This document shows, piece by piece, positions 1 to 32,000 of a stretch of 32,000 nt of DNA. How positions within the stretch are numbered: position 1 is the stretch's first letter; the number at the start of each line of letters is the position of its first letter. The position numbers and the translations under genes were made by a program. This DNA is from Pyrodictium abyssi (lineage in GTDB: Archaea; Thermoproteota; Thermoprotei_A; Sulfolobales; Pyrodictiaceae). Location: NCBI RefSeq assembly GCF_036323395.1, contig NZ_AP028907.1, forward strand, positions 990,001 through 1,022,000, read 5' to 3'. The notes beneath the pieces were generated by a model. The model saw only the letters and a program-made list of their open reading frames with translations. It ran no database searches and had not been told where the DNA came from.

Positions 1-873
1 CTCCACCTGGAGCCTCGTGTTGGCCTCTATGAAGTAGGCGTTCCCATGCCGGTCCACGATGAACTCTACGGTGCCGGCGCTGGTGTAGCCCACGTGCTCG
101 GCCAGCCGGAGGGCGTAGCCCAGGAGCCTCTCCCGTAGCCCGGGGATCCTCTCGGCCAGGGGGCTGGGCGCCTCCTCGACCACCTTCTGGCGGCGGCGCT
201 GGAGCGAGCACTCCCTCTCGTAGAGGTGGAGGACCCTGCCGTCCTCGTCGCCGAGGACCTGGACCTCGATGTGCCGCGGCGCCTCTATGTAGCGCTCCAC
301 GTAGACCTCGCCGCCGTCGCCGAAGCCGAGCCTCGCCTCGACCGCTACCAGCCTGTAGAGGCTCGCCGCCTCGCCGGGGCGCCGGGCCACCCTCATGCCG
401 CGGCCGCCGCCGGCCCTGGAGGCCTTGAGCACCACGGGGTAGCCTATCTTCTCGGCGCAGGCCTCGGCCTCCTCGGGACTCGTGGCCCGGCACCAGGGCA
501 GCGTCGGGACGCCGAGCCTCTCAGCCAGCGCCTTGGCGCTCGCCTTGTCGCCCAGCATCCTCATGGCCTTGGGGTGTGGCCCGGCCCAGGAGAGCCCCGC
601 GTCGAGCACCCTTTCGGCGAACTCGGGGCTCTCGGAGAGGAACCCGTAGCCCGGGTGCACCACGTCCGCGCCGGTCTTGACCGCAGCCTCTATGATGGAG
701 TCCATGTCGGTGTAGCTCCTCACGGGGACCGAGACTATGCCGGCCAGGACGTGGGGGCTAGCACGGTCGGCATCCTCGTATATCGTGACTGGCTCCCAGC
801 CGAGCTCCCGCGCGGCACGGGCCACGCGGATAGCGACTTCGCCGCGCGCCGCTATCAGCACCCTCCTGGCCAC
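1..873 (-). CDS. accC: biotin carboxylase (ATP-grasp), N-terminal ~290 aa; the gene continues past the window edge
   Basis: Manual minus-strand translation; the ORF is open at the edge and so absent from the ORF track. GTG at 873 gives MARRVLIAARGEVAIRVARAARELGWEPVTIYEDADR...GYPVVLKASRAGGGRGMRV...YVERYIEAPRHIEVQVLGDEDGRVLHLYERECSLQRRRQKVVEEAP...GTVEFIVD...YFIEANTRLQVE, which are canonical biotin-carboxylase blocks. Plus-strand ORFs 226..921 and 737..931 are antisense shadows. Confidence 0.85.
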   Translation of the reverse strand, partial: MARRVLIAARGEVAIRVARAARELGWEPVTIYEDADRASPHVLAGIVSVPVRSYTDMDSIIEAAVKTGADVVHPGYGFLSESPEFAERVLDAGLSWAGPHPKAMRMLGDKASAKALAERLGVPTLPWCRATSPEEAEACAEKIGYPVVLKASRAGGGRGMRVARRPGEAASLYRLVAVEARLGFGDGGEVYVERYIEAPRHIEVQVLGDEDGRVLHLYERECSLQRRRQKVVEEAPSPLAERIPGLRERLLGYALRLAEHVGYTSAGTVEFIVDRHGNAYFIEANTRLQVE

Positions 874-924
874 GGCCCTGGCACCCTTCCCCGATTCAAC
901 ACGACCAAACCATGTATCTAAACG

Positions 925-938
925 CTTATAAATATAAG
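925..938. promoter_or_regulatory. inverted-repeat TATA-like element CTTATA-AA-TATAAG in the 88-nt accC/birA divergent spacer
   Basis: This is the only AT-rich stretch between the accC start (873, minus) and the birA start (962, plus). Its two arms are exact reverse complements, and each reads as a TATA-box-like sequence toward one gene. Confidence 0.4.
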
Positions 939-961
939 GCTTAAGGCGGGAGGCGAAAGCC

Positions 962-1705
962 GTGTACGACAGTGGACGTAGATACGTTTGTATACCCCGG
1001 GGTATCACCGGGGCAGGGGCAAGACGCCTAGCCATAGAGGTCTACGACACCCTGGAATCCACCATGGACACGCCGCCCCCACGCTTCCCCGGCGTGACAA
1101 TAGCCCTCGAGCAGACAAGGGGCCGCGGCCGCCGCGGTAACACCTGGACAAGCCCCCGCGGCGGCGCCTGGCTAACAATCCACCTCCCCGGCCCTCCGCC
1201 CCAGGCGGCGCCCAGCCTCCTTCCAGTCGCCCTCGGCGGCTGCCTAGCCGAGGCCCTCGAGCAGCTCCCCGGCGTAGAGCCAGGGGCGATAAAGGTCAAG
1301 TGGCCCAACGACCTCTACACGGCTCGGGGCAAGCTAGCCGGCATACTAGTCGAGACAGCCGGCGACACGCTCCGGGTAGGCATAGGCGTCAACGTCTACA
1401 ACCAGGCACCGCCCGGCGCCGCGCGGCTAGCAGACCACGGCTACCGAGGCCCACTAGCCCTCGTATACCTAGCAGTAACAGAGGCAGTACTCACCTCCCT
1501 AGAGCAGCCACACCGGGGCCTACAGGCGGCAAGGGAGAGAGACATGCTCAGAGGCCTCCATGTAGTGCTAGAGACGCCTACCGGCAGGCTAGCCGGAGTA
1601 GCCAGGGGCGTCACTGACACCGGGGCACTCGCCCTAGAGACTAGCGAGGGCATAGTAGAGGCCTACTGCTGCACCGTACTGACGTGGAGAAGGCTCCCAG
1701 GCTAG
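962..1705 (+). CDS. birA: biotin--[acetyl-CoA-carboxylase] ligase (BirA-type, no obvious N-terminal HTH)
   Basis: ORF 962..1705 (GTG start). It contains the biotin-protein-ligase signature QTRGRGRRGNTWTSPRGGAW, followed by KWPNDLY and GILVE blocks. It lies divergent to accC. Confidence 0.8.
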   Translation: MYDSGRRYVCIPRGITGAGARRLAIEVYDTLESTMDTPPPRFPGVTIALEQTRGRGRRGNTWTSPRGGAWLTIHLPGPPPQAAPSLLPVALGGCLAEALEQLPGVEPGAIKVKWPNDLYTARGKLAGILVETAGDTLRVGIGVNVYNQAPPGAARLADHGYRGPLALVYLAVTEAVLTSLEQPHRGLQAARERDMLRGLHVVLETPTGRLAGVARGVTDTGALALETSEGIVEAYCCTVLTWRRLPG

Positions 1706-2453
1706 CACAGCGGCGCCGCGACAGAGAGGATATTCGCTAGCATCTGCGACATAACTTAACAGTGAGTGGAGAGGCCGGTCAGAGCATCAGGCGGCATCGC
1801 GGAAGGGAACTGGTAGTAGCCTAGGCCCCTGGAGAAGGGGGAGAGATGCTCCGAACACTCGAAGAAGACCGCGGGCTCTACCGGCCCTCATGGGGCTCAT
1901 AGGTTACTGCAAGGGGTCCAAGCGTCGGGTTCACTGTGACACCGAGGATTTCGTCTACTATCCCCAGCCGCAGTCGAGGTTAATCTCGTAGTATGCGGCG
2001 GCGAACACATAACTCATAGAGGTAGAGTCACGGGCCTCTCGTGGCAGTGTTGCAGAACTCTACCGGAAGAGTAGGACTTTCAAGAAGGACGCCCGCGTTG
2101 AACCACACGCCTAGTACTCGTAGCAGGAACTATAGACCTTGAAGCATACAAGGCAGCAGCAAGGCTAGGAATTAAGCTCAAGCCTGCAGTCAAGGAGTAG
2201 AGCTGTAAAAATACAATGAATACACGATGCAGGCATCCCAAGTGTTTCTAAGATTATTAGCTACACATGTGCAATTTGTCCTGGTGCCTAACTCGGTTTC
2301 CGGTAATCAAAACACCTATGTCATGGTATGGAATAACTTGCAGCCATGATGCTTGATTAACCTATTTGCGACTCTGCTAAGTAATCTATACACAGATTGA
2401 TGTGAGTGATATGATAGAGTTCTAACTAGCTAATTGACACCTTGATATTTCAG

Positions 2454-5400
2454 CTATCGGCGACATATCAGTACCAAAGTAGCCAGAATCGTGACTATCA
2501 ATAGTATTAGTGTAGCTTTTACCTCGGGTGCTATGATAGGTTCTTTGAGCTTTATTGTCGTGGTAGTTGTTCTTTCAACGGTTTTTGTTTCTGTCCTGGT
2601 TTCAGTCACGGTATAGGGTACTGTTATCGTTATTATTCTCGTATTAGTCTTAGTGTATGTTGTAGTTAAAGGAAGTGTCATTGTTTCTTTCTTAATATTT
2701 GTGGTCGTGATGGTTCTAACTATGGGTATAGTGATACTAGTTGTTATTGTGTGTGTTGCCGTTGCTGTAGTTGTTTTAGTTTTAGTATAAGTTGTGTTGA
2801 TGGTTTTTGTTATAGTAGTTGTCATTACAGCGGTAACGGTTTTGGTGAATGGTATACCGACTACTTTGTCGGTAGGGAGTATGTGTAGGGAATTAAGATC
2901 TACTTCTACACTTTGAGAGTCGAGATATCTTCTCGGTAGACTGGGAATACAGTATGGTAGTCCTATATCACCCCACGTATCGATCCATACTATGAGTATG
3001 AACTTGTTGTTAACGTGGAGGAGTTGTAAGGTTTCCAAGGGTATTTTAATTTCTATCACGTCACCAAAGCATCCAAGACCAAGAGTCTCTATGCCTATTG
3101 TGCGAGGAATAGATAATGGTATATTTATTCGATCATCGAAAGTATGTATATTCATGTCTCTATCGAATATAAGTGTTAGCCTATTTTGTACGGTGTATGG
3201 TTTATCGAAAAACTCTATCGCTATGTATAAGTATTTATTATCGCGGGCAACATATACGCTTTTTATAGCATTCCCTAGAATAGGACTGTTATCTACATAC
3301 TTGTCTCTTGTTATATTGAGTATATATTTTGAATTGGCAATCCAGTCACTGATATCACAGTCAATAAATATCCTTCCAGCAAATACATCATGAAGATCAC
3401 TTATATTATCTCTATCAGTATCACGCGAATTAGGATTAGTTCCATAAAGCAGCTCAACCCAATCCGGTATGTAATCTCCATCAGTATCTTGATACTTAAC
3501 ATAGTAAATCTTGTTGAGTAATCTATCTACAATATTTTCGGCACCGCTATAGTCGCCGTCCTTTAAATACGTATAGGCTCTTTGGAGTTCCTCGTAGAAG
3601 CTAGATGTATCTATAGCCCTTGATATCATGTTAATCATCTTTTTAGCTGCAACTAGCTTGCCTAGTATCCTCGGATAGGTACCATTAATGAATGCTTCAA
3701 CTTCTGCTACTGATACGTTTAAGTGAGTATAATTACTGTAGAATTCAAAGAAGTCAGTAGACTTGCCGCCAGTGAGACGGTTAAGAGCATTAATGAATTC
3801 ATCTTTCGTGATTATGTTCGTTTGATTGAAATAACGTATCAATTCGCTGATCATAGTCTGATAGAGCCATTGATTAAACGGATACAATGCAAACTCTGGA
3901 TCAGCTTTCCAGGCTACATACTCTAGATAAGCCATATGTAGTGTATCAGGAGCAAGTGTAAAATTCTCGCGTATGAAGTCTAAATATGAGTAGAAATAGT
4001 CGTGCCACTTTCCCTGTTCGATGAATCCCCGGAGCATAGTTTTATTAAGCTTTAGATTTCTGACTTCATCGAAATATTTAGACATATCAATTCCGAACTC
4101 CTTCTTCAGAAGAGTGGCTGCCTCGGTATCAGACACTAGCTGCCATTTCTTGTCTGCCACTACTAATCCATGGAGCTTGTAAATATCTAGTAGACCCCTA
4201 GTTGCGTTTCTCAATATATTATCTAAGTAAAACATAGCTAGAGGCGCATATACATACTTTATGTAGACTGGCCCGCCCCAGCCAGTTCCCATAGCAGACT
4301 TTCTTTCCTCAAAAGAACGCATATAAATGAGATATCTTGGCATTATCAGAGAGCCGTTATATATAGGATTCTTTGTCACAATGGAGGCTGCAACATATCC
4401 TAGGTAGTCCTGCATGCCTTTGTACCATATACGCTCAGATGCATTCTCAAATTCGAGATCGTAAATGCCGTTAAGCCAAATGGCGGCATAATGATGAAGT
4501 ATATGGCCTATCCTCCAAATCATATCGTTATGGAATACCCCTAACCTATCATAGAGCCCTAGATCATTGATATAATTTTGGGCTTGCCCTGCTCCTTCTG
4601 GCAGGGTTTTCCTCAATGGAAACATGTATACTCGGTCGAGAGACGGCAAATTCAGGAGTTTTGCCATAGTATATACTCCACGTGCAACTATGTCGGCCTT
4701 ATACTGTGCGCCCAGATAGATGTCGTATGTTCCATCATAGAAAGCCATGTTAAGGGTATCATTAAGCAGAATGTCTGAGGAGAATAGGGGAAAGTATGCT
4801 GTGATAGTCTCTACTCTACTTTCTGCAAGCTTATACAATTTGCCTGCTAGGAAAGGTGAGTGTAGAAAGAGGCTGTACTCGCTAAAGTATAATAAGTCTC
4901 CTATACGTTGGGTATAAGAGGCAATTACAAACCAATTTCTAAGAACACCATCGAGTCTAATGGTGACAGAACTCGGCTCAAGGCTAGACGGTTGGAAGAA
5001 CAGCATTCTCGGCCAGAGCTGTACATGTTCTTTTCCAACGTCTACTATTAATACTCTTTTAGGCAGGTAGCCTCCCTCGCCAGGCGAATAATACCATACA
5101 AGCTTTGGAAACGTGTAGTTGAACCAGGCCCATTCATGGCCAGCTACCTCCAAGGTAAGAAGGCCACGGGAACGGTCATAGCTATAGGGAGTGCTAGATC
5201 CGCTTATCTCTATGAAGTCTCTTATGTAATCGCCTATAGAGAAGACAGCCTTCTCTGCACCATGCGTGCGGAACTTGACTAGAACCCATCCCCCACCTTC
5301 AGGATTTATATGAAGTACATATTCTATATCTGACGTTGGTGGAGCTAGAGTCTGCTGAGTCGTATCTAAGCTATAAGTAGTTATTGAGGTGTAGAGTACA

Positions 5401-5456
5401 GTTAAGATAACTACGAACCATATAACAATAGTGAATCCATTAGTATTGATTGTCAT
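2454..5456 (-). CDS. large (1000 aa) membrane-anchored, probably glycosylated cell-surface protein
   Basis: Intact 3-kb ORF in a strongly AT-rich block. It has an N-terminal hydrophobic segment (FTIVIWFVVILTVLY) and many N-x-S/T sequons. An acidic DxDxD calcium-type stretch is present (DTDGDYIPDWVELLYGTNPNSRDTDRDNISD). Near the C-terminus there is a ~100-aa Thr-rich stalk (TKTVTAVMTTTITKTINTTYTKTKTTTATATHTITTS...) followed by a TM anchor (ATLILLIVTILATLVLICRR). Confidence 0.85.
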   Translation of the reverse strand: MTINTNGFTIVIWFVVILTVLYTSITTYSLDTTQQTLAPPTSDIEYVLHINPEGGGWVLVKFRTHGAEKAVFSIGDYIRDFIEISGSSTPYSYDRSRGLLTLEVAGHEWAWFNYTFPKLVWYYSPGEGGYLPKRVLIVDVGKEHVQLWPRMLFFQPSSLEPSSVTIRLDGVLRNWFVIASYTQRIGDLLYFSEYSLFLHSPFLAGKLYKLAESRVETITAYFPLFSSDILLNDTLNMAFYDGTYDIYLGAQYKADIVARGVYTMAKLLNLPSLDRVYMFPLRKTLPEGAGQAQNYINDLGLYDRLGVFHNDMIWRIGHILHHYAAIWLNGIYDLEFENASERIWYKGMQDYLGYVAASIVTKNPIYNGSLIMPRYLIYMRSFEERKSAMGTGWGGPVYIKYVYAPLAMFYLDNILRNATRGLLDIYKLHGLVVADKKWQLVSDTEAATLLKKEFGIDMSKYFDEVRNLKLNKTMLRGFIEQGKWHDYFYSYLDFIRENFTLAPDTLHMAYLEYVAWKADPEFALYPFNQWLYQTMISELIRYFNQTNIITKDEFINALNRLTGGKSTDFFEFYSNYTHLNVSVAEVEAFINGTYPRILGKLVAAKKMINMISRAIDTSSFYEELQRAYTYLKDGDYSGAENIVDRLLNKIYYVKYQDTDGDYIPDWVELLYGTNPNSRDTDRDNISDLHDVFAGRIFIDCDISDWIANSKYILNITRDKYVDNSPILGNAIKSVYVARDNKYLYIAIEFFDKPYTVQNRLTLIFDRDMNIHTFDDRINIPLSIPRTIGIETLGLGCFGDVIEIKIPLETLQLLHVNNKFILIVWIDTWGDIGLPYCIPSLPRRYLDSQSVEVDLNSLHILPTDKVVGIPFTKTVTAVMTTTITKTINTTYTKTKTTTATATHTITTSITIPIVRTITTTNIKKETMTLPLTTTYTKTNTRIITITVPYTVTETRTETKTVERTTTTTIKLKEPIIAPEVKATLILLIVTILATLVLICRR

Positions 5457-5616
5457 ATCTAAGTCTCCACGTCATATAAATCTGGATATACTCGACATCT
5501 TTAAACGTTGTTGTTACTCAAATAATTCATAAAGTGTACACAAGTTATTGGTATTACTGAGCCTCTTCCAGGCCTTCCTCCGCATATTGCTTAGGTTTCT
5601 AGTCTGGGGCCGGGCT

Positions 5617-6147
5617 GTGATCCTGTCTGACCGCGATATAGCCTGGTATATAGAGAAGGGGCTGCTCCGCATCGAGCCGCTGATGAACGACACGATAAGG
5701 GAGAACGGTGTGGATCTCCGGCTGGCGGAGGAGTTCTGCCGGTTCAACCCCGAGGCGCCGGAGCTCGACACGGCTCGGGGCTTCGACGAGGAGACCTACT
5801 ACATCTGCACCCGCGTCTCCCCCGAGGAGGGCTACGTGATAAGGCCCTACGAGCACGTCCTAGCCACGACCGCCGAGACCGTCTGCCTCCCCGACGACCT
5901 GGTAGGCCTCGTTAACGTGCGGAGCACCTACGCCAGGCTCGGGCTCTTCGTGCCCCCGACGGTGATAGACGCGGGGTTCTGCGGCCAGGTAACCATCGAG
6001 ATAATCGGCTCCGCCTACCCGATACGCGTCTACCCCGGCCAGCGCTTCCTCCACGTAGTGTTCATCAAGACCACGAGCCCCGTAGCCAACCCCTACCGGG
6101 GCAAGTACCAGGGCCAGCGCGGCGTAACCTTACCCAAACCAGACTAG
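5617..6147 (+). CDS. dcd: dCTP deaminase (dUTPase-fold)
   Basis: ORF 5548..6147. The conserved N-terminus ILSDRDI begins at the in-frame GTG at 5617. Blocks RSTYARLGLF and DAGFCGQVTIEI are typical of Dcd. The 23 codons upstream look like non-coding read-through. Confidence 0.9.
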   Translation: MILSDRDIAWYIEKGLLRIEPLMNDTIRENGVDLRLAEEFCRFNPEAPELDTARGFDEETYYICTRVSPEEGYVIRPYEHVLATTAETVCLPDDLVGLVNVRSTYARLGLFVPPTVIDAGFCGQVTIEIIGSAYPIRVYPGQRFLHVVFIKTTSPVANPYRGKYQGQRGVTLPKPD

Positions 6148-6244
6148 GGGAGGAAGGGCCCCTGGCACCAGGCACGCTGCTTAGACAGCACCATTATAGG
6201 TCTTAGAGCTGCTCATACTACTCTACCGGGGTGTCTCCGGGGCG

Positions 6245-6775
6245 TTGGCCGAGACAGTCACAGTCACCCTCCCCCGCAGGCTCGCTGAGCACGCGCGCCG
6301 CGAGGCCGAGAGGCTAGGACTAGGCCTCCAAGTGTACATCGTGGAGTTGCTCTCGGAGGGCCTAGACCCCGAGGAGCGTGCCCGGGACTACGCCGAGGCC
6401 GCCACAGCTCTTCTCGGGTAGGCCCGCGAGGAGCTGGAGAGGGGCGACGTGAGGCAGGCTGCCGGGAAGGCTTGGGGCGCTGCTGCGCTGGCCGTGAAGG
6501 CCTACGCGTGGTGGAGGGGCGGCAAGAGGCTCACCAGCCACCGGGAGCTATGGATGTACAAGAGGGTGCTCGAAAAAGAGCTAGGAGAATGGGTCAGCGA
6601 CGCCTGGGCCGCGGGCAACGAGATGCACACCTGCTTCTACGAAGGCTGGTGCGCCGAAAAGGACGTGGAGAAGGCCCTAGAGAGGATCAAGAGACTAGTC
6701 GAGGAGGTCAAGGCCCGCGTCAGCGGAGAGAAAGCATGCAACAACACGGCGCAGAATACCCGGCAAGAGCCATAA
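6245..6775 (+). pseudogene. RHH-like N-terminus plus PaREP1-family (HEPN-clan) domain, interrupted by an in-frame TAG at 6419..6421
   Basis: TTG at 6245 gives LAETVTVTLPRRLAEHARREAERLGLGLQVYIVELLSEGLDPEERARDYAEAATALLG, then TAG, and the same frame continues AREELERGDVRQAAGKAWGAAALAVKAYAWWRGGKRLTSHRELW...EMHTCFYEGW (ORF 6449..6775). The stop falls inside what reads as one continuous helix of PaREP1-type proteins. Confidence 0.6.
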
Positions 6776-6801
6776 CGCCCCAGGCTCTCATGCCCCGGGG
6801 G

Positions 6802-7209
6802 CTAGTCTCCTATGTAGATCACGTTGTCCAGGCCTTTGAACAGCTTATCCCCGGTCACCAGGTCCGTGTAGTTGAGTATGGCGGTCGTGTAGACTATTGC
6901 GTCCGCGAGGCTTGGGGCCCTGAGCCCCAGGCTTCTGGCCCGCTGTAGTAGCCGCATGTACTGTTTTGCCGCCTCCAGCGCTATGCCCACGTCTATGTCT
7001 ACTATCCATGTCCTAGGCCTCTATGAAGAGTAGGCGCTTTATCGTCTCGTTGGCGTCAAAGCCCTCCCGGATCTGCTTTCTAGCCGGCTCGGCGAGTACT
7101 ATCGATGGAGTGTAGCCTCTCCTCTCTAGGAGGGGCTGCCCCGCTATCCCCCTTGGCTGTGCCGCGGAAGTACCCTGGCCCATGCATATGTGTCGTAGAC
7201 TATCCATTT
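6802..7209 (-). pseudogene. PIN-domain (VapC-like) toxin gene broken across several frames
   Basis: PIN-like pieces occur in consecutive minus-strand frames. They read (M)IVYDTYAWA, then YFRGTAKGD, then LLERRGYTPSIVLAEPARKQIREGFDANETIKRLLFIEA (ORF 7013..7207), then IVDIDVGIALEAAKQYMRLLQRARSLGLRAPSLADAIVYTTAILNYTDLVTGDKLFKGLDNVIYI (ORF 6802..6990). Directly upstream (about 7210..7290) lies MFGVDRGKLCGLAGEYRLEDRKW, which could be an antitoxin C-terminal tail. Confidence 0.55.
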
Positions 7210-7577
7210 CCGGTCCTCTAGGCGATACTCCCCGGCGAGCCCGCAGAGCTTGCCTCTGTCCACGCCGAACATGTCGTCAGATATCCCGGCTTTCTCTAGA
7301 ACAGGGGCCTCTATCACATCCTCTATGAGGAGAAGCCCTGCTGCTCCTGCAGCCTCCTCGGCAGGTCATACACCCCCTTACGGATACAGACGACTCTGCC
7401 CGACGCTCCGCTTACCCCTGGCCCTCCCTAGAGCTAAGTGCTATACACCAGAGAGCCCCTAGTACCCTACACCCTTCACCGTCGCGATGAGCCGGGGAGA
7501 TGCACTCGACACAGCCCTGGGGCCGCCCCCGGGGGCCAGCGCGAACCGGCATAGCCTCCCCGTGCACAGGGTATAGC

Positions 7578-7847
7578 CTAGCAGGCACGCTCGTGGCTAC
7601 TAGGAGCCTCCCCGGGATAGAGATCCTCCACTACCTCCAGATACCCCGCCTTCCCCTTGGGGAGCCCTTCAGCATGGAAGCGATCTCTTCGAGACCCTCC
7701 TTCATCGAACAATTGCCCTAGCCCCTCCAGAACCCTTACCCGTCTGCAAGCGGGGCCTGCTAGGGCTGCTGCTACAGCCCTCTTAGAGGCCACATATCCG
7801 AGGACCATGTAGAGCCCTGCCATGAGTGCTAGGAGCACAGCCGCCAC
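7578..7847 (-). CDS. small hypothetical protein with N-terminal TM segment
   Basis: ORF only (MAAVLLALMAGLYMVLGYVAS...). No recognisable motif. Confidence 0.25.
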   Translation of the reverse strand: MAAVLLALMAGLYMVLGYVASKRAVAAALAGPACRRVRVLEGLGQLFDEGGSRRDRFHAEGLPKGKAGYLEVVEDLYPGEAPSSHERAC

Positions 7848-7939
7848 CAGTAACCCCTGGCCGGAGTCATTGGCAGAATTGGCAGAAGAAGTGTAGGCTG
7901 CCGGGGAGGCTCCGAAGGACAGGGCAAGGGGGGCATGGT

Positions 7940-7972
7940 CTACACGTACTCTACACGTATACTACATGTAGT
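7940..7972. repeat. three tandem 11-nt units: CTACACGTACT / CTACACGTATA / CTACATGTAGT
   Basis: Read directly from the sequence. The period is 11 nt. The third unit contains the perfect palindrome CTACATGTAG. It lies in the spacer between the divergent ORFs 7578..7847 (minus) and 8047.. (plus). Confidence 0.9.
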
Positions 7973-8046
7973 CTGTGCCCCTATCCCCGCGGGGTGTCCC
8001 AGGCTGTGAGCCGTGCTGAGGCCCGGGGCGCCGGGCCCCCGGCCAT

Positions 8047-8242
8047 GTGGAGGACAGTGTGCCCCTGGAGGTCCTCGAGCGGGTGGCCAGGGAGCTCCGC
8101 CGCCACGGGGTGGATGCCGACGTGGCTTGTAACCCTCTCGGGGGTCTACGAGCTCTACATCCTCGACGAGGACGACCAGAAAGTGGACCAGCTCTGCGAG
8201 GAGGGGCGGCTCAGCAGGGAGACCCAGCGGCTGCTCTGCTAG
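8047..8242 (+). CDS. small hypothetical protein; the reading frame appears to switch mid-gene
   Basis: ORF 8047..8250 starts MEDSVPLEVLERVARELRRHGVDADVA. The coding-looking C-terminus GVYELYILDEDDQKVDQLCEEGRLSRETQRLLC is in the frame of ORF 7826..8242. Confidence 0.3.
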
Positions 8243-8549
8243 CAGCCTAGCTCCTCGTAGACGTTCTCCCTGTAGCCCAGCCTCTCAATCCTCACAATGC
8301 ACTCCCGTGGGTCGAGCCAGTACGCTACCCGGAGCACGCCTACCCGTAGCCTGTAGAAGCCCCGGCAGCGGCCGTGCAGCGGCTCCCCGCGTAGGGGTTC
8401 TCCATGAGCAGCTGCCGGGCTTGCTCGTAGTACGCAGCCGCCTCCGGGTGGCGCTTCAGCCACCTCCTCGCATGCCGGGAGCGCTTCACCCGCCACTCCC
8501 TGCACTCCTCGTGCACAGAGAGAGCACCCCTAACCCCCGCACCCCACAA
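8239..8549 (-). pseudogene. RelE/ParE-family toxin with an apparent 1-nt frameshift
   Basis: The N-terminal half is in the frame of ORF 8340..8549 (EWRVKRSRHARRWLKRHPEAAAYYEQARQLLMENPYAG). The C-terminal half is in the frame of ORF 8239..8505 (EPLHGRCRGFYRLRVGVLRVAYWLDPRECIVRIERLGYRENVYE, the typical yRiRvGdyRviY...hR..vY pattern). The junction is at the C4 run 8385..8388, and one extra base there restores a single ORF. Confidence 0.6.
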
Positions 8550-8897
8550 ATCATAAGCACGCCCCAGGGGCGAGCATGAAACAATGCCGCCTAAATGAAC
8601 CGGTGAGGCAGCGTCGCTAAGGATTGTCCGGGCATACCGGGGCTCCCGGCGCCACGGGCCCAGCCCAGGGCCAGAGGCATGCAGTACTCCGCGTTAACCC
8701 CCACATGGAGCACCGGCTGAACACGTCTAGCGTATGAGTAGCTACATCGCCGCCTACCCCAGAGGAGCATCCCCGCAGAATGAGGCTGGTCATCGACTCC
8801 TAGGGGGACAGTAGGCCCAGCCCAGAACCCCTGGTAGCTCCACGGTCATGTCCATAGGCGAGCAGAAAAAGGCCCCGAGACACCCCGGAGACAACAG

Positions 8898-10436
8898 CTA
8901 GCCCCCGGCCGAGAGCCTCTCCATAAGCTTCTCGAGTAGAACAGCTGCCAAGCTGCCGAAGACGCTAGCAGCAGCGGCGACACGTGGGAGGAGAAGCTGG
9001 GGCGCAAGATGCAGGGCAGGCTCTAGAGCCCTACGAGCTTCCAGGCTGGTCCATGCAATGCCTGTCCCCTGTACCTGGCTTAACGCCCCTGTAAGAGCTA
9101 GAGCAGCAGAGAACACTATTAGTACTACCATAGGCTTCAGCATGCTATCCTCGTAGTGTATCGAGCTTTTTGATATTTTAGAAACAAAGGCAGCTACTAT
9201 GGCTGCAAATGCTGCTACTATGCCGAGAAGTCTATAGTAGTAGAGGTGCTCGAGAGGTAACATCGCCAGAAAGAAGGCTACTAGAGCATTCACTAGAGCT
9301 GATGCAGCGAGAGGGGCAGCAAACTCTTCAAGCTCTATCCTCCTATAGTAGTGGTATCGACGGCTGGCTCGGAGTATGGAGAACAGTGCGTAGGAAGGGG
9401 CTACGAACACTGCGATGGCAGAGGCAAGAATGATAAAGCCGGTAATAGCCTCTACTTGTAAATACGGCAGTACGGTAGCGGCTTCTGGTAGTATCTGTGG
9501 TGAGATGAATAGCCACACGCGTATGGCTAGTATCACTGATGCTGCAACAACGGCAGATGCGGCTATATGTCGTTGCCATTGTTGCTCTCCTTCAGCCTCA
9601 TCCTCTAGGCAATCAGCGTAATACCCTTTATTGGGGAGTGCCAGTAGAGTTGCAATTCCTAGAGATAGAATGGCAAGCATAAAGTCGAGGATGAACACAG
9701 CCAAGCCCTCTCCGCCAGCGCCGCGGCCGGCAGCGGTTATTGCGATGAAGACGGCTGCAGCGGATACTGGCAGCACGATGTGCGCTATGCGGGTTCGTAT
9801 CCGTAGGAGTGGTGTATCTTTGATAGGGAGTCTCAGTGAAATGGGCTTCAGCGGCCTTGCGGCGAACAGCAGGGCCTGTGAGGTCACCAGGACATGGAAG
9901 GCTATGGTGACAAGTAGCACGGCTACCGAGAGCAGTGATGGCTCTAGCATGTCTATGGTTATGAGCCCGGTGTTGGTCTTTATGAGTATGGTGAATGTTG
10001 GGTGGAGGCTTGTCTCCAGTGGCGCTGTCACGTCTAGCAGTGTTGGGCCGGTTACGCCGTCTAGTATGTCCTCTAGCAGCCCCGTGTCGCCGCAGACCTT
10101 GCTCTCCTTGATGGTGTTTAGTATCAGCTCGGCTGCCAGCTTCTTGGAGTTGTTGTCGAGGTTGCCGTCCTTGAGGGCGTCTAGTAGGGGTAGTAGCACC
10201 CCTAGCATGCTCCTGCCGGTTATGACCGTGGCGGAGCGGGGCTCGCCCCCGTTGGCGCACGCGTAGTGTATGGTTACCTTCGACATGTTGTAGATGTAGA
10301 GTGTGTGGCCGCCGCAGGACGTGTGGACGCTGGTGAGGAGCGTCAGCGATGCCGTGAAGGCTAGTATCGTTGAGGATGCCGACGCCAGGACTAGTGCCAG
10401 CAGCGCCGCCAGCGGCACGCCTCCCGGCCGCACCAC
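8898..10436 (-). CDS. polytopic membrane protein (512 aa) with an N-terminal signal-like segment and ~150-aa extracytoplasmic domain
   Basis: Long intact ORF with repeated hydrophobic stretches (more than 8 predicted by eye). All overlapping ORFs on either strand (9209..9433, 9628..10260, 9631..10266 and others) have low-complexity R/S/P-rich translations. A T5 run follows on the coding strand (A-run 8866..8870), a possible terminator. Confidence 0.75.
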   Translation of the reverse strand: MVRPGGVPLAALLALVLASASSTILAFTASLTLLTSVHTSCGGHTLYIYNMSKVTIHYACANGGEPRSATVITGRSMLGVLLPLLDALKDGNLDNNSKKLAAELILNTIKESKVCGDTGLLEDILDGVTGPTLLDVTAPLETSLHPTFTILIKTNTGLITIDMLEPSLLSVAVLLVTIAFHVLVTSQALLFAARPLKPISLRLPIKDTPLLRIRTRIAHIVLPVSAAAVFIAITAAGRGAGGEGLAVFILDFMLAILSLGIATLLALPNKGYYADCLEDEAEGEQQWQRHIAASAVVAASVILAIRVWLFISPQILPEAATVLPYLQVEAITGFIILASAIAVFVAPSYALFSILRASRRYHYYRRIELEEFAAPLAASALVNALVAFFLAMLPLEHLYYYRLLGIVAAFAAIVAAFVSKISKSSIHYEDSMLKPMVVLIVFSAALALTGALSQVQGTGIAWTSLEARRALEPALHLAPQLLLPRVAAAASVFGSLAAVLLEKLMERLSAGG

Positions 10437-10643
10437 CCCCGGCCCTCTACAAGGAGCCTGGGGCCTTCTAGAGCGGAGAGGGTGCAGATATAACGCTTGC
10501 CGTGGGCTATAGCGGGTGTAGCCGTGTAGGCCCGGGGGCTCTGGGTGTACAGCTGTAGAGGGCTAGCGGGAGCGGGTAGAGGGGCACGCGGCAGAGCCCG
10601 GGGGCCGTCGGCGCGGCTACGCCGGGCACCCGGGGCCACGCGC

Positions 10644-11093
10644 CTAGGCGGACCCGCCGCTCTCCCGGGGGTACTGGTCCTCCTGGGCCGGGTTCTCTGC
10701 TAGGCTGTCCAGGATACCCCGCAACAGCGTGGCGAGCTCCTCCCCGGCGCCGAGGTGCCAGAGGAGCTGCTCGGTGTCGAGGAACTCGTGGTAGAAGTTC
10801 GCGTGGAGCCTCTCAGCGGCCTCGAAGAGCGCCACAAGGCGGCCCGGGTCCCCACTGTAGAGGCTCTCGTAGAGTGCGGCCAGCTCCGTCTTCACGAACA
10901 TCTTCGCCTCTCTGTGCCGGGCGAGAGGCCCCCTGCCCAGGAGCAGGCCTATCATAGACAGCAGCACCATTATCATGGACCATAGTGTTTCTCCCGCCTT
11001 TACGAGCTCTCCCTCGGCTTTCAGCCTCGCGTACTGGCTGTAGCGCTCCCGGAGCATCTCCTCGTACTCCGCGAGCACCTCCACGAGGCTCAT
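10644..11093 (-). CDS. PaREP1-like / HEPN-clan helical protein
   Basis: GETLWSMIMVLLSMIGLLLGRGPLARHREAKMFV...AAERLHANFYHEFL shares its layout with the PaREP1 domain at 6449..6775 (GKAWGAAALAVKAYAWWRGGKRLTSHRELW...EMHTCFYEGW). Confidence 0.6.
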   Translation of the reverse strand: MSLVEVLAEYEEMLRERYSQYARLKAEGELVKAGETLWSMIMVLLSMIGLLLGRGPLARHREAKMFVKTELAALYESLYSGDPGRLVALFEAAERLHANFYHEFLDTEQLLWHLGAGEELATLLRGILDSLAENPAQEDQYPRESGGSA

Positions 11094-11341
11094 GCCGGGC
11101 TCCCTACGAGAGGCATAGACCTGCTCTTCAGCGCTAGTATACGTCCATCCTCGTCTACCTCGGCCACATACCTCCTAAACAGGTACATGAACTCTATAAC
11201 CCAGACCCCGTTCCTCCTATCAACGCTGATGATGGAGATGTACTCGGGAACCATGTTGAACTCCCTGATCTTCTCCTTTAGCCTCTTAACAGCATCAGCA
11301 GCATCCACTACCGGCACACCAGCACACCACAGAATAGCCAA
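11090..11341 (-). CDS. small (83 aa) protein translationally coupled to the PaREP1-like gene
   Basis: Its stop overlaps the downstream ATG in a 4-nt ATGA-type overlap at 11090..11093. No motif recognised. Confidence 0.5.
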   Translation of the reverse strand: MAILWCAGVPVVDAADAVKRLKEKIREFNMVPEYISIISVDRRNGVWVIEFMYLFRRYVAEVDEDGRILALKSRSMPLVGSPA

Positions 11342-11583
11342 AACCCCGCCGGAGGACTCTTAAGCCTTCATAGAGCCAGCCCGCTACAGCCACCAGGAGA
11401 CCGCCACAGGCAGCCCGAAGCAACACGCTACACACCACACATGAGGCAACGCAGCCCCCGGGACGGGAGGGGACCCCGGCCCGGGGAAGGCCCTATCCGG
11501 GTGACCGGGGCGGCCCCGGGTACAGCTAGATACTCTGAGTATCTGGTCTTGTCTGGGAGGGTGGGGGGTGTCCTGCCGGGGCT

Positions 11584-11727
11584 ATGGCTATGCTCCGGGT
11601 ACGAGTAGGCAGGAGAGGCACAATCGTCCTCCCGAAGAGGGTGCGGGAGCAGCTAGGCATAGAGGAGGGCACGACCCTGGAGCTAGAGGTAGACGGTGAC
11701 AAGATAGTGCTCCGCCCACCGCCCTGA
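11584..11727 (+). CDS. AbrB/SpoVT-family antitoxin-like protein (47 aa), below the ORF-track size cut-off
   Basis: Manual translation gives MAMLRVRVGRRGTIVLPKRVREQLGIEEGTTLELEVDGDKIVLRPPP, the classic swapped-hairpin AbrB pattern. No intact toxin gene follows. Confidence 0.6.
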   Translation: MAMLRVRVGRRGTIVLPKRVREQLGIEEGTTLELEVDGDKIVLRPPP

Positions 11728-11977
11728 ACCCCTATGTGGAGGCATCCATCACCTCTATAGGACGGCAAACCCTGGAGCCTGTCCGTGGGGGGACACTTCA
11801 AATACGCGTTCATTATTATGTCGAAAGCTAATATAGTGCTACTAGGCATAGCTGCAACACGGGTGGGCTGGGGTACGCCCAGCCCGACGGCCCATTGAGG
11901 CCGTCGCCCCGCCTGCTCCGGCCCCGGCCGGTGGGGCGGGGTGGTCGGCTGATGAGCCCTCCTCTCTTCTGCTTCTC

Positions 11978-12819
11978 TCACGTCTGTTTGGGGATCACCT
12001 TGAACCACACGGGCTTCTTTATGAGTGGTTTGACCGCCTCGAATACCTCGTCCTCGCTGTAGTTCAGGTACCGGTATACGGCTTAGGCGAGTAGGTCTGC
12101 AAACTGTATTCCGAGTATGAGCTTAGAGTCGCCCAGGAAGATCTCGGCTATGCGGGATAGTTTTACCGTGCCATGCTTTGTTATGGCCCCGGTTGACTGC
12201 GAGATAGCCGAGCCTACGATGCTGTATGTCGAGTTTATGAGGTTGTTCGCGTCAGCATCGAACAGTATGATACCGTCTACGCCACGCGCTGCTAGCTCCC
12301 GGTCAACCCGGTAGAGTATCTCGTTCACGACCTGTGACTTCACCACTGTATCGTACACAGCGTTGGCTACACTCCTTATTATGCGGTCTCTCACAGCGTC
12401 TATTCTAAGAGAGTTCAAGGTACTCGGTACCCGGGTTATGTAAAATGCTCACTATCCTGCCGATGACGCTCTTATCTATTATCTCTATAAAACCCTCCTT
12501 GTTGATAGCCACGACTGTTAGGAATGGGTCAAACGCGTCTAGCCCCCGCAACAAGTGCTATGAGATCAGCGTAACGGCTGCTCTTGTTCCTATTCCTCAG
12601 CGCCTTGTGTATCTCTGAGCCCTTAATCTCGGAGCCTACATGTATACCCTCGTCCACAAGGAATCTGCGAACCATGTCTGCGATAGAGCCGAGCTTTCGA
12701 TGCTCGACAAGGGGGACGCCAAGCGCAGCTACGACATAGTATCTCTCGTCCCTCCTCTTCAGACCCGGTACTCCGGACTCGTCTATACAAACAGCAAACA
12801 CGACATAACCCGGTCTCAT
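11978..12819 (-). pseudogene. DUF3800-family gene with at least two frameshifts and one in-frame TAA
   Basis: Pieces in order on the minus strand. First MRPGYVVFAVCIDESGVPG...EIKGSEIHK...LIALVAGA (ORF 12529..12912). Then a frame change to DAFDPFLTVVAINKEGFIEIIDKSVIGRIVSILHNPGTE. Then a frame change to LNSLRIDAVRDRII...SKLILGIQFADLLA (ORF 12083..12418). An in-frame TAA at 12083..12085 follows, then AVYRYLNYSEDEVFEAVKPLIKK. The DESG start and the QxAD near the end are the DUF3800 hallmarks. Confidence 0.6.
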
Positions 12820-13660
12820 ATATCGCCCAAGGAGAGTAGTACTTGATATAAGAGATAGCTCCTGTAATACCGATACGAGACACCATAGCCAGAACCATAG
12901 ACGGTAATACAACTATGCCAGCCCTGGCAGCGCGGGCCCCCGCCCGAAGCCCCCCGGGGCATCAAGAGAACCGGGCAAGACACAGCCCCCCGAGGCAGGG
13001 CGTTGCCAAGGCCCTATCATGGAGTTCACCCCAGCGGTACACCGGCAGGCTTCATCGCCTCTTCCGCCTCCACCCTACACCCCGGTAGCCGTGCTGAGTG
13101 TTGCCAGCTCCAGGGCGGGGGCCTAGGGAGAAGATGGAGGAGTACAGGGGTAGGGTCAACCGGGCCGGGGCGCCTGGGGCTCGTCGAGGAGGGGGCCAGG
13201 CGGCTAGAAGCCGAGGAGAACATGAGGGGGATCGTCGAGGAGCTAGAGAAGACGCCGGTCCCGGGCGCCCAGCGGCTTCTCGGAAACCCCTGTCAGGGGA
13301 GGACCGCGGCGGCGGTCGACGCCCTCCCCCGGCACCCCGCTGCAGAGGCCCCGGAGGGGCCAGCCCCTACCCCGTCGACGCCGTACACCAAGCCCCGCCC
13401 CAGGGGCGGACCCCTCTGGCCTAGTCTAGGAGCAGGCGCCTAGCATAGCCCGGGGCGCCCCAGCTCGGCCAGAGACGCACGTGCACGGCTCAGAGGCGGC
13501 GTGCAAAAGCCTCCCGAGAAGCCCGGCCCCGCCCCGGGCGGAGAGACAGTCCCCAAGATCCACGAGGACATAGTCGAGCTCGCTAGACGGGTCCGCCGCC
13601 CCGCAGAAGCACACGAAGAGCCCAGCAGGATTCTCGAGCAGGAAAGGGAGCGGCACAGCT

Positions 13661-13836
13661 AAACCACGTCACCAACGCACCCCGGGCCACCAACAGCCAC
13701 ACACCAGGCCAGAAACCCGGGCACACCAGGAGAAGAACCCAGACAACACACCAGCAAACACAGGCCACACCCCCACCCACAGCAGCCCAAATAAACCCCA
13801 CCACAACACCACACAACCCCACAACACGGAGCCAGG
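13661..13836 (+). other. C/A-rich, almost T-free tract immediately upstream of tRNA-Pro
   Basis: Between 13670 and 13845 I find a single T (13792, inside AAATAAA). The plus strand is essentially C and A with some G, with reiterated CCAC/ACAC/CAAC words. Minus-strand ORFs here (13583..13822, 13659..13952, 13669..13896) are G/V/W/C-rich shadows. Confidence 0.9.
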
Positions 13837-13838
13837 CC

Positions 13839-13951
13839 GGGGCCGTCGTCTAGCTTGGTAGGATGCCAGCCTGGGGACGCACCCCGCCGCCCCCACAGGG
13901 CGGGCGCCAGAGCGCTGGTGGTCCCGGGTTCGAATCCCGGCGGCCCCACCA
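13839..13951 (+). tRNA. tRNA-Pro (anticodon GGG) with a ~36-nt intron in the anticodon loop and encoded CCA
   Basis: The acceptor stem GGGGCCG/CGGCCCC is perfect. U8, G10, A14, G18G19 and A21 are present. The anticodon stem is CCAGC/GCTGG and the loop is CT-GGG-G. The intron spans about 13877..13912 and has an internal CCCGCC/GGCGGG hairpin. The variable loop is TGGTC and the T arm is CCGGG-TTCGAAT-CCCGG. The discriminator A plus CCA end at 13951. Confidence 0.85.
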
Positions 13952-14255
13952 CCAGACCCTAAACACAGCCTCGTTCTCCTTAATGATTGTGCACCCTAGT
14001 CATTGCTGTTTATGCTCTGCTATCATCACTAGTTGTATCTCGTGTCTTATTGTCGGCGTGTTTCGCGCTTCCCTGGAGTTATGATTGCTCTGGCTGTTCA
14101 GCGTGATTTAGATCGAATGTGGTTAACGGGCCAAGCTGGTTTCTCGTGGCATTGCGAGGATATTGGGATTGTTAGGGACGTAATGGCTTTGTAATGCAAT
14201 AGTTACGCCTGCGTCTCGTCTAGTTTAAAAGTCTATTCATGTAGACTATTACAGC

Positions 14256-14645
14256 ATGGAGATAGCTATGTCTGCATATGAGTTATTGATTATGTTCCTG
14301 GCACCGATGGCAGTAATATTCGGGTTAGGTCCTCTATTACGTGAGTTAAAGGCAGTATTGGGGTTGGCTAGTGCTGTACCAGTTATTGGCTTTACTATGA
14401 AGTTGGTCGTGCGTTCGGTGTCTGCGATAAATCAGATTTCCGCTGCTCAATCTCCAGAGGAGGTACTGTACACTATGGAGAATACAGCAAATGGGCTCGT
14501 CAATATGACTGCCGATTTTGCGCTAGAACGAGCAAGTGAAGCCGTCAGTACAGCATTAGTAGCACCCATCATGGCAGTACTTGGTATACTTGGTATAATT
14601 GGTGCGTTTGTTATCACTCTAATGTTATGGTATATGCGGAGATAA
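14256..14645 (+). CDS. small membrane protein (129 aa; two N-terminal hydrophobic segments and one C-terminal)
   Basis: ORF in the AT-rich block downstream of tRNA-Pro. Hydrophobic segments are LLIMFLAPMAVIFGLGPLL, LGLASAVPVIGFTMKLVV and LVAPIMAVLGILGIIGAFVITLMLW. Confidence 0.55.
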   Translation: MEIAMSAYELLIMFLAPMAVIFGLGPLLRELKAVLGLASAVPVIGFTMKLVVRSVSAINQISAAQSPEEVLYTMENTANGLVNMTADFALERASEAVSTALVAPIMAVLGILGIIGAFVITLMLWYMRR

Positions 14646-15489
14646 TAACTAAACGTTGGTTGTAATAGCATGTGTCTGTGGATAGCTTTGCTAGATTGAT
14701 GAGGTTACTGTGTGAGCTTGTGTTTCCCCGGGGCCCCGGGGAGCTGCCACCAGCTACCGCGGGGGTGTATTGCGTCGTGTCTGGTTCTGGGCGTGTGTCG
14801 GGTGCGCGTGGTCTTGGCGTGTTTTCTCGCGGCCTAGGGGGCTGGGGTGCCGAGGAGGCCGGGGCGAGGTGCTGGACGCGGCACGGCGCTTCAATGCCAG
14901 GTTTCAGGCCTGCTACGAGTACAGCAATACCCGGGAATGCGTACGGGCCAGGCTCGAAGATATGCTGGAGGGTGCCCGCAACCCTGCCCTCATTCAGTCA
15001 CTCCTCGCCCGCTCCGCAAGCCGTGGCCGGAGCTCTCTTCTTAGGTTTTAGGACTAACACCTCTCTTCCAGGGACCCTTCGAGTTCGACATACTATCTCG
15101 GCTGGATCCTTCAGCTTCTTGAGGATCTTGGTCAGTACATGTATATGTGGGTGATGGAGATATGGAGATAGGAGAATCATAATGACAAGCACTTGTGCGG
15201 GCTTATGGTAGCAAGTCGAACCACCGACCTTGGGGTTATGTGTCACATGGTCATTCTATCCCCTGTTACCCGATTCTTCGGCTCCTAGGACGCAGAGTTT
15301 ATGCAAAGTACTTACTGTATAGACTGTACGGACTGTGAGGGCAGTGTCTCTAGAACCGTTCAGAGTCCAGACCAAAAAGCCAAGGAGGGCTGTTCTTTTC
15401 CATGCACATTCCCCAAAGAATGAGTAGACAAGGTTAAACTACAGCCAAGAGTCTATATAGCGTGAGAGATAGACGGAAGAAACGGACTC

Positions 15490-15804
15490 GTGAATAAGGA
15501 AGTTAAGGTGCAGCCATTATGCCCAGCCCCAAGAAGGACCCCCGCAATCTATATAACTATAGCAGCAATATTTGCAGCAATCTTCGCGGCTACCATTCAA
15601 ACCTCTATGAGCGCACTCATAGCAGTATACCAGCTACAAGAAAATATAACAATGTTATACTTCTTAAGTGCTGTAGTCCTCTTCGCCTCGGTACCAGCGG
15701 GATATGGTATGCTAACTTTCGCAAAACGGGCTGCAGAGGCCTTCAGAGAAGGTAAAGATGGTTGCTCCACTCAACATGCAAACAAAGAAACGGACAGACC
15801 ATAA
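15490..15804 (+). CDS. small membrane protein (104 aa, two TM segments)
   Basis: ORF with GTG start in the AT-rich block. TM-like segments are AIYITIAAIFAAIFAATI and MLYFLSAVVLFASVPAGYGML. Confidence 0.45.
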   Translation: MNKEVKVQPLCPAPRRTPAIYITIAAIFAAIFAATIQTSMSALIAVYQLQENITMLYFLSAVVLFASVPAGYGMLTFAKRAAEAFREGKDGCSTQHANKETDRP

Positions 15805-15905
15805 GTCTCACTCAGAACATGGATCTACTCTCTACGCGAATATAGCATGTATTAACACTACACCAGAAATTCATAATTAGGCTGTAAAGGCAGTATATAG
15901 TTATA

Positions 15906-16050
15906 GGGGTGTCCCGCCCGGCGCCCCGGGGCTGGGTCCCCGGGACGGTGACAATTGCACCCGATTCGTCCTCCCCTCGTGGGGTCGGCGGAACAACTGT
16001 CTGTCATCCCGCCTCCGGGCGGGCCCGGGGCGCCGGGTCTCGGGCCCCCT
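15906..16050. other. GC-rich multi-hairpin element, a candidate structured RNA or protein-binding element
   Basis: Sharp GC-rich island directly after AT-rich sequence. The closing helix is CCCGGCGCC (15917..15925) with GGCGCCGGG (16029..16037). Internal hairpins are CCCGGGG-ctgggt-CCCCGGG, CCCC-tcgt-GGGG and CCCGCC-tccg-GGCGGG. No ORF is present. Confidence 0.4.
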
Positions 16051-16244
16051 TCTTCGCCTGGCGCTCAATCCAATTCTGATGAGTGCTATTACCTTTTAAG
16101 CATCCGGGGGACTTAGCACCTAGCGCTGCCACTATGCCGGGCAATGGTGCTGCTAGTGCCTGGCCTCCGTAGTACCGGAGGGCGGTGGTACGGTTAGCGG
16201 TGCGGGGCTAGACGGCGGCCGGATACATGCATGGATTAGTGCTG

Positions 16245-16460
16245 TTATGGCTTGGCCAGCAGCTTCTCTAGCTCAGTCTTAAACGGCTCAATGGCTCCAC
16301 GTATCTTTGATGCCGTGAGGGCTAGTTCGAAGTTGGCTTCTTCGATGGCTGCCTCCTCGAGCATGAGGGAGAGCCTGGTGGCGCGGTCTAGGGCGTCTAG
16401 GAGGTCTCGGGCTAGCTGGAGCGATCGTGGGGCCTGGGCGACAGCTGTCACGGGCTGCAC
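16245..16460 (-). CDS. small helical hypothetical protein (71 aa)
   Basis: ORF only. The translation is helical and coiled-coil-like (LQLARDLLDALDRATRLSLMLEEAAIEEANFELALTASKIRGAIEPFKTELEKLL). Confidence 0.35.
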   Translation of the reverse strand: MQPVTAVAQAPRSLQLARDLLDALDRATRLSLMLEEAAIEEANFELALTASKIRGAIEPFKTELEKLLAKP

Positions 16461-16574
16461 CTCTTGGGCTGTGGCTTTGTGGCCACCCTCTAGCTATATG
16501 TGGTCCAGGGATACGCATAGCAGTAATACAATATCTGGATTATGTACGTTAGCGGCGTCGCTGTAGGCGGTGCT

Positions 16575-16684
16575 CTGCGCCCCTAGTCCAGTGGTGAGGC
16601 GCACAGCGGGTCGGGTTAACTGGCCGGAACAGAGCCCGGGCTATAGGTGCGGCTCACCGTGGCATGGGCTCAGCCAGGGCGCAG
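16575..16684. other. ~110-nt long imperfect hairpin, a candidate structured RNA
   Basis: The outer helix CTGCGCCC (16575..16582) pairs with GGGCGCAG (16677..16684), 8 bp. The inner helix GGTGAGGCGCAC (16593..16604) pairs with GTGCGGCTCACC (16647..16658), 11 of 12 bp. It lies in an ORF-poor spacer. Confidence 0.35.
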
Positions 16685-16855
16685 GGCCACATGTGCATCT
16701 AGGTTTAGTCTGCTATACGCAGTGGCGCCATGTAGCATGTTCTGGGCAGTGTAAAGCTGGGTCCACCGGATACTGTCCGGCTGAGACCATGAAGTCTCAG
16801 AGGAGACGCGAAGAAAACATGTGCGTCCTGTTCGAGCCCTGCCGAGTACGGCGCG

Positions 16856-17263
16856 TTAGCTTTGCACAGACTTGAGGGCTATCAGGGCCTCTACAGGGAC
16901 TCCGCGGATAGTAATGCTTATCTTCTTACCCGATACGGGATCGCCAACTTTAATGCTGACCTCGTTCCACATTAGGCTTATCCTCTGGCTCTCGGCTATC
17001 GCGAGAAGCCCCTGCAGTATAGCTTTGAAGGCATTATGTGCATCAGGGTCTACCCTTTCAATAGTCTCCCTGACGCGCCGTAGCACCGTCTCTAGTAGCT
17101 CGCAGTCGCCCTCGATAGCTACGTACGCGCTGCGTATAGCGTGGGCAAACTCCTCCGGTATGGTGATGCTTTCCGGCATAATGTCCTGGAGACGGCGCAC
17201 AAGCTCGTATAGGCTGCCGCTATAGCATGTTCTCTGATACCCTATATCTTGGAGTGTATCCAC
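16856..17263 (-). CDS. EGDC-motif paralog, copy 1 (135 aa, unknown function)
   Basis: GTG start at 17263. Conserved blocks are RTCYSGSLYELVRRL, AYVAIEGDCELLE, VDPD, LMWNEVSI and ITIRGVPVEALIALKS. See the findings for the family alignment. Confidence 0.75.
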   Translation of the reverse strand: MDTLQDIGYQRTCYSGSLYELVRRLQDIMPESITIPEEFAHAIRSAYVAIEGDCELLETVLRRVRETIERVDPDAHNAFKAILQGLLAIAESQRISLMWNEVSIKVGDPVSGKKISITIRGVPVEALIALKSVQS

Positions 17264-17266
17264 TCA

Positions 17267-17315
<49 letters not shown>

Positions 17316-17505
17316 AAGCGTTGTACCGGAGGCGTAATGTGCGCCAGCACTGCTCTATACGGGCATCCTTCTCTAGCAATGCACATGCTTCGTAGGAATT
17401 TTAGCCCTATCCCCTTGTGCTGGACAGCCATAGCTCTCCACGAGTTACTGTGCTGCGTCGTGTGCTGGGGCCCGTAGGCTGCGCTGAAGGGGCTTTGCTG
17501 CCTAC

Positions 17506-17856
17506 GTGGCGGGTGTGGAGAGGCGTAAGCGGCTGAGCAGCGGCGAGACCAGGGTGTACTACAGCTATAGGGCTACAGTGCCCAGGCATGTCGCGGAGGA
17601 GCTGGGTCTGGACCCGGAGGGCGACCTGGTGCTCCTCCTGGCCGCCCGGCCCCGGTGGTACCACCTCCTCAACTACAACGAGGAGGAGAACCTGGGGACG
17701 TGGAGGAGTTTACCGGAGTGGGCCTGGGCTGAGGCCTGTATAGCGGGGCGCGGCCCCCGCGGCGAGTGCCGGGGACTACGGCTTCGTGGTACTAGTGGCT
17801 CCGAGGAGCGAGTTCGAGAGGCTTGGCCTAGAGCCCGGCTCTACTGTGTCCCCTAG
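17506..17856 (+). CDS. AbrB-like DNA-binding protein candidate; the C-terminal half may be frame-disrupted
   Basis: The N-terminal part is RVYYSYRATVPRHVAEELGLDPEGDLVLLLAARPRWYHLLNY. After about 17760, coding-looking peptides appear in the other frames (YGFVVLVAPRSEFERLGLEPGSTVS; LGELARLVRAVDTDGQQ), while the annotated frame becomes R/G-rich. Confidence 0.45.
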   Translation: MAGVERRKRLSSGETRVYYSYRATVPRHVAEELGLDPEGDLVLLLAARPRWYHLLNYNEEENLGTWRSLPEWAWAEACIAGRGPRGECRGLRLRGTSGSEERVREAWPRARLYCVP

Positions 17857-17987
17857 GGGAGCTAGCTAGGCTCGTGAGGGCCGTCGACACGGACGGGCAG
17901 CAGCGTGGCCGGTAGGCGGGGTTACCGGTTCTAGCGTAGGCCCGGTATGCGGTGGCTCCAGAGGGTCGTGTCTTGTGTCTCGCGGGC

Positions 17988-18386
17988 CTAGTGCTGGAGG
18001 GGGCGCCGGCCGCATAGGCTCTTCACGAGTATTAGGACTTCTACTGGTACGCCCTGCGCGGTTATCCGGAAGGATCTGCCGTCCTCGCTGGCTACCTCTA
18101 TTTCTACCTCCTGCTGCGTCAGGTGTACGTTGCAGTCTCTCGCCCTGCTGGTGAAAGCCTCCGCGAGGCCTAGGAACGTGGCCTCGGGGTCCCCGGCTAG
18201 GCGGCTCCTAACACGCTCCATTAGCTCTAGGAATAGCTCGCAGTCGCCCTCCACGGTGATGCTCGCGGCTTCGGCTGCGCGGGCTAGCATGCCGCGCCTC
18301 TCCTGGTCTATGGCGCTGGCTATGCCTAGGCTTTGGAGTAGGCTGGAGAGTGGGCCCCTGTAGCAAGTGTTGGCCGTGTGCATCAC
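17988..18386 (-). CDS. EGDC-motif paralog, copy 2 (132 aa)
   Basis: Conserved blocks are NTCYRGPLSSLLQSLG, ASITVEGDCELFLELM, GDPE and FRITAQGVPVEVLILVKSLCGRR. Confidence 0.75.
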   Translation of the reverse strand: MMHTANTCYRGPLSSLLQSLGIASAIDQERRGMLARAAEAASITVEGDCELFLELMERVRSRLAGDPEATFLGLAEAFTSRARDCNVHLTQQEVEIEVASEDGRSFRITAQGVPVEVLILVKSLCGRRPLQH

Positions 18387-18605
18387 GCGTCTTGCCCTCG
18401 GCTGTGCCGCGTCGTGGCCGCTGTGGGCGCGGATGTGGGTGGAGTGGGGTGCGGTGCCGTGCCCCGTACTCCGTGCCGCGGGCCTCGGTGCTCCGTAATG
18501 CTGGATAGTGCTCAGTAGTTAATAAGGCTCGTCTGCGACATATCTTTCTCTCGTTAACTATGTAAGCGCTACAACTAAGTTATAAAACGGGAGTAGCGCT
18601 GCAGC

Positions 18606-19715
18606 GTGTTACGCCCCAGCCGAGGGCTCTGCGGGCGCTGTCCCTGGAATCCTCCTTTAGCCGCGCTGCTGCCCCTACACCCTCCGGGTGGCGCTGGCTT
18701 GGGGCGTGCTGTGCTTACGCTACTCGTCCTGCTCGCGGCGCTGCTGGCGGCTGGAGCCCACGCGCAGAGCAGCGTATACGTCGGCGGCACCGGCAGCGTG
18801 GTGATCGACGCGGGGTTTAGCCGCCCGGTCGAGGGCGCGGTGGTCCAGCTCCAGCTGAGCGCTGCGCTGTACGTGTCGCCGGTGAGCGTGGCTAGCGTTG
18901 AGGGTGTGCGCGTCTACCTAGTGCTTGAGGGCGGCAGGCTCCTAGACGTGACGGGCAACGTGAGCGTCTCTGTGGAGCAGGTGAACTTCACCACGCAGCG
19001 CGTGGACATAGCCAGCGAGGCCGCTATAGTGATCCGCCAGGAGGCAGTCACCGGGCTCCGCGTCGAGCTGACGCTGCGCGGCGTGGGGAAGGGCCAGGCG
19101 GTAGTGGCCTACACCTACACCGTGGCGGGAGCGGTCTCGCTCATGGAGAGTATGCCGGCGATGCCGTTCCTACCCATAACGGGCAGCGGGAGGACAGTGG
19201 TAGAGGTGGCCGACACCGTCACCCTGCAGGTGCGGCTGGCTGCGGGCTGGAACCTGGTAGGGGTGAGCGTGGAGCCACTGGACCCCAGGGTGGAGGCGGT
19301 CTTCGAGGGCACCCCGGTGAGCGCCGTGTACTACTACAACGCGTCGGCGGGGAAGTGGATGTACTGGGTGCCGGGCTCCGGAGGCACGCTCCGCGAGCTC
19401 CACGCCGGCATGGGTCTGTGGGTCTACGCGGGGGAGCCCTTCACGCTGACGATAACCGGCACGCCGGCGGTGGAGCCCGGGCCGGGCCTAGCGCCCGGCT
19501 GGAACCTGGTAGCGCCCCTCCTGGGCACCGGCTCGCAGCCCTATCCCGGGGACCCCGTGTACCCGGCCGAGTACTGCGCCAAGTACGGCTGCACGGCGAT
19601 CTACTACTACGACCCGGAGGAGAACAGGTGGCTCTTCTGGGCCCCGGGCAACCCGGCGAGCACGCTGCTAGCGCTGCAGCCGGGCAAGGCGTACTACGTC
19701 TACAGGCCCTGGTAG
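18606..19715 (+). CDS. secreted protein with an internally duplicated C-terminal domain
   Basis: Signal peptide GRAVLTLLVLLAALLAAGAHA-QS. In-frame alternative starts are TTG 18699 and GTG 18711. There are two repeats of the pattern GWNLV...YYY....W.(Y/F)W.PG....L..L..G..(W/Y)VY (AGWNLVGVS...GLWVYAG and PGWNLVAPL...KAYYVYRP). Confidence 0.8.
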   Translation: MLRPSRGLCGRCPWNPPLAALLPLHPPGGAGLGRAVLTLLVLLAALLAAGAHAQSSVYVGGTGSVVIDAGFSRPVEGAVVQLQLSAALYVSPVSVASVEGVRVYLVLEGGRLLDVTGNVSVSVEQVNFTTQRVDIASEAAIVIRQEAVTGLRVELTLRGVGKGQAVVAYTYTVAGAVSLMESMPAMPFLPITGSGRTVVEVADTVTLQVRLAAGWNLVGVSVEPLDPRVEAVFEGTPVSAVYYYNASAGKWMYWVPGSGGTLRELHAGMGLWVYAGEPFTLTITGTPAVEPGPGLAPGWNLVAPLLGTGSQPYPGDPVYPAEYCAKYGCTAIYYYDPEENRWLFWAPGNPASTLLALQPGKAYYVYRPW

Positions 19716-19788
19716 CCCCTGAGACCCTCTCTGAAGGCTCGGTGTGCTCTGCTAGCATGTGGACCGGCAGTGCTACTAGAGATAGAAG

Positions 19789-20586
19789 CTATGTGGCGGC
19801 AGTGACCAGCTTACAGTGGCGTTGTAGCCTTCGATAAGCCCTCGGACAGTCTAGGCCGAGACTTGTCCTATAGTACTCGCAGTCCCTCTTACACTCTACA
19901 ACGAAGGGGAGCAACAACCTGTTATGCATAAGGATCACAATACTACACGAATCCGTGTGCACGGTCAGCGGCAGGGTCCGAGAGATGCCTCGAAGAGCCA
20001 GCCTAATCCCAGCTATAAAGAGTCTAGGAGGCACGCCGTGCCTACTAGCTGTGTCGCTTAGCGCAGATGCCATAGACACGCCATCACGTATATACGTCAT
20101 TATAGCCTCCTTGAGGAACCGGAGTACATGTATGGATGCCTCATCCACCCGGCACATAGTCATGGTCTTTAAGTTGAGCTTTCTCCTTTTTGCCTCTATA
20201 GCGAGAAGCATAAGAAACCCCAATAGTTCGTCTAGCTCAACGCGTACACCCCAGGTCTTGGCGAAACAGCCCACTAGGGCCTCCTCTCCGATAATGCTGT
20301 TTATGTAGAGGGCTAGGCAGCCTTTGTTGGATATACGAGGGCGTCCACGCGGGCCATCACTTATCAGTAGACGCTCTCTCAAGAGCCTCCTAGATTTGCG
20401 ATACACCGTGGCTGTATTCATGCCCAGCATGTTGGAGATCTTGTAAGGTGAGGCTTCTTGCACCTTAAGGTACGCGTATAGGATCCGCTTCTCAGCCTCA
20501 TCGATGACTGGTACGAGGTCTGCCCACAAGCGCCTTACAGCATTTATATACTTGCTAACCTCGCTAGCGCCAACCACGTCTGCCAC
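19789..20586 (-). CDS. winged-HTH transcription regulator with a Cys-rich C-terminal domain
   Basis: HTH-like segment ILYAYLKVQEASPYKISNMLGMNTATVYRKSRRLLRERLLI. The C-terminus has the spacing C-x17-C-x3-C-x10-C-x10-C (DSCSIV...VECKRDCEYYRTSLGLDCPRAYRRLQRHC). It is divergent to the cytochrome operon. Confidence 0.7.
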   Translation of the reverse strand: MADVVGASEVSKYINAVRRLWADLVPVIDEAEKRILYAYLKVQEASPYKISNMLGMNTATVYRKSRRLLRERLLISDGPRGRPRISNKGCLALYINSIIGEEALVGCFAKTWGVRVELDELLGFLMLLAIEAKRRKLNLKTMTMCRVDEASIHVLRFLKEAIMTYIRDGVSMASALSDTASRHGVPPRLFIAGIRLALRGISRTLPLTVHTDSCSIVILMHNRLLLPFVVECKRDCEYYRTSLGLDCPRAYRRLQRHCKLVTAAT

Positions 20587-20749
20587 CTATGTCCGCCTTT
20601 GGGAAGCGGGGCGTCCGCGCTTCCGTAGGCTATATTTATTATTCTCATCGACTTTAATAAGTGTTTATCATTATAATTTGTAGGGCTCCTCCCTACGAGC
20701 GTGGAGGATGCCCGGCATTCCGGTGCGATAACTATTGCTAATCATTGTT

Positions 20750-20759
20750 GTTAGCTAAC
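20750..20759. promoter_or_regulatory. perfect 10-nt palindrome GTTAGCTAAC about 50 nt upstream of the cytochrome gene
   Basis: Read directly from the sequence. It lies in the 223-nt AT-rich divergent spacer, which also contains the hairpin GGAAGCG-n9-CGCTTCC (20602..20624) and TATA-like runs. Confidence 0.35.
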
Positions 20760-20809
20760 GAATAATCCCGGCACCTGCCATCATGTAATCGGAAGCGTGG
20801 TGTTAAATT

Positions 20810-21874
20810 ATGCAGAGACGGGCATTCATTAAGAGGATGGCGGCTACGCTAGGAGGCTTCATCCTCCTATCAAGACTGCCCCTCTCTTCTGCAGACAATG
20901 GCCACGAGAATGCGGCGCCTCCTCACCTCCCCTGGCCGTACACTAGGCTCGACCCAGAGGAGACGAGAAAGCTTGGCCATCTTGGATACTACTTGTTCGA
21001 GTGCGCAGGCGGTGCCTTCTGGTCTATAGCTGTGCAGCTTCGAGAAAAGATAGGCTATCCCTGGACGCTCCTGCCTATACCGAGCAGAGAGGAGGCTATG
21101 GAAGCGGTTAGGGAGGGAAAGCACCTGCATAGCTTGTTCCAGTACGGGTACGGTGGTGCTGTGGGCTGGGGTACACTGTGTGGAGCGCTTAACGGCTCGC
21201 TAGCAATAATCCAGATGGTCGTCGGTGAACATAAGCACTGGGATGCACTGGGCAAGAAGCTCATGAGGTGGTACGAGTCTACGCCTCTGCCCTCAGATAA
21301 GAGCAACGAGTACGCGGTAAAGGGAATGATGTACGTACCTAAGGAGAAAATGAAGTCTACAAAATGGCTTCCCAGCAACATTAGCGGCTCAACGCTCTGC
21401 CACGTGTCTGTTGGAAAGTGGTGCGAGATATCGGGCTACGCGAGCGGCTCCAAGGAGCGTAGCGAGCGCTGCGGCAGGCTCACGGGGGACGTTGCAGCCA
21501 TGACTGTTCAGCTCTTAAACACCTACTTTGAGAAGGGTCTCTCAGCTGCTTTAGCCCTAGCTGCTGATGTGAGGCTATCGCCTACCACTGCTAGCTGCCG
21601 TGTCTGCCACTACAAGGGCAAGGACTACGAGGCTGGGCAGTTCACACGCGGGTACCTCGCGTGTGAGAGCTGCCACAGAGACATGAGGCCCCACGCCCAC
21701 ACGTTTGTCAGCCTCGGTGGAGGGCATGGCGAGGCCGGGCTCAAGGGGCCTAGCTGGGCTAGAGACCTAGCCATAGCGGGCCTCGGCGCCGCTGCAGCGG
21801 CTGGCGTGGCGGCGGGAGTGCTCGCGGGCTCCGGCTCCCGGGAGGACCGCGGAGAGGAGGAGAAGGAGGGCTGA
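20810..21874 (+). CDS. Tat-signal C_GCAxxG_C_C-family redox protein with two CXXCH haem-c motifs (split-Soret-cytochrome-like) and a C-terminal TM anchor
   Basis: Twin-arginine signal MQRRAFIKRMAATLGGFILLSRLPLSSA. Family-type cysteines are FECAGGAF, GTLCGALNGSLAI, STLCHVSVGKWCE and RCGRL. Haem motifs are CRVCH and CESCH. The C-terminal hydrophobic stretch is LAIAGLGAAAAAGVAAGVLAG. Confidence 0.75.
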   Translation: MQRRAFIKRMAATLGGFILLSRLPLSSADNGHENAAPPHLPWPYTRLDPEETRKLGHLGYYLFECAGGAFWSIAVQLREKIGYPWTLLPIPSREEAMEAVREGKHLHSLFQYGYGGAVGWGTLCGALNGSLAIIQMVVGEHKHWDALGKKLMRWYESTPLPSDKSNEYAVKGMMYVPKEKMKSTKWLPSNISGSTLCHVSVGKWCEISGYASGSKERSERCGRLTGDVAAMTVQLLNTYFEKGLSAALALAADVRLSPTTASCRVCHYKGKDYEAGQFTRGYLACESCHRDMRPHAHTFVSLGGGHGEAGLKGPSWARDLAIAGLGAAAAAGVAAGVLAGSGSREDRGEEEKEG

Positions 21875-21880
21875 GGAGGG

Positions 21881-22903
21881 GTGGCGCAGAAGCCGCGGAT
21901 CGGGAGCCTAGTAGGCAGCATACTGGGCACAGCGCTGCTCCTAGCCCTGGGCTGGAGCCTGGTATACGAGTACGCGGTCAAGGTGCTCCTAAGCGACGGG
22001 CCGCGGAGGCTCCAGGAGATAAGCAGCCTGGAGCTGGGGAGCACCCTGTGGTGGAGGAACTTCGTAGCACTAGCCTTCGACGTGCTGATAATAGTAGTCG
22101 CGGCTATAGGCACCTGGTGGGTGCTCGCCAGCCTAGTAGCCGAGGCCAGGGAGGCCGGCAAGTGGAGGAGCTACTACCGGAGTAGGGAGGCCCAGAGGGA
22201 CAGGTGGGTCGAGAGGCTCACCCCCTGGCAAAGGATACAGCACCTATGGATGATGATAACGTTCATAGTGTGTGCTGTCACCGGTATGGCGGCGCACCTG
22301 GACGTGCTGGCTAGCAGGCAGACACTGCTAACCATACACGTCTACTCCGGCCTAGCGATGGGCGTGCTCGCGGTCATACACTTCGCCCAGTACACGACGA
22401 TGGCGCTGCTGGCTAAGGCCCGGGGGGAGAGCCTACGCGAGAGGTTCCCGATGCTCGAGATATACAGTAGGAAGTTCATACGCGGTATAGTGAAGACCCT
22501 GCTGAGGCCCTTCCGGCCGGGGATAAAGCCGGAGCCCTTCGGCAAGTACGACCCAGAGCAGCTCTTCGAGTACTGGGGCATCTACTGGGGCATGGCGGTG
22601 CTCGGTGTACCGGGCGTAGCGCTACTGCTATACGGCCCTGACGTGCTCGGCGGACTATTCTGGGTCATGCACTTCAAGGAGGCGATACTAGCGATAACAT
22701 TCATACTAATGGTGCACATAGCCTACACGCACTTCAGGCCCACAGTATTCCCCATGGACCCGACGTTCATACACGGCAAGATGCCGATGAAGCGGGCTAT
22801 GGAGGAGCACCCAGAGTGGGCCCGCAAGCTAGCCCAGGCCCAGCAGGAGCAGCCAGAGGAGGCCGCTAGCCCACCCGAGCAGGCAGCAGCCCGGGCACCA
22901 TAG
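21881..22903 (+). CDS. membrane b-type cytochrome (FdnI / Ni-Fe hydrogenase cytochrome-b-like)
   Basis: It starts 7 nt after the cytochrome gene. It has multiple TM helices carrying conserved-looking His residues (RIQHLWMMITF, LTIHVYSGLAMGVLAVIHFAQY, VMHFKEAILAITFILMVHIAYTHF). Confidence 0.7.
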   Translation: MAQKPRIGSLVGSILGTALLLALGWSLVYEYAVKVLLSDGPRRLQEISSLELGSTLWWRNFVALAFDVLIIVVAAIGTWWVLASLVAEAREAGKWRSYYRSREAQRDRWVERLTPWQRIQHLWMMITFIVCAVTGMAAHLDVLASRQTLLTIHVYSGLAMGVLAVIHFAQYTTMALLAKARGESLRERFPMLEIYSRKFIRGIVKTLLRPFRPGIKPEPFGKYDPEQLFEYWGIYWGMAVLGVPGVALLLYGPDVLGGLFWVMHFKEAILAITFILMVHIAYTHFRPTVFPMDPTFIHGKMPMKRAMEEHPEWARKLAQAQQEQPEEAASPPEQAAARAP

Positions 22904-22975
22904 AGCCCCAGCCCCTTTTCCCCCATCGATGCGCCCGGCTGCTCCACGCGCCCAGCCCCCGGGGGGACCCCGGGC

Positions 22976-23767
22976 CTAGGCGGGCCTAGCGCTGTACCCC
23001 TCCTCCTCGAGGACCTCCCTAAGCTCTCCAGCATCGAGCCGGGCTAGCCTGGACCTCCGGTAGTTCCCCCTCGCCAATGCCCACGCGGCCTCCTCGCCGA
23101 GCATCCTCGCTAGGAGCCGGCTAGGCGGCTGCCTAGCTAGCCACGGCCTAGGCTCGGATAAGGGCGCCGGTGGGTACACCAGGTAGCCCCGGCCGATGAC
23201 AGCTGTAGGGTAGTCGCCGTGCCGGGCGTAGTGGGGGCTGCTCCGCAGCTGGGGGTGCCTGGCCAGGAGGCGGCCCCAGCCGGTCCTAGCCGTATCCACG
23301 ACCTCCTCCACCTCCAGGAACCCGGCCAGGTACACAGCGGCCCTCCCCTCGCCCGCCGCTAGGTGGAGTGCACGGCGTATCTCGGGGAGACTCCTCCTCC
23401 GGCTCCAGAAGCCCTCCGGGTACACGGCAAGCCCGGCCACGAAGCCGACTACGTCGCCGCTGGCTAGGCTCCGTGGGAGCCGGCCCCGTGGAGCGTAGTA
23501 GTCGGTGTAGAAGCCTAGGTCCAGCCTCGGGTCGTTATGCAGTAGCCACCAGCGGTCCACGGGGAGGAAGTCTAGGAGAGGCCGCCCAGTGCACGGGTCC
23601 ACCACGCTAGCCGGGTCCATGTGGCGGGCAGCTCTCTCGGCAAAGGCCTCGGGCACGGGGATGAGCGTGGCGCAGCCTACACCCGGCCACAGGGGCGAGT
23701 AGTAGCCCCCGCCGGGCAAGCTCCCCGTGTCGAGGTAGACCCTTAGGAGGAGCAGCCTCCCCGTCAT
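22976..23767 (-). CDS. conserved hypothetical protein, possibly of the Nmad3-type nucleotide-modification-associated family
   Basis: Intact 263-aa ORF. The N-terminus LLLLRVYLDTGSLPGGGYYSPLWPGVGCATLIPVPE resembles, by eye, the SRKGFDSxxGGxxSP....lPIP pattern. LHNDPRLD is another conserved-looking block. The family assignment is tentative. Confidence 0.6.
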   Translation of the reverse strand: MTGRLLLLRVYLDTGSLPGGGYYSPLWPGVGCATLIPVPEAFAERAARHMDPASVVDPCTGRPLLDFLPVDRWWLLHNDPRLDLGFYTDYYAPRGRLPRSLASGDVVGFVAGLAVYPEGFWSRRRSLPEIRRALHLAAGEGRAAVYLAGFLEVEEVVDTARTGWGRLLARHPQLRSSPHYARHGDYPTAVIGRGYLVYPPAPLSEPRPWLARQPPSRLLARMLGEEAAWALARGNYRRSRLARLDAGELREVLEEEGYSARPA

Positions 23768-23897
23768 CCTCTGCTAGGCCCTCCCGGCGGCTACGTAGGG
23801 ACAGCTAGCTGGAGCCGTACACATACTGTGGGTCACGCTTTATAACCCTGCGCTAGTGTAGCCCCAGAGCCGAATAGACAGACCGTCCGGAGAGGGA

Positions 23898-24304
23898 ATG
23901 GATACGTCCGGCAGCATGCCCGGAAGCAAGGTATGCTTTGATGGTAACTTGTTCGAACTAGTAAAGCGTTTTCTGGGCGCAATACCGGGCGAAGCCCAGG
24001 TACCCGACGAACTCGTATACGCCACCCATAGCGCCCGCGTCCGGGTCGAGGGCGACTGTAGCATCCTCGACGAGATCCGCAACCGGATGAGCGAGAGAAG
24101 AACCAGAGGCGGGGACCCCGAGCAGCCGTTAAAGAAGCTCCTTGAAACGATCGCGGCGGATGCTATCAAGTGTAGAACTGGGCTAATGTGGGGCGAAATA
24201 GCTATAGAGCTGGACTATGGCGGGGGTAGGCGGCTCCGCATAGTAGCGACGGGGTGCCTATCGAGACAGTGCTCTCGGTTAAGACTGCATGTGGGCAGCG
24301 GTAG
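23898..24304 (+). pseudogene. EGDC-motif paralog, copy 3, with an apparent 1-nt frameshift near the C-terminus
   Basis: Conserved blocks are KVCFDGNLFELVKRF, ARVRVEGDCSILDEI, GDPE, LMWGEIAIE and RRLRIVATG. The listed frame then gives CLSRQCSRLRLHVGSGSFL. One extra G in the G4 run at 24251..24254 gives VPIETVLSVKTACGQR-stop (24302..24304), which matches the family C-terminus. Confidence 0.65.
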
Positions 24305-24716
24305 CTTTCTGTAACCCCCTATACATTCTCTGCGTGCCGCAGAACATCTTCAGCGCTATCAGAACCTCTAGCGGGATACCCCGCACAGTAACTTCCACCC
24401 GCCTACCATCGCCGGAGACGAGTGCCACCCTCAGCTCGCCCCAGGTCAGCCGGGTGCTACACTCATCGACTATAGAGAGGAGCATCTGTAGGAGGGTCTC
24501 GAAGCTGACCCGCTGCTGGTCGGCCTCTCTGATGGCGCCCTTAGCCCGGGCAGCTAGCTCCTCGAGGAGCCCGCAGTCGCCCTCGGCTACTACGTAGGCT
24601 GACTGCAGGGCGTACTCGAACACTGGCGGCACCTCTATGTCCTCTGGCTTCGGGATACCGAGGAGCGTAAACAGCTCTAGAAGCCTACCACTATAGCATG
24701 TACGGTTCTCGTCCAC
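24279..24716 (-). CDS. EGDC-motif paralog, copy 4 (145 aa)
   Basis: Conserved blocks are RTCYSGRLLELFTLLG, AYVVAEGDCGLLEEL, LTWGELRVAL and VTVRGIPLEVLIALKMFCG. It converges on copy 3, and the 3' ends overlap. Confidence 0.75.
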   Translation of the reverse strand: MDENRTCYSGRLLELFTLLGIPKPEDIEVPPVFEYALQSAYVVAEGDCGLLEELAARAKGAIREADQQRVSFETLLQMLLSIVDECSTRLTWGELRVALVSGDGRRVEVTVRGIPLEVLIALKMFCGTQRMYRGLQKATAAHMQS

Positions 24717-24961
24717 GTGCTACGCAGCCCAGGCTATGTACCGGGCTTCGGTCCTACTAATAGGTGAGGTGTGTACACCGGTTCTGCTTCGTCTTCTGGT
24801 GCTACGTGGAGCCCACACATCTTCTATCAAGACAATGGTTATTAGGCTCCTTTGCCATCCGCGGGGTTTCCGAGGCAGTGCGTCATTCCGGGTGTTTTTG
24901 CTGGCTCTTCCGAGTATATGTCTCCCAGGGCCCTCTGGGGGCGCTCGCTTGCGTCGCGTAG

Positions 24962-25336
24962 CCGGAGGCTGTATACGGGACGGCTGGGAATGGTGTTTGC
25001 TTCACGGGTAGCCTCTCCGAGCTCCTGCGGCGCTTCGGCGCCGAGGCGTCCGCGGGGACTCAGACCGTGTACGTGCGCGTGGAGGGCGACTGTGGGCTCC
25101 TCGAGGAGCTGCTGGGCCGCGTCTGGGGCGGCGCAGCGGCCGGGGACCCGCTAGAAGCCCTGCTGGGCGTCCTCGCGGAGAAGGCTCTCCGCTGCAGCAT
25201 ACGCCTAGCGGTGGGCGAGCTAAGCCTAGAGGTCGGGGACCATGGCTCCGGCAGGGTGTTCCGGGTAACAGCGCGCGGAGCGCCGGTGGACGCGCTGCTC
25301 CGGGTGAAGAGCGTCTGCGGCCGCCGCGCATGGTAG
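24962..25336 (+). pseudogene. EGDC-motif paralog, copy 5; the conserved N-terminus has no in-frame canonical start
   Basis: The frame is open from 24962 and reads ...GNGVCFTGSLSELLRRFGAEASAGTQTVYVRVEGDCGLLEELLGRV...GDPLEALL...FRVTARGAPVDALLRVKSVCGRRAW. The first ATG/GTG/TTG in frame is GTG 25067, downstream of the CFxGxL block. An ATG at 24990 is one base out of frame. Confidence 0.6.
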
Positions 25337-25530
25337 CCTGGCGGCGGCGCTGGTATGTGCGGTTGACTCTTTAGGGCCCGTCCCCGCTTCTTAGGACAGC
25401 ATCCGGGATCTAGGGGCAGAGCCCGGAGACCGGGATAGAGGGTGAGGCCGCCCTGGCCAAGAAGAAGCGTGGAAGGAGAGAAGAGGAGAGTAGGAAGGAG
25501 ATACCCCTCCCAAGCCAGGAAGAGGGCACT

Positions 25531-25797
25531 ATGCTCTGCGTGGTCGTGAGGCTTCTCGGCGCTGACCACCTCCTCATCAGGTGCCAGGACGGGGTGGAGC
25601 GTAAGGCGCGTATCCCGGGGAGCCTCCGGCGCCGCATGTGGATGAGGGAGGGCGACATAGTGCTAGCGGCTCCCTGGGACTTCAAGCCCGACCGCGCCGA
25701 CGTGGTGTACAGGTATTCCCGCGAGGAGCTACGCAGGCTCGTAGAGAAGGGCCTCGTGCCGCAGGAGCTGCTAGAGCTGGCCGAGGAGCTAGCCTAG
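25531..25797 (+). CDS. eif1a: translation initiation factor aIF-1A; the true start is probably upstream
   Basis: S1/OB core LCVVVRLLGADHLLIRCQDGVERKARIPGSLRRRMWMREGDIVLAAPWDFKPDRADVVYRY. The same frame is open from 25414 and encodes the expected basic N-tail LAKKKRGRREEESRKEIPLPSQEEGT without a canonical start. GTG 25442 is one base out of frame. Confidence 0.85.
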   Translation: MLCVVVRLLGADHLLIRCQDGVERKARIPGSLRRRMWMREGDIVLAAPWDFKPDRADVVYRYSREELRRLVEKGLVPQELLELAEELA

Positions 25798-25958
25798 CAG
25801 GGACCCTTTCTATCAGCGCTCCGGCCGTCCTGGTGGCCAGCGTTTTTGGCGCGCATCTCCACGCCTCCGCCGCCCGGCTTTATTAGCATCCCTGGCCCCG
25901 CCGGAGGGGTAGAGTTAAATAAGGAGGCCCCGGCCCCCTTATATAACCCAGTAAATGG

Positions 25959-27890
25959 GTGGTGCTGGCAACGGCGGGCGCGGGCGGCTGGGGCTCCCGG
26001 TGGCGGAGGATACAGCTTCTACCCAGGAACGGCACCGGGCTACTATGGCCGGCCGGCCTCTCACTAGAGGGCTGGCTACTCCTAGCAGCGGTCATAGGCG
26101 CAGCTAGCGGCCTCTTCGCCAGCTTCTTCTACGTCCTGCTAGAGCTGGCTACAAGCCTCTCAGCCAGGATTGTGGGGATAGAGGCCCCGCTGCGCGGCTA
26201 CACAGACCTAGGCATAGCGGTCGTAGAGTACGGCAACGGGCTGCACACGCGCCTCGCCGTGCTACTCGTGGTCGTCGCCGCGGCAGCGGTCTCGTCGCTC
26301 ATAGTCTACAGGATTGCCCCGGAGGCGGAGGGCCACGGCACAGACGCCGCGATAAAGGCGTTCCACAGGCTAGCCGGGTACCTGAGGCCCCGCGTCCCCC
26401 TGGTCAAGGCCGTGGCCTCGGCGGTTACGATAGGCGGTGGCGGCAGCGGCGGCGTAGAGGGCCCCAGCGCCCTAATGGGCGCGGGTGTGGGGAGCGCCCT
26501 AGCCCAGTGGCTGGGCCTAGGCCTCTGGGTCCGCCGGACAGCTCTAGTAGCAGGCATGGCTGGGGCGCTCTCCTCGCTCTTCCGCGCCCCCATGGGCACA
26601 GCGCTCTTCGCGGTGGAGGTGCTCTTCCGGAGGGACATCGCGGTCGAGGCCCTCATACCCGCCATAATAGCCTCGGTGATAGCGTACGCGGTCACCCTGC
26701 CGTTCTGGGGCTACGGGGAGGTGTTCCCACGCGTATCCGTGGAGACGCGGCTCCTCTACACAGCGGACGCGCTCGTCGCCTACCTCGGGCTCGCGGTGGT
26801 GTCCGCGGGCTTCGGGCTAGCCTACGTCCGGATGTTCCACGGCGCCCGCGGGCTCTTCGAGAGGCTCATAGGTAGGAGGTGGCTGCGCCCCATAGCCGGG
26901 GCGGCGGTTACCGGCGCTATAGGCCTCGTAGCCCCCTGCGTCCTCGGCTCCGGCCGGCAGCTACTCACAAAGTTCCTCGAAGACCCCTCGATACTCCTGG
27001 GAGGCCTCCAGGACAGCAGCGGGCTAGCAGCCCTCGTACTGGTCGCGGTAGCGCTCGCGAAGATGGCGGCCACCTCGATGTCCATAGGCTCTGGGGGTAG
27101 TGGCGGCGTCTTCGCCCCCGGCGTGATGGCTGGCGCTCTCCTGGGCTACGCCTACGGCCTCGTCGTGGGCACGCCGCTCTCGGGCGTAGACCCCCTGGTG
27201 TACGCCTACCTGGGCATGTCCTCCTTCTTCGCTGCTGCCTCGAAGACCCCGCTCGCCACCTCGGTGATGGTCGCCGAGATGAGCGGCAACTACGGCCTCC
27301 TCGTGCCAGCCCTCTTCGTGAGCTACCTGGCCCGCGAGTTCAGCGGCGAGGCGAGCATATACGAGTCGCAGCTGCCACGCCGTATACGCCCAGAACTCAT
27401 CAGCATAGAAGCCGTCTCGGCGATGCTCGGCAGGCTCGGGGTGAGGGCGGCCGAGGTCTGCGACAAGGGCCTCCAGCCGCTGCCAGCCAGCGCCACGGTG
27501 GCCGAGGCCATAGAGGCTATGGCTAGGCAGAGGCAGCACGTGATACCCGTAGTGGACCACGGGGGCAGGGTGCTGGGGGTGGTGGACGCGTCTATGCTCG
27601 AGGAGCTCCTAGCAGCGCCGCCCGACGCCCCGCTCTCCTCGCTGGGCCTCCGGCGCCCAATCGTGGTCTCCGAGGACGATGACATAGCCGGGGTCATAGT
27701 GGTGCTGGAGGAGGCTAGCGGCGAGGGCCTAGACCACGTGGTGGTAGTGGATCGGGGGCTCCGCTACCGCGGCGTCATACGCTACCAGGACGTGGCCGCG
27801 GCTATACTCGAGTCCTACCTCCGCGGCGCCCAGAGGCTGGCACGGGCGGCCGGGAGCCCCCAGAGGCGTAGCGTAGAAAAGACGCTGTAG
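25959..27890 (+). CDS. ClC-family chloride channel / H+-Cl- antiporter with a C-terminal CBS pair
   Basis: ClC selectivity motifs are GGGGSGGVEGPSALMG (GxEGP type) and GSGGSGGVFAPGVMAG (GxFxP type). It has about 10 or more TM helices. Two C-terminal CBS-like modules are present (TVAEAIEAMARQRQHVIPVVDHGGRVLGVVD; DHVVVVDRGLRYRGVIRYQDV). TATA-like TTATATAA lies at 25939..25946. Confidence 0.9.
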   Translation: MVLATAGAGGWGSRWRRIQLLPRNGTGLLWPAGLSLEGWLLLAAVIGAASGLFASFFYVLLELATSLSARIVGIEAPLRGYTDLGIAVVEYGNGLHTRLAVLLVVVAAAAVSSLIVYRIAPEAEGHGTDAAIKAFHRLAGYLRPRVPLVKAVASAVTIGGGGSGGVEGPSALMGAGVGSALAQWLGLGLWVRRTALVAGMAGALSSLFRAPMGTALFAVEVLFRRDIAVEALIPAIIASVIAYAVTLPFWGYGEVFPRVSVETRLLYTADALVAYLGLAVVSAGFGLAYVRMFHGARGLFERLIGRRWLRPIAGAAVTGAIGLVAPCVLGSGRQLLTKFLEDPSILLGGLQDSSGLAALVLVAVALAKMAATSMSIGSGGSGGVFAPGVMAGALLGYAYGLVVGTPLSGVDPLVYAYLGMSSFFAAASKTPLATSVMVAEMSGNYGLLVPALFVSYLAREFSGEASIYESQLPRRIRPELISIEAVSAMLGRLGVRAAEVCDKGLQPLPASATVAEAIEAMARQRQHVIPVVDHGGRVLGVVDASMLEELLAAPPDAPLSSLGLRRPIVVSEDDDIAGVIVVLEEASGEGLDHVVVVDRGLRYRGVIRYQDVAAAILESYLRGAQRLARAAGSPQRRSVEKTL

Positions 27891-27953
27891 AGGCCACGGC
27901 GCCGCCTAAGCGGTGGCACCGGGCTGGGGAGGCGCGGCGCGCTCGCACTACTC

Positions 27954-29111
27954 GTGGCCGCTGTGTTCGCCGCTAGCGTGGCTGCCGGGCTCTCCCGGCT
28001 AGCGCTGGCCAAGTACATGCGCGACGACCTGGGGGCCTCGGCGCTCATAGTCTCGAGCCTGACCACCTGGTTCATGGCGGCGCGCGCGTTCTCCTCGGTG
28101 GCCTCCGGGCTGGTAGCCGACGCCTCGCCGGCCGCCCGGAGGCTGCTCGCCACCGCACCGCTAGCCGTGATAGCGGCGCTTGTCTACACCATCCCCTCCC
28201 TGGCCTCGCCCCTGGCTATACTCGCGCTGAACGCGGCCTGGGGCCTCCTCAGCGGCATGGTCTGGCCCGTAGCGCAGACCATGGCTGCGCTCGCCGCGGG
28301 GCGGCAGAGCGCCACGGTGATGTCCGTGTACTTCGCGGCGGGGAGCCTCGGCGTGTCCCTGGGCCAGTACCTCTACGGGCTACTCCCCCTAGGCAACCCG
28401 GACGCAGTCAGGCTATCCGCCCTCCTCTTCGCGGCCTCAGCGGCCCTGCTAATCCCTGCGGTCCGCTCTATGCCAGCGCCCCCGGCGAGGCCCCGGGCAA
28501 GGGGCTCCAGGAGCCAAGGGCTGCTCGCCTCCCTGTGCAGCGACGGGCTAGCAGCCTGGATACTGCTCTCAGCCCTCTCGGCGGGCTACCTATCCGGCCT
28601 CCTCAGGGAGTTCCTCTACATCTACCTCGGCGAGGTCTACGGGCTAGACCGCCAGTCCCTCGCCTCCTCCCTCGCGGCTGCGGGGCTAGCAGCGTTCGCA
28701 GCCGGGCTCGCCGTCGGCCCTCTCGCGGACCGGCTCGGCGTAGCCCCGGTGCTCGCAGCCGTGCTGGCCATGGGGCTCGCGGGTAGCCTAGCCCTAGGCC
28801 TCTCCCCCGTCCTCTCGGCAGCCCTCCTCGGCCTCGCCCTCGCCATGACAGCTGCCCGGAGTAGCCTCCCGCTCACCAGGAACGCGGCAGCCTTCGCCCC
28901 GGGGCTCCAGGCGACCCTCGTGGGGGCCTCCAACGCGCTCTCCAACATAGGCCAGATGGCGAGCCCAGTCATAGCCGGGAGGCTCTACGACGCCCTCCGC
29001 GGCGAGACCCTGGCCGGGCTCCGGGGCGAGGCGATACCCTTCCTCACAGCGGCTGCCCTGCTCGCAGCCACACTGACCATGAGCCCCCTAGCCCGGAGGA
29101 AAGGCCCCTAG
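27954..29111 (+). CDS. MFS-type transporter (about 12 TM)
   Basis: 385-aa hydrophobic ORF with an MFS-like 6+6 layout and a central basic loop (PAPPARPRARGSRSQG). It is in the same frame as the ClC gene and opens directly after the ClC stop. Confidence 0.8.
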   Translation: MAAVFAASVAAGLSRLALAKYMRDDLGASALIVSSLTTWFMAARAFSSVASGLVADASPAARRLLATAPLAVIAALVYTIPSLASPLAILALNAAWGLLSGMVWPVAQTMAALAAGRQSATVMSVYFAAGSLGVSLGQYLYGLLPLGNPDAVRLSALLFAASAALLIPAVRSMPAPPARPRARGSRSQGLLASLCSDGLAAWILLSALSAGYLSGLLREFLYIYLGEVYGLDRQSLASSLAAAGLAAFAAGLAVGPLADRLGVAPVLAAVLAMGLAGSLALGLSPVLSAALLGLALAMTAARSSLPLTRNAAAFAPGLQATLVGASNALSNIGQMASPVIAGRLYDALRGETLAGLRGEAIPFLTAAALLAATLTMSPLARRKGP

Positions 29112-29374
29112 CCGTGCACCTCGACTAGCCTGCCGTACCGCCTCCTAGCCTCCCTAAACTCCCCCGGGGAGTAGAGGTGGAGATCCACCGGGTAGTCCCA
29201 GGGCAGCCCATACCTCTCCGCAGCCACGTCCCTTATCTCTATCGCCAGCCTCCTCTTCCTTGGGGCCTCCTCTGGCACAGCTGGGGAGACGACGACCACG
29301 TCTATATCGCTGAGAACAGTCAGCCTTCCCTCAGCAGCCCCGCCGGCCACGTAAACCCGCACATCCCCCAGCAC
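29108..29374 (-). CDS. minimal nucleotidyltransferase (MNT, Pol-beta superfamily); the N-terminus is possibly frame-disrupted
   Basis: VYVAGGAAEGRLTVLSDIDVVVVS is the GS-x(n)-DxD NTase motif. ATG 29423 gives MDWPRYVGG, which would join AVARAARDVLGD... if the C6 run 29398..29403 were one base shorter. Confidence 0.7.
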   Translation of the reverse strand: MLGDVRVYVAGGAAEGRLTVLSDIDVVVVSPAVPEEAPRKRRLAIEIRDVAAERYGLPWDYPVDLHLYSPGEFREARRRYGRLVEVHG

Positions 29375-29539
29375 GTCGCGGGCAGCCCTAGCGACGGCCC
29401 CCCACGTAGCGCGGCCAGTCCATGAGCCTCCGCAGGGTCTCGAGGAGCAGCCTAGCGAGCCCCGGCAAGCCTCTCAACCTCCTCAACGAGGCGTATCACT
29501 TCCTCTGCTGTCTCCACGCACTCCTCAGCCTCCTCCCGG

Positions 29540-30094
29540 CTATACTTCCGTATAGCCGTACCTCCCCCTATAGTAGGCGTCCTCCAGCAGCCACAGTCTC
29601 CTCCTATTCCCCGAGGCGAATCCCGCCACAGTCTCGGCAGCCTCGCCCGCCCCGGCCTCCCGCAGGAACCGCACGAGAATACCGAGAAGCTCGCCTAAGC
29701 TATGCAGCCTAGGCATAGACCCAGTTAGCCTGTAGAGGAGCGCCTTAACAGCCAGCTGGGCAGCCTGCTCAGCCTCGAAGCAGGCCAAATCGTACTCGCT
29801 ACGGCCTAGGCGCCACCGAGCTCGCTGGCTTGCAGCCGAAAAGCCGGAGGGCACGAGAAGGCATAGTCTCCGGTCCGCTAGCCCTTGCGCCTTCTCTGCC
29901 TCTCCTTCGCACGGAACTCTGCGAGCCGCTCTAAACCCCTGTAGAACGAGGCTTGCGAGCCCCCTTACTAGATTCTTCGTGTCAAGACGCTTCGAAGCTC
30001 CTCCTTCACCCGCGCTTCTCCGGAACTCCTCGATAAGCCTCTTTAGCTCCCTGGTCGCATTCGTCATCTCTTGGCTGTTAGCGTCTAGAAGCAT
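29540..30094 (-). CDS. HEPN-domain protein (partner of the MNT); the C-terminal helix lies in another frame
   Basis: HEPN core ARWRLGRSEYDLACFEAEQAAQLAVKALLYRLTGSMPRLHSLGELL...LWLLEDAYYRGRYG. After the listed stop, the typical tail KYSREEAEECVETAEEVIRLVEEVERLAGAR is readable in a different frame and ends at TAG 29452..29454. Confidence 0.65.
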   Translation of the reverse strand: MLLDANSQEMTNATRELKRLIEEFRRSAGEGGASKRLDTKNLVRGLASLVLQGFRAARRVPCEGEAEKAQGLADRRLCLLVPSGFSAASQRARWRLGRSEYDLACFEAEQAAQLAVKALLYRLTGSMPRLHSLGELLGILVRFLREAGAGEAAETVAGFASGNRRRLWLLEDAYYRGRYGYTEV

Positions 30095-30508
30095 TATGTC
30101 GAGCGTGGCTACAGCTTCTCCTGCAAGTACGTCCTCTAGGCTGCCCGGGGCCTCCCGCTGCTCTGCTAGGCTGTGAGGGCCGCTGACCAGCGGTAGTAGG
30201 TCCTCTTCCGTCTCCCTTCATGCTCCTCTGCAGCGGTTATGTCTGGTATGAAGCGCTCTAGAATCCACTTTAGGGTCTCTTGTTGTAAGCAGGGTTCCGG
30301 CTCCGCCGAGGCCTATTAGCTGTATATGACGGAGCGGCACGGCGGAGGCCCGGATATAGGCCCGGATAGAAGCCTTGTCTCCATTGCGTAGCGTGGCCGG
30401 CGCCTTTAAGGAGGGCTAGCGTGCCTGGCACGGGGCTGGGCGTAGGGGTGTTGGCTGCTGGGCGGCCGGCGCTATAAGCGGCTGAAGGATAAGGACCTCT
30501 TCGAGACC

Positions 30509-31279
30509 GTGGAGGAGGTCTGGGACAGGCAGACGCTGCTAGCAGCATACGAGGTGATGAGGCGGCTCCGGCTGGGCAGGTTCGCGGGCGTGCTGAGCGC
30601 GGGCAAGGAGGCCCGGGTCTACCGGGCGATAGGCCGGGACGGCCGCGAGTACGCGGTCAAGATATACCTCACAGTGACAGCCGAGTTCCGGAAAAGTATA
30701 CAGAAGTACCTGCTCGGCGACCCCCGGTTCGAGAACGTCGACACGAGCAACACCAAGAAGCTATTCTTTGCCTGGGCCCGGAAAGAGTTCCGCAACCTCA
30801 AGAGGATGTACGAGGCGGGCGTCCGGGTCCCCCGGCCCATCCTTGTCCACCAGAACATAGTGGTCATGGAGTTCCTCGGCCGCGACGGGCTCCGGGCTCC
30901 GACGCTCCACGAGATAAGGCACGAGATAGACCCGGAGCTAGCCGAGCAGCTAGCCCGCGAGGCCATCGACCAGTACACCAGGATATACTGCTGCGCCCGG
31001 CTCGTCCACGCCGACTACAGCGAGTACAACCTAGTCTACCTCGACGGCCAGCTCTACGTCATAGACGTCGCGCAGGCGGTCTCGCTAGAGCACCCCAACG
31101 CCGGAGACTTCCTCCGCCACGACGTGGAGAACATATACAGGTTCTTCGCAAAGCAGCTAGGAGTGGAGCTGCCCGAGCCAGAGGAGCTGCTGGAGCGGGT
31201 GAGAGCATGCCAGACCAAGTGCCCCGAGAAGCGGAGGGAGGAGCAGGGGGGCAGAGAGCAGCAGTACCAGGCCTCCTAA
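30509..31279 (+). CDS. rio1: Rio1-type atypical serine protein kinase; the true start is probably upstream
   Basis: RIO blocks are SAGKEARVYRA, YAVKIY, EFRNLKRMYEAGVRVPRP, LVHADYSEYNLVY and VIDVAQAV. The frame is open from 30446 and encodes the conserved RRYKRLKDKDLFETVEEVWD segment without a canonical start. TTG 30451 and GTG 30448 are out of frame by one base. Confidence 0.9.
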   Translation: MEEVWDRQTLLAAYEVMRRLRLGRFAGVLSAGKEARVYRAIGRDGREYAVKIYLTVTAEFRKSIQKYLLGDPRFENVDTSNTKKLFFAWARKEFRNLKRMYEAGVRVPRPILVHQNIVVMEFLGRDGLRAPTLHEIRHEIDPELAEQLAREAIDQYTRIYCCARLVHADYSEYNLVYLDGQLYVIDVAQAVSLEHPNAGDFLRHDVENIYRFFAKQLGVELPEPEELLERVRACQTKCPEKRREEQGGREQQYQAS

Positions 31280-31839
31280 GGCTCTACGCTAAGCTTCCCC
31301 CGGAGCGCGTAGGCGTACTCATAGGAGAAGGGGGCAAGGTCAAGACCGAGATAATGAAGCGGACCCGTACCAGGATAACAGTGGACAGCACCACGGGCAT
31401 GGTTATAATCGAGCCGGAGTCCCCGGACGTCCCGCCCTTCATGGTCATGAAGGCGCAGGAGATAGTCAGGGCGATAGCCTACGGCTTCAGCCCAGAGCGT
31501 GCCATGAGGCTACTCGACGACGACCAGATACTGGTGGTGGTAGACCTAAAGCAATACGTGGGCGACGCGCCTAACCACCTCCAGCGCGTAAAGGGCAGGA
31601 TTATAGGCGAGAAGGGGAAGGCCCGGAAGACCATAGAGGAGATGACTGGCACCTACATATCAGTGTACGACAACTACGTCGCCATAATAGGCGACTTCGA
31701 GACAGCAAACATAGCCAAGCAGGCGATAGAGATGCTGATACAGGGCCGCCAGCACAGCACAGTCTACAGGTTCCTAGAACGCACAATGTTCCGGGTACGC
31801 AGGAGCCGCATGACACAGCTCTGGGAGCAGCCCCTCTAG
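31207..31839 (+). CDS. double KH-domain RNA-binding protein (Dim2/Pno1-like)
   Basis: Two GXXG KH cores are present (RVGVLIGEGGKVKTEI; KGRIIGEKGKARKTIEEMTG). It overlaps the Rio1 3' end, and the real start may be downstream of 31207 (for example GTG 31219). Confidence 0.85.
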   Translation: MPDQVPREAEGGAGGQRAAVPGLLRLYAKLPPERVGVLIGEGGKVKTEIMKRTRTRITVDSTTGMVIIEPESPDVPPFMVMKAQEIVRAIAYGFSPERAMRLLDDDQILVVVDLKQYVGDAPNHLQRVKGRIIGEKGKARKTIEEMTGTYISVYDNYVAIIGDFETANIAKQAIEMLIQGRQHSTVYRFLERTMFRVRRSRMTQLWEQPL

Positions 31840-32000
31840 CCCCACACCTTCTCCTCTTCCTCCCCGCCTCTCTAGGGGCCGTGAGGAGGGCCAGGAAAGC
31901 CGACGCCCCACCCCCAGGGGATGGGGTGTCTCCTGAAGGCCGAGCCCCAGCCACCCCTCCTAGAGTCCGCTGCCCCTCAGCGCATACAGCATCTAGGATG

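Follow-up and report, generated by a model that had tools for sequence, protein, structure and literature searches.

The M61 peptidases (glycyl aminopeptidase type; 4FGM, 8J9C, 7XYO), gluzincins of clan MA, consist of a beta-sandwich at the N terminus, a thermolysin-like domain that contains a pair of antiparallel 'active-site' helices, and helical elements, and the same beta/zincin/helical layout is found in the M1 aminopeptidases PepN, APN/CD13, ERAP1, IRAP and tricorn-interacting factor F3. In zincins the Glu of the HExxH motif is required for catalysis. Low-GC 'flexible' islands in archaea, for example in haloarchaea, encode cell-surface glycoproteins, and both the solute-binding proteins of Sulfolobus and SlaB carry a Ser/Thr-rich linker. 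Archaeal surface proteins anchored at their C terminus combine a class I signal peptide with a C-terminal TM helix (PMC2910488). We analysed a 32,000-nucleotide stretch of the Pyrodictium abyssi genome (contig NZ_AP028907.1; hereafter the window), in which a segment between birA and dcd is likely to represent an acquired single-gene cassette encoding a membrane-anchored, M61-type pseudo-aminopeptidase with a ligand-binding role (Table 1).

The window starts collinear with accC of related genomes, and its tblastx collinearity with three Pyrodictiaceae loci (L012, L013, L014) has a sole interruption, from 1706 to about 5606, ending at about 1690 and restarting at about 5607. The gap between birA and dcd measures 18, 8 and 85 bp in Hyperthermus butylicus, Pyrofollis japonicus and MAG GCA_054020655.1, respectively. 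Because the two genes adjoin in these relatives, where the intervening gene is absent, and are 3.9 kb apart in the window, the segment is an insertion, the right edge of which we placed by the return of GC and by likeness to the sequence upstream of dcd in the sister genomes. All three of these genomes are only distantly related to the host (dcd 81-83% identical, with 81% for both H. butylicus and P. japonicus), so that the timing of the event is only loosely bounded. As the first-pass annotation had proposed, the island holds a single large gene, one minus-strand ORF of 1000 codons; an ORF scan of the insert returned no other frame above 53 aa, and the non-coding stretch 3' of the gene yielded no Rfam match at E<=1 and no similarity to any fetched locus. 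We found neither an integrase or transposase gene nor an adjacent tRNA, no boundary repeats of at least 8 nt at the insert edges, no target-site duplication or terminal repeats, and no match in phage, plasmid and viral collections. The insert adjoins a long variable region.

Table 1. Features of the birA-dcd locus in window coordinates; aa, residues of the 1000-aa protein.
Feature	Coordinates	Strand	Basis
birA-like biotin-protein ligase, left flank, native	962..1705	+	Pfam BPL_LplA_LipB, E 3.3e-17; collinear with sister genomes
Inserted segment, ~3.9 kb, birA stop to native dcd upstream region	1706..5600	.	Absent from three Pyrodictiaceae genomes
Non-coding stretch 3' of the gene, within the insertion	1706..2453	.	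Largest ORF <=53 aa
CDS, 1000 aa, predicted surface-anchored M61-like pseudo-aminopeptidase	2454..5456	-	Intact ORF; homologues 56-65% identical
C-terminal TM helix, aa 979-997, then tail CRR	2466..2522	-	Hydropathy; position conserved among homologues
Thr-rich stalk, aa 866-975	2532..2861	-	46 Thr in 110 residues (42%); length and sequence vary among homologues
Second beta-sandwich, aa 695-855	2892..3374	-	Confident in AlphaFold2 model (aa 713-853)
Two putative TSP3-type acidic Ca2+ motifs, DTDGDYIPD...DTDRDNISD, aa 656-690	3387..3491	-	Sequence; family matches
All-helical domain, aa 401-655, with S-x-DFF-x-[FY]-Y motif, aa 566-573	3492..4256	-	Model secondary structure; invariant columns
Thermolysin-like (zincin) catalytic-type domain, aa 228-400	4257..4775	-	Foldseek M61 matches; family profile vs 4FGM
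Third-zinc-ligand helix WYKGMQDY, aa 344-351	4404..4427	-	K346 at Glu-ligand position
Degenerate HExxHxW helix HILHHYAAIW, aa 318-327	4476..4505	-	Family alignment; MAFFT vs E. coli PepN
Beta-sandwich equivalent to Peptidase_M61 N-terminal domain, aa 44-225	4782..5327	-	AlphaFold2, Foldseek; Pfam Peptidase_M61_N in 6 distant members
N-terminal hydrophobic segment, aa 7-28	5373..5438	-	Hydropathy scan; same feature in homologues
TATA-box-like TTTATAT, 17 nt from ATG	5474..5481	-	Read off sequence
dcd (dCTP deaminase), right flank, native	5617..6147	+	Pfam DCD, E 3.1e-32; GTG start at 5617 inferred

Base composition changes abruptly at this site. GC lies at 0.35-0.44 over approximately 2100-5575 as opposed to 0.59-0.72 on both sides, and the ORF itself has a GC of 0.397 and a GC3 of 0.380, compared with a GC of 0.619 for the remainder of the window and GC3 values of 0.71 for the birA-like gene, 0.85 for dcd and 0.67-0.87 for most other GC-rich window ORFs. 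The abrupt shift reported by the first-pass annotation is thus real, and its AT-rich interval of 1706-5547 is accurate from about 2100 onward; the 1706 to ~2100 portion has host-like GC (0.55-0.63) yet is part of the insertion, the rest of the non-coding stretch being AT-rich. This host-like left end of about 400 bp counts against reading the insert as a foreign cassette. The foreign origin suggested earlier on compositional grounds is nevertheless supported by more than composition: the site is empty in the three relatives, and homologues occupy unrelated genomic contexts, where gene GC is decoupled from that of the flanks at nine loci (below them in seven and above them in two).

The reading frame is unbroken and purifying selection acts on it, as pN is 0.18 and pS 0.76 relative to its nearest relatives and dN/dS is 0.12-0.17 among closer pairs; synonymous sites have reached saturation even towards the nearest homologues, and the sampled genomes include no donor. 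Given archaeal promoter spacing, the TATA-box-like element would produce an mRNA with no or almost no leader. Among 1.8 billion cluster representatives the family comprises about ten close relatives and a similar number of distant ones, all apparently archaeal and patchily distributed, and Pfam holds no model for it. Its members include WP_068577279 of Thermococcus chitonophagus and Pcal_0429 of Pyrobaculum calidifontis, for which a literature search returned nothing.

The elements of an envelope-protein layout recognised in the first pass, an N-terminal hydrophobic segment, a Thr-rich stalk and a C-terminal TM helix, are all present in the sequence. The N-terminal segment is probably a Sec signal peptide or a signal anchor; its n-region is devoid of positive charge, and those of the homologues are charged. 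Four distant relatives carry a Pfam S_layer_C domain in place of the stalk and TM helix. The 'dozens' of N-x-S/T sequons announced earlier come down to 14 by count, roughly double the 6.9 +/- 2.3 expected from shuffling; of the 14, at least N471, N580, N591 and N714 do not vary within the close clade. These features suggest that the protein may be exported, displayed at the cell surface and glycosylated.

The fold was modelled with AlphaFold2 (pLDDT 90.2, pTM 0.90). The top three Foldseek hits are the M61 structures named above, with E values from 1e-12 to 5e-12 over ~500 aligned columns, and next in the ranking come more than 40 chains of M1 aminopeptidases; by sequence, the family profile matches 4FGM at E 0.0012-0.1. 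Neither Pfam Peptidase_M61 (PF05299) nor Peptidase_M1 matches the window protein or any of the 20 family members at E<=1. As modelled, the main body is an M61/M1-type aminopeptidase fold, and within its all-helical domain the S-x-DFF-x-[FY]-Y motif is family-invariant and gives a weak hhalign match to PepN 413-446.

The active-site region of this fold is degenerate. In a MAFFT alignment E. coli PepN H297-E-Y-F-H301-N-W falls on the HILHHYAAIW helix, which places H321 at the first His ligand, H322 at the catalytic Glu, A325 at the second His ligand and W327 at the conserved Trp, while K346 aligns to PepN E320 and to E307 of 4FGM. The first-pass annotation had tentatively suggested an inactive gluzincin-like domain, a view that holds at the level of the fold and fails in the register of the motif, which is off by three residues: H321-H322-Y-A-A325, instead of H318-I-L-H-H322, corresponds to HExxH, and His rather than Ile stands in place of the catalytic Glu, with two of the three zinc ligands also lost. 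The substitution of Glu by His extends to every family member. In the window clade the second His ligand has become Ala (or Thr/Pro) and the Glu ligand Lys, whereas in the distant clade, with HHxxHxW and EG, none of the three putative metal ligands is lost. Across clades otherwise ~20% identical, R315 and H322 do not vary, and conservation of H318 and H321 is at least 90%. Since HExxH...EG here reads HHYAA...KG, the sequence is that of a pseudo-peptidase by canonical criteria, and the M61-like scaffold would most likely serve as a surface ligand-binding protein.

Two further elements separate this scaffold from the stalk. The acidic motif behind the calcium loop proposed in the first pass occurs twice and is echoed in the family, with 9 of 20 members matching Pfam TSP3_bac (PF18884; best E 8.6e-07), although the window copy, at 13.9 bits, does not reach the cut-off of 25. 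The segment is missing from the P. calidifontis homologue, and in an exhaustive search more than 100 multi-repeat TSP3 proteins matched the family profile only at positions ~615-660. The following beta-sandwich may be CBM9/DOMON-like: queried only as part of a longer sequence, it gave a weak profile match (E 0.14) to the CBM9 structure 1i82, and homologue WP_193322831 bears the NCBI name 'DOMON domain-containing protein'. Pfam models for DOMON and CBM9 found no match in the window protein or the 20 family members.

Could the gene instead be an ancient, native one that the sister genomes lost, with selection or amino-acid composition keeping it AT-rich? The protein is indeed rich in Ile, Tyr, Asn, Lys and Thr, and the same degree of AT-richness is seen elsewhere in the Pyrodictium delaneyi-type copies (L005, L006), which implies that low GC is stable in this gene clade. 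Those copies, however, lie at a different locus from that of the window, and GC3, which depends little on amino-acid composition, is 0.38 against ~0.8 in the neighbours; low GC is moreover not intrinsic to the protein, because the Pyrobaculum-type copies have GC3 values of 0.53-0.61. Loss would also call for three independent clean deletions, each leaving a birA-dcd junction of 8-85 bp, and we regard native descent as improbable. Still less probable is a lattice-forming structural subunit of an S-layer or sheath. Its size, sequons, stalk and membrane anchor would fit such a role, as would the relatives with S_layer_C, one of them annotated 'S-layer protein' in T. chitonophagus, but this annotation is based on the anchor domain only, and a patchily distributed gene that three relatives lack at the locus is not what one would expect for an essential lattice protein. 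The window protein matched no S-layer lattice protein in Pfam, NCBIfam or the PDB. The Pyrobaculum S-layer is built from the unrelated PySLP, a 292-kDa protein of 19 Ig-like domains with homologues across Thermoproteota (bioRxiv 10.64898/2026.08.21.746120).

The remaining alternatives concern what the scaffold does. An active surface metallopeptidase, in which the cluster H318, H321 and H322 (perhaps with D350 or Q349) would bind a metal and hydrolyse substrates to feed peptides to the cell, is compatible with the fold, with the invariance or near-invariance of R315 and these His residues and with the three putative ligands (HHxxH...EG) of the distant clade. We nonetheless judge it unlikely, as the general-base Glu is missing throughout, the window clade also lacks two of three ligands, and not one member reaches either Pfam peptidase model. 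A metal- or haem-binding protein for redox chemistry or sensing, whose His stripe or DOMON-type domain would hold Cu, Fe or haem in extracellular electron transfer, is about as improbable as the lattice subunit: the zincin helices of the distant, Thermococcus-type clade do present four His on one helix face plus a Glu (HxxHHxxH...EG), one homologue carries the DOMON name and several hosts of the family respire metals, but the DOMON/CBM9 assignment is weak and devoid of Pfam support, and the insert contains no redox partner gene. A broader version, in which an aminopeptidase scaffold has been turned into an extracellular metal centre of a new kind (for binding, sensing or redox) and is shown on archaeal surfaces by interchangeable anchors, either Thr-rich stalk and TM helix or S_layer_C, on a single-gene cassette traded between crenarchaeal orders with no recognisable integrase, is conceivable because every member has His for Glu and the distant clade shows the four-His stripe; we give it no better chance than an active peptidase. 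With the canonical zinc and catalytic residues replaced, a non-catalytic binding module is the most likely role.

These data support a model where a Pyrodictiaceae archaeon of ~62% GC would have gained a one-gene cassette of ~3.9 kb from a lower-GC lineage, landing exactly between birA and dcd. The product would be a type-I membrane glycoprotein, exported by means of its N-terminal hydrophobic segment and retained in the membrane by its C-terminal helix, with a presumably glycosylated Thr-rich stalk raising an ectodomain of ~820 aa beneath or within the S-layer. In this ectodomain, an M61/M1-type scaffold of beta-sandwich, zincin and helical domain would be linked by a Ca2+-binding TSP3 hinge to the possibly CBM9/DOMON-like beta-sandwich, and would act as a ligand-binding module for peptide, protein or glycan rather than as a peptidase.

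Read in this way, the locus offers a clean one-gene case of horizontal gene gain by a crenarchaeal hyperthermophile, with GC3 30-50 points off its neighbours, and adds support to the view that genes for envelope proteins rank among those that archaea exchange most readily. It also defines a rare, unnamed archaeal family characterised by an M61-derived, putative surface module lacking the canonical active site, and its occurrence in cultivable species allows the proposed role of a surface pseudo-aminopeptidase to be tested at 90-100 C. The family is rare and unnamed, yet it is not a new kind of system.

The window protein shares the three-part body of M61 peptidases at a sequence identity of 13-15%, and differs in having HHYAA...K for HExxH...E, a much larger helical domain and the added TSP3 motifs, beta-sandwich, Thr-rich stalk and TM anchor. 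Its likeness to M1 aminopeptidases extends to dozens of Foldseek matches at E ~1e-10 and to alignable HExxHxW and xEGxxxY helices, and mammalian APN is a membrane-anchored ectoprotein, as proposed here; unlike M1 enzymes, the window protein has lost the catalytic Glu and ligands, has no identified GAMEN-type exopeptidase motif, and is anchored C-terminally instead of N-terminally. The Thr-rich stalk resembles the linker of the Sulfolobus solute-binding proteins and SlaB, whereas the ectodomain is unrelated to that of crenarchaeal solute-binding proteins and transporter genes are absent from its neighbourhood. The predicted topology is that of crenarchaeal surface proteins with a signal peptide and a C-terminal TM helix (PMC2910488). 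Finally, as in the low-GC islands of other archaea, a compositionally deviant segment of patchy distribution lies beside a long variable region and encodes a glycosylatable envelope protein, but here it comprises a single gene free of glycosyltransferase or mobility genes, in a hyperthermophilic crenarchaeal host.

The lowest GC content of the entire 32-kb window is reached between birA and dcd, where values in 500-bp windows fall from 0.59-0.72 to 0.35-0.44 at ~2100 and recover only after 5575; nowhere else in the window is GC as low. This segment carries a single long ORF of 1000 aa on the minus strand, with a GC content of 0.397 and a third-position GC (GC3) of 0.380, as compared with 0.71 for the birA-like gene, 0.85 for dcd and 0.67-0.87 for most other GC-rich ORFs in the window, indicating a deviation in codon usage and not in amino-acid content alone. 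The first-pass annotation of an AT-rich island with one large gene is thus borne out, as are the identities it gave to the flanking genes, through Pfam matches for birA and dcd (see table) and collinearity of the window start with accC of relatives. The AT-richness was, however, drawn too wide at its left edge: the ~400 bp adjoining the birA stop (1706-2100), which lie inside the insertion, are noncoding with a GC content of 0.55-0.63; ORFs there do not exceed 37 aa, Rfam returns no match, and none of the loci retrieved for comparison resembles this stretch. No structured RNA was found in 1650-2500, and no second gene inside the insert; an antisense ORF at 2992-3393 (+) was rejected as a gene, its apparent homologues arising solely from its position opposite the conserved one.

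We compared the dcd neighborhoods of Hyperthermus butylicus, Pyrofollis japonicus and the MAG GCA_054020655.1 with that of the window, whose dcd product shares 81% identity with those of H. butylicus and P. japonicus and 74% with that of Pyrodictium occultum, which places the host in the Pyrodictiaceae. All three sister loci display the same gene order of accC (minus strand), birA (plus) and dcd (plus), with birA-dcd gaps of only 18, 8 and 85 bp, respectively. By tblastx, the window and the sister loci are collinear across accC and birA as far as ~1690 and again from ~5607 across dcd, with no match to any of the three in between. Collinearity is therefore broken only between birA and dcd, showing that ~3.9 kb has been inserted into an otherwise tight junction. 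Insertion is a much better reading than loss, because the latter would entail three independent clean deletions and would leave the GC3 gap unexplained. Neither a nearby tRNA, nor boundary repeats of at least 8 nt, att sites or target-site duplications were found at the insertion. Beyond dcd, the ~19 kb leading to the eIF-1A, RIO1 and KH-domain genes (6150-25500) are without counterpart within 8 kb of the sister dcd genes, and in Pyrofollis the same three genes lie just 4-6 kb from dcd, so that the insertion borders a larger variable region. This stretch features many ORFs without a Pfam match and patches of lower GC (0.45-0.53) at 9000-10000, 12000-12500, 14000-16000 and 20000-21000. Directly downstream of dcd it encodes an archaeal PaREP1/PaREP8-family protein (6449-6775, +; Pfam E 4.4e-20), and farther on Rfam detects a tRNA (13839-13948, +; 46 bits), which ARAGORN did not report and whose 110-nt span suggests that an intron is probably present.

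Features of the birA-dcd region (window coordinates) and of the encoded protein (aa)
Feature	Position	Basis
birA-like gene	962-1705	Pfam BPL_LplA_LipB
1000-aa ORF	2454-5456 (-)	
dcd	gene end at 6147	Pfam DCD
eIF-1A	25507-25764	
RIO1	30458-31153	
Hydrophobic segment	aa 7-28	
Beta-sandwich	aa 44-225	AlphaFold2 model
Mixed alpha/beta zincin-type domain	aa 228 to ~400	AlphaFold2 model
All-helical domain	~400 to aa 655	AlphaFold2 model
Short acidic linker	between helical domain and C-terminal beta-sandwich	AlphaFold2 model
TSP3-type sequence	aa 656-690	
C-terminal beta-sandwich	aa 713-853	AlphaFold2 model
Thr-rich segment (42% Thr)	aa 866-975	
Hydrophobic segment	aa 979-997	

The gene belongs to a small and scattered family. 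Among 5.8 billion clustered proteins, 10 homologues at 56-65% identity were found; searching 1.84 billion representatives exhaustively with an HMM brought in one further full-length relative (P0011, 34% identity) and about eight at ~20%, all other matches being confined to the thrombospondin type 3 (TSP3) segment, which by itself drew over 100 proteins with multiple repeats. Exact-sequence look-ups retrieved no record for the 1000-aa protein or for the dcd product. No additional members emerged when a diverse profile was used in a word-indexed homology search, tblastn against phage and plasmid collections gave no match, scans of metagenome and viral contigs no relatives, and a one-genome-per-species scan one further locus only, in a Pyrodictium delaneyi MAG (71% identity). 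No flanking gene is common to the window and any homologue locus; the two P. delaneyi-type loci, L005 and L006, have one context in common (a TIM-like gene and CN_hydrolase), and the homologues of L007 and L011 have toxin-antitoxin-type genes around them (PIN, VapB, MazE, DUF2283/DUF4258, UPF0175), surroundings typical of flexible genome regions. In Pyrobaculum calidifontis (L001), a TnpB/Cas12f-like (OrfB_IS605) gene at 6363-7502 (-) lies ~750 bp upstream of the named member Pcal_0429 (WP_193322831, "DOMON domain-containing protein"). Across nine loci gene GC does not track flank GC (gene/flank: window, 0.397/0.619; L005, 0.406/0.539; L006, 0.405/0.582; L008, 0.373/0.503; L009, 0.389/0.453; L011, 0.377/0.460; L001, 0.501/0.575; L007, 0.491/0.440; L010, 0.470/0.367). 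Such decoupling marks a gene that moves from lineage to lineage, crossing even the boundary between the orders Thermoproteales and Desulfurococcales, and the foreign origin first proposed from base composition is upheld by the empty site in three sister genomes, the GC3 gap and the unrelated contexts of the homologues. Despite this mobility the gene is maintained, with pN of 0.18 and pS of 0.76 (saturated) against its nearest relatives and dN/dS of 0.12-0.17 among closer pairs. Synonymous sites are saturated against every sampled relative and yet GC3 stands at 0.38 against ~0.8 in the host genome, so that the immediate donor lies outside the sampled set; we infer that residence in the present genome has been short relative to the divergence from sampled relatives. 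Two neighboring observations concern individual loci: the homologue in the P. delaneyi MAG (L005) is split into two overlapping ORFs (8457-8774 and 8737-11439) near 8757, reflecting either a frameshift from MAG assembly error or a pseudogene, and a ~1016-aa neighbor in L007 (5792-8842, -) was ruled out as a paralogue, its likeness being limited to the Thr-rich tail and its ectodomain unrelated.

Searches of Pfam, NCBIfam and PDB sequences with the single 1000-aa protein returned nothing significant, and an AlphaFold2 run with 11 close sequences gave a poor model (pLDDT 52) whose Foldseek matches pointed toward aminopeptidase N with TM scores below 0.2. We therefore rely on the model that replaces it, built for aa 40-860 from 20 sequences including distant relatives (pLDDT 90.2, pTM 0.90) and featuring the domain succession listed in the table. 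The top three Foldseek matches in the PDB are M61 peptidases (4fgm, 8j9c and 7xyo; E 1e-12 to 5e-12 over ~500 columns). Dozens of M1 aminopeptidase chains come next, IRAP, ERAP1, APN and factor F3 among them; the sole viral match was an M1-like aminopeptidase. Sequence comparisons agree, as six distant members match Pfam Peptidase_M61_N and family profiles match 4fgm with E-values of 0.1 and 0.0012. The gluzincin likeness suspected from a short motif thus holds for both fold and homology.

The register first assigned to that motif, with H318 and H322 as the two His of HExxH and Ile in place of the catalytic Glu, is nevertheless three residues off. In the family alignment, the distant clade (~20% identical) carries H-x-x-H-H-x-x-H-x-W ... 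E-G-x-x-x-Y-Y, and the window's clade H318-I-L-H321-H322-Y-A-A325-I-W327 ... W344-Y-K346-G-M-Q-D-Y. A MAFFT L-INS-i alignment of the motif region of Escherichia coli PepN, an M1 aminopeptidase, with the family segment places H297, the catalytic E298, H301, W303 and E320 of PepN on H321, H322, A325, W327 and K346, respectively, and in a HMMER alignment to 4fgm the EG of the family falls on E307 of "FYEGMTSY". Comparison of the family with the single PepN sequence by hhalign gave only weak local similarity, at the DFFEFY motif (E 0.18-0.44); phmmer matches of the P0018 motif segment in the PDB were dismissed as His-tag artefacts, and nothing else was returned. By alignment, the catalytic Glu is thus replaced by His in every family member and the window's clade additionally lacks two zinc ligands, the second His and the Glu, making the protein a predicted pseudo-peptidase by zincin-defining criteria. 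Across clades ~20% identical R315 and H322 never vary and H318 and H321 hardly do, indicating that the helix is still functionally important and may hold a noncanonical metal or ligand site.

Around this core, the architecture of an envelope protein is as first described, with hydrophobic segments at both ends and a Thr-rich stretch before the second; the combination of class I signal peptide and C-terminal TM helix is a recognized anchoring mode for archaeal secreted proteins (PMC2910488). The proposed dozens of N-x-S/T sequons reduce to 14, against a shuffle expectation of 6.9 +/- 2.3, at least four of them invariant in the close clade. For the thrombospondin-like acidic loop, the motif itself stands, in that the TSP3 Ca2+-loop type sequence DTDGDYIPDWVELLYGTNPNSRDTDRDNISD is present and 9 of 20 relatives match Pfam TSP3_bac, but the window copy stays below the threshold of that model. 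The window protein has two such motifs; the P. calidifontis copies, with a shorter linker, lack both, suggesting that they form an accessory hinge. The C-terminal beta-sandwich opens with an invariant I-D-G/C-D-I-x-D-W, which we take to resemble the start of CBM9/DOMON-like domains; together with the NCBI name of a homologue, a weak match to the CBM9 structure 1i82 (E 0.14) suggests that this domain may be CBM9/DOMON-like. A Thr-rich stalk and TM helix serve as anchor in the window's clade and in P0014, P0017 and P0018, P0011 has a terminal TM helix after a longer and not markedly Thr-rich linker, and P0012, P0013, P0021 and P0041 end in an archaeal S_layer_C domain. The coupling of one ectodomain to different envelope-attaching devices provides good, though indirect, support for its acting at the cell surface. 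Separately, P0018, whose ectodomain is of the distant HHxxH...EG clade and ~20% identical to window-clade proteins, is nearly identical over its C-terminal ~100 aa to window-clade proteins from similar JGI samples (P0003, P0005, P0009 and P0010), with the common stalk/TM tail ETSYITKTET...VERT..TRVET.TVTSVST.EK...TRTVAETLTTTAT...NW..T.AISV.LLVAGFA.GY..RK, which suggests paralogues in one organism swapping anchor modules.

These data support a model where the most economical function of the predicted pseudo-peptidase ectodomain would be binding rather than cutting, because the catalytic Glu and two ligands are gone. The AT-rich region upstream of the gene within the insert holds a TTTATAT box ending 17 nt before the ATG, a spacing that would suit a leaderless mRNA. 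The product would be exported and then held by its C-terminal helix, with glycosylation on conserved sequons and the Thr-rich stalk, so that an aminopeptidase-derived cavity and a beta-sandwich would be displayed on the outer side of the membrane; candidate ligands are a peptide, protein or glycan, and candidate roles capture, adhesion or recognition.

Among four rival readings, an unconventional active peptidase carries the most weight, with the peptidase fold and conserved His helix on its side and the lost catalytic residues against it. Next comes a native gene kept AT-rich by selection, to be set against the empty sister sites and the GC3 gap to neighboring genes. A redox or metal-binding protein ranks third. 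An S-layer subunit, as the Thermococcus chitonophagus member WP_068577279 is named ("S-layer protein"), ranks last: a lattice-forming identity is unlikely, since in Pyrobaculum the lattice role is filled by a 292-kDa protein built from Ig-like domains, which is unrelated to this one and has homologues throughout Thermoproteota (bioRxiv 10.64898/2026.08.21.746120), and the patchy distribution of the gene ill suits an essential lattice component. A surface-displayed binding protein remains our preferred reading.

There is no Pfam model for the family, and our literature searches returned nothing about Pcal_0429 or about surface M61-like proteins of archaea. Overall, the M61/M1 fold, the TSP3 motifs and the Thr-rich stalk with TM anchor are each of known kinds; what is new is their combination, the predicted substitution of His for Glu throughout the family, accompanied in the window's clade by additional loss of ligands, and the demonstrable mobility of a single-gene islet whose site is empty in relatives, together making a solid and well-delimited case rather than a surprise.

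Follow-up and report, generated by a model that had tools for sequence, protein, structure and literature searches.

The locus of Pyrodictium abyssi considered here raises the question of whether a gene for a putatively exported, cysteine-rich protein with two CXXCH motifs, the membrane protein gene that follows it and a divergent regulator gene form a single redox module and, if so, of what kind. An earlier note, made from the DNA letters, had described such a module, and open reading frames in the window (the whole 32-kb stretch of P. abyssi DNA that was analyzed) confirmed its three genes and their coordinates (Table 1). Our answer is that the locus is a conserved three-gene unit encoding a two-subunit, self-contained, inducible quinone-linked redox complex and a lineage-specific regulator, a reading to which we assign a probability of roughly 0.7. 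The pairing of the cytochrome c and cytochrome b genes is real and its role probably respiratory.

Table 1. Coordinates of genes, protein regions and candidate regulatory sequences in the P. abyssi window.
Feature	Position	Strand	Basis or remark
Divergent regulator gene	19789..20586	-	265 aa ORF
Shared divergent promoter spacer	20587..20809	.	223 bp; aligned with four relatives
Candidate operator 2, TTCTCATCGACTTTAATAA	20642..20660	.	2 mismatches to relatives' dyad; putative function
Candidate operator 1, dyad TCCTCC-N10-GGAGGA	20687..20708	.	Aligned with relatives' TTCTCA-N7-TGAGAA; putative function
Ssc-like gene, predicted membrane-anchored split-Soret-type dihaem cytochrome c	20810..21874	+	354 aa ORF
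Twin-arginine (Tat) leader (QRRAFIK, then a hydrophobic core and SSA), residues 1-28	20810..20893	+	Predicted cleavage site
C_GCAxxG_C_C / Ssc N-terminal domain, ~residues 41-240	20930..21529	+	PF09719, 1H21 alignment, conservation
Haem-c motif 1, C263-R-V-C-H267	21596..21610	+	Aligned with 1H21, homologue conservation
Haem-c motif 2, C285-E-S-C-H289, then conserved His295	21662..21676	+	Aligned with 1H21, homologue conservation
C-terminal TM tail anchor, residues 320-338, LAIAGLGAAAAAGVAAGVL, acidic end after	21767..21823	+	Kyte-Doolittle mean 2.05
Intergenic GGAGGG, Shine-Dalgarno-like	21875..21880	+	6 nt between Ssc and cytochrome b genes
Cytochrome b-like gene, predicted L-type dihaem cytochrome b	21881..22903	+	340 aa, 6 predicted TM helices
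Additional N-terminal hairpin of two TM helices, residues 7-87	21899..22141	+	Absent from FdnI and bacterial S-type partners
FdnI-like four-helix core, ~residues 108-330	22202..22870	+	Profile, Foldseek, His conservation

By sequence comparison, the 354-residue protein is a homologue of split-Soret cytochrome c (Ssc) over its full length. It matched Pfam family PF09719 at residues 112-234 (44.6 bits against a threshold of 27, E = 1.8e-11), NCBIfam NF047622 over profile positions 29-271 of 275 (E = 4e-42) and, in a phmmer search, PDB entry 1H21 (E = 4.4e-29, query residues 41-300 against chain residues 18-244), bearing out the kinship with split-Soret cytochrome c and PF09719 that had been suspected. 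The NF047622 score of 144.5 bits is, however, far under the 400-bit equivalog cut-off, which marks a function the same as that of the Desulfovibrio protein, and so the Pyrodictium protein is a family homologue to which the Desulfovibrio Ssc function is not simply transferable.

The residues expected to carry cofactors are conserved throughout the family. No fewer than 120 of the 121 sequences aligned keep cysteines 65, 124 (within LCGALNG), 197, 205 and 221 and His198. All six are also present in 1H21, and this set presumably constitutes a non-haem iron (Fe-S) site. Abreu et al. (2003) reportedly assigned four of the N-terminal Ssc cysteines as cluster ligands, together with the type of the cluster. 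The earlier note had asked that the two CXXCH motifs be checked in orthologues; two CXXCH occur in 118 of 120 homologues, and on alignment both motifs are kept in 119 of 120, opposite the haem-binding motifs of 1H21. The split Soret band that characterizes Ssc comes from stacked, bis-His-ligated haems in a homodimer. His57 and His295, which most of the family retains, are Tyr and Thr in 1H21, and therefore haem ligation in the Pyrodictium protein may differ from that in the solved structure. At the N-terminus, QRRAFIK (residues 2-8) is followed by MAATLGGFILLS and then SSA, giving the twin-arginine motif (S/T-R-R-x-F-L-K type), hydrophobic stretch and AxA-like site expected of a Tat substrate; RRxF[LIVM] occurs in 110 of 120 homologues, and some of these (P0041, P0042 and P0085) carry a precomputed PF10518 match. 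Split-Soret cytochrome c is classed as a soluble periplasmic protein, whereas the hydrophobic 19-mer near the C-terminus of the Pyrodictium protein (Table 1) predicts a membrane anchor. The twin-arginine signal, C_GCAxxG_C_C cysteines, CXXCH pair and C-terminal anchor listed in the earlier note were all found in the 354-residue protein, and the conservation of its motifs shows that they did not arise by chance.

Evidence that such a protein is made and carries haem comes from a congener. A haem-stained band yielded Pyrde_1256, the Ssc orthologue of P. delaneyi. This protein was present during growth on both nitrate and ferrihydrite, its abundance not being differential, and the cytochrome b Pyrde_1257 was more abundant on nitrate. 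The P. delaneyi genome contains ccmA, ccmB, ccmC and ccmF together with CcdA; no ccm genes lie within the 32-kb P. abyssi window. For P. abyssi, a cytochrome c is reported from biochemical work (Dirmeier, 1998), and a survey from 2015 listed orthologues in P. delaneyi and Pyrolobus as archaeal split-Soret cytochromes with predicted Tat signals. As archaeal Tat-signal split-Soret cytochromes and the exact Pyrodictium gene pair are already in the literature, the novelty implied at the outset was too high and we have trimmed it: the Ssc-cytochrome b pair is of a known kind, annotated in close relatives and with its Ssc seen as a protein, and its novelty is modest.

The gene downstream is that of a six-helix cytochrome b with a core that is modeled as FdnI-like. 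As a single sequence, the protein scored 20.7 bits against PF01292 (E = 3.9e-4), under the gathering threshold of 30.1, and it also fell short of the curated NCBIfam cut-offs; among the other cytochrome b homologues listed, 25 of 57 carry a precomputed PF01292 match. A profile search against FdnI (1KQF_C) gave E = 1.6e-6 with all of FdnI covered, and for the AF2 model (pLDDT 88.7) 1KQF_C was the sole Foldseek match in the PDB at E <= 1e-3, with a TM score of 0.71 (target-normalized) and an rmsd of 3.9 Å over 226 columns. Thus, although the single-sequence match was weak, profile and predicted fold uphold the earlier placing of a membrane cytochrome b 3' of the Ssc gene. Seven histidines are invariant in the core (His121, 153, 167, 264, 279, 284, and 310), and three of the four FdnI haem-b ligands are aligned with members of this set (His18 with His121, His57 with His153, and His169 with His284). 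The position of the fourth, FdnI His155, is occupied by Leu270, with the invariant His264 and His279 on the same helix; their spacing in L-type proteins is 15 residues rather than 14.

The linkage of the two genes was surveyed in 80 genomes, drawn from Archaea and from six or more phyla of bacteria. Where Ssc has a hydrophobic C-terminal tail, a PF01292 cytochrome b is encoded downstream in 42 of 43 loci, vs. none of 28 loci with a tail-less Ssc (Fisher p = 6e-19, no phylogenetic correction). The tail also co-varies with the cytochrome b subtype, containing a His in 33/33 S-type loci and 0/11 L-type loci. This co-occurrence strengthens the proposal in the earlier note of a quinone-linked two-subunit complex. 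In P. abyssi the junction reads TGA ggaggg GTG, a 6-nt, GGAGG Shine-Dalgarno-like spacer which suggests that the Ssc and cytochrome b genes form an operon and are translationally coupled. Neither a third conserved redox gene nor a substrate-specific gene linked to the pair was found at the loci compared. Bacterial pairs have a neighboring histidine kinase and sigma54 response regulator, or a LysR gene, and pairs in Pyrodictiaceae and Ignicoccus have the divergent regulator gene alongside.

That regulator gene is a member of a tiny archaeal family, with 38 representatives among 1.84 billion proteins and only 10 homologues retrieved by word index, all of Pyrodictiaceae type. Distant members of the family adjoin other Fer4_11 and cytochrome b operons. 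The protein consists of a winged-helix-like N-terminus (approximately residues 30-95) and a C-terminal domain to which no fold was matched. Top Foldseek matches of its AF2 model (pLDDT 91) were almost all wHTH regulators, weakly scored (best E = 8.5e-3) but with TM scores of 0.67-0.85 for small wHTH targets; the Pfam match to TrmB was likewise weak (E = 0.16), as were matches to TrmB, MarR, and IclR-HTH obtained with the homologue from I. pacificus. For the ~165 C-terminal residues, with their seven conserved Cys/His, Foldseek found no PDB counterpart. The conserved residues are C90, C107, C145, C232, C236, and C247 along with a His or Cys at 214. The C-x17-C-x3-C-x10-C-x10-C ending to which attention had been drawn is present in P. 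abyssi (C214-x17-C232-x3-C236-x10-C247-x10-C258), but only C232, C236, and C247 of its five cysteines are invariant. All nine remaining homologues have His at position 214, and C258 is not kept.

The spacer between the divergent genes contains two candidate operators. Candidate operator 1 lies ~100 nt from both start codons, and the relatives' TTCTCA..TGAGAA dyad with which it aligns is exact in a MAG of Pyrodictiaceae and in P. delaneyi, has one mismatch in Pyrolobus and I. pacificus, and was found in only 4 of 87 loci, one of the four unrelated. Candidate operator 2 is the sole match to that dyad, with two mismatches, within the 32-kb window; as 0.43 such matches are expected per window, its weight comes only from its location inside the spacer.

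We propose the following for cofactor content, complex formation, quinone coupling, substrate, electron direction and regulation. The N-terminal C_GCAxxG_C_C domain of Ssc would be loaded with its Fe-S centre in the cytoplasm, which would explain the Tat leader. After export, a Ccm system would place two c-haems on the C-terminal CXXCH pair outside the membrane, where the C-terminal helix would hold Ssc at the outer face. The FdnI-type cytochrome b with its two extra N-terminal helices would connect these haems across the membrane with the pool of (methyl)menaquinone, much as FdnH/FdnI does in formate dehydrogenase-N, and the reactive site of the unit would be the Ssc subunit itself. The winged-helix regulator, with its putative Cys/His-rich sensor domain, probably acts at the dyad in the 223-bp spacer. 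By analogy with the FdnI and HyaC systems, we lean slightly toward electron flow from Ssc to quinone; the nitrate response of Pyrde_1257 would fit a quinol-oxidizing role instead.

The siting of the reactive centre in Ssc is where another reading, one we consider possible but doubtful, departs from ours. The pair could act as a general quinol dehydrogenase or electron hub like CymA, NapC, or NrfH, feeding extracytoplasmic reductases or multihaem cytochromes, with the Fe-S centre as a mere relay. Such a role would suit the usual description of Ssc as an electron carrier, the several extracytoplasmic multihaem cytochromes and molybdoenzymes of Pyrodictiaceae, the presence of Pyrde_1256 under both growth conditions at no differential abundance, and a pair to which no substrate-specific gene is linked. 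However, in many phyla dedicated regulators lie beside the pair, which suggests that a specific signal induces it and that it is not a housekeeping hub. A relay also accounts less well than a reactive site for the near-complete conservation of the five cysteines and His198 and for the selenoprotein variants in the C_GCAxxG_C_C family. We favor the self-contained, inducible complex.

It is far less probable that the two genes are mere neighbors. In that case Ssc would be a tail-anchored periplasmic cytochrome that works alone, and the cytochrome b would serve another partner or bind no haem. The scores of the single-sequence cytochrome b below both Pfam and NCBIfam cut-offs and the displacement of one canonical haem ligand would be in keeping with this, but the 42/43 vs. 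0/28 adjacency over the archaeal and bacterial genomes surveyed, the co-variation of tail and cytochrome b subtype, the 6-nt junction with its Shine-Dalgarno-like sequence, and the seven invariant histidines within an FdnI-like predicted fold all speak for a functional pair. A third reading turns on the gene model. The deposited P. abyssi Ssc gene, PABY_11140, encodes 258 residues starting at Met97, and consequently the public model is without the Tat leader and Cys65. Were that start right, the product would be a cytoplasmic C_GCAxxG_C_C protein with its CXXCH motifs binding zinc or Fe-S instead of haem, and chance CXXCH motifs are indeed frequent in non-cytochromes, 178 of 206 archaeal proteins with two such motifs being false positives as cytochromes. 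We regard this as very improbable: the longer frame aligns from residue 1 with RRxF-bearing homologues, the short one forfeits the conserved Cys65 and His57, both CXXCH motifs match the haem-binding motifs of 1H21, and the P. delaneyi orthologue came from a haem-stained band. The N-termini of homologues likewise favor the 354-residue frame, as does a GGTG motif preceding its ATG (position 20810), supporting the view that the public model is truncated.

Our preferred reading of a two-subunit complex can be set against several known systems. The nearest are the orthologous units Pyrde_1255/1256/1257 of P. delaneyi and Pyrfu_1203/1204/1205 of Pyrolobus fumarii, which share the order and orientation of the P. 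abyssi genes and are annotated as a split-Soret cytochrome c precursor and cytochrome b. Of the three P. abyssi proteins, the cytochrome b is the most similar to its counterparts (70-76% identity), followed by Ssc (61-68%, with Pyrolobus and a Pyrodictium sp. MAG) and the regulator (47-50%). Although the P. abyssi spacer is longer (223 vs. ~186 bp) with a diverged dyad, its regulator has Cys rather than His at 214 and its public Ssc model is truncated, we see no difference of substance.

The Ssc of Desulfovibrio desulfuricans ATCC 27774 (1H21, NF047622, Ddes_2150) is homologous across nearly the whole mature protein, having in common the C_GCAxxG_C_C domain, the five cysteines, His198 and the two C-terminal CXXCH motifs; most of the short-form (Desulfovibrio-type) homologues retrieved also carry a Tat-type leader. 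The Pyrodictium protein differs in its ~55-residue C-terminal extension with the predicted anchor and in its dedicated cytochrome b, both absent from the short forms, and in a 17-residue insertion (~residues 92-108). The two histidines of 1H21 that align with Pyrodictium positions 45 and 145 lack conservation in the rest of the family. Mutants of ssc in D. alaskensis had no phenotype.

Regarding regulation, the bacterial pairs have two-component sigma54 or LysR regulators, whereas Pyrodictium has an archaeal winged-helix-like protein. In comparison with MarR/TrmB/ArsR-type regulators, the best-ranked structural matches of its N-terminal region are nearly all wHTH DNA-binding domains, none of the sequence or fold matches being significant (Pfam E = 0.16, Foldseek E >= 0.0085).

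In architecture, the pair recalls E. coli FdnH/FdnI (1KQF) and, by extension, HyaA/HyaC, in which an outer-face electron-transfer subunit with a C-terminal transmembrane tail is joined to a PF01292 dihaem cytochrome b. FdnH, however, is a four-cluster ferredoxin, whereas the outer subunit of Pyrodictium is predicted to be a dihaem c / Fe-S Ssc protein, and unlike the FdnH/FdnI and HyaA/HyaC systems the pair is without a catalytic molybdo- or NiFe subunit. The Pyrodictium cytochrome b further differs from FdnI by its two additional N-terminal helices, the displaced P-side ligand and the extra invariant His167, His279, and His310. Among bacteria there are the S-type pairs of Desulfuromusa, Geobacter, Trichlorobacter thiogenes, Deferribacterales, Anaerolineae, and Aquificota, in which an anchored Ssc (45-55% identity, full coverage) is followed by a PF01292 cytochrome b. 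The S-type cytochrome b has ~230 residues, four transmembrane helices and the canonical four histidines, and its Ssc tail has an invariant His, whereas the L-type of Pyrodictium has six helices and a partner with a His-free tail.

The three open reading frames that the earlier note had described as a redox module, encoding a divergent regulator, a relative of split-Soret cytochrome c (Ssc) and a membrane cytochrome b, were located where it had placed them (see table); the observation as a whole was confirmed and its interpretation supported. The latter two genes form an operon in which a Shine-Dalgarno-like spacer (TGA-ggaggg-GTG) is all that separates them.

Positions of the Ssc-cytochrome b operon, its regulator and candidate operators, and other features of the window
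Feature	Coordinates	Strand	Remark
Regulator gene, 265 aa	19789..20586	-	ORF
Ssc-like gene, 354 aa	20810..21874	+	ORF
Cytochrome b-like gene, 340 aa	21881..22903	+	ORF
Candidate operator TCCTCC-N10-GGAGGA	20687-20708		Position aligned with the dyad of relatives
Candidate operator, two-mismatch copy of the dyad	20642-20660		Only such match in the window
1000-aa ORF	2454-5456	-
tRNA	13839-13948	+	110 nt
369-aa ORF	18606-19715	+	Upstream of the regulator
Nmad3-like gene	22976-23767	-	Convergent, just 3' of the operon
138-aa protein	23898-24314	+
145-aa protein	24279-24716	-
Context genes	25959-31279

The Ssc N-terminus reads MQRRAFIK, the haem-c motifs are CRVCH (residues 263-267) and CESCH (residues 285-289), and residues 320-338 are hydrophobic (Kyte-Doolittle mean 2.05) and followed by an acidic tail. 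The C_GCAxxG_C_C family model suggested in the earlier note, PF09719, matched at 44.6 bits, above the Pfam cut-off of 27, and the NCBIfam split-Soret model NF047622 matched over profile positions 29-271 of 275 (E=4e-42), its score of 144.5 bits being well under the 400-bit equivalog cut-off. The solved Desulfovibrio desulfuricans protein, 1H21, aligned to residues 41-300 (E=4.4e-29), and its two CXXCH motifs fall on those of the P. abyssi protein. Residues C65, C124, C197, H198, C205 and C221 are kept in at least 120 of 121 aligned Ssc sequences, and both CxxCH motifs in 119 of 120, as the redox interpretation had supposed for orthologues; all are common to 1H21. The split-Soret likeness proposed for this protein in the earlier note was therefore correct, and the Pfam, NCBIfam and 1H21 matches, together with the motif conservation, identify it as a predicted dihaem cytochrome c of the split-Soret family.

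The best database match, at 100% identity, was P. abyssi PABY_11140, whose public model of 258 residues starts at Met97 and does not contain the Tat signal, His57 or Cys65; because of this truncation, which concerns 20810-21100, an exact-sequence look-up with the 354-residue protein returned no match. Homologues align from residue 1, 110 of 120 have RRxF[LIVM] near the N-terminus, and a GGTG motif lies a few bases 5' of the ATG in a stretch partly conserved among relatives. Judged by these homologue N-termini, the loss of Cys65 and His57 from the short model and the upstream GGTG, the ORF from ATG 20810 is the right gene model and corrects the start codon of PABY_11140.

The 340-residue protein by itself scored 20.7 bits against PF01292, under the Pfam GA of 30.1, and likewise only grazed formate dehydrogenase gamma models and, in the PDB, FdnI of Escherichia coli formate dehydrogenase-N (E=0.007). 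However, a profile of 25 orthologues matched FdnI (1KQF_C) with E=1.6e-6 over the entire chain, so that the proposed cytochrome b identity gained HMM support from the orthologue profile but not from the single sequence with PF01292. In the profile alignment His121, His153 and His284 fall on the FdnI haem ligands His18, His57 and His169. An AlphaFold2 model (pLDDT 88.7) matched a single PDB chain significantly, namely 1KQF_C (E=9e-4, TM 0.71 on target, rmsd 3.9 Å over 226 columns). Six TM helices are predicted, comprising an extra N-terminal hairpin (residues 7-87) and a four-helix core, and the positive charge of the loops at residues 87-118 and 168-231 agrees with a topology like that of FdnI. 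Seven histidines are invariant; the position of FdnI His155 is occupied by Leu270, and invariant His264 and His279 share the same helix; the P-side haem ligand therefore seems to be displaced.

To examine the pairing across the family, 80 loci encoding Ssc relatives in named genomes were each scored for a C-terminal tail (at least 45 residues after the last CXXCH) and a downstream cytochrome b, with counts limited to loci having room downstream. A cytochrome b gene directly followed 42 of 43 tail-bearing Ssc genes and none of 28 tail-less ones (Fisher p=6e-19, with loci counted without phylogenetic correction). The downstream genes are PF01292 cytochromes b, eight examples being confirmed by Pfam at 53-72 bits. 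The sole tail-bearing exception, L080, has a non-hydrophobic extension; this locus, from a Latescibacterota genome, carries two tandem Ssc paralogues (5878-7855), the first with a 106-residue C-terminal extension of that kind and no cytochrome b after it. A pairing specific to Archaea had been suggested when an HMM of archaeal cytochromes b missed the bacterial partners, and was discarded once Pfam and a second HMM revealed these to be a shorter subtype of the same family.

This short subtype (S-type) is about 230 residues long with four TM helices and the canonical His pattern, and occurs in Desulfuromusa, Geobacter relatives, Trichlorobacter thiogenes, Deferribacterales, Anaerolineae, Aquificota and a few Thermoproteota. 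The long subtype (L-type; 320-350 residues, six TM helices) is found in Pyrodictiaceae, Ignicoccus, Hyperthermus and other Desulfurococcales. An invariant histidine in the Ssc tail was present at all 33 S-type loci and at none of the 11 L-type loci. Together with the co-occurrence of tail and cytochrome b, this co-variation of tail and subtype provides good comparative evidence that Ssc and its cytochrome b would form a physical two-subunit complex. Neighbour-joining placed the L-type Ssc proteins in a single clade with two Thermoproteota S-type loci, and the L-type therefore looks like a derived archaeal elaboration. Two further histidines are shared by both subtypes: H57 (11/11 L-type, 31/31 S-type and 25/32 tail-less sequences; Tyr in 1H21) and H295 (11/11, 31/31 and 28/32, respectively; Thr in 1H21). 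Given these substitutions, and as two of 1H21's own histidines fall at non-conserved positions of the alignment, its axial haem ligation may not be typical of the family.

Clustering of neighbouring ORFs yielded only regulators and antisense shadow ORFs, with no third conserved structural gene among them. A histidine kinase family and a sigma54-type response regulator family each occurred at 17 loci, of which 13 are S-type, and LysR regulators and LuxR-type response regulators also recur beside Ssc genes. The kinase and the sigma54-dependent, NtrC-type response regulator come after the pair (e.g., 2525-4057 of locus L025 and 9702-11114 of L029, among the S-type bacterial loci L015-L059), which implies a dedicated inducing signal. 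In Pyrodictiaceae the divergent 265-residue gene appears to fill the role of these bacterial regulators.

This regulator is rare, having only 10 homologues in an index of 5.8 billion proteins; a profile search retrieved 38 representatives among 1.84 billion, 13 of them full-length. It lies divergently upstream of the Ssc-cytochrome b pair in P. delaneyi (Pyrde_1255), Pyrolobus fumarii (Pyrfu_1203), a Pyrodictiaceae MAG and Ignicoccus pacificus. More distant members are divergent to another operon, encoding a Fer4_11 four-cluster ferredoxin and a PF01292 cytochrome b (684-2355 of L085, 1470-3106 of L086), and on this basis the family tracks cytochrome-b-anchored respiratory modules. A partial ORF at L086 matches no family apart from a sub-threshold hit to the Tat signal, and at L085 YeeE-type Sulf_transp and TusA genes lie on the same side as the regulator. 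Although the AlphaFold2 model was of high confidence (pLDDT 91.3, pTM 0.88), Foldseek against the PDB gave no significant match; the best hits (E 0.009-0.09) were almost all winged-helix DNA-binding domains aligned to the N-terminal part, and the remaining ~165 residues had no match there. Pfam returned only TrmB (E=0.16). The C-x17-C-x3-C-x10-C-x10-C pattern previously noted is present in P. abyssi, but only C232, C236 and C247 of its five cysteines are conserved. C258 is not; position 214 is histidine in nine of ten close homologues and so remains a potential metal ligand. C90, C107 and C145 are conserved as well. A domain that senses a metal or Fe-S is plausible.

Four relatives share a TTCTCA-N7-TGAGAA dyad that lies about 100 nt 5' of the Ssc start codon. 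P. delaneyi and the Pyrodictiaceae MAG have it exactly; Pyrolobus and I. pacificus each differ from it at one position. Only 4 of 87 fetched loci, one an unrelated bacterial locus, carry the exact dyad, and it was not found in P. abyssi, where either of two candidate sites (see table) could be the operator, the choice being ambiguous.

Several other features of the window are recorded here. The convergent gene just beyond the operon matches Nmad3 (nucleotide modification associated domain 3) below threshold (E=1.1e-5, 25.7 bits vs. GA 27) and is not conserved beside the module in P. delaneyi or Pyrolobus. The 369-residue ORF, which matches no family, has a hydrophobic stretch at the N-terminus and may encode a secreted or surface protein. 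Rfam reports a tRNA (46.2 bits, for a 71-position model) that ARAGORN does not, probably an archaeal tRNA with an intron. The 1000-residue ORF, with no Pfam match, lies in an island of 36-42% GC between flanks of 60-68% GC and may have been horizontally acquired. The convergent, slightly overlapping ORFs of 138 and 145 residues are paralogues (31% identity, E=6e-18), neither with a Pfam match. The context genes encode a CLC channel with CBS domain, an MFS transporter, a HEPN-domain protein and a RIO1 kinase; as MFS and RIO1 genes also lie near the module in P. delaneyi, there is partial synteny.

We know of no function established for split-Soret cytochrome c since its isolation. The primary paper on its iron centre is reportedly that of Abreu et al. 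from 2003. D. alaskensis ssc mutants are without phenotype, and NO mildly represses ssc in D. desulfuricans 27774. A survey of Desulfuromonadia cytochromes cites Ssc without discussing it or PF09719, and the literature under the C_GCAxxG_C_C name consists of table entries with no functional data. The predicted Tat substrates of Shewanella oneidensis include a split-Soret dihaem cytochrome, and a membrane-attached Ssc is mentioned for Natranaerofaba. Two dihaem cytochromes c are predicted in Pyrolobus fumarii, and Ccm system I was found in 45 archaea with predicted cytochromes c (Kletzin et al.); a biochemically detected cytochrome c in P. abyssi is among the work they cite. P. delaneyi has ccmA, ccmB, ccmC, ccmF and a CcdA-type protein, and its orthologue Pyrde_1256 ("diheme split-Soret cytochrome c") is expressed, having been identified from haem-stained gel bands (Kashyap and Holden, 2021). 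The pair, the Tat leader and the cytochrome b neighbour are thus already on record, their function is not, and novelty is limited because the locus is an orthologue of an annotated, partly studied gene pair. Our additions are modest: the family-wide rule linking tail and cytochrome b, the two subtypes, the small regulator family and the corrected start codon.

From established knowledge, the Tat leader would be explained by assembly of the non-haem iron centre in the cytoplasm, after which Ccm would load haem onto the CXXCH pair outside the membrane and the tail helix would dock on cytochrome b. As in FdnI, the two b haems of the latter would connect the cofactors of the outer face with a quinone site facing the cytoplasm. 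Electrons might pass in either direction. The precedent of FdnI and HyaC, with the low haem potentials of Desulfovibrio Ssc, favours input to quinone, whereas the nitrate response of the P. delaneyi gene Pyrde_1257, with the precedent of the thiosulfate reductase subunit PhsC, favours quinol oxidation. Because dedicated regulators accompany the pair and a third redox gene is absent, an enzyme complete in itself seems to us likelier than a general hub for electrons. The boldest reading, which we hold to be less likely than not (a probability of roughly 0.3), is that anchored Ssc and cytochrome b constitute a widespread, unrecognised, self-contained quinone-linked oxidoreductase (in Thermoproteota, Desulfuromonadia, Deferribacterota, Chloroflexota, Aquificota and others). 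Catalysis would then occur at the unusual C_GCAxxG_C_C non-haem iron centre, with a specific small molecule outside the cytoplasm, for instance an oxyanion or oxide of nitrogen or sulfur, as substrate. Its control in Pyrodictiaceae and Ignicoccus would fall to a new family of winged-helix regulators that are rich in Cys and His, sense metals or Fe-S and serve only respiratory modules anchored by a cytochrome b.

For this window the gain is modest, namely the new start of PABY_11140 and a functional description of two neighbours labelled "hypothetical". More broadly, anchored Ssc is always accompanied by a cytochrome b and a regulator of its own, both in archaeal hyperthermophiles and in bacteria that respire metals and sulfur, which makes it the more tractable form for a substrate search, and the pair would add a respiratory module to models of energy metabolism in Pyrodictium, Geobacter relatives and Deferribacteres. 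Ssc also offers a clear natural case of Tat export combined with c-haem attachment outside the membrane, useful for studying Tat/Ccm cooperation. The proposed arrangement parallels that of FdnH/FdnI, in which an electron-transfer subunit on the outer face, with a C-terminal tail anchor, is likewise joined to a dihaem cytochrome b.
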